DNA of 63,369 bases, filler included, from an uncultured Methanosarcinales archaeon (GTDB lineage: Archaea; Nanobdellota; Nanobdellia; Woesearchaeales; CAZKBD01), in NCBI GenBank assembly GCA_964550945.1. It is 4 parts of 3 records of this genome, joined end to end, with 100 filler letters (N's around TTAATTAATTAA, not from the genome) between each part and the next. Parts side by side here need not be neighbours in the genome. Positions count along the whole stretch, not along the records: positions 33,692 to 63,369 come from CAZKBD010000010.1; 3 more parts are not named here. One strand, written 5' to 3'. Below, piece after piece: positions 1 through 63,369 of the stretch. The notes under the pieces were generated by a model that was not told the origin of the DNA, ran no database searches, and saw nothing but the letters and a program-made list of their open reading frames with translations. The number at the start of each line of letters is the position of its first letter. Position 1 is the first letter of the stretch. Position numbers and translations under genes: made by a program.

Positions 1-139
1 TTTTTGCATTTTGTATCACCAAAATGCTTAGGGGATTAACACTATATGTGTTTTTCCCCTAATTTCCTTAGAATTCTTATCGTCGAGATGTAATTTCAAT
101 CGGATTTACTGTATATAAGTACATTTTTCTCTCTGTAAA

Positions 140-757
140 ATGGAAGTTCCTGAATCATTTATCCATAGAGCAGAGATTCTAGCCGTATATAATAGACAAG
201 AGCAAATTTATGTTCCAACTTTGATGCCATTAGCAAAAGCTCACCTTGAAGCGCATCCGCTTAGTGGAATTCGCTATGCCCAGCCATTAACTGAAGGACG
301 TCTTCGTGGATTTAAAAATCATCCTAAAGGTATGATGGATGCTGATGATCTTGTAGAAGGTATACGGGGATTCACAGGAGATGAAAACTGGAAAAATGGT
401 TGTAGCTTGCCTTCTGGTGAATTTTACAGGCAATCCTTGGATGTACGGTCAGGTATAGAATGGATTTACGATGAGCGGAAAGTGGCTGCAGAAATTGGCC
501 TTGGAACCTATTTAGATAGAGAAGTACAAATTGATTTAACTGATCCTAGCCGCAGGAAGCTTCCAGAGCATTCATACGATCAATGGATGGAATCAGTGTG
601 GCGCGTTTGTGCCGCCATGACTTTATGGGGCCGTGAATATATTGATATAAGAGTAAACAAACACAATAATAGAACTAATATCCGTACTGATCTTGCATCC
701 TATGTTAATAAGGCGCTTGAAACTCCAGAGTTTACACAATTTCACTTGGTAAGATAA
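140..757 (+). CDS. hypothetical protein
   Basis: 205-aa ORF with ATG start; TATATAAG about 25 nt upstream; no family recognised. Confidence 0.6.
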   Translation: MEVPESFIHRAEILAVYNRQEQIYVPTLMPLAKAHLEAHPLSGIRYAQPLTEGRLRGFKNHPKGMMDADDLVEGIRGFTGDENWKNGCSLPSGEFYRQSLDVRSGIEWIYDERKVAAEIGLGTYLDREVQIDLTDPSRRKLPEHSYDQWMESVWRVCAAMTLWGREYIDIRVNKHNNRTNIRTDLASYVNKALETPEFTQFHLVR

Positions 758-777
758 ATAAAAAATAAAGAAAGAAT

Positions 778-1578
778 TTAAACCTTCTTCATGCCTTTCC
801 ATGCAAGGTCAAACAAATTGTCTACTGCGCTGGCAAAAAAAGGAGTGTTTACCCATATGCCAACATCATAGGTTGGATGGACTTCTTTGTCATCCAAAAT
901 CATGAATACAATCTCTTTACCATCAACAACACAGAACCTTGCTTTTGAATCTGTATGCCTTATTTCTGCCAATCCAGACATTTCCTTAGCAGCTTTCAAT
1001 GACTCCTTGGTTATTGGCGCAGCAATCCTTATCTTCACTCCCCTTCTCTTTAATTTCTCAAACAATGGCTTAAGGCCCTCTACCTTTCTCATAAGGCCCT
1101 GGGAGGTTGTCATTAATGTTACGGATTCTTCTGCTTTTTTTATTGTTAACTCGAGATGATTATATAAATTGTGCCTGCCTTTGATTGAGCCAGATAAATC
1201 TGAAGGCTCAATCAATTCAACGCCCTGGGTATGCAGCGTATTCAACTCGCCTATAACTTCTGTGCTCTTAAGATCGTCTAACCTTTTTAAGCTCTCTTTT
1301 GCGTCTTCTGTGACATTCTTTTTGACTCTCTCAAGAACCTCTGCTGGCGGCACTGCAATATACTTAATTGGCTTTCCAAGCTTCATTACAACAAAACCTT
1401 TCTTCTCAAGGCTTTCTAAAACATCATAACTTCTGCTTCTTGGAACATTTCCTATATCACTAAGCTCTCCAGCAGTTGACACGCCTCTAGAAAGCAATGC
1501 AGTCCAAATCTTAACTTCATACAAATTCAGAGAAAAATATCTCCTCAATTTGCTTAAAAATTCTTCCTTTACTATCAT
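778..1578 (-). CDS. TrmB-family transcriptional regulator
   Basis: N-terminal wHTH (LNLYEVKIWTALL...GNVPRSRSYDVLESLEKKGFV...KPIKY) and C-terminal PLD-like effector domain (ARFCVVDGKE). Confidence 0.9.
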   Translation of the reverse strand: MIVKEEFLSKLRRYFSLNLYEVKIWTALLSRGVSTAGELSDIGNVPRSRSYDVLESLEKKGFVVMKLGKPIKYIAVPPAEVLERVKKNVTEDAKESLKRLDDLKSTEVIGELNTLHTQGVELIEPSDLSGSIKGRHNLYNHLELTIKKAEESVTLMTTSQGLMRKVEGLKPLFEKLKRRGVKIRIAAPITKESLKAAKEMSGLAEIRHTDSKARFCVVDGKEIVFMILDDKEVHPTYDVGIWVNTPFFASAVDNLFDLAWKGMKKV

Positions 1579-1787
1579 TTAACCAACCCCCTTTTTATTT
1601 TTATTTACCTAATGGGGTAAAAAATTGGTACTACTATTAATATGTTACGGTTTTTTACCTCGCCTTAGTACGTTCATCTATGATTAGTTACAAAAAATTT
1701 CAACTCTGAAGTTAATACAAATTAATGGATTAATCTAAGCTTGTATATAAGTATTATGTAAGAATAAAATATATTTTTCGTCTATTG

Positions 1788-1910
1788 TGTCAAAAACTAC
1801 CAATCAGAGATGAGTGACATGCTTAAAACCACCCTGACTTGAGGGTAGTTTTTGAGCATGCTCAGAATTCCACCTTGGCTATCAATTAGTAGGCTGGTGG
1901 AATTCTGACA
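1788..1910. repeat. composite palindromic element (two hairpins joined at TGAGCATGCTCA)
   Basis: IR tcaaaaactacc 1790-1801 / ggtagtttttga 1844-1855; IR tcagaattccacc 1862-1874 / ggtggaattctga 1896-1908; related copies at ~28069 and ~33422. Confidence 0.85.
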
Positions 1911-1942
1911 TTTCAAAAACATATTATCCAGCAGTAGCAGCA

Positions 1943-3007
1943 TCAGTATCTTAATTTAAACCTTAATATTGCTGCTATGCCGCCGAGCCCATTAAGCCTT
2001 TTGCCTCCATCGTGCTCAGAACTGATAATATAAACATGGCCTTTCATCTTGTCTGCTGCTTTAATCAGAGAATCAATCTTACCATAAGTGCCTTGCTGCC
2101 TGGTTTTTTGTATAATGGCATCTGTGACCAACAATACATCAACTGCTCCGATAGTTATAGCCTCATCTGTGTCTTTTAAGCCGTATACTGCAAGATTATT
2201 TTTGGATATTTCCTGCATCAATTGTTCAACTAAGTTTACCTCTTGGGCTATGCGGTCGCTTTTTAAGGCTTGTTTTGTCTCTTCTCTCTTCAAAACTTCG
2301 TCAACGCCATTTTTTCCTACAGATGAACAAGCGCATAATACAATCTTATTTTTGAGCTCATTGTCTTTTAAATTTTTCATTAAGTCTTCTTTCCAGAAAG
2401 CGGGGCTTGCCAAAATCACTGTCTGAATCTTGTATCTTTCCACATACTCCTTGATCTGGCTTATTATCTCAAGATAAAAATTAGAGCTTGTTTTTTCTTC
2501 AATGCCTTTTTTGGCTACATTCCCTTTTATATCGGTTAGCATCTCATAGCCGTATTTTTTCATCAAGGCAAAATAGGCTTCTTCGCGGTCATGAACACAG
2601 ATCAATATTTTTGCTACCTTAGTCGAGCAAGCTTCATTTAGCTTGTCAAGCTGGAAACTTAGCCATCTGTCTTTGGTTATTGTTATGATGGAATTGATTT
2701 CGATGTTAAAAGTGTGATATGACCCTTTAGGGATGTCCTCTGGGCCTTCAGTTATCTTCCCAGAAACCCTAAGGATGTTAGATGTCTTGCTGAATTCTAT
2801 CTTTTCCGCTTTTAGCTTTAGAAAGACTGCCTTTTTCGAGACATTGGCAGAACGCTCGTCTTTTTCTCCAATCTTGATCTTTCTTATGGTTTTGCCCTTT
2901 AGCTCATCATTTGCGTCTATAATGGTGCTCAAATACCATAAATCGTCTAAGTTCTCTATCTTTACCTTTGCTTCTCCCTTTTTGATATCAGAGTGTATGA
3001 GCTTCAT
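1943..3007 (-). CDS. pelA: mRNA surveillance protein pelota
   Basis: ENLDDLWYL, GSYHTF and C-terminal SSEHDGGKRLNGLGGIAAILRF motifs. Confidence 0.95.
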   Translation of the reverse strand: MKLIHSDIKKGEAKVKIENLDDLWYLSTIIDANDELKGKTIRKIKIGEKDERSANVSKKAVFLKLKAEKIEFSKTSNILRVSGKITEGPEDIPKGSYHTFNIEINSIITITKDRWLSFQLDKLNEACSTKVAKILICVHDREEAYFALMKKYGYEMLTDIKGNVAKKGIEEKTSSNFYLEIISQIKEYVERYKIQTVILASPAFWKEDLMKNLKDNELKNKIVLCACSSVGKNGVDEVLKREETKQALKSDRIAQEVNLVEQLMQEISKNNLAVYGLKDTDEAITIGAVDVLLVTDAIIQKTRQQGTYGKIDSLIKAADKMKGHVYIISSEHDGGKRLNGLGGIAAILRFKLRY

Positions 3008-3114
3008 AGTCAGTCCTTAAAAGGAATAAATCAAAACATTTATATATAAATTTATTTATTTTTAGAATAGCGATAGGTATAGCTTTATTCGCTAAAAAGC
3101 GCTAGGTGATTTTA

Positions 3115-4293
3115 ATGAAAAAAAAATCCGAGGTAAATGCTGCTGTTCTTGTGGCAATAATTTCAGGCTTGATTGTGTTATACATCATGTTCTTGCCTGG
3201 AGAAGAAAGAAAAAACCTCCTTGAGAGCAATTTGACAGAGGAGGATAATGGAGATGAAGAAGATGTTTCTGAAGAAGTTTTATTGTTGGAGCATCCTGGC
3301 AGGCTGGCTTATCTCAAAGAAACAGAGATGGATCATGTTATACCCCCAATGAATCTGTATACTTCAACTGAAGCTACAATACTCAAAAGCATAAATTCAC
3401 TTTATGTGAAAAATGGAGTTTTTGACAAGCAAAGCAAAACAATAATCTTTTCAGTGACAGACCTGGCAAACACCAAAAATGTGATAATGTCATTTGATGT
3501 TAAAAAAAGTGAAGGAAGGCTTATAATAAAATTAAATGGATATGAAGTATTTAATGGGGAGGCCACAGAGAGAAACATGGAGCCATTGAATCTGGCTGTG
3601 GAGAACCTGAAAAGCGAGAATACAATTGAAATTTCAGCGTCTGAAGTAGGTTTTATGTTCTGGAAAACCAATGAGTATAGTTTAGAGAGTTTAAAGATAC
3701 TGGCTGATGTGACAGATGTAAGCGCAAGAAAAGGCTCTGGAGTATTTTTTATGGAACAGGCTGAATTAGATAACCTAAAAAGCTCAAAATTAAAGTTCTT
3801 CCCAGACTGCGAAGTAAGGAAGGTTTCAAAAATAGATGTGCTGATAAACAACTATAACGTATTCTCATCTATACCTGACTGCGGAATGCTGCAAACAGTT
3901 GAATTTTCACCATTTACCCTAATTGAAGGAGAGAATAAACTAGAATTCAAAACAGACAAGGGGCAATACCTTATTGACAGGATTGTGGTTAAGACAGAGC
4001 TTAAAGAAGCTCCAAGCTATGTGCAGTATTTTGAATTGAGCGAAAATCAAATGGGAAAAATAGAAGACAAGGAGATGGATTTAAACCTTACACTGGTTTT
4101 TGTTGACAAAGAAACTGAGAAGGAGGCTGATATAATAATAAACGGCAAAAAATCCTATATGCCTTTAACAAAAGAGATCAGCTTCTCGAAAAAGATAAAT
4201 GAATATGTTGAAGAAGGAACGAATTCATTGAAGATAATCCCAAAGAAGACCATTGATCTAAAAGACCTGAAAGTAGAGCTAATCGAGAAATGA
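3115..4293 (+). CDS. membrane-anchored beta-rich surface protein, possible class III (pilin-like) signal peptide
   Basis: MKKKSE followed by a hydrophobic helix (VNAAVLVAIISGLIVLYIMFLP); three repeated beta modules ending in ..GENxL.I/F. Confidence 0.7.
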   Translation: MKKKSEVNAAVLVAIISGLIVLYIMFLPGEERKNLLESNLTEEDNGDEEDVSEEVLLLEHPGRLAYLKETEMDHVIPPMNLYTSTEATILKSINSLYVKNGVFDKQSKTIIFSVTDLANTKNVIMSFDVKKSEGRLIIKLNGYEVFNGEATERNMEPLNLAVENLKSENTIEISASEVGFMFWKTNEYSLESLKILADVTDVSARKGSGVFFMEQAELDNLKSSKLKFFPDCEVRKVSKIDVLINNYNVFSSIPDCGMLQTVEFSPFTLIEGENKLEFKTDKGQYLIDRIVVKTELKEAPSYVQYFELSENQMGKIEDKEMDLNLTLVFVDKETEKEADIIINGKKSYMPLTKEISFSKKINEYVEEGTNSLKIIPKKTIDLKDLKVELIEK

Positions 4294-4357
4294 TAAGAGG
4301 TGTTTAGGATTAGAGTTCTTATTTTAAATAAGTTAATTTATAAAAAAGGGGTAGAGA

Positions 4358-7114
4358 ATGAGTAGACCGGACGGGTTAGATATATTGAATAGAATTCGCA
4401 AAGGAGGAGAAAATACAGAAGGAGAGTTAATAGAATCAGTTGATGAATCAGGAGAAAGAGCCGAGAGGGCAGAAGAAAGAGCTGATAAAGAAGAACAAAG
4501 AGAAGCAAAAAGCCAATCAAAAGCATGGGACACAGTTAAAAGTTTTGGTGGCAGAGCAGGAAGAGCAGGGGGCACAATTTGGCATGAAGGCGTAAAGCCT
4601 GCTGGAAGATATGTTGGTGGAAAACTTAGTTCTGGCGCAGACAGAATGTATGGTGTTGCAACTGCTGGTGTCGGAGGAGCAATAGGATTTGGTTGGACTA
4701 ACCTGTTTATCTTTCTATCCATTGTGTTATACGCAAGTGATTTAGGAACAAGATTTGATGGTATTGATATCGATAAATTTTCATCAAGCTTTTTGAGCTT
4801 TGACTGGCAGATGATTTTAGCCAATGGGGTTGTTCTTGTTATATTAATCAGTTACTACCTAATCAATATGTCTCATATCGATAGGCGTGATTTTATATCG
4901 TTTGCTATTCTAGTTGAGCTATTCTCACTAATCTTCTTCCTTGGCGGCTTTACATTTGGCGTCTTACATATAATCTTTGCAATATTCCTATACATATTCC
5001 TTATAAGGCCGACAGCACAGGATATGCCTGCAGCAAACTATACCCTATTTGTTTTGCTAGCATTTGATTTTTTTGGTTATGGCCTATTGGATTACTTTTT
5101 TCCAGGAATACTATCTAACCGACTGATAATTCCTGTATGGTTTTACTACACACTTCTTCTGACAAACCAAACACAGAAGGGTTATCTTACTAAAGCAGTC
5201 ATCATACTTGTCGTTTTATTGAATGTTGCAGTTTTTGCTTATGGTATAAACCAGACCTATAATATTGGAAAACCGCTGACAAGCGAGGATTATAGAACAG
5301 CTATTACATATGGCCAGACTGGTTTGCAAGGCATTAAAAAAATGGCTACTGGCCTTTGGACACAAGTTACCAAAGGATACACCAATATGCTAAATGAAGC
5401 AACAGGCGGCTATTATGAATCTGAAGTAGAAGAAAACGAAAAAGAGCCGTTAGGGGTGTATCTGGAGAATATTGAGCCCGCTGATTCAGAGTATTTTGAA
5501 AAGGAACCGGTTACAATATGGGCAACACTTAAAGCCAGGACTCTTGACAAGCCAGTTGGAATCCAAGTTAATTGTTCGGCAAAAGAGGTTCAGGGAAAAG
5601 TTACACCGCAGCATAATTTTACTATCCAGGCAATAGATGAAGAGGATATAAGCTGCAGATTTGATGAGCTGGACAAAGGCAGCAATACAATAACATTGTC
5701 TGCTAAATTCAATTTTGAGACAATGGCTTATCTAAAAAGCTATTTCATGCACCAGGAAAAATTAAATGCATTAAAAAGGCAGAATATTGACGTATTTAAT
5801 GAGTATGGCATTACAGATAGAGATCCTATATCCAAATGCACTAATGGGCCTGTCAATTTAGGGATAGGCACAAAAGCGCCTCCAATAGGGATATTGAAAG
5901 AAGGAGAAGGGGTCAATGTAATGCCTAAACTTGGCGTTACGATAACAAATATCTGGGAGGGGGAAATCACAGAGATCAAAAGGCTAATAATCCAGGTTCC
6001 AGATTCATTTGTGATAGAGCCTGGTTCCTGTGATCGCGAATTTGTTGAATCTAATTTGGTTGAGAGCGGATTTAACATCTATGAGCTAAAAAACCCGCAT
6101 GATAATAAATTAAAGAACATCACAGAGCATGTTACTTTTAACTGCAGATTACAGCTAAGAGACCCAAGCAGGTTATTAGGGGATACTCCTTTATCTATTA
6201 AATATTTTAGGGCAAGCGCTGACTATATTTACAGCGCCAAAAAAACAATCACTTTGGATATAAAAGAGACAAAGTTTGCTGAAGGCTCTTATATGGGAGC
6301 AGATTCAGAAGCAAGGCCAAAAAAAGGCTGCTATGGAAAAGATGAAACAACATGTAGAGGAACTGAGTTATGTTTTGTTTCATATGAAAAAGGCACGTTT
6401 AAAGAATGCAAAGAATGCGCAACAGACAAAAGAGATTGCAGCCTAATCAATAAGGAGAATTTCTGCCCCAATGATGTAACTATATGTGAAAACTATTGCA
6501 CACAAGACCCTTGCTATCATTATTGCAAATGGACATGGACAAACCAAGCTAAAGGATTAGGAAATTGCGTGAATAAAGATATAATCGAAATAAGAAAAGA
6601 ATTAGCTTGGCCTCTGGCAAAAGGAAACAACATTATCACAAAATGTTATGAAAATAAAAAAGATGACAAGTATTATGGCATAGCAATAAGCGCAAAAGAA
6701 GGAGATACAGTTTCTGCAGCTGACAAAGGGATCATTCTTGTGAACAATGATGATTTAAATGATAATCATGCGATTGAGATATGGCATTATCCTGGCTTCA
6801 AAACAAGATACCAGAATTTAAAGTTAGAAGAGAAGGATATTGCGACATTAAAATGGAAGCCGATTAAAAAAGGCGATAAGATTGGCGTTGTTGGCAATTA
6901 CAAGGCAAAAGAGACAGATGAGATATATCTTAATTTTGTAACACTTGAAAACAATCTGAAAGTAAATCCTTTGATTGGGGCATTGGAAATAAAAGGGTAT
7001 TACCAGCCAGAAAACAAAGACTTAGACCTAAAATTTAAAACAGCATCCAATTGCTGCCAATCAGGAAATGATATGTACACAACATGCAAAGCACCTGGCA
7101 GAGAGGTCTCATAG
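4358..7114 (+). CDS. multi-pass membrane protein with extracellular beta-sandwich region, Cys-rich region and degenerate M23-like domain
   Basis: Several hydrophobic helices at aa ~100-300; middle region resembles the downstream paralogues; Cys cluster; LAWPL...GIAISAKEGDTVSAADKG...KTRYQNL...KKGDKIGVVGN. Confidence 0.75.
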   Translation: MSRPDGLDILNRIRKGGENTEGELIESVDESGERAERAEERADKEEQREAKSQSKAWDTVKSFGGRAGRAGGTIWHEGVKPAGRYVGGKLSSGADRMYGVATAGVGGAIGFGWTNLFIFLSIVLYASDLGTRFDGIDIDKFSSSFLSFDWQMILANGVVLVILISYYLINMSHIDRRDFISFAILVELFSLIFFLGGFTFGVLHIIFAIFLYIFLIRPTAQDMPAANYTLFVLLAFDFFGYGLLDYFFPGILSNRLIIPVWFYYTLLLTNQTQKGYLTKAVIILVVLLNVAVFAYGINQTYNIGKPLTSEDYRTAITYGQTGLQGIKKMATGLWTQVTKGYTNMLNEATGGYYESEVEENEKEPLGVYLENIEPADSEYFEKEPVTIWATLKARTLDKPVGIQVNCSAKEVQGKVTPQHNFTIQAIDEEDISCRFDELDKGSNTITLSAKFNFETMAYLKSYFMHQEKLNALKRQNIDVFNEYGITDRDPISKCTNGPVNLGIGTKAPPIGILKEGEGVNVMPKLGVTITNIWEGEITEIKRLIIQVPDSFVIEPGSCDREFVESNLVESGFNIYELKNPHDNKLKNITEHVTFNCRLQLRDPSRLLGDTPLSIKYFRASADYIYSAKKTITLDIKETKFAEGSYMGADSEARPKKGCYGKDETTCRGTELCFVSYEKGTFKECKECATDKRDCSLINKENFCPNDVTICENYCTQDPCYHYCKWTWTNQAKGLGNCVNKDIIEIRKELAWPLAKGNNIITKCYENKKDDKYYGIAISAKEGDTVSAADKGIILVNNDDLNDNHAIEIWHYPGFKTRYQNLKLEEKDIATLKWKPIKKGDKIGVVGNYKAKETDEIYLNFVTLENNLKVNPLIGALEIKGYYQPENKDLDLKFKTASNCCQSGNDMYTTCKAPGREVS

Positions 7115-7116
7115 AA

Positions 7117-8130
7117 ATGAAATACTTTGCGGCATTTTTAGTCATTGTATTGTTTGTCTCAGGCTGTGGAACCACTAATAAAAACACAGACCCATCAGAA
7201 TTGATTAAGGAAATCTATAAAGGAACAGATGGCTTAGTAATGAGTTTTATGAAAGGAGCGCCTCCTGATGAAGTATACGAAGAAAGCCCATTTCCTATCA
7301 ATATAGAGCTTGAAAATAAAGGGGCTTATGATATTAAGGATGGCAAAGGCATAATCTCAATCGGCCTGGAGAATGACTATATGGAGGTTAGCGGATGGCT
7401 TGATAATAAACTTATAAGGGCTGCAGGAGATTCAAAAGCACAATTCGATTTACAAGGCAAATCCCAAGCAAATCCGAAAGGAGATAAGACAATAGCCTCT
7501 TTGGTGGTAGATGCCTTGAGGATAAAGGAAGAGATGAGCGAGAAACACGAGTCATTGATAATGGCTACTGCCTGCTATAAATACCAAACAAAGGTTATTG
7601 AGACTATTTGCATTGATACAGATGTCCATAATCTATTGAGTAAAGAAAAGGTTTGCGAAGTAAAAGATATAACATTGAGCGACCAGGGAGCGCCAATTGC
7701 TGTTGTTAAGATTGAAGAGTCAATGCAGCCTGAAAAATACGGAAGCCAATTAAAACCAGAGTTTATCATCAGTATAGAAAATAAGGGGAAAGGCCAGGCT
7801 ATTAAAGATGGCACTGATATTATAGAAAAGGCCTGCTCTGCTGAGCCATTGACTAATGATGAGCTGAATGTGATTGGTGTAAGCGCATTCCTTCCTGGGC
7901 AAGGAGACACTGTAAAACAGCTTAATTGTGATATAACCAAAAAAAATGAAGGAGAAAATAAGGCATATATAAAATTAAACGAAAATAAAGGATCAGCCAG
8001 ATGCGTGCTTGAAGAGGGAATAAGCACAGAAGAAGGCACATTTTTGAGCCCATTGACTATAATCTTGGATTATGGTTATACTTCTACCATATCTAAGTCA
8101 GTAACAATAACTAGGGTAGTAGGGTATTGA
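7117..8130 (+). CDS. putative surface lipoprotein, paralogue 1
   Basis: Signal peptide with lipobox FVSGC; shared motifs GxxGL, PPxEVY, CID...KVC, QGAPIAV, YGY. Confidence 0.8.
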   Translation: MKYFAAFLVIVLFVSGCGTTNKNTDPSELIKEIYKGTDGLVMSFMKGAPPDEVYEESPFPINIELENKGAYDIKDGKGIISIGLENDYMEVSGWLDNKLIRAAGDSKAQFDLQGKSQANPKGDKTIASLVVDALRIKEEMSEKHESLIMATACYKYQTKVIETICIDTDVHNLLSKEKVCEVKDITLSDQGAPIAVVKIEESMQPEKYGSQLKPEFIISIENKGKGQAIKDGTDIIEKACSAEPLTNDELNVIGVSAFLPGQGDTVKQLNCDITKKNEGENKAYIKLNENKGSARCVLEEGISTEEGTFLSPLTIILDYGYTSTISKSVTITRVVGY

Positions 8131-8215
8131 AAACTAGCATATTTTTTAAATTCATTCGAAATCATTCGAAACATTTATATATCCAAATAAGGAATAAATA
8201 AATCATCATCACAAA

Positions 8216-9154
8216 ATGAAAAAGAGTGTTGTAATTCTGATTGTAATAGCTTTTCTTATAGCTAGTTCTGGCTGTACTAGGAGAGAAGGTGAGCCGACAG
8301 AAGTGAATTATAGAACAGGTAATCAAGGCTTGGTGCTTGAGTTTCCAACAGACACTCCAAACGAATTATATGAAAATGATCCTAACGCAAAGATGGTTGT
8401 TCAGATAAGGAATCAAGGAGCGTTTCCTCAGCATGACAGCGGTGAATATCTAGATGGATGGGTTTGGGTCGGTGGTTTTGACAGAAACATTATGGATTTG
8501 AGATTTGAAGAAAACAGGCTGAGGGATGATGAACTAGAAGGAAAAAGCTCTTATAACCCTAGAGGGGGTTATTCGGCGGTTGTTCTTGGTGGGCCAATAT
8601 TTAACCTGCCAGAAGGAATGGAGATCTATGAGCCAAGGCTGCTTGTAACAGCAACTTATCATTATATGACCTTTGCAAATCCTATAATCTGTATTGACCC
8701 TGAACCAGGTTCAACTTACGTCAAAGAAAAAGTATGCGATGTTGAAGATCCGATATCTGTATCAAGCCAAGGAGCGCCAATCGCAGTAACAAGGATTGAA
8801 CAGCACGCAACCCATGATAATGCATTATTCAGAATTTTCATTAAGAATGTCGATAAGGGATTAGTAATTGACGAATACGAAATCGACCAAAACCCAAATT
8901 ATGGATATGACCTGGATAGCATGAATTATGTAACTTTAATGGATGTTAATGTTGGAAATGAAAGGATGACTGAGTGCAGGCCGAGCATAGGGGATAGAAT
9001 CAAGCTAATAGATGGAGAGGGGTATATATTCTGCAGATTTTCAACAGCCGGGAGAATCGAGGCATACACAACGTCACTAAACATCAAGCTTAGCTATGGG
9101 TATACCACTTCAATCGAAAGACCAATGAAGATATTTGAAGAGGTAATATACTAA
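8216..9154 (+). CDS. putative surface lipoprotein, paralogue 2
   Basis: Lipobox-like ASSGC; GNQGL, ICIDP...EKVCDV, SSQGAPIAV, LSYGY. Confidence 0.8.
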   Translation: MKKSVVILIVIAFLIASSGCTRREGEPTEVNYRTGNQGLVLEFPTDTPNELYENDPNAKMVVQIRNQGAFPQHDSGEYLDGWVWVGGFDRNIMDLRFEENRLRDDELEGKSSYNPRGGYSAVVLGGPIFNLPEGMEIYEPRLLVTATYHYMTFANPIICIDPEPGSTYVKEKVCDVEDPISVSSQGAPIAVTRIEQHATHDNALFRIFIKNVDKGLVIDEYEIDQNPNYGYDLDSMNYVTLMDVNVGNERMTECRPSIGDRIKLIDGEGYIFCRFSTAGRIEAYTTSLNIKLSYGYTTSIERPMKIFEEVIY

Positions 9155-9241
9155 AATAAATCCCCTGGAAATTAAATTTCCAAAAGATTTAAAAATACTG
9201 AAAATATAAAAATAGTTTAACAGTCTTTGGAGGTTGTAAAA

Positions 9242-10146
9242 ATGAAGAAACAAGTTTTAATAAGCGTAATTTTAATGGGATTTATGCTGTTAGTCGGATG
9301 CCAGCAAGAATCGCAAACAAAGAAAACAACTGCAGCATTCATAGGAGGAACTGATTCGGTAGCATTTGGTTTTCTTGAAGGAACCCCTCCAGAAGAGGTT
9401 TATGATGGCAACACCCAGAGTTTTGGGGTTACATTAAGTGTGGAGAATAAAGGAGAGTATGATGTTGCTAAGGAAGATATCAGCATATCACTTACTGGGT
9501 TTTATCCTCCAGAATTCAACAATCCTGTCGTTTCAAAAAACCCAGATGAAGATTTGGATGCTGCTTACATAGATTCAGAAGGCAATAAAATACCTGGAAC
9601 AGTAACCTATGTAGATTTTCCTGGATTTAACTTTATAGGGAGCTTAGTAGCAAATAATGATTACAAAATAAGGGCAAACATATGCTACATTTATGGAACA
9701 AAAGCCCAATCAGATGTATGCATTTTAGAGGACCTAACTGACTTAACTGCAGACACGGTCTGCAAAGTAAACGAAAAGAAAGCTGCAGCATCTTCAAGTG
9801 CGCCAATACAAGTCGAGAACTTTGAAGAGAATGTTGCTGGAAATGAAAAAATAACCTTCTCATTTGAGGTTGTCCATAGAAAAACCGGATTGATCTCAAG
9901 ATCTGGTTCAAGCTGTGATGATGAAGCAGCCAATAAAGACAAGGTGTGGGTTGAAGTTGACGATGGCTTGCCAGGATTAACCTGCAGCCCATTGGAAGAG
10001 GGAACTGCAACCACTGGCTTTGTAACCTTATATGGCGGAAAAAGGATTGTAAGGTGCACACAAGACACAACAGGTCTTACTGGAGATTTTGAAAAGAAAG
10101 CCAATATCAATCTAAAGTATGATTACAAAGAGCATGTTGAAAGAAT
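9242..10146 (+). CDS. putative surface lipoprotein, paralogue 3 (3' end lost at contig end)
   Basis: Lipobox LLVGC; PPEEVY, VENKGEYD, VCI...VCKV, SSSAPIQV; runs into the linker. Confidence 0.8.
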
Positions 10147-10246
10147 NNNNNNNNNNNNNNNNNNNNNNNNNNNNNNNNNNNNNNNNNNNNTTAATTAATT
10201 AANNNNNNNNNNNNNNNNNNNNNNNNNNNNNNNNNNNNNNNNNNNN
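10147..10246. other. artificial contig linker
   Basis: N-run containing TTAATTAATTAA (stops in all six frames), 100 bp. Confidence 0.98.
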
Positions 10247-10366
10247 AGGATTAATCCCAGTTATATTTTTCAGTAAGACTATTCCTTTCTCTAATTGAGC
10301 CTGGTCTTTTCCAGTTCCGATGTTTAATGTTATTTTCTCTAATTTGACAGTTTTCATAGGATTCAT
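10247..10366 (-). CDS. rpl5: 50S ribosomal protein L5, N-terminal fragment
   Basis: Manual translation MNPMKTVKLEKITLNIGTGKDQAQLEKGIVLLKNITGINP; follows S4e. Confidence 0.92.
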
Positions 10367-11037
10367 TTTATCTTGATTAGGCTAGTTTCCTTACCAATAG
10401 GGAAAGAGTATTTTTTGAGCGTCTCTACTGGAGTATTCTTGCTGCTCTTGTAAGTTATCTTATCTGAGCTAACATCCTCAACCTTTCCAGTTTCAGCGGT
10501 ATGCTTTCCGCCTATAAGATACACCAAAACACCTTTCTCAAGCTTGACGTGTTCTTTAATCTCTAACTTAGGCAAACTGAGAAACAAGCTATCTCCAACT
10601 TTATAATCGTCTTTTTCAACTAAAATGTTTTTTCCATCATTTAATCTTAGCTGAGTTTTTCCACTAACTTTGCCTTTACCAACTATCTTGCAAAGTTTGT
10701 CTGCAATCTTATCCTGGATCAATTTGATATTGCCTTTTTTGTCTAAAACAACCCTAAAAGATTCCTCAGTATCAGGCATTTTGATTACATCAAACAAGCC
10801 GATAGGGAGCCGGTAATCTTTTCTTCTTTTTCCATCAACAAGGATTATCTTATTCTGGAGAATAAATTTAACTTCCCTCATGTCTTTAGCATATTTCAGT
10901 ACGTCTCTTAGTATGATCCCCAAGGGCATGCTTCCATTTAATGAATGAGGACCAGGCTTAGGCTTTACGACATATATGATTCCTTTTCTTTTTATTCGCC
11001 AGGTTTTTGGCATGCACAATCTTTTCATGTGGCTCAT
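10363..11037 (-). CDS. rps4e: 30S ribosomal protein S4e
   Basis: HMKRLCMPKTW, PGPH, GGKHTAETG. Confidence 0.96.
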   Translation of the reverse strand: MSHMKRLCMPKTWRIKRKGIIYVVKPKPGPHSLNGSMPLGIILRDVLKYAKDMREVKFILQNKIILVDGKRRKDYRLPIGLFDVIKMPDTEESFRVVLDKKGNIKLIQDKIADKLCKIVGKGKVSGKTQLRLNDGKNILVEKDDYKVGDSLFLSLPKLEIKEHVKLEKGVLVYLIGGKHTAETGKVEDVSSDKITYKSSKNTPVETLKKYSFPIGKETSLIKIK

Positions 11038-11430
11038 TTTTTACCTCTCTCCAAAATCTTCTGCCGGTTCTTATCATCCATGTTTAATTCTAAGATCAGT
11101 AAGTTTGATGGCTCTAGTGGTATCAGAGTTTTAGNNNNNNNNNNTCCCATCTTTTCTGATCTTCTCCATGCCTGTGATGTACACCTTAGTTTTTTTCAAA
11201 TCTACCCGTTCTATCTTCCCATCCTTTTTCCTGAATTCCCCTCTTAATATCTTTACTTTATCCCCTTTTTTAAGGCCCATATTCCTTTTTCCGTATTTAG
11301 CCCTTAACTCTTTTGAAAGATGCGATCTTATAAAATCGTGCCTTATGTGCAGGGGAGCATTGTACCTATACTTCCTCTGTTTTCTTGGCTGTTTGCTGCT
11401 TTTCCAGCTTGATGAAAATTTTTTTCTCAT
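11034..11430 (-). CDS. rpl24: 50S ribosomal protein L24 (spans a 10-N placeholder)
   Basis: SKQPRKQRKYRYNAPLH, KGDKVKILRG; removing the Ns at 11135-11144 restores KDG-TKTLIPLEPSNL. Confidence 0.95.
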
Positions 11431-11828
11431 ACTATTACCTTAGCTATCTTAGCTACACTCCCCCATCTTTCGCAGGCTTCTTTTGCAATTGGGCCTTTTA
11501 GCAGGGTTCCTTTAGGAGTCCCTTTTTCATCCTTTAGTACAACAGCAGCATTATCTTCAAACTTAATCCTTATGCCATCTGCTCTTCTGTACTCTTTTTT
11601 TTGCCTAACAATTATCGCATAGACAACTTGTTTTCTCATATCAGGCCTGCCTTTTCTAACAGAAGCTAAAATCAGATCGCCAACTCCTGCAGCAGATCTT
11701 CTGCCCTTAACTGTTTTTTGGCCTATAACACTAATTATCCTGATTATTTTGGCTCCTGAATTATCGCATGCGCCAACTTCACTTCCAACAGGCAATGCCC
11801 GTGTAACTTTAGCCTTCAATGGTAGCAT
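11427..11828 (-). CDS. rpl14: 50S ribosomal protein L14
   Basis: CDNSGAK, FEDNAAV, GPIAKEA. Confidence 0.97.
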   Translation of the reverse strand: MLPLKAKVTRALPVGSEVGACDNSGAKIIRIISVIGQKTVKGRRSAAGVGDLILASVRKGRPDMRKQVVYAIIVRQKKEYRRADGIRIKFEDNAAVVLKDEKGTPKGTLLKGPIAKEACERWGSVAKIAKVIV

Positions 11829-12219
11829 TTTCTTTTGACTCTTCTTTCTCCTTCTTTTCGATTTTTACCCTGGATTCTTCCAAAGCTTCAATTCTTTCTT
11901 TAAATCCTTTTTTAGGCCCTAAATTCTCAACTATCACAAAATTTTTTGTCTTACTCAAAGGCCTGCAACCAATTATTTTGACAATATCGCCATTTTTGGC
12001 GTTTATGCAATCAGGATTATGGGATTTTATCTTTGTTCTTCTTTTTTCGTATCTTTCGTATTTTTTCAGGTAATTTCTTCTTTCCCACTCTACTGTGCAA
12101 GTTCTGCGCATCTTGTCAGATATCACAACTCCAGTAAAGCTCATCCCTCGAGTTTTTAGGTTACCATGAAATGGGCAATTATTATCTTCACATTTTTTAT
12201 CTGGGGTTTTTACCTTCAT
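11809..12219 (-). CDS. rps17: 30S ribosomal protein S17
   Basis: CEDNNCPFHG, KKYERYEKRR, CRPLSKTK. Confidence 0.97.
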   Translation of the reverse strand: MKVKTPDKKCEDNNCPFHGNLKTRGMSFTGVVISDKMRRTCTVEWERRNYLKKYERYEKRRTKIKSHNPDCINAKNGDIVKIIGCRPLSKTKNFVIVENLGPKKGFKERIEALEESRVKIEKKEKEESKENATIEG

Positions 12220-12223
12220 CGAA

Positions 12224-12466
12224 TCACCATTTTACCTTGATCCTTTCTTCCGGCCTAAAAACAAGCCTTTTTCCATCTACACAAAATGATTTGTTATCAA
12301 TGAAAACTTCAAATGAGCTATTTTTTTTGGTCACTTTTTTCCTACCTTCCTTTGTTTCGATTAAAAACATATTTTTTGTTTCGTCTAGTATCTTTCCTTG
12401 GATATCTTTTCCTTTAAGTTTTACATAGAGGCCTATAAATTCGCCTCTCAGCAGGTCTTCATCCAT
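12224..12466 (-). CDS. rnp1: ribonuclease P protein subunit Rpp29 (component 1)
   Basis: EFIGL, GKILDETKN, RPEERIK; canonical operon position. Confidence 0.92.
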   Translation of the reverse strand: MDEDLLRGEFIGLYVKLKGKDIQGKILDETKNMFLIETKEGRKKVTKKNSSFEVFIDNKSFCVDGKRLVFRPEERIKVKW

Positions 12467-12469
12467 TTT

Positions 12470-12778
12470 TTATTTGAATTCAATTGTTTCAGGTGCGAAG
12501 CCAATCTCTACCAATATATTTTTTACTTTGTACATATGGTCACCTTGCAGCTCTATCCTTCCGCCTTTTGCTGTGCCACCACATGCAAACCTGTTTTTCA
12601 GTTTCTTTGTCAACTCCTTGAAGTCAATCTCTTTTCCATCTATCCCTTCAATCACTGTATTTACCTTCCCAAATTTCTTCTTCTCTAAATACACTTGGAT
12701 TTTTTGGCTCTCTTTAGCTATTATTTCACAGACACATAGCTCTTGTGGTAATCCGCACTTAATACAAACCTCACTCAT
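12470..12778 (-). CDS. translation initiation factor aIF-1 (SUI1)
   Basis: CGLPQELCVC, ACGGTAK, IELQGDH. Confidence 0.95.
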   Translation of the reverse strand: MSEVCIKCGLPQELCVCEIIAKESQKIQVYLEKKKFGKVNTVIEGIDGKEIDFKELTKKLKNRFACGGTAKGGRIELQGDHMYKVKNILVEIGFAPETIEFK

Positions 12779-12971
12779 TAGTACGCTCCTTTTGGCCTAA
12801 AACCATCATGATCCTAGCGATGGTCTTTTTTATTTGCTTTATCTGTCCAGGACTTTTTGGGGTAGTTCCTGTACTTATCTGAGCATTTTGCTTAATCAAC
12901 TCTTTTTTCAGCTCTATGAGCTTGATATTCAAATCCTCTTTACTCAGTTCCCGTATTTCCTTTATCTTCAT
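12771..12971 (-). CDS. rpl29: 50S ribosomal protein L29
   Basis: KEIREL...PGQIKQIKKTIARI. Confidence 0.95.
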   Translation of the reverse strand: MKIKEIRELSKEDLNIKLIELKKELIKQNAQISTGTTPKSPGQIKQIKKTIARIMMVLGQKERTNE

Positions 12972-13635
12972 CTTTCTTTTCCTCTACGTGTTTCTCCTCT
13001 TTTTTAGGGGCTTCTTCTTTTTTTTCTTCCTTCTTTTCTTCCTCAACAAGCGTTATACTGTCAGGCAGCTTTATGTCTGGCGGCATGATTTTAACTTTAA
13101 CGCCGACTATGCCTGTCTTCAATTTTGCGCTTGCATATGCTACCTTAACACCAGTTATAGCAATGTCGCCGCATTTTTTCAAATAACCAGAGTAAAATCT
13201 CCACCTTTTTGCCCTTGCGCTTGGAATCTTCCCGCTAATGACAATCTCTATGCCTAAAGCGCCGGCGTTCATTGAATCACTCATCGCCTTATGGCCAATT
13301 GCTTTGAATCTGTTTGTGCCAAACTTCTCAAGCGAATCTGCTATTCTCTGAGCCGTTATATTGGCATCTAAACCGATGTTCTCGACTTCGCTTATCTCTA
13401 TCTGAGGATTTTCAAGCCCAAATTTCTTTTTTAAATTCTTTGTAAGCTGCTTGATATTTTGGCCTTTTTTGCCTACAACTAACCCTGGCCTTGAAACAGA
13501 AAGTATCACTTTTTCTCCTAAAGGAGTCCTGACTAATTTTGTGTGGCTGTGGCCGGCGCCTTTCAGGTTCTCACCCATGTATTCCTGTATCTGGAACTCT
13601 TTGATCCTTTGCGCAATAAACTTCCTCTCAATCAT
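12940..13635 (-). CDS. rps3: 30S ribosomal protein S3
   Basis: RTPLG, RPGLVVGKKG, GALGIEIVISGK. Confidence 0.97.
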   Translation of the reverse strand: MIERKFIAQRIKEFQIQEYMGENLKGAGHSHTKLVRTPLGEKVILSVSRPGLVVGKKGQNIKQLTKNLKKKFGLENPQIEISEVENIGLDANITAQRIADSLEKFGTNRFKAIGHKAMSDSMNAGALGIEIVISGKIPSARAKRWRFYSGYLKKCGDIAITGVKVAYASAKLKTGIVGVKVKIMPPDIKLPDSITLVEEEKKEEKKEEAPKKEEKHVEEKKDEDKGNTGTE

Positions 13636-14123
13636 TTTTTTGCTCCTTTATCTTTTTTGTTCTCCTTTTCTTTGCCTTTTTTCTCTTCTGGCGCCTTTTT
13701 TTCCTCAACTACCAATTCCAAACTGGTTCTTTTCATTTGCCTTCTTCGTTTTCTTCCGAAGTGCCACGTCTTGCTTGATTTGTCTGCTTTTATATGGATA
13801 ATAACTAAATTGTTAGTATTTAGGCCCTTAAACTGGGCATTAGCTTCAACTCCCTCCACCAATTTCAAAAATTCCTTTGCGGCTTTTGCAGGATAACTTC
13901 CAGGCCCGATCTTTTTTTTATGGCCTAAATCCATTATATACCTTCTGAAAGGAACAGGGGTCTTTAGCTGCGCAACCCCATTTAAAAGTTCTTTTGCTTT
14001 TTTTACTGTCCTATTGCGAATGAACCTGCATAGCTCTACAGACTGCTTTGTCGAAACAGGCAAAGCTATTGCGCACGCTCTTGCCATCCTCTCTTTATCG
14101 TATTTTTTATATGAGTAGCTCAT
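13632..14123 (-). CDS. rpl22: 50S ribosomal protein L22
   Basis: VSTKQSVELCRFIR, PVPFRRY, GSYPAKAA. Confidence 0.95.
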   Translation of the reverse strand: MSYSYKKYDKERMARACAIALPVSTKQSVELCRFIRNRTVKKAKELLNGVAQLKTPVPFRRYIMDLGHKKKIGPGSYPAKAAKEFLKLVEGVEANAQFKGLNTNNLVIIHIKADKSSKTWHFGRKRRRQMKRTSLELVVEEKKAPEEKKGKEKENKKDKGAKK

Positions 14124-14124
14124 T

Positions 14125-14508
14125 TTATTTCACAGATATGCTTGCGCTGCTTCTTGTAGCACCGATACCTGGCGCGTTATGACTCACCTTTTTTCTTGTC
14201 AGCACAAATTCACCTAAATAGTGGCCGATCATTTCGTCTAATAGGGTAACTGGAGTAAAACTTTTTCCCTGATGCACTTTGATTGTTGCGCCTACCATCT
14301 CAGGGATTACTATCATGTCTCTGCAATGGGTTTCTACGCCCTCTCTTTTGTTTCTGATATTCTCAAGCAATTTTTTCTTTTGGTCGCTAAATCCCCTCTT
14401 TAATGACCTTCTCTGCCTAGCTGGAAGAAGCCCAATAAACTCATTGGTGCTTAATTTCTGCAGCTCTGGCAAAGTTTTTCCACGGTAGCTAAATTCTTTT
14501 TTCACCAT
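14125..14508 (-). CDS. rps19: 30S ribosomal protein S19
   Basis: [29 protein letters not shown]. Confidence 0.97.
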
Positions 14509-14510
14509 TT

Positions 14511-15224
14511 TTACCTACTCTTCCTTCCGGTTCTTCTTGGCGCTATCTTGCCAACTTTTCTTCCTGGAGGATCGTTTCTTGCAGATTGAGTTGGCCTTCC
14601 TTTATGCGCGGAACTAGAACCTCCAAATGGATGGTCAACAGCGTTCATTGAAGTTCCTGATGTTTGCGGCCATAACTTGTTCTTGGATTTCATCTTGTAA
14701 TACCTATTTCCAGCTTTTACGAATGGTTTTTCTGTTCTTCCTGAGCCGGATATTATACCGATAATTGCCCTGCATTCAGGCCTGAAACTTTTATTTTTGT
14801 TAGATGGCAACCTGACTACAACGCCTTCTTTAAGCTTGGTTACTATTTTTGCAAACCCTCCGCTGCTTCTTACAAATTTGCCTCCGTCTCCTGGATTGCT
14901 CTCAATATTATAAATCTCTGTTCCTTCAGGTATACTCTTTAAAGGCAGAATATTGCCCACTCTAATTGACACATCTTCACCACTGTTGATTGTGTCGCCA
15001 ACGCTGATACCTTCTGGAGCTTGTAATAGCCCAGCCTTGCCGTCTTCATATTTTATCTCCATTAATGGGCTGTTATGGCCGGGGCAATGTATGATATCAA
15101 CAATTTCTCCGTTTATTGCAAGAGAGTCAGATCTGAATTTGCTTTCTCCCTTGTAATTGAAACTTGGAGCCCTATATCTTGGGCCTCCTTTTCCTCTTGC
15201 TTGTTGTATTAGGTTCTTTCCCAT
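14511..15224 (-). CDS. rpl2: 50S ribosomal protein L2
   Basis: [38 protein letters not shown]. Confidence 0.97.
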
Positions 15225-15229
15225 CTTAA

Positions 15230-15490
15230 TCACATCAGGCCAAGTTGAGTAGCAATGTCGATAGCAGGCGTCTCTTCTGAAAATTTGACATAAGCTTTCT
15301 TATTGCCTTCTGGGTCAATAAGCGTATTTACTGATTTAACTTTCACCTTAAACATAGTTTCAATCGCTTCCTTGATGTCTTTTTTGTTAGCTTTTCTGTC
15401 TACTACAAAGACTAACTTATTCTCAGATTCCATAAGCCTTATCGATTTTTCTGTTGATAATGGGTATTTTATTACTTCGAATTGGTCCAT
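15230..15490 (-). CDS. rpl23: 50S ribosomal protein L23
   Basis: YPLSTEKS, KKAYVK, ATQLG. Confidence 0.96.
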   Translation of the reverse strand: MDQFEVIKYPLSTEKSIRLMESENKLVFVVDRKANKKDIKEAIETMFKVKVKSVNTLIDPEGNKKAYVKFSEETPAIDIATQLGLM

Positions 15491-15491
15491 T

Positions 15492-16297
15492 TTAGATAAA
15501 CAACTTTTCTTTTTCTAATTGCTCAATGGCTTTTTGCGTGAATAGGGTTAACCTGCCTATATCTGCGCCAGGAGCCAATAGCTCAGCGTTTAACTCTTTG
15601 ACTTTGACAATATCCAAACCAGGTATGTTAGATGCTGACTTTAATAGTTTGCATTCGTCTGCAACAACAATTAAAGGCCCTTTCTTTTTTACATATTTCC
15701 TTCCTCTCATCTTTCCTTTTCCTGCCCTAATCCTCTTTTTGCTTGATCTTTCCAACTCTTCTTTTAAGCCAATCTTTTCTAGAGTTTCTATGACTTGCTT
15801 TGTTTTATCGAGATTTTCAAAATCATTGTCTAAAATAAATGGATAGCTTACAGGCACGATGTGGCCCCTTTCGCTTACAGGCTCTTGATGATAGTAGCAG
15901 CCAATGCGCTTCTGATTGCTTTTCTTCTTTCTTTCTTGTTTATCCTTTGCCAATAAATCTTGCCTGCCTTTGGAGGATGGGCTCTTCTTCCACCCACAGT
16001 GCCAGGCGCAAAAGCCCCTACCCAATTCATCCTTGTTCCTCTTCTGCTTAATATCTTTCGAGGAACTCTTGAGATCCCCAAGCCGTAAGAGCCACGATAG
16101 TCGCGCCTTCTTCTGGACAGAACTGCTGATGCTCGTTTTCCAGCTTCTGGCTTTGCACCATATGGCTGCCTTTTATGGCTTTGCACAGCCAAAACAGCTC
16201 TTCTCACTAAATCTGGCCTTGGCTGCTCATTAAATTGTCTAGGTAAATTAATCTCTTTTACTTTTTCATTATTTAAGTTGTATACTGCAAGTCTCAT
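15492..16297 (-). CDS. rpl4: 50S ribosomal protein L4, split by an apparent 1-nt frameshift near 15885
   Basis: N-half (RQPYG, GGRRAHPP, INKKERRKAIRSALAAT) in ORF 15875-16297; C-half (VSERGH, RAGKGKMRGR, LLAPG..GRLTLF) in ORF 15492-16025. Confidence 0.9.
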
Positions 16298-17250
16298 TTG
16301 CTGATATATCTCACTGGAGGAGCTTCCTTTGTAATTTTCTTATTCTCCCTGATTGCGCAATTGAATCTGACTAATCTTTTTCTTGGTCCGCCAATGCTAC
16401 CTTTGACTAATATATAATTGTTTCTCACTATGCCATATTTTATGTGGCCGCCTTTTGGATTTATCTCTTCTACTTTGTTGCTGATCCTCAGTAATTGTTT
16501 ATTATATTCTGTTCTGAGATGATAGCCCATTTTTCCTGCATGGGCAACCCTATACATAACATGGCCTTGGCCGCACCATGGCCCAAGTGAGCCAGGATTT
16601 CTTACACTCTTTTCAGATTTATGGCTCCTTAGATGGACACCAAATCTTTTTACAGGCCCCTGAAAACCTTTTCCTTTAGTTATGCAATGGAAATCAAGCT
16701 GCTGACCTTCTTTAAAAATCTCTTCAATGCTAATTTCTTTGCCTAATTTTTCTTTTGCATATGCCAGTTTGCCTTCTTTTTTTCCTCCAATTGCAATCTC
16801 TGATAAGTCTGGCTTTTTCTTGCCAATACCAGTCAGTCTTGGCTGGGTGTTTGCAATCAGCTTTATATCATCATAATCTTTAACGTCCTCAATTTTCTTT
16901 GTGCTTTTTGGAATTATTATGGCTCTTTTTAGCTCTTTATCAAGATTATCAGCCCAAACCTCAGAAAAAGCTTTTAAACCATTTGTTGTATTTTTGTAGA
17001 AGCGTATAGAAGCAATCTTTATCGATGGACACTCAATGATTGTCACTGGAAATGAAATCTCGGTGTTTTTTGTCAATGAATTTGGCCTGTTGTCATTAAC
17101 TATGAGGTGAGTCATCCCGACTTTATAACCCATAAATCCCAGCATCTTAGAATCATTTGATTTAGCCCATGATCTAATTCTAATCTCTTTGGCTCTTTTC
17201 CTAGGCCAATACTGCATACTTCCGCTTCTTGGTTTTCTGCTTTGAGGCAT
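16294..17250 (-). CDS. rpl3: 50S ribosomal protein L3
   Basis: PRSGSMQYWPRKRA, GYKVGMTH, TKGKGFQGPVKRFG; start reassigned to ATG 17250. Confidence 0.97.
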   Translation of the reverse strand: MPQSRKPRSGSMQYWPRKRAKEIRIRSWAKSNDSKMLGFMGYKVGMTHLIVNDNRPNSLTKNTEISFPVTIIECPSIKIASIRFYKNTTNGLKAFSEVWADNLDKELKRAIIIPKSTKKIEDVKDYDDIKLIANTQPRLTGIGKKKPDLSEIAIGGKKEGKLAYAKEKLGKEISIEEIFKEGQQLDFHCITKGKGFQGPVKRFGVHLRSHKSEKSVRNPGSLGPWCGQGHVMYRVAHAGKMGYHLRTEYNKQLLRISNKVEEINPKGGHIKYGIVRNNYILVKGSIGGPRKRLVRFNCAIRENKKITKEAPPVRYISK

Positions 17251-17503
17251 TTTAGCACTATAATATACAGCTATAGTTTGTTTTTCATTCAAAAAAGCCT
17301 TTTATTGAAGCATTTATTAGAAACAAATATGTGTATAAACTTACTATTTGTACTGAAAAAGCTTCTTTTCAGGCTTGATTATGATGAGTATTTAAACCAT
17401 TTAAATACTGTTTGGCTTTGTGAATCTACGACTATTTATAAAGGTTTTTGTTTTTTGTATCTAACCTGCCAATCAAGAACCAATAATTATATTCCGAATC
17501 CAC

Positions 17504-18676
17504 CTATTTGTTTATATGCACAACCTTTGCTGGCGGGAAACCATTAAAATATGTTGATGATGCAATGCTATAAGCTCCAATATTTTCTGCATATAACATG
17601 TCATGTATCTCAAGATCTGGAGGCAGCTCATCTGCAAGTGATATGGTGTCAAATGCATCGCATGTTGGGCCAAATGTTGCGCATAATTGAGTTTCTCCCT
17701 CTTTGAATGATTTTATAGGATATTTGCAATGGTCAAATACTATCCCCGAGAATGTGTGATATACACCATCATTTAGATAATAAGATGTTTTTCCATCACG
17801 GATAGCTTTTCCAATTATTTTTACAACAAGAGTGCAGGCAGTGGCAACTATGAATCTACCTGGCTCTGCAAGGATTTCTATATCATCTGGGAATAAGCGC
17901 TTAAATTCAGCATTAAGCTTTTTTGCAAGCGTCCTGAATGATTGCACTTTAGGATGATATTTTACTGGAAACCCCCCTCCAATATCAAGTATCTTTATCT
18001 TGTGGCCGCGTGATTCAGCTTCTTTGAAGATATTTGCTGAAAGCTGCAATGCCTGGGCATAATTTTCAAAATTTGTGCATTGGCTGCCAACATGGAAACT
18101 AATGCCTTCAACAACTAATCCCAGCTTGAATGCCTCATCTATAAGATCAACAGCTTCTCCTGGATTAGCTCCAAACTTTGATGAAAGTTCGACCATTGAT
18201 CCAGTGTTTGGCACCCTTATCCTTAATACTAATCCTGCATTAGGGCAATGCTTCTTTATTTTCTTTAACTCTTCGATGTTGTCATAAGTGACTAATGGCT
18301 TATAGGGGTTTAATGCCTCCAATGTTTCAACTGGCTTTATTGTGTTGGCATAGATTATCTTGTCCCAAATAAAGTCTTGCTGCTCTTTTTTAGGCAAATG
18401 TTTTATGTTTTCATTCACTAGCAGGAATTCGGGCATTGAAGCAACATCAAAGCTTGAGCCTAATTTATACAATGTTTTTATTATCTCTTGGTCTGTATTC
18501 GCTTTTACTGCATAATAAATCTGGACTCTTGGGAGATTATCCTTTAATTCTTTGTAGTTCTGCCTAATCTTTTCATGATCAACAATAAAAACAGGAGTGC
18601 CATGCTCTTCTGCAATTTTTTTTATAACTTGTTTAAACTCTTCTGTTTTTTCTTTATCATCATTCTTATTTCCCAT
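17504..18676 (-). CDS. ornithine/lysine decarboxylase, fold-type III PLP enzyme
   Basis: YAVKAN (PLP lysine), FDVAS, SKFG, SFHVGSQ, DIGGGF, EPGR, GPTCDAFD, GAYS, FNGF. Confidence 0.92.
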   Translation of the reverse strand: MGNKNDDKEKTEEFKQVIKKIAEEHGTPVFIVDHEKIRQNYKELKDNLPRVQIYYAVKANTDQEIIKTLYKLGSSFDVASMPEFLLVNENIKHLPKKEQQDFIWDKIIYANTIKPVETLEALNPYKPLVTYDNIEELKKIKKHCPNAGLVLRIRVPNTGSMVELSSKFGANPGEAVDLIDEAFKLGLVVEGISFHVGSQCTNFENYAQALQLSANIFKEAESRGHKIKILDIGGGFPVKYHPKVQSFRTLAKKLNAEFKRLFPDDIEILAEPGRFIVATACTLVVKIIGKAIRDGKTSYYLNDGVYHTFSGIVFDHCKYPIKSFKEGETQLCATFGPTCDAFDTISLADELPPDLEIHDMLYAENIGAYSIASSTYFNGFPPAKVVHINK

Positions 18677-18696
18677 TTTGTTCACCATCTATCTTG

Positions 18697-20154
18697 TTAT
18701 GGCACGAACAAGAAATTCTTAAACTGCCATGCATCATCTTCATCAGCTCTGCTCTCAGGATTCTCCTTAAAAAAAATCTTCCTATTCTTTAATGGAGTCC
18801 AATCAGAAGGCATGGATAAAAATTTTCCGAGGTAAGGCCTGGCAATCTTAAGGATATAATCATGAGGCAAATCATCTGGCAGGCAAAGCCCTTTGGATGG
18901 ATTTTCAATCATCCACAAAACTGCAGACACAATGCCAATTGCAACTTGTATTGTTGTTGCATTCTGGCTGGGCAGTATCTTTCTTGTTTCTTCTATACTC
19001 ATTATGCTGCCTGTCCACCATGAGTTGTATACATGGCCCATCACTAATGCCCCAAGAATATCTTCACCAGACGTAATCTCATCAGACATTATCCTTAGTT
19101 TTGGCTGCATCTCGTAATTTCTGCACCTTAACTCATGTAGCGAAACAATTGTTTCATGGCAAGGCATATATGCATAATGCACTGTTGGCCGGTATATTGG
19201 TTTTCCATCCTTCAAGACAGTGAACCTGTCAGATATCCCAAATGCCTCTCCATGCCTTATAACCATGCCAACAATCTCGTGATAAGGTATCCAAGACCTT
19301 ACCCATGTGTTGATGCCCATCTGCGCCAGAAATATCTGATTCTTAGGCCCAATTGGGGGTATATGTGCTAGTTTAGGAAGGTGTTTTTCATGGGTTCCCC
19401 AACCCATCTCTGCTGGAGCAGTCCCCTCTTCCCTTAACCCTTCAATGCTCCATGTGCCAACAAATTCATCAACCTCTTTTGGCTTGCTTGTTAGTTGGGT
19501 GTCTCTTTCTGAGCAGTGAATTGACTTAACGCCCAGCTTCATAGACAGCTCTCCAAAATTATTTGACTCTATTAACTTGAGTAATTTTTCTGATTCTTCT
19601 TTAGAAACTTTCTTATCGCTAATAAGCTTATGCGCAATATCCACTAAAGCTTGTTTAGTGAAGTGTGAGATCAAGCCAGGATTTGCACCGTGGTCAACAA
19701 CTGCAGTAGTTGCATCCTTCCAGTTTTTTGTCAACTCTCTTAGCCTCATCTGCCTATAATACAATGACTTCTCATATGGGGAGGCCGAATAAATTTTTTC
19801 TTTTGGATCCCACTGCTCAACAGACGTGTTCACATACAACACTTCATGATCATGGCACCATTTTACAATCTCGCAGCAGTCTATATTCCATGCAAGGTCT
19901 ATCAATAAGTCTCCTTTTTTCAGAAATTCTGATAGGATATGATCCAATTCTTCTGGGCTGACTTTTCTCTGGAAGAATCTTACTCCTTTCTTTATCCATT
20001 CTTTAAGCTCGTGCTTTTTGTCTTCAAAATCAATTAAAGTAATATTTCCATGCGGGATTTTTATATGCTTCTCCAGCAAAGGAAGCGTGCATTTAGAAAC
20101 AGACCCGTAGCCAATAATCAAGACCTTTCCTTTAAATTCAATCATTTTTTTCAT
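18697..20154 (-). CDS. hss: homospermidine synthase
   Basis: IIGYGSV Rossmann motif, HGANPGLISHF, HCSERDTQ, TWSIEG, PAEMGWGTHE, HGEA, YRPTVHYAY, NATTIQV. Confidence 0.92.
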   Translation of the reverse strand: MKKMIEFKGKVLIIGYGSVSKCTLPLLEKHIKIPHGNITLIDFEDKKHELKEWIKKGVRFFQRKVSPEELDHILSEFLKKGDLLIDLAWNIDCCEIVKWCHDHEVLYVNTSVEQWDPKEKIYSASPYEKSLYYRQMRLRELTKNWKDATTAVVDHGANPGLISHFTKQALVDIAHKLISDKKVSKEESEKLLKLIESNNFGELSMKLGVKSIHCSERDTQLTSKPKEVDEFVGTWSIEGLREEGTAPAEMGWGTHEKHLPKLAHIPPIGPKNQIFLAQMGINTWVRSWIPYHEIVGMVIRHGEAFGISDRFTVLKDGKPIYRPTVHYAYMPCHETIVSLHELRCRNYEMQPKLRIMSDEITSGEDILGALVMGHVYNSWWTGSIMSIEETRKILPSQNATTIQVAIGIVSAVLWMIENPSKGLCLPDDLPHDYILKIARPYLGKFLSMPSDWTPLKNRKIFFKENPESRADEDDAWQFKNFLFVP

Positions 20155-20257
20155 ATTAGAATCATGAATAATATAAAAATATTTTGATTTTGGAGTTTTA
20201 TGTGGGATTATCTTTAATGCAAATCTATATGAACCAACATATATTCTCGATGAGTCA

Positions 20258-20611
20258 ATGCCAGGATTAACTGCACAACAAGCTTCGGAATTAGCTAATC
20301 AATTTAGTCAAACTCATGGTAGGGTTATAAGTGCTTTTACCGGGAGAGTAAAGTCAGAAAGGTCTAGCCATGAAACTCTGCACCAGACAGTAGAAGATGT
20401 TCTTACTGCAGGAGACAGCACAGATATCACAGCAGCATTAGTAGCCTTAGCTGAACTGAGTAGTACCTTAGGTAATGTTTATGGCGCATCAAAAATAGAT
20501 CCACAATTTTTGCAAGCTAGGAGGCTCTATAGGGGCTATTTTAGTGGAGTTGATGGAGCGTTAGAATCCGCATATGTTGCTTTAGGAATTGAAAGGCCCC
20601 ACATTTATTAA
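20258..20611 (+). CDS. hypothetical protein
   Basis: 117-aa ORF with ATG start, occupying the gap between operons. Confidence 0.5.
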   Translation: MPGLTAQQASELANQFSQTHGRVISAFTGRVKSERSSHETLHQTVEDVLTAGDSTDITAALVALAELSSTLGNVYGASKIDPQFLQARRLYRGYFSGVDGALESAYVALGIERPHIY

Positions 20612-20853
20612 TCAAAATAAGTTTTATTCTTTCTTCATCCCTCTAGCCCTAACAAAACAATAATTAACGGGATTTTTAATTTTGTTTGCAAGTTGATAAT
20701 CGTTTTTTTAAGTAAACAGGCAGAATAGCAGTTATTTGAATCGATTAAGAAAATACACTAAACTAATAATAAACAACAGAACAATGATAATTTTTATTAT
20801 TATGAGATATGACCAGAATTTGACTTTTGGTTGTTTGATCCATAAAGAGAATC

Positions 20854-21477
20854 TCATCTTTTAGCCTTCTTTTTTATTCTCTTCATCCTAAATAGGTTTT
20901 CTCTTTCTACCTCTTCCAAGCGAAGCTGGATAAAATTCTTTGCTCTCTCCATATTAGGGATTACTTCAAATTCAAGCGCATTCACTCTCCTTTTTGTCTT
21001 TTCAATTTCCTTTAGGAGCCTGCGCATGCTTGTTTCAACCTCTGCCGCTCGTACAACATATTCTACAACTTTTTCGTAAGCCTCTGCTGCTTCATCAACA
21101 GCTGCAGAATTATAGATGCTGTAGCCCCTATTCAAGATAGATTTTTGCAAGCTCAAGCTGCTGATATAGGGCACTGTAACTCCCATGATGTTTTTTTGCC
21201 CAACCTCTATCTCTGGTTGGTTGCTAACAGCCAGCGCCAAAGATTTTATCTTTAAGTCTGATTCGATCATTCTTGCCATACCCATCTTCTCTTTTGCTAA
21301 ATTATGCCCTTCTATAATGCCTGAGCGCAGCTTTTTAACCTCAGCAAGAATATCAAAGAAGTCAAGGATTAGCCCGTCTCGTTTCTTTTTAAGGAGGGCA
21401 TAACCACTTTTTACAAGCCGTATCTTTATTTTTAATTCTGTTAATTCTGATCTTGTTGGTTTGATATTATGAGCCAT
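20854..21477 (-). CDS. atpD: A/V-type ATP synthase subunit D
   Basis: KPTRSEL, LLKKKRDGL, NIMGV, KTKRRVNALE. Confidence 0.96.
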   Translation of the reverse strand: MAHNIKPTRSELTELKIKIRLVKSGYALLKKKRDGLILDFFDILAEVKKLRSGIIEGHNLAKEKMGMARMIESDLKIKSLALAVSNQPEIEVGQKNIMGVTVPYISSLSLQKSILNRGYSIYNSAAVDEAAEAYEKVVEYVVRAAEVETSMRRLLKEIEKTKRRVNALEFEVIPNMERAKNFIQLRLEEVERENLFRMKRIKKKAKR

Positions 21478-21487
21478 GCCGCATCTT

Positions 21488-22942
21488 CTATTTTAGCTCC
21501 TCCTCTTCTATGCCTCCTTCTAGTGGCTTTTTAAAGTGAAGAGCGATCTTGCTTGTGCTTGCTCCGCTTGTATTTGCATTAGCCTTGTAGTACTTGTTCT
21601 TTATCTCCTGGCTTATTCTTGTCAAATCCTCTGGTGGTATGCCTCCTAATAATTTCCATCCCAAATCTAATGTTTGTTGAATAGCCCTGTCTTCAGTTTT
21701 ATTCTGGGTCACAAACTCTTTCTCAAATCGCTCGGCAAATTTTAACAGCCTCTTGTCCCTTGGAGAAAGAGCTTCTTCACCAACAATTGCTACAAGGCCC
21801 CTTAAGTCTCTTCCTTCTGCATATGCTGCATACATCTGATCAGACACAGATTTATGATCCTCTCTGGTATTTTTGCTTCCAATCCCAAGATTCATAAGCC
21901 GTGATAGCGACGGAAGAATATCTATCGGGGGGTATATTCCTTTGCGGTGCAATTCCCTGCTAAGTACAATCTGGCCTTCTGTTATATACCCTGTTAAATC
22001 CGGTATTGGATGAGTAATATCATCGCCAGTCATAGTAAGTATCGGGATCTGAGTGATAGAGCCTTTTTTGCCTTTTATTATACCAGCGCGCTCATAAAGC
22101 TGAGCCAAGTCAGTGTACATATAGCCGGGATAGCCCCTTCTTCCAGGAACCTCTTCTCTTGCTGCGCCAATCTCTCTCAAAGCTTCACAATAATTAGTCA
22201 TATCTGTCAAGATAACCAGCACGTGATAATTCTTCTCAAAAGCAAAATACTCTGCAGTAGTTAGAGCTATTCTGGGAGTGATCAACCTTTCAACAGCAGG
22301 GTCATTAGCAAGATTTAAGAATACTACTGATCTTGAAAGCGCTCCTGTTTTTCTAAAATCATCAATAAAATACTGGGCTTCTTCATTTGTAATCCCCATT
22401 GCAACGAAAACCACTACAAACTCCTCTTTTTCTCCTGCAACCTTTGCCTGCCTCGCAATCTGTAATGCTATCTCATTATGAGGCAAGCCTGCGCCAGAGA
22501 ACAATGGAAGCTTTTGCCCCCTTACTAAAGTGTTAGTTGCATCTATTGTTGAGATTCCAGTCTGGATGAAGTCTGACGGGCTATCCCGTGAGTAAGGATT
22601 TATAGACGCGCCTATTATGTCCATTCGCTTCTCTGGGATGATGGCTGGCTTAGAGTCAATTGGTTTTCCAGCTCCATTGAATACTCTTCCCATCATATGT
22701 TCAGAAACACCTAACTTCAGTATTTCGCCAAGAAATTTTACATGCGCCCCTTTTCCTATTCCTGAAGTTCCTTCAAAAATCTGGACTACCACCATATCAT
22801 CAGATGTGTCAAGAACCTGCCCATTTTTTACTTCGCCAGAATCCAATTTTATTGAAACTAGATCAGCATATCCGATTGGATCTGTTTTCTCAACAAAAAT
22901 CAAAGGACCTGCTACTTTATTAATTGTTTTGTACTCCTTCAT
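21488..22942 (-). CDS. atpB: A/V-type ATP synthase subunit B
   Basis: [40 protein letters not shown]. Confidence 0.98.
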
Positions 22943-22947
22943 AAAAA

Positions 22948-24681
22948 TCACCCGAATGCAGCAAATTCACGCTGCATATTTTTCTCTGCATTATCAAGAA
23001 CCTTATTGTAATCTTTATCAAATCTGGCGTTTCCTATCTCATTCTTAGATTTGGTTTCAATAATTTTCTGGATCCTCACTCCTTTAGAGAGATATTGCTC
23101 GCCCAACTCCTTAAACTTAAGGATAGATTTCATTATCCTATATGTCTTTTTTAGTTCCGAATAGGTATCTACTTCGTGGAAAGCATTTTGCTGGAGAAAA
23201 AATTCTCTGATTAAACGAGCTACTTCAAGCGTTAATTGCTCCCTTTCTGGAAGTGTATCAGAACCAACAAGCTGCACAATCTGCAGGAGTTTTTCTTCCT
23301 CTTGAAGTATCCTCATAAATTCGACGATTAAACCCCTAAATTCCCCGCCAACTTGCTCCTTATACCATGGCTCCAAAGCATCAAGGTACAATGAATATGA
23401 GGTGAGCCAATTGATTGACGGGAAATGTCTCCTTTGAGCAAGTTTTGCATCAAGCGCCCAAAATGATTTAGCCAGCCTTAATGTATTTTGAGTTACTGGT
23501 TCAGAAAAATCTCCGCCAGGAGGGCTTACTGCTCCTATAATAGTCACGCTTCCGTATGTTTTATTTAATGTGTTAACCCTGCCAGCCCGCTCATAAAATT
23601 GCGCTAATCTTGTAGCAAGGTATGCAGGATACCCTTCTTCACCAGGCATTTCTTCTAATCTTGAAGAAATTTCCCTCATTGCTTCAGCCCATCTTGATGT
23701 TGAATCAGCCATCATAGCAACATCATAGCCCATATCACGGTAATATTCTGCTATTGTGACTCCTGTATAAACAGAAGCCTCTCGTGCAGCAACAGGCATA
23801 TTTGACGTATTTGCTATTAACACAGTCCTATCCATCAATGGATTGCCTGACCTGGGATCTATTAAATGAGGGAATTCCATGAGCACTTCAGTCATTTCGT
23901 TGCCTCTTTCGCCGCAACCGACATAAACTATAATGTCTGCATTGCACCACTTTGCAAGATTTTGTTGAGTTACAGTTTTGCCAGCGCCAAAAGGGCCAGG
24001 GATGGCTGCTACTCCTCCTTTTGCTAGTGGAAAAAGAGAATCAAATATTCTTTGGCCAGTAATCAAGGGAATATTTGGAGTTATCTTTTGTGTTACTGGC
24101 CTTGGTTTTCTTACAGGCCATATCTGCTTCAATTTTAGTTCTGTCCCATCATCTAGCTTGCCAATAACATCATTAACAGTGTACGAGCCTGACTCTATAT
24201 CTGTTAGTTTCCCATGGCTGTTTGGAGGAACCATTACCCTATGGAACAATCCTTTTGTTTCTTCAACCTCTCCTATTATCTGGCCTGCTGCTACATTTTC
24301 CCCTTTTTTAACAATCGCTTTAAATTCCCATTCCTTTTTTGGATCAAGGCCAGGCGATTCAAGGCCGCGAAAAATATAATCTCCTTGCTCTTTTTGAAGT
24401 ACAGGCAAAGGCCTTTGGATACCATCATATATGCTGGTGAGCAATCCCGGGCCTAACTCTATGCTTAACGGATTTTGAGTATTGACAACAGGCTCTCCGG
24501 GCCTTAAGCCAGAAGTGTCTTCATATACTTGGATAATTGTCTTGCTGCCATCTATTTGTATGACCTCTCCTATCAAGTTCTCATTGCCTACCCTTATAAG
24601 GTCATACATATTAGCGTCAATGCCCTTTGCTGTAACTACGGGCCCTGCTATACGGTATAATGTTCCTTTTGTGTTTGTCAT
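22948..24681 (-). CDS. atpA: A/V-type ATP synthase subunit A
   Basis: GPFGAGKT P-loop, [23 protein letters not shown]; no intein. Confidence 0.98.
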
Positions 24682-24685
24682 TTTA

Positions 24686-24997
24686 CTAACCACCTTTCCA
24701 GAGGTCTACGCCTACAGATTTTATAATAAGCTTACGAATGCTTTCTGAGCTATCTTTTGGAGATATTGTAACGAAAACCGGCTCAATTGATTCATCAATC
24801 TCTTCCTTTTCATTGCCATCTAGCGCTCCCATAACCTCTTCCTCAGTGATCACTATCCCTATATTTGGATCTTGCCTAAGAGCATGGATATTATCAAGCA
24901 CATCTTTCGTATCGTGAATATTCACAATCGTTCTGATGCCTGCTAATTGAAAACCTAATGTGAATGACTCTGTGCCTAAAACTGCAATCTTTTTCAT
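24686..24997 (-). CDS. atpF: A/V-type ATP synthase subunit F
   Basis: IAVLG...GFQLAGI...KSVGVDL. Confidence 0.93.
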   Translation of the reverse strand: MKKIAVLGTESFTLGFQLAGIRTIVNIHDTKDVLDNIHALRQDPNIGIVITEEEVMGALDGNEKEEIDESIEPVFVTISPKDSSESIRKLIIKSVGVDLWKGG

Positions 24998-26055
24998 AGG
25001 ACCACCAATTGGGATTCTACTTTCTCTGCGCTTATGCCCAATATCTTAGCCTTTAATATCTTCTTTAGGTTCATAATCTCTATCTCTTTTGCAAATAAAT
25101 AGCTTAGTATGCTATATACTGATAATGGAGCCTGGTGACTAAAATGCATAACCTTATTAAATGTAAACCTATAAAGAGCAATCTCTAATGGGATTAGTGA
25201 ACCATTATCTTCAATATCTTTAGGGGAGATAAATCCATTATATCTTGATTTTTCTATGATCCTTACCCTTTCTTCTTTTGTCTTTGCTTTCACGAGTTTA
25301 GTCAATAAAGGCCCGCAATAACCTAAAAAAAGCATGTGCTGGCTGATATCTTTAATATCCATATTCTCTTTTAAAAGGCGGAAAAAGGTCAATATGTTAG
25401 CAGTCTCTACCAAGATATAAATGAACTCCTTGAATAATTTTGCATCTTCAGGCAGCCTTTTTGTAAAGGAGATCAGCTCTTCAAAATAAATCTCATCCAG
25501 CATGGTCTCGATATTGATAAGGTCTTTGGTTTTAAGCTCCCTATATCTAGGATACGCCTTTTTTAAATTATACGGGAGGGATTTAAGCAATTCCTCTATA
25601 CTATCCTTTTTTATCAGGAGCTCGATAGCTTTTTGGGATAAGATGCCAACTGGAAAAATGAGCTTCATGGCTTCTTTGTCAGATATTTTATAAAATTTAG
25701 CCCTTATCAATGTTTTTAGATTGTCTATATCATAATGGAGTAAATGAGTATCTATCAAGCTTCTATACTCTTCTGGAGATATTCTCTTTAGTTTCTGTAT
25801 TGTGTTTGTAAAATTCCTGTGCAAGACCTGTTCTATCAGCTCTATTCCAGATAACTCTACCCCTAACTCGCTGATCTCATTTTTATATTCAGTTTCACTG
25901 AGGTAAACAGAAATTTCAGCAATACTCATCTTAAGAAATTGAGGATACTTAGATTTAGGGATAAGTAATGAGCGCATTGCTGTTGTTCTTGCGTAGGTAT
26001 AAGGGGATTCTTCTAGCATAATCTCCTGGCCGCATAGGTTGTTTAGCGAACTCAT
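24994..26055 (-). CDS. atpC: A/V-type ATP synthase subunit C
   Basis: YTYAR..AMRSLL, DIDNLKTLIR, YLFAKEIEIMNL. Confidence 0.92.
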   Translation of the reverse strand: MSSLNNLCGQEIMLEESPYTYARTTAMRSLLIPKSKYPQFLKMSIAEISVYLSETEYKNEISELGVELSGIELIEQVLHRNFTNTIQKLKRISPEEYRSLIDTHLLHYDIDNLKTLIRAKFYKISDKEAMKLIFPVGILSQKAIELLIKKDSIEELLKSLPYNLKKAYPRYRELKTKDLINIETMLDEIYFEELISFTKRLPEDAKLFKEFIYILVETANILTFFRLLKENMDIKDISQHMLFLGYCGPLLTKLVKAKTKEERVRIIEKSRYNGFISPKDIEDNGSLIPLEIALYRFTFNKVMHFSHQAPLSVYSILSYLFAKEIEIMNLKKILKAKILGISAEKVESQLVVL

Positions 26056-26591
26056 TTGAATAATGCCTCAGCAATCTCCTGCAAATGCTTGTCTTTTACA
26101 GCAGAAAGAATTGAATCATACGAGTAGTCTATCTGTATCATTCCGTCTTTATTCTCTGCTATTATCCCGCCCCCAATATCTTTTGGGATGGTCTTGACTT
26201 CATTCAGAAGTGGAATATCCTCTTTCCTGCAATACACCTTGTCGATGTCTCCTAGCTCTTTTTTTGCTTTTGCAAGGAGTTTTTTCAGCAGTTGTTCATT
26301 ATGGCTGCCTATTATCTCCATTTTGGCTTCTGAAATTGCTGCATCAATTAACACCCTCTTCTTTTCCAATAGCAAGATTGAGATATTTTCTTTTGCCTCT
26401 GCTGTTTTTGTGCTGGTAATCTGGGCTAATCTTCTTTTTGTAGACTCTCCAATCTCTGCTTTTATCTCTTCAATCCTTTTATTTGAGCTTTCTTCTATCT
26501 CCTTGATTCTTAATGCTGTCTCTGCTTCTATCCTTGCAGTCTCTTTCTTAGCATTATCCAATATATCCTTCTTAATTGACTCTAGTCCCAT
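26052..26591 (-). CDS. atpE: A/V-type ATP synthase subunit E
   Basis: MGLESIKKDIL coiled coil; IGGGII..DG...IDYSYD..L. Confidence 0.9.
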   Translation of the reverse strand: MGLESIKKDILDNAKKETARIEAETALRIKEIEESSNKRIEEIKAEIGESTKRRLAQITSTKTAEAKENISILLLEKKRVLIDAAISEAKMEIIGSHNEQLLKKLLAKAKKELGDIDKVYCRKEDIPLLNEVKTIPKDIGGGIIAENKDGMIQIDYSYDSILSAVKDKHLQEIAEALFK

Positions 26592-26616
26592 TGATAAATT
26601 CCTCTTCTTAGCTATC

Positions 26617-28147
<1,531 letters not shown>

Positions 28148-28247
28148 NNNNNNNNNNNNNNNNNNNNNNNNNNNNNNNNNNNNNNNNNNNNTTAATTAAT
28201 TAANNNNNNNNNNNNNNNNNNNNNNNNNNNNNNNNNNNNNNNNNNNN
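28148..28247. other. artificial contig linker
   Basis: N-run containing TTAATTAATTAA. Confidence 0.98.
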
Positions 28248-29536
28248 GCAGAAGGAGCCCCGCCGCCATGCCAGGTCAATCTTGGCCTTATCCTGGCAGA
28301 ATACATCCTTTCGTTCATATCATCAAAGATAATAGCAGCTCCGCTGACTCTTGGCAACACATTAAGCTGCTTGTCAAGCCCTTCTCTCATATAGCTCTGC
28401 ATTAGCATGCCCAATGCCTGCACATCCATGTTTGCAGTGACTCTATGGGCAAAAACAATATCTGACTGAGTCATAACATCAGTATGGATCTTGCCAGGCT
28501 GCTGGGAAGCCAGAACCAAAGAGATGCCTGGCTGCCTTCCTTCTCTTAATATTGTTACTAGAGGATGTGTTGCAGCAGTCTTTCCTTTATTGGGAAGAAA
28601 GTCATGGGCCTCATCAACAACAAGCCAGACCAATGGCTCTTTCTTTTCCTCTTCTTTATCTTCTTCCTCAATAAAATGGATTGATTTGTTTATTGATTTG
28701 TACTCATCAAACTTTCTGGCTATCATCCTTTGGATAAACAATTTCTCAGCAACTAACCCAATAACTAATGCCCTTATTCCTTCAGCGCCAGGAATGGTTG
28801 CATAACAGCTTACATCCAAAACAGTTATCTGCCCGCCAACAACCAGCTCATTCAAAGGAGTGCCTTCTGCTCCGAACAAGCCCCATCTCTTGGCAGCCAT
28901 AAACCTGTTCTCAGCAGCATCCTTAACATTATTTTCGCTTTTGTCATCCTCCTTGATTAGCTTGATGATATCATCTATGCCATACTCTTTTTTCTCTTCT
29001 TTTAATCGCGCAATAACCCTGTCAATAAGGACGCCAACTGAGTCATTAACATCAACTTCAAAAGTCATGCACCAATCGCCGGCATCAAGCTCGCTCGGTC
29101 TTATTGAAAAAGGGTAATCTGTAGGTATTCCTTGCTCTTTGTATGATTTATGGTAGCCTTCTGGAGTGTAGATCTGGACATTAAGGCTCTGGCCTTCCAT
29201 ATTCCATTCTTTAAGCAGCTCTTTCTCCTGCTCATTAGGATACTTCATTGTCCAGTAAATCCCCATGGTATCGAGCATAATCACAGAAATCTTCTTTGAT
29301 ATGTCTTTTTCCATAGTAGCAATTCCCTCAGCTATAACGCCCATGGAGTAGCTTTTTCCAGAGCCTCTTTTGCCGCATATAAATACGACGTGGCTTCTTA
29401 TAACGTCCATGTAAATATCATTGGATAGGGAAGTGGTCTGGCCCATCTTGACATAATGCTTGCCAATCGGAATAGTGCCTTTTGTCCCAAAATCTTTCAA
29501 ATCTTCAGGAGTTCTCCCAATAATGATATCATACAT
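28248..29536 (-). CDS. HerA/FtsK-like ATPase (DUF87 type), 3' end lost
   Basis: Walker A GKRGSGKS, Walker B LVVDEAH, REGRQPG, ASQQP. Confidence 0.88.
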
Positions 29537-29642
29537 GACATCTAATGATATTTGCCACCTACATAAATATTTTTTGAAACTGGGCTGTGGTGAATGAAAT
29601 TTTGGAAACCTTTATTTATTAATTCATTTAACCTACTTAAAA

Positions 29643-30773
29643 ATGGATACAAAAGATAGGCTGGAGCAGGAATTGAGGTTTCTAAAGGAAAGCCTAGAGG
29701 CAGATGTAATAACAAAAGAAGAATTTCTGAAAGGAAAAGATAGAATAGAAAATAAATTAAGAGAGCTTGAAAGCCAAGAGCCAAAAAAGGCTGAAGAAGA
29801 CAGCTATATAACTATAAAAGAAATAAAAGATGAGCCAGAAGAAATGCAAGAAGATGCCCCTATAGAGGAAACCCCTGTTGAAGTATATGAAGAAAGCGAA
29901 GAAAAGATAGAAGATAAAGAGCCTGAATCACCTCTTGAAGAAGAAAAAACAGCAGAAGAGCCAGAAAAACCCACCAAAAAACCACGCTATAAATACATCG
30001 CAATGCTATTGATAGGTCTCATCATAATTGCTTTGATATTGATGAGCTCTTTTAAGGAAAAAGAGCTCCCAGTCTGCACTTCAGACAGCGCATGTAATCA
30101 GGAAAGCATGATAGGAACATGCATTAATCCAGGCACAAAAGAGTCTAAGTGCGAGTTTATTCAGGATGTCAAGGCAGAATTTATAATCTTGAATGACGAA
30201 AACTGTTTAAGCTGCGATACAGCAAGGATGGTAGATGTTATTAATCAGTTATTTCCAAGCGCAAAATACAGGAGCATAGGCTACAAAGAAGATGAAGGCA
30301 TGAAGCTATTGCAGAGATTAGATATCGAAGTTCTTCCAGCTTACATATTTGACGAGAACATCAGCAAGGCTTATAATTTCAACAAAACCGAAAGGATATT
30401 TATCAAAAACAAAGACAGGTATATTATTTCGCCAGAAGCTGCCGGCTCTAACTATTTTTTCAAAAGAGACGAGATTAAAAGCAGCTTAAAACTATTCATT
30501 TTGCCCAACAGCAATGCCTCTCTAAAAGCTGAAAAGAATGTCAAAGAAGTTCTAAACCTATTCAAAGAAAAAATAACCTTCTCAAAATATGAAGTTGCAG
30601 AAAACGACATGCTGTCTAAAGAGTTGGCGATAACAAGCTATCCTGCTTTCTTGGTCAATAACCAGCTGAAGCTGACCGGAGTCCAGCCTGCTGAGGTTAT
30701 CAAACAAAAATTCTGCGAACTAAACAAGTTCGAAGAATGCAATAAAAAGCTGTCTGAGGATATTATATCCTAA
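29643..30773 (+). CDS. single-pass membrane protein with acidic N-terminus and extracellular Cys-rich / thioredoxin-like domains
   Basis: Acidic linker, one TM helix, CLSC motif, IEVLPAY and ITSYPAFLVN cis-Pro-type loops. Confidence 0.7.
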   Translation: MDTKDRLEQELRFLKESLEADVITKEEFLKGKDRIENKLRELESQEPKKAEEDSYITIKEIKDEPEEMQEDAPIEETPVEVYEESEEKIEDKEPESPLEEEKTAEEPEKPTKKPRYKYIAMLLIGLIIIALILMSSFKEKELPVCTSDSACNQESMIGTCINPGTKESKCEFIQDVKAEFIILNDENCLSCDTARMVDVINQLFPSAKYRSIGYKEDEGMKLLQRLDIEVLPAYIFDENISKAYNFNKTERIFIKNKDRYIISPEAAGSNYFFKRDEIKSSLKLFILPNSNASLKAEKNVKEVLNLFKEKITFSKYEVAENDMLSKELAITSYPAFLVNNQLKLTGVQPAEVIKQKFCELNKFEECNKKLSEDIIS

Positions 30774-30809
30774 ACTCAGTACCTTTTCGTAATAATCTGT
30801 GCGTTCTCG

Positions 30810-32045
30810 CTATAGGTCAGTAGCTGTTACTATCTCTACTTTTGTTTCTGTTGGCTTTACTCTGCTGTCCATGGCAACCAAATATCTTATGTTTGACCTC
30901 TCTGCCAATTTGACAATATCCCTGTCAATTATCCCATCAAACACGATTGCGTAAACGCCTGAAGGCAAGCTTTTCAAAGTGGTTTGCAGCTCAGACAATG
31001 GCACTTTCCCAAGTACGCTTAACTTCTGGTCAACGATGTTTGCTCCTCTTGTGCCAATAAGGTTTTCAAGCATTTCATTAAAAGCCTTTTTTTCATCAGG
31101 CGTTAATTGCACCTTTTTAACAAACCTAGGCGCAGGCGCTGATGCTGCTATTGGCTGCCTAAACTGCGGCTGCTGCGGCCTTCTTACATCTGAATTTAAC
31201 CTTTCAGATTCCCTGTTCACTTCTAATTTTGCTTGCTCACCAGAGATTCTAGAGCGCAATGCCTTGTGTATCTCTTTCTTTGTTATCTCCTCTACTTCTT
31301 TGCCGTCAGGAGCTTTTGTCACATAATCAATATCAGCTACCTCAGTCAATTCCTTGATGATAAGGTTTCCTCCTCTGTCGCCATCAACAAAAGCAGTCAC
31401 AACCTTTTTCTTGCTTAAGTCGATTATTGTTTCAGGCACAGAAGTGCCGTTCAATGCGATAGCATTTTTAATTCCGTGCTTTAATAGGTTTAGAACATCT
31501 GCCCTGCCTTCTACAATTATTATCTCATCGCTTTCATCAATTGCAGGCCCTGCTGGCAGCCGGTCTTTGCCGTATTCAACAATCTCCATCACCCTGACAG
31601 AATAAGCAACTTCATCTGCTAACTCCTGTGAATCAGGCATGACATTCTCCATCAATCTTTTTAGCAATACTTTTGCCCGTTCTACTACAAAGCTTCTTTT
31701 GCTGACCCTTACATCTTCTATGTTTACAACATTTATTTTAGCGTTGCAAGGGCCTATCCTCTGGATTATTTCCAAAGCTGCAGCCACAATGCTGGTTTCA
31801 GCTTTATCCAAGCTGGATGGAATGATTATAGTGCCGTGGCTTTTTCCGGTTCTTGTTTCAACATTTACTTCTATTCTTCCGATTCTTCCTGATCTTTGAA
31901 GCTCTCTAAGCTCCAAATCAGCTCCTAATAACCCTTCAGTTTGGCCGAATATTGCTCCTATCACGTCTGGCCTGTCAACAACGCCTTCTATCTCGATAGA
32001 GGCATGAACTATATATTTTGAAGATACTAAACTTATTTTTCCCAT
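30810..32045 (-). CDS. dnaG: archaeal DnaG-type primase (exosome-associated)
   Basis: [36 protein letters not shown] and FVDGDRGG. Confidence 0.97.
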
Positions 32046-32388
32046 TTTAATTGCCCCCTGTTTCTTTTATTAACATCACTCTTAGCTTCTGCAAATAGAA
32101 CAAGTTCAAACTCTATATCTTATTTTACCATAACCCAATGAATGAAAGGTGAACATAAACTTGCCTATTTTCCTATTCTAAGCTGTGAATATGAGTTGTA
32201 GCCCGAAACACTAACTCCCAAGCTCATTGCTTGCATTTAGCGACAGCTCCATTGAGTACTCTCGTGACGGGCCATTATTATGCTAAAATAAGCTTATTTG
32301 AGCCCAAAATAGCCTTTTAAGCCCGAATAAAACCTATCCAGCATAGCTTGCGTATAATCATTGGATATCCTAACAAGTATTTAAAGCT

Positions 32389-32496
32389 TTATTTTTTGGA
32401 TTTTGCTTTCTCAATATCAACCTCCTCTATCTCCTGCAAATTACCCTCAGTAACACGCTGATTGTAAACACTATCCAAATCGTTGATTTTTTTCAT
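32389..32496 (-). pseudogene. truncated 35-aa ORF, probable remnant of the nucleotidyltransferase's HEPN-type partner
   Basis: ATGA overlap with the MNT stop; MKKINDLDSVYNQRVTEGNLQEIEEVDIEKAKSKK*. Confidence 0.5.
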
Positions 32497-33059
32497 GCTG
32501 CCACCTCTGCAATATCAAATATACTGCCTTTTACAAAATATCCTTTTACCACATTCTTCATTAATCCAGAATGTATCCTCCTTGTATCATGGACTGATTT
32601 GTAACTATGAATCTGAATCTCTCTTGCCTTGCCCTGGAATCCTAGTCCGCTCCAAAGAGTTCCGAATCTGAGGTCTTCAGGATCCCCCAAGACAAAAATA
32701 TCAACATCGCTTTTGGCATTCCAGTCTGACCTGGCAAAGCTGCCGAAAATCACAACAGTTTTCGCATTAGCTAGTTGCTGAAGTTTCATGAGAAGACCGG
32801 TTTCATAAAGCTTTTGCATAGCATAAATTCTTTTCTTGTTTTGGTAATTTTCATGCCTGAACTTTCCAATGAAATAAGGCATCTTTCCTCTCGGTTTGAT
32901 TCTTTGTATGATGTTCTCATTTGAAAGCTTCTTCAGCCATTTGTTTGCGCTGGGCTCACTGGCTTTTGCAGTTTTAACTATATCCTTGAAATGCCAGTGC
33001 TTTGAGGGCTCATTAAAAAATAGCTCCAGAACTTTTTCTTCTTTTGATGGTTTTCCCAT
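32493..33059 (-). CDS. wHTH plus minimal nucleotidyltransferase (MNT antitoxin-like)
   Basis: VLELFFNEP HTH; IFGSFARSD....SDVDIFV pol-beta motif. Confidence 0.88.
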   Translation of the reverse strand: MGKPSKEEKVLELFFNEPSKHWHFKDIVKTAKASEPSANKWLKKLSNENIIQRIKPRGKMPYFIGKFRHENYQNKKRIYAMQKLYETGLLMKLQQLANAKTVVIFGSFARSDWNAKSDVDIFVLGDPEDLRFGTLWSGLGFQGKAREIQIHSYKSVHDTRRIHSGLMKNVVKGYFVKGSIFDIAEVAA

Positions 33060-33128
33060 TTTACTTAAGTTAAAGCTAAGTATTATTTAAATGTTTTGCT
33101 TCCCTTACCTCTTCCATGCTTCGTTTAT

Positions 33129-33426
33129 ATGTCAGAAATATACCCTCGGTCTCTTAGAAATCAGAGATTTCTAAAGAAAAGATTGATTTTGTCAAAGAAG
33201 ATGAAAAAGATGATATAATCTCATTTTCCACCAGTGTATTTCACTGGTGGTTTTGTTTAAAGACAAACATCAAGTGGAAAATGAGAACAAAAAAATCCGA
33301 CCCGAGCCTATAAGGCGAGCATACCACCAGTCTATTTGACTGGTGGTGGTCGGATTTTTTTGATTACTGGAATGTGCTGTTTCTGCTGGTGTGGACTACA
33401 TTGTTTCGGGAGATCATCATTTGACA
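33129..33426 (+). pseudogene. PIN-domain toxin remnant interrupted by palindromic insertions
   Basis: KEKIDFVKEDEKDDII (33173-33220) and LECAVSAGVDYIVSGDHHL (33367-33423) lie in different frames, separated by hairpins. Confidence 0.75.
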
Positions 33427-33543
33427 TGTCAGAAATCGCTAATGCGCACGCTCGAGGGGTTTTAACCCAGAGTAAGCAAGCGATTTCTGAGTGTTTGAAA
33501 GCAAAGCTTTCTAACAAACCAGAAATTTGTAAAGCAAATTTCT
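33155..33543. repeat. cluster of palindromic elements
   Basis: IRs tagaaatc/gatttcta, tctcattttccac/gtggaaaatgaga, aaaaaaatccgacc/ggtcggattttttt, tcagaaatcgct/agcgatttctga, gaaagc/gctttc, agaaatttg/caaatttct. Confidence 0.88.
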
Positions 33544-33591
33544 CATGGTATATAAAGTATAGAATCCTTTTTCCATAAGAAATAAAACCCG

Positions 33592-33691
33592 NNNNNNNNN
33601 NNNNNNNNNNNNNNNNNNNNNNNNNNNNNNNNNNNTTAATTAATTAANNNNNNNNNNNNNNNNNNNNNNNNNNNNNNNNNNNNNNNNNNNN
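33592..33691. other. artificial contig linker
   Basis: N-run containing TTAATTAATTAA. Confidence 0.98.
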
Positions 33692-34435
33692 CTCCTTCTT
33701 AGCACAATAGCAGTTCATGAGCTTGGGCATGTATTAATGGCGCAGTACTATGGATGTGAGCGAAGCAAAGCAGTTGTCTATGATATCCTAGGCCCGCCTC
33801 ATACTGAAACTGCTTGTGATGGATATTATAATGATACCCTTATCACACTAGGAGGGCTTGCCTTGACACTGTCTCTAGGTTTTATCTTTTTCCTGACAGG
33901 GGGCCAATTTACAACCTTAATGTCATATCTGATATTCGGATTCTCTTTTTTAATAACCTATGGCGATTTGAATGACCTTGGCGTATCCATGAATATTATA
34001 GCTGTAACAGTGCTAGCATCAATAGTCTTTATAATAACCGGGATCATAAGATTGTCTAGTTACTATGTAAAGCAACAAAAAGAATTTTATGGCAGGCAGG
34101 AAGAAGCAGGAGAGATTAACCCTGAGAATTATTTTTGGCTTAGTGAGAATCAGGCAATAAAAGATCTTTATGAACTTGTTGAAGCGCTGCACAAAATGGA
34201 TAATCCAACTTTTAAGCAATATGTTAATGAAGAGAAGAATGACTTCAGCAAATGGATAAAAGACATATTCAAGGATGATGATCTTGCAGACAAGCTGTTA
34301 AAGACAACAGATAAAAAAGAGACTGTTGCTTTAATTTTGATGAAGCTATTAAAAGAACAAACCGTGTCTAGCGGAACAATCTTTAAATTAATCTGCTATC
34401 CATTATTAAAAGACAAAATAAAGGTGAAAGAATGA
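33692..34435 (+). CDS. membrane HExxH (M50-like) protein fused to a DUF5752-like domain, 5' end lost
   Basis: Frame open from the gap: LLLSTIAVHELGHVLMAQYYGC; TM helices; YFWL...IKDLYEL...YVNEEKNDFSKWI. Confidence 0.72.
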   Translation, partial: LLLSTIAVHELGHVLMAQYYGCERSKAVVYDILGPPHTETACDGYYNDTLITLGGLALTLSLGFIFFLTGGQFTTLMSYLIFGFSFLITYGDLNDLGVSMNIIAVTVLASIVFIITGIIRLSSYYVKQQKEFYGRQEEAGEINPENYFWLSENQAIKDLYELVEALHKMDNPTFKQYVNEEKNDFSKWIKDIFKDDDLADKLLKTTDKKETVALILMKLLKEQTVSSGTIFKLICYPLLKDKIKVKE

Positions 34436-34731
34436 ACAGCAACACTAAAAATAGCATTAGAATTGGATTTATTCTAATTTTGATTGTTGTGATATCTGGG
34501 ATAATTCTTATTGGCCCCATAAAAAAAGAACAGTCCTTTGAGATAAAAGATAGATGCGGGCCGGTTATGAATTTTATATCCCACACAATTCAAGACGAGT
34601 CTGCTTGTAAATTGCAGTGCAGGTCGCAATGTGAAACAAAAGGCTGGACGTACAGCAATATTATATTTGAGGAGAAGCCTATCGGATGCAATTCATGCGT
34701 GTGTTATTGCAAGGAAGGCTTGTTTGGGTAA
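34432..34731 (+). CDS. small membrane-anchored Cys-rich protein
   Basis: N-terminal TM helix; seven Cys (CxxxCxxxC, CxxCxC); overlaps upstream stop. Confidence 0.7.
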   Translation: MNSNTKNSIRIGFILILIVVISGIILIGPIKKEQSFEIKDRCGPVMNFISHTIQDESACKLQCRSQCETKGWTYSNIIFEEKPIGCNSCVCYCKEGLFG

Positions 34732-35054
34732 TGATCATGGATGAGGATGAGCTAGAAGAGTGGTATGAAGAACAAAAACAAAAATTATTGGAGGGATATT
34801 CACGAGAAGCGGATAAAGGGAATAAGGACAATAAAAAGGAATTAGAAGAAAAATACAAACAAGGCACGCAAAAGATTAGAAAAAAGTATTATGATATTTA
34901 TGATAAGAGCGTTAAACATAAAAAAAAAGCAGAAAAATATAAAAAGAGCATCCAACAATACAAAGATATTTTCAGTAAAATCAAGGATAAGATACTCCAC
35001 ATAATGGATGTTATTAAACGGTCAAGCTTGATTAAAAAAATCAGAATAAAATGA
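34731..35054 (+). CDS. hypothetical charged helical protein
   Basis: TAATG overlap; MIMDEDELEEWYEEQKQKL. Confidence 0.65.
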   Translation: MIMDEDELEEWYEEQKQKLLEGYSREADKGNKDNKKELEEKYKQGTQKIRKKYYDIYDKSVKHKKKAEKYKKSIQQYKDIFSKIKDKILHIMDVIKRSSLIKKIRIK

Positions 35055-35407
35055 CTAAAACGATTTTTACAAAATATCTTGGGACTCTTGCTGCAATCCT
35101 ATTGGTTATTGTTCTGGTGATTTTTACGGCATGTTCAAGGTCTAGCATCACCCAGGACCGCGCTGAGTGGGTTGCACAAGATTTTGTTAAAAAAAATGTC
35201 AAGTTCTTCGCTGCAGGTGAGCAGGAAAATAAAGATCTGCCTGAGTATACCATAGCGTCTATTACCAGCTACACTGAAGGAAGGATATGGGTAGTGGTTC
35301 TCCATGTAGAATCCAACCTGACCAATGAAACAAAAAAAGGAGATTTAGTCGTTAAAATCAACTCCCAAGGAAAGGTTGCAGAGTTTAATGGCAGGGAAAT
35401 CACATAG
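35051..35407 (+). CDS. putative lipoprotein (PepSY-like small domain)
   Basis: Signal peptide ending FTAC; C-terminal VKINSQGKV. Confidence 0.6.
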   Translation: MTKTIFTKYLGTLAAILLVIVLVIFTACSRSSITQDRAEWVAQDFVKKNVKFFAAGEQENKDLPEYTIASITSYTEGRIWVVVLHVESNLTNETKKGDLVVKINSQGKVAEFNGREIT

Positions 35408-36362
35408 ATTCATCAATAACAATCCTTGCAATGTTACAAATGAAATCCTCTATCTCTTTGAGATTCTCATAGATAATCATTGTATCAAAATCCGGATTTT
35501 TTTCAGAAACAGGAATGCACCTTTTAATAATGTCTTCTCTTCTTGAGGCAGTATTGTCTGCCAATTTTTTGTCTAGAGTGTAATAAGCTTTCATCACATC
35601 CAGATACGAGCTTCTAATATCCTGATATAATCTTTCTAGACTACCAAATTCAAATTTTTTGCTTTTTGAATTTAAGCTCTTTAAAGACAAACATATATTT
35701 TTATACGCATCGGCTGTATTCTCCAGGTTTATAATAAGATACCACAAAGAAAGGATTTTTGTGTTATCTATCTCAAAATGAGAAGCAAAAATAGGATCGT
35801 TTAAAGCGCCTTTTATCAGGCGGTATAAAAGAAAATACAGCCTATTGACATCAACATCCCTTAATTCTATATCTTCATACAGGTTCTTGTTTTTTATGTT
35901 ATCCACTAAATCCTGCGTCATTGACCTTATAATCATATCCATCCTTTTTATTATGCTGTTGATTGAGATCTCTTTTAAATCTAAAAAATCTTTTGCAATG
36001 ATTCTTGTTGATGTCTGCTCAATTATCTCAAGCCCGCTGAACTCATGCAAAATACGCCTTATGCCTTTTGTTTGATCAATTAGCTTACTGCCAATTATCA
36101 CGATTGAGCTGTAGTTGTTTATATAAGCTGATGTGAGTTCCCTTTCAATAGCATCAAGCTTTTTATCATCTATACTGATAGTTATCTCTTTCAGTTTTGG
36201 CTTTTCTTCTATCCTTTCCGGGGTGATTGAAAGCTTATTAGCAGAATCCTCTTTAATATACAGCAGATTTCCCCGCGTTAACTTATTCCTGCTAAGCCAC
36301 TCCTTTGGGAGCGAAATCGTATAGGACGATGCTCCTGATTTAACAAGCCTTCTTGCGTGCAT
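35400..36362 (-). CDS. AbrB-PhoU phosphate uptake regulator
   Basis: RRLVKSGASSYTISLPKEW AbrB domain; DVDVNRLYFL and NLENTAD PhoU repeats; start reassigned to ATG 36362. Confidence 0.88.
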   Translation of the reverse strand: MHARRLVKSGASSYTISLPKEWLSRNKLTRGNLLYIKEDSANKLSITPERIEEKPKLKEITISIDDKKLDAIERELTSAYINNYSSIVIIGSKLIDQTKGIRRILHEFSGLEIIEQTSTRIIAKDFLDLKEISINSIIKRMDMIIRSMTQDLVDNIKNKNLYEDIELRDVDVNRLYFLLYRLIKGALNDPIFASHFEIDNTKILSLWYLIINLENTADAYKNICLSLKSLNSKSKKFEFGSLERLYQDIRSSYLDVMKAYYTLDKKLADNTASRREDIIKRCIPVSEKNPDFDTMIIYENLKEIEDFICNIARIVIDESM

Positions 36363-36442
36363 TTTTAAGTATATACAAACTATTCTATCTATTTTATAAG
36401 TACATAAAGTATATATAAACCTTTCGCTCATTCTTAGCTAAA

Positions 36443-37201
36443 ATGATACTCGCAAAAAAAACCATCAAGAGAACTTTACTGCTTACATTATTTGTAGCTC
36501 TCATAATCATCTATGCCTCGTTTTTGATTGCCGAGCCGCTTGGTACATCATCTATTACTGTTGGGAGTGCTGGAACAAGAGGGACCAATGGGGCTGGGCA
36601 AGTCCAAGCTTATGCAGGAAATTTAACTGCTATAGTCATTGATGCTACAACTGTAACCCTCTCTTGGCAAGGATACTATGGTAACATTTCGGGTACGGTG
36701 CTATTAGATGATGCCAGCAATTATACAATGTATGACTGGTCTGTAGCCTCACCGCAGGGAGAAGTATATGCAGCTAACTCTAGTGTAGTCACATGGACTA
36801 ATATCAAATGCGTTAATTTTACTTTCAACGGCTCTGTCGATTTAAATCTGACAGAAATCAATAGCATGTTTAGTATGAACAGCTGGGATGCAGACGGCAT
36901 TAATAAAACATTTAACAAGACTTATACTGATGCTGATGGATTTTATGTTGGAACTGTCCAAATAAATACAGCAGACTCCTGTCCAATGACTTATACTTAT
37001 GTAAATGATACCTTTCAAAGTTCTTCATTTAAAGAGGTATTATTGACTGATAATTCAACAATAGTATTTACTGCGCTATTGGAACAGGATGCACGCGGCT
37101 TCAACAATGCTACTAGCGATTTCCAAATTATTGTTGGGGAGAACGGGCATTCCGGAGATACCTCTGTTACTAATTACTATTTTTTTGCTGAGATAGCATA
37201 A
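36443..37201 (+). CDS. secreted protein consisting mainly of the domain found at the C-termini of the two large surface proteins
   Basis: Signal peptide; WQGYYGNISG..LDD....MYDW; C-terminal YYFFAEIA; many N-x-S/T sequons. Confidence 0.8.
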   Translation: MILAKKTIKRTLLLTLFVALIIIYASFLIAEPLGTSSITVGSAGTRGTNGAGQVQAYAGNLTAIVIDATTVTLSWQGYYGNISGTVLLDDASNYTMYDWSVASPQGEVYAANSSVVTWTNIKCVNFTFNGSVDLNLTEINSMFSMNSWDADGINKTFNKTYTDADGFYVGTVQINTADSCPMTYTYVNDTFQSSSFKEVLLTDNSTIVFTALLEQDARGFNNATSDFQIIVGENGHSGDTSVTNYYFFAEIA

Positions 37202-37215
37202 CTTAGGTGATTAAA

Positions 37216-38325
37216 ATGAAATTAAATGATGCTCCTTTATTGGCTAGATTTAGGAATTTTATATCAGGCATAAAATCAGACGATAAAACCTGCATAGTCT
37301 ACCATGCTGATTCTGACGGCGTTTCTTCTGCAGTCATAATAGCTAAGCTGATCAAAACCCAAACGCAAAATGGCATCAACCACATGTATTATTGGGATAA
37401 TATCTCGCGATTGGGCGGCCTTTTGAATGAGATAAAATTGAATATGCCTGATAAGCTGATCTTTTTAGATATAAGCGCAGACCAGTTAAAAGGCATTAAA
37501 AGATTTGAACAGCATTCCGATATCCTGATAATAGACCACCATAAATTATACAGGGATGTTAATTCAATAAAAACTATATTAATAAAGCCTCAGATGATAG
37601 ATCCAAAAGCAAGGCCTGAGGGGTATTGCTGCTCGAAATTATGCTATGATCTGGGAAATGAACTAGCTGATATGAATGATCTGGATTGGGTAGCTGCTAT
37701 AGGCATTCTTGGGGATTCGTGCTATGATCATTGGAAACTATTTGTGGACCATACACTTCAAAAGTACGGATTGAGCAATAGGCCTGATATATATAAGACT
37801 AAACTGGGCCAATCAGCAGAGCTAATATTTTACAGCATCGCCCATGACATAAAAAATGCCATGCTTTGTTATGATCTTCTGTACAGCTCTAAAAGCCCTA
37901 ACAGCAGACAAATCAGCTCGAAACTTAGCAGATATAAAAAAGAGATTGAAGATGAGATCAGCTACTGGGACAGCAATGTTAAAAAATTAGCAGAGAAATA
38001 CCCTAACCTCGATCTGATCATTGACTTAATCAAGCCTCGTTACTTCATAAACCCTGCAATCATTAAGAATCTGAGCCTTAAGAATCCTCATAAGACTATA
38101 ATCATAGCTCAAGATATGAATCTAGATACTTTGAACATAAGCGCAAGGAGAGCGGATAACAGAATAGCGCTTAATGAGCTATTAGAAAAATCTGTTAAAA
38201 ACCTTGAAGGGGCAAATGCCGGCGGCCATATAAACGCAGCAGGAGCCACAATAAAAAAGCGAGACTTCTTTAAGTTTAAAGAGAATATATTCAGGATATT
38301 ATCTTCAAGGCATCATGTTTTCTGA
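37216..38325 (+). CDS. DHH/DHHA1 family phosphoesterase
   Basis: YHADSDG, FLD, IIDHH, ISARR, GGHINAAGA. Confidence 0.92.
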   Translation: MKLNDAPLLARFRNFISGIKSDDKTCIVYHADSDGVSSAVIIAKLIKTQTQNGINHMYYWDNISRLGGLLNEIKLNMPDKLIFLDISADQLKGIKRFEQHSDILIIDHHKLYRDVNSIKTILIKPQMIDPKARPEGYCCSKLCYDLGNELADMNDLDWVAAIGILGDSCYDHWKLFVDHTLQKYGLSNRPDIYKTKLGQSAELIFYSIAHDIKNAMLCYDLLYSSKSPNSRQISSKLSRYKKEIEDEISYWDSNVKKLAEKYPNLDLIIDLIKPRYFINPAIIKNLSLKNPHKTIIIAQDMNLDTLNISARRADNRIALNELLEKSVKNLEGANAGGHINAAGATIKKRDFFKFKENIFRILSSRHHVF

Positions 38326-38367
38326 AAATTAAATCTCCCTTGTATCACTCTATAAATTTAGCAAATA

Positions 38368-38375
38368 TTTATAAA
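38368..38375 (+). promoter_or_regulatory. TATA-box-like promoter of the GGDEF gene
   Basis: TTTATAAA ending 24 nt before ATG 38399, spacing typical of leaderless archaeal genes. Confidence 0.55.
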
Positions 38376-38398
38376 AAAAGAGAATAAGTTAATGTTAG

Positions 38399-39961
38399 AT
38401 GGACAATACTAAACTAACCGGCCTTTTGGATGCGACTTTATTGGGAGAGATCATAAAAAAGTTTTTTGAGCCGTTAAAATCGCCTGTTTATGTTGTTGAT
38501 AGCAATGGAGAGATTCTTGCTCAATCTAAAGAACTTCCTTTCTTTTGCCAGATAATAAACTCCACTAAATCAGGGCCAGAGCTATGCAAGAAATGCAGAG
38601 CAGAATATTATGAGAAGGCAAAGCAATCAGAAGACAAGGTTGTTTTGTACCATTGCCATGCTGGCCTTTTGAACGCCCTTGTTCCTGTATTCATAAATAA
38701 AAACCAGATGGGAGCAATAATCTGCAGTGCGATATCCAAGGGAGGGATAGACCCTGGCGTTTTAAGAGAGGTGGGCAAAAAAATTAATGTGGATTATGAA
38801 GAATTAGCTGATGCTTTTATTATAATCCCCATCACATCAGAGGAAAACCTAAAAAGGGACATTAGCCTGGCATACTCTTTTTCAAATACAATACCTGAGC
38901 TGCTGTTCCAAAAAAAAATAAGTGATAAAAAGGTTGAAGGATTGTCTACATTACACAAAATAGGGCAAATAACAGGATCAACAACAGACCTATCTGATAT
39001 GATGCACAAAATTCTTGAGTTGATAAACACAACACCTTATTTTAAAAACTGCTCTATACTCATATCAGAGGGGGCTCATGCTGGTTTTTTGAGGTTTTGT
39101 ATTAAACGAGACTTAAACATTGAGAATTTTGAACATAAAGTATTTCAAGAGGTGAAGTACACAAATAACATATTCAGATTGAATAGCATAAATGATTACA
39201 TAAAGGACGGAGATCATGCATCAACTGACTATAAGGTTGTCGCTTTACCGCTTAAGATAAACAAGGAAATAATAGGATGTGCGGTATTCTATCTAGATCC
39301 TATTGAAGAATTAAATGATGAGGAATTAAACTTTACTTTTGTTTTTGCAGACCAAATATCTATGGCTGTGGGTAATTCTCAGCAGTTAGACCAGATAAAA
39401 AGCAAGGCAATAACAGACCAGCTGACAGGCCTTTATAACAGGGAGTTCTTTATGAATGCCCTTAAAAGAGACATGATCAGAAGCATTGAACTGAGGAGCC
39501 CCTTATCAACTGCTATCATAGATTTGGATGATTTTAAGCATTATAATGATACCTATGGCCATCTAAAGGGAGATACATTATTAAGTGAGGTCGCTAAAAT
39601 TATCAAGGCAGGCGCTAGAGAAAAGGATATAGTTGGAAGATATGGCGGTGAGGAGTTTATAGTTATAATGCCGGATACAAACAGCCATATGACCTTTGAC
39701 ATTCTTGAAGATATCAGAAAAAAAATTGAACAAAAAAAGTTCTTCGGAGAGGAATCCCAGCCTATGGGCAAAATAACTATAAGCGCAGGGATAGTTACTT
39801 GCATGGATAAATCGCTCTCTGAGATTGAATTGATAAAAGAAGCAGACCAGGCATTATACAAAGCCAAAAGAGAAGGCAAGAACAAGATAAGGAGCACAGT
39901 GATAGTTGATAGAAATTTAGTACCTATTGATGTACAGCAGGCAGAGCATTTTAACAGGTGA
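38399..39961 (+). CDS. PocR-GAF-GGDEF diguanylate cyclase
   Basis: PocR Cys motifs (FFCQII, ELC, YHCHAGL); GAF (VALPLK...IIG...FADQISMAV.N); TDQLTGLYNR, DLDDFKHYNDTYGHLKGD, RYGGEEF, ADQALYKAKREGKN. Confidence 0.95.
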   Translation: MDNTKLTGLLDATLLGEIIKKFFEPLKSPVYVVDSNGEILAQSKELPFFCQIINSTKSGPELCKKCRAEYYEKAKQSEDKVVLYHCHAGLLNALVPVFINKNQMGAIICSAISKGGIDPGVLREVGKKINVDYEELADAFIIIPITSEENLKRDISLAYSFSNTIPELLFQKKISDKKVEGLSTLHKIGQITGSTTDLSDMMHKILELINTTPYFKNCSILISEGAHAGFLRFCIKRDLNIENFEHKVFQEVKYTNNIFRLNSINDYIKDGDHASTDYKVVALPLKINKEIIGCAVFYLDPIEELNDEELNFTFVFADQISMAVGNSQQLDQIKSKAITDQLTGLYNREFFMNALKRDMIRSIELRSPLSTAIIDLDDFKHYNDTYGHLKGDTLLSEVAKIIKAGAREKDIVGRYGGEEFIVIMPDTNSHMTFDILEDIRKKIEQKKFFGEESQPMGKITISAGIVTCMDKSLSEIELIKEADQALYKAKREGKNKIRSTVIVDRNLVPIDVQQAEHFNR

Positions 39962-39971
39962 ATTTTATTGC

Positions 39972-41762
39972 CTATTGCCTATCTGCCTTTTCTATTGCAA
40001 GATTATGCGCCTCTATATAATTAGCGATCATAAATTTCCAGTCACATGTTGAAGCTAATTTTCTAGCTTCTATTTTATTAGTTATCCTATCATATTTGGA
40101 TAGTTTGCTAAAGTTGTACATAATCTTAGTTGATTCATCAATAACCTCTTTATCGCTTTTTCCCATTCTCTTTAGAACAAATATGCCTGGATTTTCTTTT
40201 GATGTTTCCAGTTGTTCTATAAACCTGCCAAAGCCAGCCAAGTCAGTAGTCACAGAAGAAACCCCAAGACCAGCTGCCTCTAAAGGTGTATAGCCCCAGG
40301 GCTCATAAAATGAAGGAAACAACCCTAGGTGAGAGCCCTGCATTGCTTCATAATAGCCCAAATCTAATAGGCGGTCTGCGCCGCTCAGGTAAATAGGGTA
40401 AAACACAATTTTGACAGGGTCTTCTTCTAAATTGTTTAGGTCAGCATTCTTTATGCTCCTTGATATTTGGTCGTTTTGATCATATAGGGTATGGGTAGTC
40501 AAAGGCGGGATTCCTTTTCTCTTTAACCTTGCGACTTTCTTTTTTAGCTCTAAAATCACATCATCCTCAAAAAGAGCATTTGCGCTGATTTTATTATTTG
40601 AGACAATCGAATATATAATATTGTGCTTGATGTCTATTGTCTGGTCTTCCATCAAATCCTTAATATCTCCAAAGTATGTTTTGTTTTCTAGCAGTTCCTC
40701 TCTTATTCCTTTAATGTTGGCAGGAACCCATATAAATGCAACAATTGTTTTTTTTGATCGCTCTTCTTTCAATTTTCTGTTCAGCTCACCTAGGGCATCT
40801 ATGAATATATCAATGCCTTTATCCTTGAACTCGTACCTTCCTGCAATAAAGTAAAATAGGACATCTTTTATGTCAAATGCATAATAAGGAAAAAAATAAT
40901 AAAGCAAAAATTCTCTTATTTTCACTCTTTGTTTCCTGTGTTCTATAGACGCCTCCTCAAACGTTGGAAATTTTTCCATGTCCAGGCCGTTCGGCAATAA
41001 CACATCTGGTTTTCTTTCAAGAAAATGCTCTGCTTCGATTCCTGTTATCTCGCTAACTGTAGTGAAAACATCTGCATTCTGCGCAGAGGCTTTCTCTATT
41101 AAGTGTTTTGCTTCAATGCTATACTTGTAGACCTCTTCTTTCTTGTTTATTTTGCCCAGCATCGAGTAAAAATTAACTCCGGCATTTGCTAATGTTCTGC
41201 CTAAAACAGTGGCGTGAGTTGTGAATATTTTAGCAATTTTTACATTATTTTTTTTAAGATACAACAAAGAAGATCCGGATAGCCACTCATGAAACTGTAC
41301 GACAGTCTTTTTGCTTTTCGGAAGGAATTCTAAAAGCTTTGCTACGCAATAGCCCCACATTAAAGGCTCATCATAATCATAACCTGCTCTTAAGGAATCT
41401 ATTTTGAAATAGTCCCAAAACTCTTTTTTAATCTGGTTAATCTTTGTTGGATCTCTAGGAAAGTCTATTAATATTGTAAGAGGCTCTCCTTTAACAAGCC
41501 ATCTGCCATAATGGCAAATGATATTTTCTTTTTTTAGTTTATTAAAAGGCTCCTTGTATTCTGATTTGGGCAGGCACTCTTCGAATTCACTTATCTGGTC
41601 AGCAAAATATGGGCCAATCAAACAATAATTTTCTCCATAAACTTCCATTAATCTAGCTGCCTTTGATTTGAGAACAGTGTTTATACCTCCTACCTTGTTG
41701 CATACCTCCCATGATACCTCAAATAAGAATTCTGCTTGGGGTTTCTGAATTTTCGCCTCCAT
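39972..41762 (-). CDS. glycogen synthase, GT3 family
   Basis: FEVSWEVCNKVGGI, FHEWL, FTTHAT.LGR, FTTVSEIT, GRYEF.DKG, FPSFYEPWGYTP.E. Confidence 0.95.
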   Translation of the reverse strand: MEAKIQKPQAEFLFEVSWEVCNKVGGINTVLKSKAARLMEVYGENYCLIGPYFADQISEFEECLPKSEYKEPFNKLKKENIICHYGRWLVKGEPLTILIDFPRDPTKINQIKKEFWDYFKIDSLRAGYDYDEPLMWGYCVAKLLEFLPKSKKTVVQFHEWLSGSSLLYLKKNNVKIAKIFTTHATVLGRTLANAGVNFYSMLGKINKKEEVYKYSIEAKHLIEKASAQNADVFTTVSEITGIEAEHFLERKPDVLLPNGLDMEKFPTFEEASIEHRKQRVKIREFLLYYFFPYYAFDIKDVLFYFIAGRYEFKDKGIDIFIDALGELNRKLKEERSKKTIVAFIWVPANIKGIREELLENKTYFGDIKDLMEDQTIDIKHNIIYSIVSNNKISANALFEDDVILELKKKVARLKRKGIPPLTTHTLYDQNDQISRSIKNADLNNLEEDPVKIVFYPIYLSGADRLLDLGYYEAMQGSHLGLFPSFYEPWGYTPLEAAGLGVSSVTTDLAGFGRFIEQLETSKENPGIFVLKRMGKSDKEVIDESTKIMYNFSKLSKYDRITNKIEARKLASTCDWKFMIANYIEAHNLAIEKADRQ

Positions 41763-41879
41763 ACATTAACCTTCATTTAGTTAGTATTTAAGCTTTTTAT
41801 ATTACTACCTAGTAAGCAAAGCAAATTCTTTGATTATCCACTCTTAAGTATTAAGAAAACTATATAAAGCCCTATTTGT

Positions 41880-41911
41880 ATGGATTAGTATAGGCAGATG
41901 GATTAGCATAG
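41880..41911 (+). promoter_or_regulatory. direct repeat ATGGATTAG(T/C)ATAG x2, candidate operator
   Basis: Copies at 41880-41893 and 41898-41911, just downstream of TATATAAA (41861) and upstream of the RHH gene. Confidence 0.5.
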
Positions 41912-41936
41912 ATATGTATGGTTAACGGGGTGGAAG

Positions 41937-42104
41937 ATGGTGAAAAGAAAGATTTCTATGACTATTGATAGGGATGTCTATGATGGTTTCAAAGATTTTT
42001 GCCAAAAGAATGGCATGAAGGTTTCTACTAAAGTTGAATTGTTAATGAGGGAAGCCACAACTAAAGATCAGACTCTAAAAAAATTCATTGAGCAAATCAA
42101 GTAA
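41937..42104 (+). CDS. ribbon-helix-helix (CopG-like) regulator, not in the ORF track
   Basis: Manual translation MVKRKISMTIDRDVYDGFKDFCQKNGMKVSTKVELLMRE..., 55 aa; alternating beta strand then two helices. Confidence 0.8.
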   Translation: MVKRKISMTIDRDVYDGFKDFCQKNGMKVSTKVELLMREATTKDQTLKKFIEQIK

Positions 42105-42159
42105 GCCACATTTTCCATTTATATTATATTTAATTTTGGGCGCAAAAGGCGCAAATGTG

Positions 42160-45100
42160 ATGAAATGTAAAAAGAGGTTTGGGCTATTAGTAGCCCTAAG
42201 TTTAGTAATAGTCGTATTAGTAACTCTATTAGTTAGTGCCCTCTATCTTGACAAAAGGGAATTTCTGGTTGGGGAGAGTGTTATAATAAACACGAGCTAC
42301 CTGAACAGTTCTGGGCTTCGATTGGATATTTCTTCTGGTAACCTGACCTATAGCTATTTTGGCTCTGAAAACGAGATTGAGTTTATTCCAAACGAAGAAG
42401 GACATTACTTTGTTGAGCTATTCAACCTGTCAGCTAGTAATCTAGCAGATAGCACTGATTTTTTTGTTAATACTGGCAACATATCAACACAGATAATCAA
42501 CAAAGACACCTATACATTAGGAGAGACTGTAATTATCAATCTTGGCTCTTTTGGCGAAATAGAAGAAATTTTGATTAGGGGCGGGAAAAACGATTACAGA
42601 TTTATTGGCAATACCACCAGCACTTTAATTTTTAGGCCTCCGGCAATTGGTGACTATCAAATAAATATCATCTCAAAAAATCTAAGCTTCCAGAAAAGCT
42701 TCAGCGTTGTTGCAGAAGAACAGAAAAGCTTATTTGAGATTACAACCGATAAAAAAGAGTATTTTGTTAATGAGCTAGTGAATATTTATTTTAATTTTAT
42801 AGGGAATGACAGCTATGAGCTGATAATAAAGTCTGATGCAAACACCTACCAGTTCTTGGGTGTGCCTGAAAGCCCGTTAAAATTTATTCCGAAGCAACAT
42901 GGAGAATATAGGATTGAATTATGGAGCGGTTTCAATCTATTGGCTGCTTCTTTGTTTTCTGTAAAGCCTGAGAAAGCAGAAGAAACAGCTAAGAGGATAT
43001 CTACTGATAAAAAGGAATATTCTTTTGGGGATACTGTTTATATCACTCTTGAAGGTAATGCAACTGAGTTAAGGATATTTAATGAAAATAATTCTTATGT
43101 GTTTGAGAGTCCTGTAAACAGTATAAGCTTTGTTCCAAAAAGGGCCGGGTTATATACCCTCACCGCGGTTTTTTATTTAGGGAATGTTAGTGAAGAGGAA
43201 CATATTGATTTTTATGTCAAGGAAGAAGAGAAAAAGTTCGATTATTTTTCTCTTGATAATGAGGCTGTTATAAAAATTGATCTTTCTGATGAACTCGAAG
43301 CTAGAAAGACAATCATTGATAGGATATTTGGGCTGTCACCCATTGAGCAAATAAGGGCATATGTTGAAAACCAAACAGAAAATAAGAATTTTAATCTATC
43401 GATAGATAAGCTGCAGGGCAGCGAATTTATTATAAATATTAAGACTAATTCAAATATTGAGCCTGGATTTTATAGGCTTGTAGTAGAGGCTTATATTCAT
43501 GGCGACTTAGTTGTTAAGACAAGGGATTTCCAGTGGGGGAATATAGCAGAAGAAGTGTTTGAGAATGCTACAATAACCAATGAGGCAGCAGCTGAGATAG
43601 AAAAACAGCTAAAATACAATTTTTTAGCTTCTGAGATGGCTGTTATTACTGTTGATTTTACAAGCGAAGTAAACAAGCCAAGAACAATATTAGAAGCTGC
43701 TTTGAAGAGAACAAAGGTTGATAAGATAAGCGCCTATGTTGAAGGAGAAGAAAACAATACAAATTTTAATACCTACATTGAACCTATAGAATTTGATAAA
43801 TTTTCTGTTAAACTCTCAGACAAGAATCTTGATCCAGATGTGTATAATCTAATAGTTGTTGTAAAATCAGATGATGCTTTCTATGCAAAACAAGTTCTGT
43901 TTAACTGGGGTTTGGAGGGTATAGAGCAGATAGAAGAGAGAATCAAAATTAAAAATAAGACCACGCCCTTAAAGGAAATTCTGGATATAACAAAAATCAA
44001 TGCAACAGAAGGGATTATTGTTGAGAATGCGACAAATGTTTCTTTGGCTAATATTACAAATATAACTGGAGTAATTGAGAATATCACAGGGACCAATATT
44101 AGCGAAGCTGTTATAACTAATTTAACAGCTATTAATCTACCAATCAATAAATCACAAAAGTTAATTAACTTAAGTACTAAATTAATTAGTGAAAATGAAA
44201 CAAAAAACAGGTTTTCTATTAGGGATTCAGCCAAAGCAAAAAAAGAAAATTTTAGTTTAAGATTCCTAAAAAACGGGAATCCAATAAACGAGCTTGCTGA
44301 GAATGAGAAATATGATGTTGAAGTAGAGCTAGAGGCTGAAAAAGTAAAAAAAATCTTGTTTAAAAATCTTAAGATAGCACAAACTCTCGATTTAGGGATA
44401 GATAGTGTTTCTTTTGAAAAACCTGGCATCAAAAACAAAAAAATTTTGAAAAGTTATGCAATAGATTCGTCGCAATTGAATTTCACTGAAGCTACCGTAA
44501 TAATTATGGCACAAGGGACTGAGCTGTATAAATGTAAGGATTGGAGCTTTGCTGAGCAAAGATGTTATGGCAACTGGGAAAAGATTATGGATATCATCCC
44601 TGGGCAAGAATATTCTTTTATATTAACGCCCGGTGATCCAGGATATGCAGAAACTGGCGTTGCTTCTGTAAACACAAAAAAATCAGTTTATCATCCTGGT
44701 GAAACTGCTGAAATAATCATTGTTGTGCTGGATATTGCAGGACATTTGGTTTCAAATGCTAATGTTAATCTCGAAATTAGTGGCCCTAATGGGCAAAAAA
44801 CATATTATTCAACTAGTGATATGACTGTTTCTGAAACATCAAGGGGAATCTATGAGTCTCTTTTTGAAACTGGAATTGAAGGTAATTATTCTATGATTGT
44901 GCATGCTGAGCGGGATCTAGTTAATTCAACAATGCACTCTTATTTTACTGTGAGAGATTATTATGAATTTGATATTATAAGAAATACGCCAGTAACCACC
45001 GACCCATGGAAGGGCGCATTTGATTCTGCTGTAAGGATAATATCATTTGCAGATGTTGGAATATTTAATTTTACTGAGATATTGCCTGGAAATTTTACTA

Positions 45101-48100
45101 TTACTGATTCTGGCGGCGCTATTGTTGCCAGCACTTCAGATTCTAAAATCCTGATATGGACCAATCTGGATAACAATTCTGTTGTTAGCTATTCTGCTTT
45201 GCCTCCTTTTAAAACACCTGAACTTTATTCTATAGGGCCTAGCAGGGTTAATTATGGGTCTAGCGAATTCATTGAATTCAGGCCTTGGTATCTTGCTGTA
45301 GATCCAGAGGTTACAAGCTTCTTCGATAATTTTGGCACTGGAACTGAGCCAGATGCAGCAAAATGGACTGAAACAGGGGGATTGTGGGATATAGTAAGTG
45401 GGAGAGGCCATGCTGAAAATTGTGATCCTCCAGGAGACCAAATAACATCGATAAGTATTGACCTATCACAAAGCCTATCAGCTAATCTGAGCTTTGCGTG
45501 GGAAATAAATGGGATGGATAGTGGTAGCGAGTGCCTATACCTTGACTTGTACAACAGGACCACATGGATAACCCAAGTTTGGTCTAGATGCGGAGCTAAT
45601 GCAGCAGGAACACAAGTGATAGATCTAGCAGGGTATATAGGGGGAAATTTTCAGCTAAGGTTTGATTGCCAATGCGATAACCCAAGCGATGATGCATATG
45701 TTGATAATGTAAATTTAACAAGTTTCCAGGCAGCTGATACGCCGCCAACATGGTCAAATAACCTTGTTAATGACAGTGCAATCTATCAGGGAGAATGGGT
45801 TAATTTTACAGTCCAATTTAATGATAATCTTCAATTGAATTATTCAATATTCAGCACTAATCTCTCGGGGAGATGGGCAAATGATTCAATAGTAAAATTC
45901 ACAGCAAAGCCGCAAAATGCGACGAATTCAACATATATCAACCAGACTGCAGGGTATGTTGTTGGGTGGAGATTTTACGCAAATGACAGCATAGGGCAAT
46001 GGAATGAAACATCTATTTTCAATTTCACTGTCTTAGGCGTATCATGGAACAATAAATCCCAGATGAGCTTTGGAGCAGTAGAGGCTGGAAGCATCAAGAG
46101 CTTCAATAGTACTATAGCGTCTTATGGGTCAAATACCAATGCTGCTGTAGCTTGTTTTGGCAACTGCAGCTATTTCCAAAGCAATTGGTCAACTGTTGCG
46201 ATGACTGGCAATTCTTTAGACATAATGATAAACTGCAGCGGCTCTTTGGCAGGAACCTATTCTGCTAATTACACTTTAGGATCGACACAGGATAAGATCA
46301 ATGACAGCATCCCTGTGAGCTGCACAATACAAGATACAGCTGCGCCAACAGTCCAGCTTGAAACCCCTGCCAATAACTCGTTTTGGCAAGAAGGATTCAA
46401 TATTGACTTCAATTTTAATGTTTCTGAAATTGCTGATTTGAGGAATTGCACTTTGATAGTTAATGGGCGGATCAATAAGACCAACAATACAGAAATTCTA
46501 AAAAGCACGGCTGGGCAAAAGATAACTCAAACAGTTGGAATTGGCAACTATAACTGGAGCATAAACTGCACAGATGTTAATGGCATTACTGGGGCGTCAT
46601 ATATCTACAATCTTACAGTAGATCAGGACCTATCAGCTCCGACTATCACGATAGTCTTTCCATTGAATGGATCATCTACTAATGATAATCCTGTTTACTT
46701 AAATATAACCACTAATGAAAATGCAACCTGCAAATACAATTCAACTAACTCTTCATTCAACTTTAATGTCAGCGGAAAATTATTCACAAATACTGTAAAC
46801 TTGCTGCATTCAGAAACACTTGGCAGCCTAGCTGAAGAAAATTACGCTTATTACATAAAATGCAATGACACTTTTGGCAATATAAACAACAATGCAAACC
46901 AAGCTTATACTAATTTTACTTTTGACAGGGCTATCCCAAATGTTAGCTTAAATTTTCCTGCAAATAACTCAAATTATTCAATCTCTAATGTGGTCTTTAA
47001 TTGGACTGCTTTTGACAGCTATGCAGACAACAACCTGAGCTGCAACCTAACAATTAATGGGCTTGTTAATGCTTCTAATATTGGCTCATTGAACAACAGC
47101 CCAAGTAACAAGACAGTATATATGAATAATGGGACATATTATTGGAATGTAACTTGCTGGGATGATGCTGGCAACACAAATAATTCAGTTTATTGGGTCT
47201 TGAATATTGATGGGGATGGACCAATAATACCTTCAGCATCTGTTAGCTCATCTCCGTCTGTTGCATCAGCTGGAAGCTCGATTGTAATTACTGCTAATGT
47301 GAGTGATGGCTATTCAAATGTTAGCACAGTGTTTGTAAATATTACTTTGCATACCTCAGGCACACACTACTCGTACAAGATGGCTTCGATTGGGCAAAAT
47401 CAATACAGCTACACATTTACTGATACAGCCACAGTTGACATTTATGATTATACCATATGGTCAAATGACACAGCAAGCCCTACAATCAATTTTGGATCTT
47501 CAGGGCTAAACTCATTTGAGATAGCTGGAATTAGGACTATACTAAGCATACAAACATTAAACAAGACATATGGCCAAAACAATATTGTAAATATTTCCCA
47601 AAATCAAAAAAACCATACAGCTAATCTTGAGAGCGCTGGCAGGACAATATTTGCTTATAACTCCTCTGGATTCAAGAGGTATAACTATTCAAATTATCTA
47701 AATGAAGCACAGCATGCTTATTACAGCCAGGCTGCAGGCGCAAATCCTCCTAGCTCAGGCCCTGTAATCACTGGAGAAATTGAATTCACTGCTGCTTATT
47801 ACGCAGCCTCGAATTTCTCTGACGATTCAAGAGTGGATGCTGGGCCTGCAAATGATATCAAAAGCCACAGATTCCAGTTTAATATCACTACAGATGTTTC
47901 TTTGATACAGAATATTGTTCTATTTTACGAGGGGCATAGCACTGGCGGAGAAACTATTGTGTTGTATGTTTGGGATTATTCGTCTCTTGCATGGGAGTCG
48001 CTTGGAAGCTATAGCACAGCTGGTGTTGACTGGAAAGCAAGCTATACTAAATCGTCTAGCTTATCTAATTACATAAACTCGAGCGGTTTGCTGCAAATGG

Positions 48101-51100
48101 CTGTGGTTACAAATACTCCTGCCAGCGCTGAGCGCCTTAGGACTGACCATGTCCACCTTAATGTAAGCTGGTTAAATGAAACAGATGGAGAGGCAAGCTC
48201 TTCCTTTGTAAATTATACTTCAATCGGATCAGAAAATTATACTAAGCTGACAGACATAAACATTGACATAATCACTGGGCATTACAATGCAAGCGGTTCG
48301 ATAATAGCGGGCAATAATTATCCTGATTTAGAGGTGCAGGTTTTTGATGGAGGGCAATATTCTTACAATTATTCCTGCAGCTTAAACAGCACCTATAGCA
48401 ATGGAGGAACTTTTGACTATAACTGCACAGACCAAATAGTGAATAAGACGATTCTTGCAGCATGGGCCAACGCCTCAAACAGAATGATAAGGGTGAGGGG
48501 CATAAATCTTGACTCAGAAGGAGCTGGACAGGATATGTTAAACTGGAGCGCTGTATATGTGCATTTGGAAACTCCATCAAAAGTTGAGAATTATGGATTA
48601 TTAAACCTTTCAGGCAGGCTATTATTAAAAATAGAAAAGCTTAATGGTACCAACTGGAATACTGTAAACGTGCTGCATAATGATTCATTAAATGTGGCGG
48701 TGAACCAGTCTATTGACATATCCTCTTATTGGAATGATGACAACTGGACTACTGATACGAGAGAGCTAGGCGAGTATAGGGCATATTCAGCACTTACTGA
48801 CTCCAGCGGCAATGTATTGCAGCATCAGGATGGCAGCTATCTGAATGACTCTTTTATTTTTAATATAAGCTATCTTAAGATTGAGATTCAAAACCCAATC
48901 AATGGATCAACAGTTGATGCCACTGGATTTTGGGCGAATATAAGCTTGAATGACAGCTATTACTCAAGCGGCGGCTGGTGCGTTTTTAGCATGGATAATG
49001 GCGCTAATATAACTATGAATAATGATAGTGGAAGGCACTTCTACAATTACACTAACTATACAACAGTTGCGCAGCACAATATCACTTTTTATTGCAATGA
49101 CACCAGAAATGTGATAACTCATGCTGTTACCCTTTTTAGCGCAACTGACCAAACCTCACCAACAGTTAACCAGATGTACCCTCCGAATGACGCAGATGGC
49201 CTTGGGTCTGAAATAACCTTCAAGTATAATGTCAGCGATTTAGTCTCAACAATTGCGAATTGTACGGTCTATGTTGATGAAGGAAGCGGTGGAGAGATTA
49301 AGCAAACGAACTTCTCTGTGTCTAAGGATAAGGAGATGAATACTACTATTAGTGGGATATCTACAGGAGAAGCGCATACATGGGTTGTTAAATGTTATGA
49401 TAGCTCTACTAATAATAACCTTGGCGCTTCATCAACAAGAAATTTCTTTGCTGGCACTGATTCAGATCCACCAAGCATTGGATTGGGAAATCCCCAGGAT
49501 GATGATATAAGGTCAAATAATGATGTTACATTCTTTCACTATGCTTATGACGCTTCAGGAATAGATAATTGTACCTTGATCCTAAACCAAAGGGCAAATG
49601 CCACAAACCAATCTGCAGTTAAATTATCGTTTACTGTTACTGATAATAATATAACCCTTACAGATATGCCTATTGGCCAATATAATTGGACTGTCAATTG
49701 TACAGACAGCTCTTCTTGGCACAATATTGGAACTTATGAGCCGCACAGGAATCTGACAATTATCCAGGATACAGACTATCCTGCAATAACCCTTATCTGG
49801 CCTCAAACCAGCTATACTGACAGCGATGGAAATATTGACTTTCAATTTAATGTAACTGATGCTTCTTCAGGAATAACTAATTGCAGTGTAGTCATAAATG
49901 ATACAATCAACAGTACAGATGCAACAATATCAGAAGGGACTACAATTACCATCCCTGTTTATAATATATCTCAAGGAGACTGGAATTGGTACATCAATTG
50001 TACAGATAACAGCTATCAGACTAACAGAAATAATTCAGAACGAAGAAATTTCACTATCACTATTCTACAGAATCTTATTGTAAATGTAAGTACTAATCAA
50101 AGCAGCTATCAGAAAGGGACTGAGCAAAATGACACAATATACACTTTAACAAGGGTAACTGACCAGCTAGGCAATGCTTTAAACTCTTCTGTGATTACAG
50201 ATATAATAAGCACAAATACAACATTGCAGTGGTGGAATACTAGTTGGAAGAGAAGGAAAGCCATTTATTTGAATGAGACTGACGGCTTTAATAGAGACCA
50301 ATACCTTATTGAGGTTAATGTCAGCGGTTTAGCAGGATTTGTAACAAACTGCAATTGGCAATTAAGAATCATTGAGAATATAACGACCAAATTTTCAGAG
50401 GTTCCATTCCAAGTTCTAAAAGGCGATAATTCCACATGGTGCAGCGTAGCGTTTAAGGCAAACCTAACCGCTAATAAAAACGAACAAACTAGGTATTACG
50501 CTTATTACAATTATTCAGGAGCTGCAAACCCGAATTATAATGCAGTGGTTATTCCTGGCATAAGGATATACAATTATTCAAACTATGGGGCTGATGGGCA
50601 TCGCGCTTATTACAGCGATAATCCCTCTAGTGGTGGGCCACAGCCGCCAAGTATTGGCCCTGCTCTTGATGGCGAAGTTGAGTTTACGAGCCAACAGTAC
50701 AATAATATAAAAACATCAGATACAACGAGAGCAGCAACTTCTCAAGTGGCTACAGAGCGAAGCTTCAAATTTATCATTAACACCACAGGCAATGTTTCAG
50801 ATATGACTAACTTAAGCTTTTATTGGCAAGGCTATTCTGAAGGCAGCACTTCACAGCCAGTGATACTTTATTTACGAAATTTTACAGGCTCAAGCTGGAA
50901 GCAATTTGGCGAGCATTCCACTTCAGCAGGAGATAATACCACCCAAAACTGGACAAACAAGGGAATATCAGATTATATAAATTCTACCGGCCAGATGGTA
51001 ATTGCAGTAGTTACTGCTGATCCTACTGGAGGAGGTGACTTCTTCTATACAAATTACATCTATGCAACAACAACAATTGAAGCTCGGAGCAATATATCCA

Positions 51101-54100
51101 GTTTGGGAGTAGTACAGGAATTCATAAATAGGAGTATAAATGATACGGGATCTGATGGAATCTTTGGCTTTAATATCAGCAGCGATGGTTTGGATTTAGG
51201 ATGGTATAGCGCAATTTCAAGGGTCAGTTCAACTAATTATCAAAACGCTACTAATAGCACATTATTTAGGATCATTGCAGATGTCACAGCACCGCAAGTT
51301 AACCTGATGTCTCCAGTACCATCCTATTCAAGTACCACAGGAAACATCACTTATGAGTATAATGTTTCTGACTGGCATAGCAGTATTGCGAACTGCACTT
51401 TGATAATTAACAACAACAGAAACATCTCTAATCTCACAGCAATAACTGAAAATTCCAAATTGAATTTCACATTGAACAGTATTAGCAATGGAGATTACAC
51501 ATGGAATGTTAATTGTACTGATAACAGCGCTAATAATAATATTGGAACTGGCACATCAAGGGCATTCTCTGTGCAGTTTGACTCTAGGGGGCCAGGCATT
51601 AATCTGCTCACACCCACCAATTGGTGGAATGATACCAATGGAGCAGTGAATTTTACGTATAATGCGAACGATGATTACAACAATATTGCAAATTGCAGTT
51701 TGGTTATAAATGGCACAATCAACATAACAAGAACAAATGTTCCTGAAGGCGTTACACAGGATTTTGGGCAATGGAACCTTAGCAGCGGAGACTATTACTG
51801 GTACATCAATTGCACGGACAGCAGCGCTGCAAACAACATGAACCAATCACTTATTAGGAATTTTAGCGTTCAAATTGATACTGTTGCACCAAGCATTAAT
51901 ATTCTGTCTCCTGGCATAACATCTCAAAGCACCACAGGAAATGTTTCTTTTGTATTTAATGTGACTGACGCAATTTCAAATATTGCAAACTGCAGCATAA
52001 TCTTTAATGGAACAATAAACTTCACTAACTCTAGTGTTAACAAAAACACAATGCAGAATTATACAATTTTTAACATTACTAATGGGCTTACTTTGTGGAA
52101 TATCAGTTGTGCAGACAATTCAGAGAACTATAATATTAACATAACAGCCTCAAGAAATTTGACTGTGGCAACTGACACAGATGGGCCTGCAATATATTTA
52201 GAGGATCCTCCATCTGATGCGCAGGTTACAATCACTGATGTTTTCTTTAAGTATAATGTTAGTGATTTGGCTAGCGGAGTAGTGAATTGCAGCCTATTCA
52301 TAAATGGCAGCATAAACTGGACTAACACTAGCATCCAGGAATCAAGGAGCCAGAACTTTAGCATATACAGTATTGCTAATGGGGATTATGTGTGGTGGGT
52401 GAATTGTACAGATGACTGCACTTTAAATAATAATGCCATGTCAGAAAAAAGGAATTTGACAATTGGGCTGGATACAACTCCTCCTGTGATAACTCTTCAA
52501 TATCCTCCTGAGACAGGCTTTAATGATACTGATGGAACTGCCACATTTAGGTATAAAGTAAATGATTATGCTTCTGATATTGCAAACTGCAGCATTATTA
52601 TTGACGGCAAACTAAACCAAACTAATTCCTCGTATATTTATGAGAATAAAGACAATCAAAATTTCACAATTGCTAATATCTCCAACAGCACACACACATG
52701 GCAGATAAACTGCACTGATAAAGCTGCAATACCTAATCAAGGCAATAGCAGCATCAGAATCTTCTTAATTAATTTGGATTTTGATGGGCCTGCTGTTGCA
52801 TTAATCTCTCCGCAAAACAACAGCTTGGACAGTGACGGGCATGTTACTTTCAGCTATAATGTTAGCGATGCTATTTCTGATATATCCAACTGCAGCCTCA
52901 TAATCAACAATCAGCTTAACAGAACCAATACAAGCGTGGTTGAAGGAGCAGCTCTGAACTTTATGTTATTAAATATGTCTGACGGCCAATACAACTGGAG
53001 TGTAAATTGCAGTGATAATTCAGACAGCAGAAATACAAATAGCTCTGAAACAAGAAACCTAACTGTATTGATTGATAATGTTCCTCCTGCTATAAATCTT
53101 TCGAGCCCTGCAAACAATACTCTAGATACAGATGGGATAAGGATATTCTATTACAATGTTTCAGATTACCTGACTAATATCACTTCATGTTCGCTTATAT
53201 TCAATGGCCAAGCGCAAAAAACAAATACTTCTGTTAGAGAAGACATCATCCAGAATTTTAGCATGGAGAATATTGCAAACGGCCAATACAACTGGAGTGT
53301 AAATTGCACTGATGGCTCTGACAACCACAATGTAAATGCATCAGAAATAAGGAATTTCACAGTAATGGTTGATATAACGCCGCCTTCAGTAAGGCTAATA
53401 TCTCCAGATAACTTTACCCAAGATATTGATAATAATGTATTTTTTGTTTATAATGTAAGCGATTATTTCCCAATTGCAAATTGCAGCCTGATAATTAATG
53501 GCACTCTCAACTGGACTAATAGCTCTATTCAAACAAACATATCGCAAAATTTCTCAATATACAATATGCCAAATGGAACATATGAATGGTCTATCAACTG
53601 CACTGATACAACTGAGACAAACAATAGGAATAAATCAGAGACAAGGATATTGATTGTTGAGCCAGATGTCACTGCTCCTTTAATAAATCTGGAATACCCT
53701 CCCCAATGGCTTACAGATACAGATGGGGACGTATATTTTAATTATAATGTGAGCGATTTTGCAAGTGGAATAGCAAATTGCAGTTTAGTAATCAATGGAG
53801 CAAGGAATTATACCAATTCTAGTATAATAGAAGGCATATCGCAAAATTTCTCTATATTGGGTATGGCAAATGGAAACTATTCTTGGCAAATAAATTGTAC
53901 AGACACAAGCATAAGGAATAATGTTGGCAACAGCTCAATCAGAAATCTGACTATTGGCACAGATGTCACAGGGCCTACAGTGAATTTGGTTAGCCCGTCT
54001 AATAATACAATCACTCCAGACAGAACAGTTATTTTTGGCTATACTGTTTATGACACAGCTTCTTCTATCCGCAATTGCAGCTTAATGATAAATGACATTG

Positions 54101-57100
54101 TGAATAGAACAAACACGACAGTTACAAACGATGAAAATCTGGTGCAAACATTCACTATGCAAGATATGCCTGAGAAAAGCTATATATGGAGAATTAATTG
54201 CTCTGACAGTGCAAACAATTTTGGCTACAGCACTTTGTATAACTTCACAATTAACTATCCAGACTTACTCAATGTGCTGATCAATGCCACTAACCAGTCA
54301 TATGAGGAAGGGAGCATTGTTAGATTTACGACAAACACAACAGACAATGCGACTAATCAGTTGAATGCTTCTCTTAGCGTTGATATAATCCAAGGCAATG
54401 CAAGCTTTGGATGGTGGAACACAAGCTGGCGCTACAGAATACCAATTTTCATAAACAGCACAAATGTTTCCAGGATAGATAGGCTAATTGAGCAGAGGAT
54501 TAATTTCACTGAAAGATTAAATAGCGAGCTAAGCCTGCAGAACAGCTTTGACCACAAATCAGTTAGAGTGGTTGAGCTGGCCAGCAACCAATCAAACGAA
54601 ATCCCAAGCCAGTTTAATCTGGATAGTGATTATAATGCGCTAACAAATGCTATTGGAACAACATATTGGATCTTAAACTCAACTACACAACAAAATACGA
54701 TAAGGTATTACTATATCTATTTTGAGACTGCAGACAATTCAAAGCCCGGCAAGAATTATTCTATGCCCACACTTAACTTTTATGGAACCTCAAAAACAGT
54801 AAGCTACAATGGAGGGAGCATAACTGCTGACAAAGTTGCAGTAAATCAAAGCGGGGGCTCTTTTAGTCTGCAATTTGCTAATGGAAATGAGCTTCAAGGC
54901 CAGGACAGCATAGGCTACCAAGGAGGAGGCAGCATATGGAATATAACTCTAGCTAACACGCTGCTGACAAATCTGCATTCAACAATTGTGCCGTTCTCGA
55001 TAATGACTCAAGGCTATCTGTCAGCTAACAATAGCATTTCTGTTGACACTGGCTCTGTTGTGACCAAGATAAGGGTAAACGGAAATGCGACATTGCTTGC
55101 AGACTCGAATGCAGAAATAAACTACACAATATGGTTTAGCGGATCAGAAATATTCATGAAAGCTCAGCTTTATGCTTATTTCGGAGCTGGAGCAAATGAC
55201 CCTGCAAGCCGCTATCAAAACATATGGCTTGCTTATCTGCTTGACAATGAAACTAACTGGGGCGCTTATCTAGACAATGGAGTGAGCATGCCCTTCTCAA
55301 GACAGCACAGGTATAAAAATACCCAACCCGGAGGAAATGATAATGTTTATGCCAGCAGCTGGTATCAGGAAAACGATACGCTAGGATCAATAAATGTCTA
55401 TGCGGAGAATTTTAAGAAAAACGGAGCTGAGCAGGCAAAGGGTGTTGTTATTTTTGATGATGGAACACAAACAGCCCCGGAATCAGACTCTATAGGATTT
55501 AATTACAATGAAAACCAGATAACAGCTGGCACGACTTACTATATCAATGCACTAATGGTCTTTTCCACTGATGGAAGCACTTCAAGGATTTTGAGTTTAA
55601 GGGAAGATATTGAATCACAAATAAACATTACAAGCTACAGGGCAGAGAAGTTGATCAACAGAACCAGCGGCATAACAACAAATGGCATTTTTTATAACAA
55701 TTGGAGCAGCACAAATTATAGCAGTGGCTGGTATAGCGCAGTTGCTTCTGCAAACATCACTCCATTTTACAAATTTGGATCTGATTATGCATTATTTGAG
55801 ATTACTGCAGATTTAATAGTACCAACAATCAATATTAGCACTCCAGAAGGATGGATAAAAGATGCGAATATAACCTTTGCATATAACCCCTTCGATAATA
55901 ACCTAATGATAGCTAATTGCACATTAGTGCTAAATAATGCGGCTAATATCACAAACAGCTCAGTGATAAACAGCCAATGGAATTATTTCTATTTGTATAC
56001 TATGCCTCAAAGAACTTATAACTGGAGTGTAAATTGCACTGATGAGGCAGGCAATAAGGGCAATAGCTCACAAAAAACAATCTATGTAGATTATACAAAG
56101 CCTTCAATTAATTTGAGCTATCCAAACAATTCTGTCACAATAAACACATCCCTTGTTGAATTTAATTTCACAGCACTTGATAATATGGCTGTTAATTTAA
56201 CATGCAACCTAACATTAAATGGAGTAAACCAGGGAACTGTAAGTGCGACAAATGGAACACTCACTAACATAACGCAATCACTAGCCCAAGGCACTTACTT
56301 GTGGAATATCACTTGCAATGATCTTGCTGGAAATGTAAACACTTCTGAAACAAGGACTTTTGTCATTGATACAGGGCCGCCAATAGTGACTTTGGTAAGC
56401 CCAAAATCACCAAACAATTGGGATAAGGATGGCAACATTACTTTTATTTATACAGCAGCAGACTCATCAACAATATCAAATTGCTCTTTAATAATCGATG
56501 GCAAACTAAACTGGACTAACCATTCAATTAGCAATGGAGGGTATAATAATTTTACAGCAACATCTATGTCTAGCGGCAGGTACAATTGGACAGTAAATTG
56601 CAGCGATGCTGGAGCACAAATTGGTACAGCTGCTGCTGAATTATTCTATGTTGATCTGATAAAGCCAAATATTACCCTGAGTAGGCCTCAGCAAAATGCC
56701 ACCTTAAATATAACGACTATTGAATTTAATTTTACAGCAACAGACAACTTAGATACCAATCTAACATGCAACCTCACTTTAAATGGGGTTGTAAGGCATG
56801 AGGCTTTCCAGGCAGACAATGGCTCAATAACCTCAAAAGCAGTCTCGAGCTTGACAGATGGATTTTATTTGTGGAATGTGACATGTGTAGATAATGCTAC
56901 GCAGGCCAATACAAGCGAAACCTGGAATTTCACCATAGACACAGTACCTACAATTGCTCTCAATAATCCTGACAACAATCGCTGGTTTAGCGCTAGAAAT
57001 ATCACATTCTATTATGCGCCAAGCGATACTGTTGGCTTGGTGAACTGCAGCTTTATTCTTAACAGTATAGTTAATCAGACAAATAGAACTATATTAAATA

Positions 57101-59538
57101 ACAGCCAGAATAATTTTAGCATTTATAATGCTGGAGAAGGGCCATATAATTGGACAGTGAACTGTACAGATACTAATGGAAATATTGGAACTGCTAGTCC
57201 AAGGTTCTTCTATATTGACTTTACAAAGCCTTCAATTAATCTCAGCACACCATTGCAAAATGGCACCTATAATGTTACGGCTCTTGACTTCAATTTTACT
57301 GTATTTGATAATATGGATTTAGGATTGTTTTGTAATCTTACACTCAACAGCCAAATCAGATATGAGGCTCTTTTGGCAAATAATGGAAGTTTAGTTACCA
57401 GAACAATATCAAGCTTAACTGACGGGCTCTATTTATGGAATGTGACCTGTTATGACAATGCAACTAACACTAACACTAGCGAGACATGGAATTTCACGAT
57501 TGATACAATCCCTACATTGATTCTCAATGCACCGGCAAATGGAACTTGGAACAATACTGGAAATATAACCTTTTACTATACGCCTCAGGATGCAGTTGGC
57601 CTTACAAATTGCACTCTTATATTGAATTCAGCTGCCAATATTACCAACTCCACTATTCTTAACAACAGCATGAATAATATTACGCTTTATAATATGCCTG
57701 ACGGATTCTACAATTGGACAGTAAATTGCAGTGATACAAGTGGGAATATCGGAACAGCTGCTTTGCGATGGCTAAATATTGACAAAACAAAGCCTTCTAT
57801 TAACTTGCAAAAACCAGATGATGGCGCGACTTTAGTCAGCAGCATAGCACAATTTAACTGGACTGTTATTGACAACATGGATAATGAGCTTATGTGCGAC
57901 ATTATGGTAAATGACACTATTAATAATACAAGAACAATACTCTCATATAACAATACACTCAATAATTATACTATAAGCGGATTTACAGATGGATTATTCC
58001 TTTGGAATGTCAGCTGCCAGGATAATGCTACTAATTTTAACAGCAGCATAAGTTGGAACTACACTATTGCAGAGCCTCCTGCAGTTACTTTGGGGAATCC
58101 GCTGAACAACAGCTGGACTAAAAATAATAATGTTACCTTTTACTTCACACCTTATGACAATTCAGGCCAAATAGCAAACTGCACTGTTGTGCTTAATGGC
58201 ATGCTAAACCAAAGCAACACATCTATCATCTATGGGCAGCTGAATAACATAACAGCAAATAACCTTCTTGATAATAAATACAATTGGACTATCAACTGCA
58301 GCGATAGGCTAAGCAACACAGTGGTAAATTTGTCGACTAAAATATTATATGTAGACACTACTGAGCCAGCTATCAACCTAAATTTCCCGACAGAAGGATC
58401 TGCACTAAACTATGATGATGTTATTTTCAATTGGACTTCTATAGATAACCTGGCTCTAAACATGACATGCAATCTTACTCTGGATGGTGCTGTTAATGCC
58501 AGCAATATAACTTCTTTGAATGGCAGCTTTACTAATACTACTGTGAGGGATATACCGCTTGGAGCGCATCAATGGAATGCAAGCTGCTGGGATTTGCTCA
58601 ATAACACTAACACTAGCGTTACGATTAGCTTTAATATAAACGCTCCTGATTTGACTCTTAATGCTTCTGAAATAACATTTAATGATTCTAGCCCAATTGA
58701 AGGAAATAATGTCACTATTAATGCTACGATTTATAACCTAGGCGGGATCCCAGCAAACAACTTTGTTGTGCAATTTTATGATGGCATGCCTTCTCTAGGC
58801 TATCTTATAAAAAATGTTACTGTCAGCACACTAGCCAATGGAGGGAATGCTACAATTAGCGCTTATTGGATTGCCAGATTAGGGGTGCACCAGATATGGG
58901 TCATAATAGACCCTGATTATGCGGTTACTGAATTGAATGACAATAATAACAATGCAACTAACAATATTTCTATTTCAATGTGGCACGTAATTTATGGCCA
59001 GAACATTGGAGACTTGATGCTGCGTGATTTTGAAAACATTACTGTGTTCAAATGGAATGTTCTAAATGCAAGCGGAGGCAATATTTTTATTGCTGATTCT
59101 GAGAGCAGCATAGTCTGGAGCAATCTTTCTGCTGTTGGAAGAAATATAACCGGCACGCCAGCTCCTGATGACTTTATTAATCTTGATGGTATTCTGAACA
59201 CTAGCAATTATACTGATTCTGTTAATGATACTTTCACATATAACGGCGCATCAAAACAGCTTGCAAACTTCACTATGTTTACTTACGAGATATACAATGT
59301 TTCGATAATTAACAGCACAAACACTTCTAATTTCATAACCGGCATATTATGGGATATGAGCGATGAAAATAAGGGCGAGTTTAATGGAAGCCAAGACTTG
59401 ATTTTTGTTACAAAAATTAACCCACATAAACAAGGGGCTTATGGCTCTTATGATTACGAAATAAGAGTGCCATCTGAGCTTAAAAAGTACAAAACAACAG
59501 ACATTTACTCGGTTGTGTTTTATGTTGAACTAAAATGA
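42160..59538 (+). CDS. giant (~5,790 aa) secreted Ig-repeat surface glycoprotein / adhesin
   Basis: Signal peptide from ATG 42160; about 29 ~100-aa repeats (DxxxP.I.L..P...NCSL...G.YNW.VNC.D); two WWNTSW (DUF2341-like) domains; CARDB-like domain; conserved C-terminal domain; very dense N-x-S/T. Confidence 0.92.
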   Translation: MKCKKRFGLLVALSLVIVVLVTLLVSALYLDKREFLVGESVIINTSYLNSSGLRLDISSGNLTYSYFGSENEIEFIPNEEGHYFVELFNLSASNLADSTDFFVNTGNISTQIINKDTYTLGETVIINLGSFGEIEEILIRGGKNDYRFIGNTTSTLIFRPPAIGDYQINIISKNLSFQKSFSVVAEEQKSLFEITTDKKEYFVNELVNIYFNFIGNDSYELIIKSDANTYQFLGVPESPLKFIPKQHGEYRIELWSGFNLLAASLFSVKPEKAEETAKRISTDKKEYSFGDTVYITLEGNATELRIFNENNSYVFESPVNSISFVPKRAGLYTLTAVFYLGNVSEEEHIDFYVKEEEKKFDYFSLDNEAVIKIDLSDELEARKTIIDRIFGLSPIEQIRAYVENQTENKNFNLSIDKLQGSEFIINIKTNSNIEPGFYRLVVEAYIHGDLVVKTRDFQWGNIAEEVFENATITNEAAAEIEKQLKYNFLASEMAVITVDFTSEVNKPRTILEAALKRTKVDKISAYVEGEENNTNFNTYIEPIEFDKFSVKLSDKNLDPDVYNLIVVVKSDDAFYAKQVLFNWGLEGIEQIEERIKIKNKTTPLKEILDITKINATEGIIVENATNVSLANITNITGVIENITGTNISEAVITNLTAINLPINKSQKLINLSTKLISENETKNRFSIRDSAKAKKENFSLRFLKNGNPINELAENEKYDVEVELEAEKVKKILFKNLKIAQTLDLGIDSVSFEKPGIKNKKILKSYAIDSSQLNFTEATVIIMAQGTELYKCKDWSFAEQRCYGNWEKIMDIIPGQEYSFILTPGDPGYAETGVASVNTKKSVYHPGETAEIIIVVLDIAGHLVSNANVNLEISGPNGQKTYYSTSDMTVSETSRGIYESLFETGIEGNYSMIVHAERDLVNSTMHSYFTVRDYYEFDIIRNTPVTTDPWKGAFDSAVRIISFADVGIFNFTEILPGNFTITDSGGAIVASTSDSKILIWTNLDNNSVVSYSALPPFKTPELYSIGPSRVNYGSSEFIEFRPWYLAVDPEVTSFFDNFGTGTEPDAAKWTETGGLWDIVSGRGHAENCDPPGDQITSISIDLSQSLSANLSFAWEINGMDSGSECLYLDLYNRTTWITQVWSRCGANAAGTQVIDLAGYIGGNFQLRFDCQCDNPSDDAYVDNVNLTSFQAADTPPTWSNNLVNDSAIYQGEWVNFTVQFNDNLQLNYSIFSTNLSGRWANDSIVKFTAKPQNATNSTYINQTAGYVVGWRFYANDSIGQWNETSIFNFTVLGVSWNNKSQMSFGAVEAGSIKSFNSTIASYGSNTNAAVACFGNCSYFQSNWSTVAMTGNSLDIMINCSGSLAGTYSANYTLGSTQDKINDSIPVSCTIQDTAAPTVQLETPANNSFWQEGFNIDFNFNVSEIADLRNCTLIVNGRINKTNNTEILKSTAGQKITQTVGIGNYNWSINCTDVNGITGASYIYNLTVDQDLSAPTITIVFPLNGSSTNDNPVYLNITTNENATCKYNSTNSSFNFNVSGKLFTNTVNLLHSETLGSLAEENYAYYIKCNDTFGNINNNANQAYTNFTFDRAIPNVSLNFPANNSNYSISNVVFNWTAFDSYADNNLSCNLTINGLVNASNIGSLNNSPSNKTVYMNNGTYYWNVTCWDDAGNTNNSVYWVLNIDGDGPIIPSASVSSSPSVASAGSSIVITANVSDGYSNVSTVFVNITLHTSGTHYSYKMASIGQNQYSYTFTDTATVDIYDYTIWSNDTASPTINFGSSGLNSFEIAGIRTILSIQTLNKTYGQNNIVNISQNQKNHTANLESAGRTIFAYNSSGFKRYNYSNYLNEAQHAYYSQAAGANPPSSGPVITGEIEFTAAYYAASNFSDDSRVDAGPANDIKSHRFQFNITTDVSLIQNIVLFYEGHSTGGETIVLYVWDYSSLAWESLGSYSTAGVDWKASYTKSSSLSNYINSSGLLQMAVVTNTPASAERLRTDHVHLNVSWLNETDGEASSSFVNYTSIGSENYTKLTDINIDIITGHYNASGSIIAGNNYPDLEVQVFDGGQYSYNYSCSLNSTYSNGGTFDYNCTDQIVNKTILAAWANASNRMIRVRGINLDSEGAGQDMLNWSAVYVHLETPSKVENYGLLNLSGRLLLKIEKLNGTNWNTVNVLHNDSLNVAVNQSIDISSYWNDDNWTTDTRELGEYRAYSALTDSSGNVLQHQDGSYLNDSFIFNISYLKIEIQNPINGSTVDATGFWANISLNDSYYSSGGWCVFSMDNGANITMNNDSGRHFYNYTNYTTVAQHNITFYCNDTRNVITHAVTLFSATDQTSPTVNQMYPPNDADGLGSEITFKYNVSDLVSTIANCTVYVDEGSGGEIKQTNFSVSKDKEMNTTISGISTGEAHTWVVKCYDSSTNNNLGASSTRNFFAGTDSDPPSIGLGNPQDDDIRSNNDVTFFHYAYDASGIDNCTLILNQRANATNQSAVKLSFTVTDNNITLTDMPIGQYNWTVNCTDSSSWHNIGTYEPHRNLTIIQDTDYPAITLIWPQTSYTDSDGNIDFQFNVTDASSGITNCSVVINDTINSTDATISEGTTITIPVYNISQGDWNWYINCTDNSYQTNRNNSERRNFTITILQNLIVNVSTNQSSYQKGTEQNDTIYTLTRVTDQLGNALNSSVITDIISTNTTLQWWNTSWKRRKAIYLNETDGFNRDQYLIEVNVSGLAGFVTNCNWQLRIIENITTKFSEVPFQVLKGDNSTWCSVAFKANLTANKNEQTRYYAYYNYSGAANPNYNAVVIPGIRIYNYSNYGADGHRAYYSDNPSSGGPQPPSIGPALDGEVEFTSQQYNNIKTSDTTRAATSQVATERSFKFIINTTGNVSDMTNLSFYWQGYSEGSTSQPVILYLRNFTGSSWKQFGEHSTSAGDNTTQNWTNKGISDYINSTGQMVIAVVTADPTGGGDFFYTNYIYATTTIEARSNISSLGVVQEFINRSINDTGSDGIFGFNISSDGLDLGWYSAISRVSSTNYQNATNSTLFRIIADVTAPQVNLMSPVPSYSSTTGNITYEYNVSDWHSSIANCTLIINNNRNISNLTAITENSKLNFTLNSISNGDYTWNVNCTDNSANNNIGTGTSRAFSVQFDSRGPGINLLTPTNWWNDTNGAVNFTYNANDDYNNIANCSLVINGTINITRTNVPEGVTQDFGQWNLSSGDYYWYINCTDSSAANNMNQSLIRNFSVQIDTVAPSINILSPGITSQSTTGNVSFVFNVTDAISNIANCSIIFNGTINFTNSSVNKNTMQNYTIFNITNGLTLWNISCADNSENYNINITASRNLTVATDTDGPAIYLEDPPSDAQVTITDVFFKYNVSDLASGVVNCSLFINGSINWTNTSIQESRSQNFSIYSIANGDYVWWVNCTDDCTLNNNAMSEKRNLTIGLDTTPPVITLQYPPETGFNDTDGTATFRYKVNDYASDIANCSIIIDGKLNQTNSSYIYENKDNQNFTIANISNSTHTWQINCTDKAAIPNQGNSSIRIFLINLDFDGPAVALISPQNNSLDSDGHVTFSYNVSDAISDISNCSLIINNQLNRTNTSVVEGAALNFMLLNMSDGQYNWSVNCSDNSDSRNTNSSETRNLTVLIDNVPPAINLSSPANNTLDTDGIRIFYYNVSDYLTNITSCSLIFNGQAQKTNTSVREDIIQNFSMENIANGQYNWSVNCTDGSDNHNVNASEIRNFTVMVDITPPSVRLISPDNFTQDIDNNVFFVYNVSDYFPIANCSLIINGTLNWTNSSIQTNISQNFSIYNMPNGTYEWSINCTDTTETNNRNKSETRILIVEPDVTAPLINLEYPPQWLTDTDGDVYFNYNVSDFASGIANCSLVINGARNYTNSSIIEGISQNFSILGMANGNYSWQINCTDTSIRNNVGNSSIRNLTIGTDVTGPTVNLVSPSNNTITPDRTVIFGYTVYDTASSIRNCSLMINDIVNRTNTTVTNDENLVQTFTMQDMPEKSYIWRINCSDSANNFGYSTLYNFTINYPDLLNVLINATNQSYEEGSIVRFTTNTTDNATNQLNASLSVDIIQGNASFGWWNTSWRYRIPIFINSTNVSRIDRLIEQRINFTERLNSELSLQNSFDHKSVRVVELASNQSNEIPSQFNLDSDYNALTNAIGTTYWILNSTTQQNTIRYYYIYFETADNSKPGKNYSMPTLNFYGTSKTVSYNGGSITADKVAVNQSGGSFSLQFANGNELQGQDSIGYQGGGSIWNITLANTLLTNLHSTIVPFSIMTQGYLSANNSISVDTGSVVTKIRVNGNATLLADSNAEINYTIWFSGSEIFMKAQLYAYFGAGANDPASRYQNIWLAYLLDNETNWGAYLDNGVSMPFSRQHRYKNTQPGGNDNVYASSWYQENDTLGSINVYAENFKKNGAEQAKGVVIFDDGTQTAPESDSIGFNYNENQITAGTTYYINALMVFSTDGSTSRILSLREDIESQINITSYRAEKLINRTSGITTNGIFYNNWSSTNYSSGWYSAVASANITPFYKFGSDYALFEITADLIVPTINISTPEGWIKDANITFAYNPFDNNLMIANCTLVLNNAANITNSSVINSQWNYFYLYTMPQRTYNWSVNCTDEAGNKGNSSQKTIYVDYTKPSINLSYPNNSVTINTSLVEFNFTALDNMAVNLTCNLTLNGVNQGTVSATNGTLTNITQSLAQGTYLWNITCNDLAGNVNTSETRTFVIDTGPPIVTLVSPKSPNNWDKDGNITFIYTAADSSTISNCSLIIDGKLNWTNHSISNGGYNNFTATSMSSGRYNWTVNCSDAGAQIGTAAAELFYVDLIKPNITLSRPQQNATLNITTIEFNFTATDNLDTNLTCNLTLNGVVRHEAFQADNGSITSKAVSSLTDGFYLWNVTCVDNATQANTSETWNFTIDTVPTIALNNPDNNRWFSARNITFYYAPSDTVGLVNCSFILNSIVNQTNRTILNNSQNNFSIYNAGEGPYNWTVNCTDTNGNIGTASPRFFYIDFTKPSINLSTPLQNGTYNVTALDFNFTVFDNMDLGLFCNLTLNSQIRYEALLANNGSLVTRTISSLTDGLYLWNVTCYDNATNTNTSETWNFTIDTIPTLILNAPANGTWNNTGNITFYYTPQDAVGLTNCTLILNSAANITNSTILNNSMNNITLYNMPDGFYNWTVNCSDTSGNIGTAALRWLNIDKTKPSINLQKPDDGATLVSSIAQFNWTVIDNMDNELMCDIMVNDTINNTRTILSYNNTLNNYTISGFTDGLFLWNVSCQDNATNFNSSISWNYTIAEPPAVTLGNPLNNSWTKNNNVTFYFTPYDNSGQIANCTVVLNGMLNQSNTSIIYGQLNNITANNLLDNKYNWTINCSDRLSNTVVNLSTKILYVDTTEPAINLNFPTEGSALNYDDVIFNWTSIDNLALNMTCNLTLDGAVNASNITSLNGSFTNTTVRDIPLGAHQWNASCWDLLNNTNTSVTISFNINAPDLTLNASEITFNDSSPIEGNNVTINATIYNLGGIPANNFVVQFYDGMPSLGYLIKNVTVSTLANGGNATISAYWIARLGVHQIWVIIDPDYAVTELNDNNNNATNNISISMWHVIYGQNIGDLMLRDFENITVFKWNVLNASGGNIFIADSESSIVWSNLSAVGRNITGTPAPDDFINLDGILNTSNYTDSVNDTFTYNGASKQLANFTMFTYEIYNVSIINSTNTSNFITGILWDMSDENKGEFNGSQDLIFVTKINPHKQGAYGSYDYEIRVPSELKKYKTTDIYSVVFYVELK

Positions 59539-61730
59539 GAAAGAGCAGAATGACAATTATTGCAGCGATTTTCTTAGTTTTAATGCTTGCATTGGTAACT
59601 ACTACATTTGGTGATAGCCTGCCTGTTCCGCATAACATCAGAGGCAGGGTATTTAATGCGGACGGTGTTACTGGCGTTAATAATGGAATTCCAGTCACAA
59701 TAAATGAAACAAACAGCACTGACTATAAATACACCCAAGTATACAGCCCACCTTTTGAGCCAGGATGGTATGCTGCTACAATAAATGGCACTGATAATGA
59801 CACTATAATTGTTACTGCATGGAACAAAACACATTATGGCCGAAACACTACTACTTTAATCAGTGGCACAACTTACGCTAATATTGTTCTAAACACAACA
59901 AGGCCATCAGAAACAAATGTAACTGTAATATTGCCTTATAATGATAGCATAAGAAACGTAAGCACATATTTTAATGTAACTGCAATAATAGCTGCAATTG
60001 GAGGCCAAAATGCAGCTGGTTGTTCTGCAGAAATAATCTTTCATGGAGGCATATTAATCTTAGCTCCTGATGAGGCTGCAATACACTACTTGACTAATAT
60101 AAATCTTGGTTCTTCAAAAACAACAACATGGAATATTACAGGAACAGCTGAAGGCTCTGTAAATATAACTGTAAATGCTAGCTGCGATAGTGATAGCCTG
60201 AATTTTGAAGGACTTAATCGGTATACTATAAAAAATATAACATTAGAAGATAGAAATAACCCTGTTATTGAGCTAAAAAATCCGATAAATAACAGCTGGA
60301 TAAACAGAGCAAATGTCACTTTAGTTTATAATGTGTCTGACCCAAGCAATATTACTAACTGCAGCCTATATTGGAATAACAGGCTAAACCAAACAAATCC
60401 AAAACTACAAAAGGATATATTGCAGAATTTTACAGTTAATAATACCAGTGAAGGCAATTATAGCTGGTTTGTGTCTTGTTATGATAACTCTAGTTATTTA
60501 AACACAGCTAACAGTTCTGTTTGGTCAATAAAAATTGACTATACGCTGCCAAATGCCACTTTAATAAGCCCTGCTGATAATACGCACACTAGTAACAACA
60601 CCATCATATTCACATATAATGTTAGTGACTATAGCGGGATTGATAACTGCTCCTTGATATTAAATAATCTCACGTATATAACAAATAATACAATACTAAT
60701 TAATGAGACTCAAAATTTTACTGTTACAATAACAGGAGATTATTATAATTGGAGTATAAGTTGTATTGACAAGGCAAATAACACCGGGCTATCAGAAATT
60801 AGGAGTATCAATATAACAGATCCTGATCTGGCTGCCTATAACACTAGCATTATTTTTAGCCTTGACAACCCCACTGAAGGCCAATATGTGGTTATTGATG
60901 CAACTATTTTTAATATTGGAAATGACAATGCAACTAATGTTACTGTGCAATTCTTTGAAGATAGTGTAAATGGTGCACAAATAGGAAGCAATATAACAAT
61001 AAACCTTACAATTGGAGATAGTATTGTAGTAAACGTAACTTGGGGATCTAAAATCGGGCTATATTCAATAATTGTAGCTGTGGATTCTCCTGTAGATGCA
61101 AATGGCTCAATTATCGAGCTGAATGAGAGCAATAATCTGGCTAATAGGACTATCTTTATCTCTGCTTACCATATGTATTATGGGGATATAAACGCAAATA
61201 TAATTCTAGACAGCGCTTCAAATAGGTCTATGCTCATCTGGTTTGATGAGACTGGGATAGTTGGAAACATCTTTGTAATAGATTCAGATAGCATTGTTAA
61301 CTGGGGCAATCTGACAGCAGCAGGCCTAAACACCACAGGGGGCAATTCTAGTTATAGTGATTATGAAGAGATTGATGCTGCACTAAATCTAACAACCTAT
61401 ATTGATTCAATCAATAGTAGCTATACCAATCAAGGGTTTGCTAAACAAACAGATTCTTTTTCAGTTTTTGGCAGTAACATCAGCCAAGTTCCAACTATTA
61501 ACTCAACAAACAGCTCCAATTTCATAACCGGCATATTATGGGATATGAGCGATGAAAACAAAGGGGAGTATAACAGCAGCCAGGATTTGATATTTGTCAC
61601 TAAAATCAATTCCAATGCCCAAGGCAAATATGGAATTTATGATTACGAGATTAAAGTTCCATCTAATCTGAAGAGATATATTGCGCCGAATAATTATGAC
61701 AGCTTGACATTTTACACGGAGTTGAAATAA
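59535..61730 (+). CDS. secreted surface glycoprotein, short paralogue of the giant protein's C-terminus
   Basis: Signal peptide; two Ig repeats; CARDB-like domain (PDL...ELNESNN.A); NFITGILWDMSDENKGE...YDYEI.VP...FY.ELK; ATGA overlap. Confidence 0.9.
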   Translation: MRKSRMTIIAAIFLVLMLALVTTTFGDSLPVPHNIRGRVFNADGVTGVNNGIPVTINETNSTDYKYTQVYSPPFEPGWYAATINGTDNDTIIVTAWNKTHYGRNTTTLISGTTYANIVLNTTRPSETNVTVILPYNDSIRNVSTYFNVTAIIAAIGGQNAAGCSAEIIFHGGILILAPDEAAIHYLTNINLGSSKTTTWNITGTAEGSVNITVNASCDSDSLNFEGLNRYTIKNITLEDRNNPVIELKNPINNSWINRANVTLVYNVSDPSNITNCSLYWNNRLNQTNPKLQKDILQNFTVNNTSEGNYSWFVSCYDNSSYLNTANSSVWSIKIDYTLPNATLISPADNTHTSNNTIIFTYNVSDYSGIDNCSLILNNLTYITNNTILINETQNFTVTITGDYYNWSISCIDKANNTGLSEIRSINITDPDLAAYNTSIIFSLDNPTEGQYVVIDATIFNIGNDNATNVTVQFFEDSVNGAQIGSNITINLTIGDSIVVNVTWGSKIGLYSIIVAVDSPVDANGSIIELNESNNLANRTIFISAYHMYYGDINANIILDSASNRSMLIWFDETGIVGNIFVIDSDSIVNWGNLTAAGLNTTGGNSSYSDYEEIDAALNLTTYIDSINSSYTNQGFAKQTDSFSVFGSNISQVPTINSTNSSNFITGILWDMSDENKGEYNSSQDLIFVTKINSNAQGKYGIYDYEIKVPSNLKRYIAPNNYDSLTFYTELK

Positions 61731-61744
61731 AGATTCATGATTTC

Positions 61745-61870
61745 ATCACACTTGCGCCTGAGCCCCTCAGAAGAGGGGCTTTGGCGCCCCTTATATTTAT
61801 CCAGTTTTTGGATACGTCACATTTGCGCATTAGCCCTCATCTTAGGATGAGGGCCTTTTGCGCTTTTTTT
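61745..61870 (+). repeat. two related GC-rich hairpins (REP-like, possibly a terminator)
   Basis: agcccctc/gaggggct and gccctcatc/gatgagggc stems, each preceded by TCACAYTTGCGC; the second is followed by T7. Confidence 0.75.
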
Positions 61871-61948
61871 GTTCGGATATATCACTTTAAAATAATTACA
61901 AAATTATTTAAATGGAGGGACAAACTAAAAAGGTAAAGGGGGCAGGTA

Positions 61949-63163
61949 ATGGTAAAGGCATTAATTAAAGGTCTATTTACAAAAAAAGAGGGGAAAGATA
62001 AGGCAACTGAGGGCAAGAATTCTGAAGAGGTTCCTGATGAACTGCCTCCTTTAGCAGAAGAGCTGATGGAAAAATTGAGCTCAGGCTCTAAGGAAGAAAC
62101 AATAGAAAAGCCTAAAGAAGGGCAAAAAGAAGCAAAAATAGAACTACAAGAAGAAGAGCCGGAAGGCCAATCAGCACAAGAGCAAGATATTGGTGAAATA
62201 ATAGAGGATAAAGAAGAAGCTGGAAATCTGGGCAAGCCTGAAAAATTTGAGGGGCTGAAACCGATAAGTGCTAAAAAAGAGGATTATCCAAAAAAAGAAC
62301 CAAAAGAAGAGGAGATTGAAAAAGCAGCTGTTGAGCAACCTGAACCAGATGATGAAAAAAGCTTTTTTTCTGATATTCTGTCGATAACAAAGAACCAGGG
62401 AATCAGCGAGAAGATTCTTTCGCAGGATTTATACAAGAGGATGAAGGACTATTGGCATTACCACCCTAGCAGTTCCAGATTAAAAAATAAGGAAAAACTA
62501 GAGCAAGAGATATTATACGAGCTGGCTCAGCTAAAGAAGTTAGAGGAAAGATGGTTAACCCAGAAGAGATTCTTAGAGGAAGACCGAAGGATTCTTTTAG
62601 AAAAAGAAAGAGACATTAAAACAAACACAGAAAAGCTGCAAAAAGTCCTTAATCAATTGAAATTCTATAAAGATGTAGAGCCAAAACATTATTTTTGGCT
62701 GGAAAATGGCGCTATTGTGAAGAATATCCACGAATTGATGAACCTATTAGAAGTGATTGACAACGAGACGTTTAATAAGCATGTAAACAAAAGCAAAAAT
62801 GATTTTATCAATTGGGTGAGGAATTCTGTCGGAGAAAAGGAACTAGCAGAGAAGTTAGGCAAAGCAAAAACAAGAGAAGAGATGGCAGTAATTTTAGAGA
62901 ATGCCCTTTCAGGCGATATAGATTTAATAAGCCCTGAGAATTATTTTAGGATGGGCAACGGCATGGTAATAAAAGATTTAAGAGAATTGTTATCCGCTTT
63001 AAAGGACATCGACAATATAACCTTCCTGCACCATGTGAATCAAGACAGGAATGATTTCAGCAATTGGGCCAGATATGTCTTTAAAAATGATTATCTAGCT
63101 AAAAAATTAAAAGAAATTGCATCAAGGGAAGATGCGATAAAAGTTCTTGAGAGTTATTTATAG
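61949..63163 (+). CDS. acidic coiled-coil protein with two tandem DUF5752-like domains
   Basis: Two repeats YF..xNG..IK...EL...L..ID..TF..HVN...NDF.NW......LA.KL. Confidence 0.8.
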   Translation: MVKALIKGLFTKKEGKDKATEGKNSEEVPDELPPLAEELMEKLSSGSKEETIEKPKEGQKEAKIELQEEEPEGQSAQEQDIGEIIEDKEEAGNLGKPEKFEGLKPISAKKEDYPKKEPKEEEIEKAAVEQPEPDDEKSFFSDILSITKNQGISEKILSQDLYKRMKDYWHYHPSSSRLKNKEKLEQEILYELAQLKKLEERWLTQKRFLEEDRRILLEKERDIKTNTEKLQKVLNQLKFYKDVEPKHYFWLENGAIVKNIHELMNLLEVIDNETFNKHVNKSKNDFINWVRNSVGEKELAEKLGKAKTREEMAVILENALSGDIDLISPENYFRMGNGMVIKDLRELLSALKDIDNITFLHHVNQDRNDFSNWARYVFKNDYLAKKLKEIASREDAIKVLESYL

Positions 63164-63369
63164 GATTTCTATAGACTTTTAGTCCTTATTAGTGCTGTTT
63201 TATGATAAACATAACCATTGACTGGTTATAATTCTCTAAGATATATATTAAAATATAGAAATAAACAGAAATATTTATATATGAGTATACATATTAATAT
63301 ATTAATATGGATATTAATGTACCAGTAACAGAAAATGAAATCGTAGCGAGAAAATAGCAAGTGTTTTTA

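Follow-up and report, generated by a model that had tools for sequence, protein, structure and literature searches.

Transposase-free elements derived from IS200/IS605 insertion sequences are known from Haloquadratum walsbyi, where these PATEs were described, in the part of the source available, as having no terminal inverted repeats (PMC3119063). The same text describes SMR-A, whose mover it terms enigmatic. In IS608, the cut-site and guide tetranucleotides pair according to a rule (C1–G2 and C2–G1, with the third base unpaired; PMC3201880), and an orientation bias is known for IS200/IS605 elements (PMC5027513). REPs tagged with CGTC or TGTC have been reported from bacterial phyla only, and the CGTC type seems, according to the accessible text of the defining paper, to have no dedicated transposase (PMC3733652). 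A survey of RAYTs, as far as its available text goes, found only the IS200 subclass in archaea (PMC6006769).

Here we describe what, judged from its sequence, is a real family of tiny gene-less mobile DNA in small-genome archaea. It was recognized in a 63,369-nucleotide stretch of joined contig pieces (the window) from an uncultured archaeon, the genome of which (G000; C-numbers denote its contigs) comprises 1.97 Mb and is 92% complete. Like PATEs as described, the elements have no transposase, fused IS ends, near-terminal hairpins in the main long subfamilies, no target duplication and a one-sided target of 4–6 bp, occur in very short terminal-only forms and are hit by other small elements. 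Unlike PATEs, these archaeal dumbbells have inverted termini of ~9 bp, fold their ends into abutting outer stems, appear to be cut one base later and have shortest forms without IS hairpins. With IS608 and ISDra2 (PMC3201880, PMC5027513, available portions) they share a guide 5′ of the hairpin foot whose pairing to the cut-site tetranucleotide follows the same register, with A as the third base, and orientation runs as expected for fork-coupled insertion; in contrast to these, the dumbbell is gene-less, and the transposase linked to it below is divergent and without tnpB.

The elements also resemble several REP-like repeats. As in the CGTC/TGTC-tagged REPs (PMC3733652), a TGTC or CGTC tag lies on the outside, the stem opens with A–T, dimers are head to head, copies occur within genes and a flanking transposase is absent; whereas those repeats are described with an unpaired tag and a CCA tail, in the present family tag and tail are paired across a bulge, the partners abut and the long forms contain IS ends. 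SMR-A (PMC3119063) is similarly ~110 bp long, has inverted termini, makes no duplication and inserts into PATE/IS605-type hairpins, but its termini were reported to be unrelated to any transposon, and the likeness is one of descriptions rather than sequences. REPINs and BIMEs moved by RAYTs (PMC6006769) share the paired bulged hairpins, the mosaic nesting and a mover in trans, yet the GTAG tag and the RAYT are both absent here. Our literature search, which left subscription journals, ISfinder and supplements (any of which could hold one) outside its scope, returned no published description of such an archaeal element, and the available parts of PMC13343696 and PMC6006769 contain none.

Copies in the window

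The preliminary description of the window had reported a conserved scaffold with interchangeable hairpins at 1788–1910 and 28069–28147, and a half-unit at a third site, on three different contigs. The scaffold is present at both positions, with centres at 1853–1864 and 28110–28121 (Table 1). The first two copies lie on one contig (C2), two pieces of which are joined in the window, and the third lies on C4, so the assignment to three contigs was mistaken. At the third site there is indeed a single unit, but it is a left-end unit that has been split at its centre by another double-hairpin element and whose second half is missing. Similarly, the segment at 1818–1834, which had been taken for a degenerate nested extra arm, is an ordinary decayed interior common to C1, C8, C13, C23, C25, C28 and C34; it opens with the right-end guide CATG and is able to pair with the centre in the minimum-energy fold. 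The claim that interiors differ yet remain self-complementary was confirmed: pairing at arm positions 5–7 was 0.898 versus 0.379 for shuffled partners (maximum 0.43; 296 units). Overall, the original observation was partly confirmed.

Table 1. Elements and parts of elements located in the window
Feature	Position	Strand	Remarks
Complete long element, 123 bp, decayed (copy 1)	1788..1910	-	Left end to right end along minus strand
Target side of copy 1, minus strand TTGAAA	1911..1916	-	TGAA, the guide-matched tetranucleotide, then A
Left end of copy 1: terminal arm, guide AATT (1901–1904), foot of decayed left-end hairpin	1896..1910	-	Layout as in autonomous left end of L270
Central junction of copy 1	1853..1864	.	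CATG, with one unpaired G and one unpaired C beside it, pairs with the two terminal dinucleotides
Right end of copy 1: guide CATG (1818–1821), decayed right-end hairpin (1797–1817), spacer, TGAC and one base	1788..1821	-	
Second copy, cut by contig end	28069..28147	-	Within V-ATPase subunit I frame
Left-end unit of third copy	33427..33491	+	Subfamily without IS-type inner hairpin; TGAC and A precede
Different double-hairpin element, ~54 bp, at centre of third copy	33492..33545	-	Folding z -4.9
Fourth, partial left end, overlooked in the preliminary description	33130..33177	+	Small hairpin 33152–33177 in its loop
Separate PATE of linked IS200-like clade	33219..33364	+	Left end preceded by ATAA; right end with guide CATA and TGAT; outer stem formed by each end

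Copy 1 folded markedly better than shuffled sequences (z −6.6 and −5.4 for the two strands; 0 of 200 shuffles as good). Contig X3 of the same study (853–2676) covers this copy with 0 differences; it is possibly from the source sample, so this match is not independent. The guide AATT of copy 1 predicts a target TTNA, and the target TGAA mismatches it at position 2; that the left-side motif originates from the target was seen at orthologous empty sites in other genomes. The V-ATPase reading frame that holds copy 2 stays open up to the contig end.

Several neighbouring features were also noted. The PATE at 33219–33364 represents a second family of the linked clade, with relatives at G000:C3:24738, C58:11424 and C148:713–850; its guide/cut pairs are canonical, both ends lie in abutting outer stems, and its right end is very similar to autonomous ends in L456/L457. 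The element inside the third copy belongs to a double-hairpin family of ~54–60 bp with another scaffold (also G000:C24, C45 and C81), which enters the main element at a single precise position in its centre. Farther along, 42088–59538 of the window holds a 5816-codon ORF with many Cys-containing repeats of ~99 residues, followed by a 731-codon ORF with related sequence.

Size and distribution of the family

The three copies first reported are not the only ones in the genome: the 10-bp centre occurs 29 times in G000, every time in scaffold context. Pattern scripts, from which all copy and unit counts derive, parsed 41 complete polar copies of 49–210 bp in G000. A generic scan yielded 109 hairpin units versus 3 and 1 in two shuffled genomes, some of the 109 being chance hairpins (6 of 18 loci inspected were in genes without the scaffold).

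The core was found in 7 of 61 genomes of the same order and, using a slightly different pattern, in 38 of 301 (2 of these 38 are flagged as unpublished), with 0 matches for the reversed control in both scans. Scanning a genome collection gave at least 114 stretches with the core and at least 97 loci with the scaffold. The titles of the scaffold-bearing records, taken as given, name Woesearchaeota, Pacearchaeota, Nanoarchaeota, "uncultured Methanosarcinales" (many records, among them L013, L016, L023 and L029) and one Saccharibacteria fragment; since the Methanosarcinales titles are only taken as given, we claim no jump to methanogens. Other bacterial matches to the core had no scaffold. Viral contigs contained 0 core matches and no Y1 relative, and a looser pattern found 120 stretches in them, with 6 single hairpins and no dumbbell.

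Structure of the element

Each copy consists of two hairpins with no spacer between them. A six-base centre (an unpaired base, four bases and another unpaired base) was present in 134 of 136 copies in a search that left the terminal bases free, and the terminal dinucleotides paired with the four central bases at the left foot in 132 of 134 copies and at the right foot in 133 of 134. Where the centre or foot was non-standard, the changes were compensatory in 11 of 13 cases on the left and 8 of 9 on the right. This pairing of the feet with the centre, its compensation and the pairing of the arms indicate that the centre splints both ends of the element together. The outer tag is TGTC (sometimes CGTC), the stem opens with A–T, and the tail, GAG followed by CA, is paired to the tag with compensation.

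The element is polar. One flank reads T-W-T, these bases being found in 92, 90 and 96 of 99 copies, and the opposite flank is free. Near-terminal hairpins of the IS200/IS605 type are present in the main long subfamilies, and CATG or CACG precedes the right hairpin in 29 of 46 cases; 26 of 153 polar copies are short at both ends and have no such hairpins. No transposase gene was found inside the element, nor any gene-holding loop of up to 4 kb. Composite copies joined to another recurring hairpin module, starting AAGTGGAAT, were observed at G000:C5, C36, C74, C87 and C161.

Insertion sites, nesting and orientation

Comparison of G163 with its congener G075 revealed five empty sites (s2, s3, s4, a and b) that differ by exactly the element, and one further site (c) that is off by one base. 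Among eight G075 copies examined, three had orthologues with diverged flanks (gap 0, −4 and +6) and five had no orthologue; the congener pairs G102/G179/G278 and G302/G058/G218 were too diverged for empty sites (66–79%). No target duplication above chance was detected at 1–8 bp in 126 copies, and none at the empty sites. The T-W-T motif is already present in the empty sites, indicating that it is the target sequence, and an A/T-rich motif adjoins insertions on one side only.

Copies also lie inside genes and inside each other. A 54-bp variant is inserted in frame within an IS200 gene, near-identical relatives of which are without it, and a G000 THUMP protein contains 36 residues that are inserted relative to its homologue in G163. 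Short forms nest in the hairpins (C8, C16, C59, L018 and L084) or arms (C20 and C68) of other copies, and insertions in the centre occur in L032, C24, C45 and C81. The nested cases C16, C20, C59, C68, L018, L032 and L084, together with L194, place the ends at the hairpin feet and the cuts one base beyond the canonical IS position; the five G163/G075 sites fit either register. The empty sites, the nesting and the missing inner gene support a non-autonomous, mobile element moved in trans. The preliminary description had proposed this for a REP/RPE/MITE-like element; the mobility and the mover in trans are supported, and the likeness to a MITE or a GTAG-type REP with its RAYT is not.

Further insertions were noted in passing. 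In G000, one copy of 111 bp lies in frame within an 1808-residue protein (C48:5133–5243), another at the start of a RelE-like gene (C101:371–480) and a third over a Nudix C-terminus (C147:598–651); the 146-bp copy at site s2 of G163 (L213) appears to interrupt a small gene. At L213:11240–11393, G163 also carries an unrelated GC-rich hairpin insertion of ~150 bp, absent from G075, with a direct repeat of ~12 bases at its bounds.

Copies along the 732-kb contig G163:C7 fall into orientation runs of 1 minus, 9 plus and 7 minus (runs p 7e-4), and 24 of 34 neighbouring pairs in other genomes were concordant among the matches listed; same-orientation stretches extend over hundreds of kilobases. The switch on G163:C7 (382–420 kb) does not coincide with either cdc6/orc1 gene (142 and 275 kb), and neither cdc6 nor skew placed the replication origin. 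In the assembled contigs, which drop rare variants, no joint skips the element, and among the read sets listed, none of RNA contained it.

Relationship to an IS200-like transposase clade

The end hairpins of L138, a divergent Y1 gene, resemble the inner hairpins of the long copies. The clade of L138 is large, with 429 and 320 clusters; the HxH and Y-x-x-x-Q motifs are intact in 240 of 240 of its proteins, and its best structure match is PDB 2xm3 (E 1.7e-10). The end hairpins of the clade are separated by 608–801 bases in 35 of 36 loci, showing that the linked element is tnpA-only. The transposase scored 45–53 bits on the IS200 model (cut-off 55) and at most 19.9 bits on the RAYT model (cut-off 80). 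That low RAYT score, the missing GTAG tag and the finding of no element at the 30 Y1 loci first checked speak against a REP/RAYT system of the GTAG type.

Besides the pairs named above, the IS608 rule includes the pair C4–G4. The linked clade obeys this rule in 45 of 46 short right ends (the first and third base being fixed by the search pattern) and in 36 of 43 left ends, versus 9.8 in shuffles. Right ends of copies in G000 share up to 26 identical bases with the clade, and 7 of 66 ends reach 18 (maximum of the shuffled control, 15). The outer arms of the scaffold likewise match IS terminal sequence, and autonomous copies appear to end right after the tetranucleotide, the next base being variable. 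On these comparisons, the inner hairpins of the long copies are the two end hairpins, left and right, of a divergent IS200-like element that is tnpA-only.

We compared guide and target in the 47 long copies whose left hairpin could be parsed, out of a total of 118 long left ends; these copies are related and therefore do not represent independent events. The pair C4–G4 was formed in 43 of 47 (shuffle mean 22.1, maximum 33) and C2–G1 in 29 of 47 (mean 17.6, maximum 27); C1–G2, formed in 30 of 47, lay inside the shuffle range (mean 23.5, maximum 33). The fit holds for the tetranucleotide that finishes one base before the element. The empty site s3 violates the rule, and no guide covariation was seen among 32 short forms. 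What is new in the family, on this evidence, is the presence of IS200-like end hairpins in the long copies with a guide-predicted target, a PATE-like working with inverted termini and a shifted cut register.

The distribution of the clade argues against the link. It was not found in G000 (92% complete) or in the copy-rich G009, G075, G102, G163 and G302 (91–100% complete), one weak G163 match being another IS200, and 4 of the 38 genomes with the core have it, as do 13 of the 263 without. No autonomous copy with the dumbbell scaffold as its own ends was seen among ~110 loci, and when the whole class was searched, the clade turned up in 5 of 401 genomes, in none of them with the scaffold as ends. 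Most clade proteins come from ~1-kb contigs, which bins tend to lose, but the G163 and G302 genomes are almost complete. Among the matches listed, just 16 of 66 ends match the clade at 14 bases or more, and window copies 2 and 3 belong to subfamilies with hairpins other than those of the clade; the right-end hairpin of copy 2 (28083–28101), for instance, has a CTTTAG-type loop.

At L307, two same-orientation dumbbells with CGTC tags (506–698 and 1745–1939) accompany a Y1 gene that belongs to the clade and contains an in-frame stop, one lying directly behind its right end and the other upstream; L307/L308, one locus filed twice, is the sole flanked Y1 gene seen. The loops of autonomous end hairpins often hold small hairpin insertions of the GCGA/AGCG type (L312, L318, L324, L330, L331, L333 and L334).

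Two other candidate movers were rejected. The Y1 family as a whole is present in 15 of 61 genomes and in only 3 of the 7 core-positive ones, and the IS200 type of G000, found in 22 genomes at 60% identity or more, occurs in 6 positive genomes and has other end hairpins; no element lies beside either of the two Y1 genes of G000. This IS200 type (L184–L199) is 66–96% identical across many families, in at least 22 of 301 same-order genomes, and thus seems to be spreading recently; no clear right-end hairpin follows its stop. Both IS200 tnpA genes of G000 (L001 on C153 and L002 on C146) lie directly upstream of apparent cassettes of a target gene, a template repeat and the start of a reverse transcriptase, which may be diversity-generating retroelements.

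Discussion

The best explanation, which we consider reasonably probable, is that an IS200-like, tnpA-only insertion sequence of Woesearchaeota-type archaea gave rise, through its fused ends, to this family of PATE-type non-autonomous single-strand elements, which the candidate Y1 (HUH) transposase or a close relative moves in trans. The exposed single strand would fold into a dumbbell, the centre of which would hold both ends together. The transposase would then cut and join the ends into a single-stranded circle. The circle would integrate at a site to which the guide can base-pair, the lagging-strand template being the probable location. The two cuts would lie one base 3′ of the IS608-type position, a shift that the dumbbell may cause, and the 50-bp forms may be reduced versions that use the same machinery, by a route that the model leaves unspecified. 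The sequences themselves show the precise insertion without duplication, the polarity with a target motif 5′ of the left end alone, the IS-type hairpins and guides at both ends of long copies, the target base that the left guide sets, the ends at the feet of abutting hairpins and the orientation runs; the circle, the identity of the enzyme and the involvement of the replication fork are inferred.

Alternatively, an unseen enzyme may read the dumbbell itself (bulge, 4-bp core, bulge) and exchange strands at the centre of the core, with the IS hairpins as captured cargo. The enzyme could be a RAYT-like specialized Y1, an integron-type tyrosine recombinase, or host flap-cutting followed by ligation; jointly, we regard these options as possible but rather unlikely. 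Such an enzyme would account for the exact coincidence of the ends with the hairpin feet, for the compensatory changes in the core and for the one-base offset from the IS ends, but cargo should not steer targeting, and here the target can be predicted from the left guide in the register of IS608. It would also account for the precise insertion of short forms that have no IS hairpins and for the absence of the linked clade from copy-rich genomes; the arrangement of left- and right-type hairpins, however, is always that of the IS, the target motif lies on the side of the left end, and the outer arms of the scaffold match IS terminal sequence. Moreover, the neighbours of 97 loci include no conserved enzyme gene (their clusters are housekeeping genes only), and these varied housekeeping genes show no cassette-like orientation of the integron attC kind.

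If the element were a structured regulatory RNA or a terminator retained because it benefits the host, this would explain the strong folding and covariation as well as the many copies that adjoin gene starts. As the origin of the family, this role is already largely refuted, and we consider it very improbable: presence and absence differ between congeners, and copies lie inside genes, including the 36-residue THUMP insert. The position of copies relative to genes is that of the background, gaps between convergent genes are not enriched (4 of 42 two-sided gaps compared with 84 of 729), the orientation of copies is not linked to gene sense in G000 (7:7), and no Rfam match near the gathering score was found in 1500–2200. 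Least probable of all is a MITE moved by a DDE transposase. The terminal inverted repeats of ~9 bp do start with TG and finish with CA, but target duplication is absent, the centre is conserved and the halves are self-paired. In addition, it is the centre, and not the opposite terminus, with which each terminal dinucleotide covaries, and the polar element has its target motif on one side only.

On a broader and tentative reading, which as a whole is less likely to be right than wrong, the family would bridge IS200 ends to TGTC/CGTC REP dimers and SMR-A: a self-splinting two-bulge dumbbell cut by Y1 one base off register, in which long forms are targeted by an exchangeable four-base guide and 50-bp forms need the dumbbell alone. 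On this reading, the tag corresponds on the opposite strand to TGAC, the cut site at the right end of the IS, and one further base, so that the bacterial CGTC REPs may share the origin and the mover of the family.

If the link to the transposase fails, an undescribed archaeal REP-like family would still remain. The dumbbell family combines the build of CGTC-type REPs with the behaviour of SMR-A and now has a named candidate enzyme clade, offering a candidate enzyme for a kind of repeat whose mover had been unknown. The predicted cut positions and the guide rule are directly testable by oligonucleotide assays. In the biology of these archaea, the several guide variants in one genome represent a natural retargeting of single-strand transposition, and dumbbell insertions provide archaeal genes with in-frame peptide inserts.

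Follow-up and report, generated by a model that had tools for sequence, protein, structure and literature searches.

A canonical PocR-GAF-GGDEF gene in a Woesearchaeales genome, a predicted diguanylate cyclase native to a DPANN archaeon

The window (the whole analyzed stretch of 63,369 nucleotides) is made up of pieces from three contigs (C2, C4 and C10) of a Woesearchaeales genome (G000), and the C10 piece, at positions 33692 to 63369, carries the gene of interest, P0001. This gene (38399 to 39961, plus strand, like the features within it) encodes a predicted PocR-GAF-GGDEF diguanylate cyclase of 520 amino acids, as indicated by the open reading frame, Pfam and TIGR00254 matches and a structural model. 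The PocR sensor domain (residues 9 to 166; 38423 to 38896) matches PF10114 with an E value of 3e-25 and 89.5 bits, above the cutoff of 23.9. It contains C50, C63, C66, C86, H87 and C109, and each of the five cysteines is kept in 16 to 20 of 31 orthologues in the family alignment. Sequence search found no solved relative of this domain; the ligand of the PocR family is described as a small alcohol or hydrocarbon derivative (PMC13725321). The GAF domain (about residues 196 to 324; 38984 to 39370) is a weaker assignment, as its GAF_2 match (E value of 7e-5) lies below the Pfam cutoff, and it is supported by the strand and helix order of the model and by Pfam GAF calls on most full-length orthologues. 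The pair of sensor domains read from the sequence by an earlier note is thus retained, with GAF at this lower strength. A helix at residues 307 to 336 (39317 to 39406) leads into the DQLT turn (residues 340 to 343) and is predicted to be a signaling and dimerization stalk, a role suggested by solved stalk cyclases. The GGDEF domain (residues 337 to 496; 39407 to 39886) is assigned by Pfam (E value of 3e-44), by TIGR00254 (173.6 bits against a cutoff of 37.4) and by alignment to WspR, its best solved relative.

The AlphaFold2 model, built from an 18-sequence alignment (pLDDT of 85.6 and pTM of 0.53), places PocR, a long helix, GAF, the stalk helix and GGDEF in that order, and its best solved Foldseek matches are the sensor-stalk cyclases PadC and Dcsbis. 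P0001 shares the GGDEF fold, the DxLT and RxxD motifs and the stalk with WspR (3bre, 3i5c), PadC (5llw), Dcsbis (4zmu) and PleD but differs from these bacterial enzymes in its input domains, with all matches below equivalog cutoffs. Hydropathy indicated no membrane-spanning stretch in P0001 (the best 19-residue mean, 1.69, falls within the PocR sheet), and no export feature was found in the protein.

Upstream of the gene, a BRE-like AAA and a TTTATAAA box (38361 to 38375, plus strand) were recognized with a genome-wide positional profile. TTTATAAA begins 31 nucleotides upstream of the ATG, and TTTAWA has its maximum at exactly -31 across 748 genomic upstream regions (58 matches, versus about 1 to 8 at positions outside -34 to -28). 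The AAA at -5 to -3 from the box also agrees with the BRE profile of the genome. The TATA-like promoter reported previously therefore sits at the modal position, and the element fits a predicted leaderless archaeal promoter.

The motif for metal, transition-state and guanine binding, DLDDFKHYNDTYGHLKGD (residues 375 to 392; 39521 to 39574), was located by alignment and matches the pattern D.D.FK..ND.YGH..GD; motif positions and the family alignment place the REKD inhibitory site and the GGEEF active site at 39617 to 39658. Aligned to WspR, P0001 has a complete class I GGDEF set (DQLT, DLDDFK, N383, G387H388, G391D392 and RYGGEEF), and REKD (residues 407 to 410) is followed, after five residues, by GGEEF (residues 416 to 420). 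The intact catalytic motifs and the RxxD site described in the earlier note are thus borne out. The roles of individual residues are presumably those of PleD and WspR, checked by alignment to WspR only.

A family alignment of 31 nonredundant sequences (25 to 48% identity) separates a fixed core from a variable pair. D340, T343, N347, D375, D377, F379, N383, G387, H388, G391, D392, R414 and GGEE are invariant in all 31 members. K380 and D384 are both present in 19 members and both missing in 12, so catalysis may be weak or absent in some of the family. The 12 variant members carry F[GST]xYNN with GGEE retained, a variant active site. P0001 belongs to the 15 members in which the lysine, the aspartate, GGEEF, D392 and RxxD are all present. 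R361 is also present, and position 438 is Asp, versus Arg or Lys in 24 of 31 members; we take both positions, from PleD, to be those of secondary I-site arginines. Taken together, the sequence makes it very likely that P0001 is a cyclase.

Upstream lie a gene for a DHH-DHHA1 phosphoesterase (37207 to 38325, plus strand) and one for an AbrB/MazE-PhoU regulator (35400 to 36431, minus strand), the latter recognized from Pfam and locus comparison as part of a shared chromosomal slot. Downstream and convergent is a GT3 (eukaryote-like) glycogen synthase gene (39972 to 41762, minus strand; Pfam and locus comparison). The neighborhood also includes a 252-residue protein with 12 sequons and, at 42088 to 59538, a 5,816-residue Ig-like surface protein that carries 394 N-glycosylation sequons; a 731-residue CARDB protein comes next. 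The neighbors named in the earlier note, AbrB-PhoU and the sequon-rich proteins, are present as it described them. The glycogen synthase was considered as a linked output and rejected, as it adjoins the cyclase in only 1 of 15 family loci.

C10 is 29.7 kb long, lacks universal markers and gave no Rfam match, and the ribosomal, eRF1 and A-ATPase genes of the window are no evidence of origin because they lie off this contig. The assembly is a 177-contig metagenome-assembled genome with 92.5% completeness and 2.3% contamination. The archaeal origin of P0001 is indicated instead by its relatives. Seventeen of its best 18 homologues are full length and set apart from partial bacterial matches; a taxon is given for five of the 18, all “Ca. 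Woesearchaeota,” the rest being unnamed or without a taxon. Full-length matches occur in five relatives among 61 genomes, and orthologues include those of one-contig and three-contig genomes. The full PocR-GAF-GGDEF gene was found at 15 of 26 loci examined, near which a YchF-like GTPase gene (11 of 15), Oap genes (6 of 15), AbrB-PhoU (5 of 15) and DHH (5 of 15) recur, and a PocR-less GAF-GGDEF form occupies the same slot in two further genomes. In the window, AbrB-PhoU and DHH are kept upstream and glycogen synthase lies downstream; no YchF-like gene was detected in the G000 assembly.

Composition and assembly evidence point the same way. The codon use of P0001 is at the 26th percentile of the genome, and the tetranucleotide fit of positions 1 to 8400 of C10 is 0.972, versus a median of 0.970, with the whole contig ranking 54th of 68. 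Contigs from public runs, which may be the source samples, bridge the junctions from DHH to the cyclase (37547 to 38573 and 38223 to 39004) and from the cyclase to the synthase (39591 to 40220) without differences, at a read depth of about 3 to 5. Two runs show a loose end at 38895 that other contigs bridge. From a second study came only short identical stretches within the gene, and none of the public contigs spans the whole region. Support for P0001 as a native, Woesearchaeales-type DPANN gene rather than contamination comes from synteny, the names of orthologues, the promoter, composition and the bridging contigs.

Archaeal GGDEF proteins active as cyclases in bacterial reporters were described in 2026 (PMC13725321), so that the earlier statement that no characterized archaeal pathway was known is out of date. 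The gene is real, but the surprise attached to an archaeal cyclase was overstated, given that the class had already been published and that the lineage commonly carries the family. In its main text, that study contains no mass spectrometry terms and does not mention PilZ; a PocR-GAF-GGDEF protein is among the 20 from metagenome-assembled genomes that it lists. One cloned member, MBT3408960.1 of “Ca. Woesearchaeota,” increased biofilm in a catalysis-independent manner and does not figure among the proteins with cyclase readouts (PMC13725321). It has the architecture of P0001 and belongs to its family; P0001 and the database protein that matches MBT3408960.1 share 33% identity across 503 residues. 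Unlike the canonical P0001, MBT3408960.1 has GGEEI, and the matching protein has DIDHFSNYNN, without the lysine; P0001 is thus the better test of the family. Another archaeal protein, GGDEF_MRE50 of Methanocella arvoryzae, also has PocR ahead of a helical linker and GGDEF, and its cyclase activity appeared after linker changes (PMC13725321). It differs in its REC-PAS-PocR-GGDEF-HD-GYP architecture and lineage, P0001 having a GAF domain and no phosphodiesterase domain. So far, c-di-GMP is undetected in an archaeal cell (PMC10249747 and PMC13725321).

Profile scans were extended to 201 genomes of the order with at least 85% completeness, G000 included (the tallies include G105, G124, G166, G185, G187 and G189, which are marked unpublished). 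GGDEF was found in 104 of the 201, often in several copies, and the earlier description of archaeal GGDEF hits as rare is wrong for this order. Pfam profiles detected EAL in 5, HD_5 in 52, MshEN in 2 and PilZ in 2 genomes, and such counts are lower bounds, since profile scanning wrongly gave no PilZ in G000. PocR occurs in 15 genomes, 14 of them in the P0001 family. Neither EAL nor HD_5 was detected in 69 of the 104 GGDEF genomes; 33 of the 52 HD_5 genomes have GGDEF (P = 0.055, with kin not independent). In a class-wide sample, GGDEF was found in 48 of 201 genomes, 31 of those outside the order. Literature outside subscription papers yielded no census or receptor study of GGDEF or PilZ in Woesearchaeota or of HD-GYP in Nanoarchaeota.

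In a tree of 165 GGDEF columns and 60 rows, 26 of 28 family rows and P0017, a family-like sequence, formed a clade with support of 99/93, the bootstrap being not fully settled. Full-length homology, this clade and the common slot place P0001 in the Woesearchaeota PocR-GAF-GGDEF family. In a quick tree of 114 rows, the two family rows from G103 and G115 fell outside the clade; the remaining woesearchaeal GGDEFs were dispersed among bacterial rows, most of the forks being open. A single grouping of all woesearchaeal rows was not rejected (AU test P = 0.61; 112 rows, two long rows left out), and the bacterial rows had been picked for likeness to the query (outgroups from at least 80 bacterial loci of a GTDB-wide locus scan), so the tree does not separate one origin from several.

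A search of G000 (92.5% complete) for other signaling parts detected no EAL, HD_5, MshEN, DAC, ComFB or archaellin, and its four HD proteins all lack HD-GYP motifs. The same genome-wide check, which the earlier note had proposed, did yield a stand-alone PilZ gene of 120 amino acids on contig C1 (G000:C1:50865-51224, plus strand; L180:8866-9225), recognized by motif scan, Pfam and the ESM Atlas. A strict PilZ pattern had 3 matches in 1,824 G000 open reading frames, versus 2.5 expected by shuffling; the C1 frame is the only one open at its position. Both binding motifs, R23xxxR27 and N53xSxxG58, are intact, and the sole Pfam match is PilZ (E value of 2e-4), at 22.0 bits just 0.5 bit under the cutoff of 22.5. 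The ESM Atlas gave 0.95 by features and a TM score of 0.66, its neighbors being all PilZ by features and mostly PilZ by structure. The one close homologue found is 83% identical and keeps both motifs, with differences almost only outside the core; there was no PDB sequence match and no relative in metagenome contigs. Contig C1 has the highest tetranucleotide fit in the genome and carries an archaeal-type S15. The protein resembles stand-alone bacterial PilZ adaptors in its single domain, its RxxxR and [DN]xSxxG motifs and its PilZ-like predicted fold but differs in lying on an archaeal contig, within an MEP-pathway operon. These features make it a plausible c-di-GMP reader in G000.

The PilZ gene is inserted between dxr and ispDF. 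The MEP pathway was rejected as a PilZ target: dxr orthologues (44 to 71% identity) occur in 16 of 110 relatives, dxr abuts ispD or ispDF in 8 of these 16, and three others have unrelated inserts there, so the position is likely a mere insertion site. With a four-row PilZ profile, the tally rose by one genome to 4 of 201, each of which has GGDEF; one of the four genes is cellulose-synthase-like, lies on a short contig and is possibly foreign. Among the 201 genomes, PilZ-like genes occur in none of the others that bear the P0001 family. With so few carriers, PilZ is not the general c-di-GMP reader of the order. Two genomes belonging to a single genus have zinc-ribbon-PilZ genes adjoining a gene for a Cdc48-type ATPase (L145:1252-1860 and L182:1309-1833).

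The DHH-DHHA1 protein upstream of P0001, identified from Pfam, homologues and fold, belongs to a DPANN subfamily; its named homologues are DPANN. At E values below 1e-30, 16 of 201 genomes carry the subfamily, which stands apart from the weaker, near-universal DHH matches (185 of 201), and 13 of the 16 have GGDEF. At six loci the gene immediately precedes the cyclase gene, overlapping it at five, with a 73-nucleotide gap in G000; it is one gene away in two more and elsewhere in the other seven examined, often by dnaK/dnaJ. Inherited gene order explains this adjacency as well as function does. The protein has the two-domain fold of archaeal RecJ (5x4h) and pAp phosphatase (8a8k), to which it is closer than to NrnA, and is shorter than archaeal RecJ. 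With NrnA/CnpB/Pde2 enzymes it shares the DHH metal motifs and GGGH (GGH invariant), but the NrnA RxRxR is replaced by SAR. CnpB, of the DHH superfamily, is reported to cut c-di-GMP weakly (PMC9779919), and the Pyrococcus yayanosii pApase is reported not to cut it (PMC8268124). The protein may at best be a weak candidate for c-di-GMP or pGpG breakdown, with the odds against it.

A second cyclase gene, encoding GAF-GGDEF with GGEEF and an RPED I-site, lies on another contig (G000:C75:1258-2577; L028); its product lacks the catalytic lysine (DLDHFGNVNN) and has a long insert late in the domain. Four matches to secretion- or pilus-type ATPases were found in G000. A c-di-GMP-I riboswitch search gave no match, and its control was silent too.

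The reading we favor, with a probability of roughly 70%, is that P0001 is a long-resident archaeal GGDEF member, a predicted cytoplasmic sensor cyclase making c-di-GMP for the archaeon's own use. The helical stalk of a dimer would shift in response to a small metabolite or redox cue acting on the cysteine-rich PocR domain or to a ligand bound by GAF; two GGDEF domains would meet and join two GTP into c-di-GMP, and product bound at REKD would brake the enzyme. The messenger would likely be read by the C1 PilZ protein and by other receptors yet unrecognized, and, by analogy, the likeliest output would be attachment via pili and surface proteins. As far as the assembly shows, breakdown would not proceed via EAL or HD-GYP, DHH-DHHA1 being a candidate. 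Of the functional c-di-GMP signaling in a DPANN archaeon proposed earlier, the native canonical cyclase stands, and signaling within the cell is likely, given the PilZ gene. A whole archaeal circuit of P0001, the C75 cyclase, PilZ and the DPANN-restricted RecJ-like DHH-DHHA1, together with an old, order-wide c-di-GMP messenger mostly read by an undescribed receptor class, is a speculative extension that we think doubtful.

Among the alternatives, the one that survives best, though we judge it unlikely, is that P0001 serves mainly as a scaffold sensing GTP or c-di-GMP, with little or no synthesis, in a family drifting from catalysis. The joint loss of K380 and D384 in the variant members, the catalysis-independent effect of MBT3408960.1 (PMC13725321) and the scarcity of known receptors and phosphodiesterases in the order would fit, but P0001 retains the full canonical set, and even the members of the variant branch all keep GGEE and the metal aspartates. 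DPANN cells are generally regarded as symbionts, and no known receptor was detected in most GGDEF genomes of the order, so a messenger or enzyme aimed at a bacterial host or partner, as the earlier note also suggested, might be considered. This is improbable for a protein with no export or membrane feature, its own feedback site and a candidate receptor in its own genome, and HD-GYP-type genes in about a quarter of the relatives also argue against it. Synthesis of another cyclic dinucleotide, e.g., 3',3'-cGAMP, would suit the few c-di-GMP receptors and the one Hypr enzyme among the structural relatives (6d9m), but it is highly improbable, as Ser in place of Asp in xxGD marks cGAMP makers (PMC13725321), residue 392 is Asp in all 31 members, with the Hypr-type Ser absent, and G000 has a canonical PilZ. 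Bacterial contamination or a chimeric contig, which the fragmented assembly, the markerless C10 and the shallow read depth might suggest, is largely refuted by orthologues with conserved synteny across many families of the order, including a one-contig genome, by the archaeal promoter and archaeal-type DHH neighbor and by the bridged junctions.

The archaeal GGDEF cyclase class itself is already known (PMC13725321). What is added here is the census of the order, a canonical counterpart to the variant that is the only tested member of the family, and a coresident PilZ. PMC13725321 describes archaeal GGDEF distribution as sporadic and single copy and lists as open questions how many archaea have GGDEF genes, whether phosphodiesterases co-occur with them and which proteins are the archaeal receptors. 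By contrast, profile scans place GGDEF in about half of Woesearchaeales genomes, often in multiple copies, with EAL, PilZ and MshEN nearly absent. Because a canonical cyclase and a candidate receptor occur in one genome, both could be tested in Escherichia coli or in vitro without archaeal culture, and the predicted PilZ in the genome of this small archaeon from groundwater may offer a handle on archaeal c-di-GMP output.

Several further observations concern other loci. PfkB-type kinase-GGDEF fusions occur at L023:6919-8583, L116:6162-8519 and L025:7122-9187 and are split in one genome; the best NCBIfam match is inosine/guanosine kinase, and the gene has an HD gene on one side and the PocR-GAF-GGDEF gene on the other, so that a nucleoside-sensing cyclase is possible. 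G000:C1:45266-55075 holds a bacterial-type MEP operon (dxs, ispG, dxr, ispDF, ispE and ispH) with a polyprenyl synthase and a geranylgeranyl-reductase-like gene, dxr being present in 17 of 111 genomes. Elsewhere in the window, the gene for ribosomal protein L4 (15492 to 16297) is split across two overlapping frames, by a frameshift or an assembly error, and a PLP-dependent decarboxylase and a saccharopine-dehydrogenase/homospermidine-synthase-like protein are encoded as a pair (17504 to 20154) between the ribosomal and ATPase operons.
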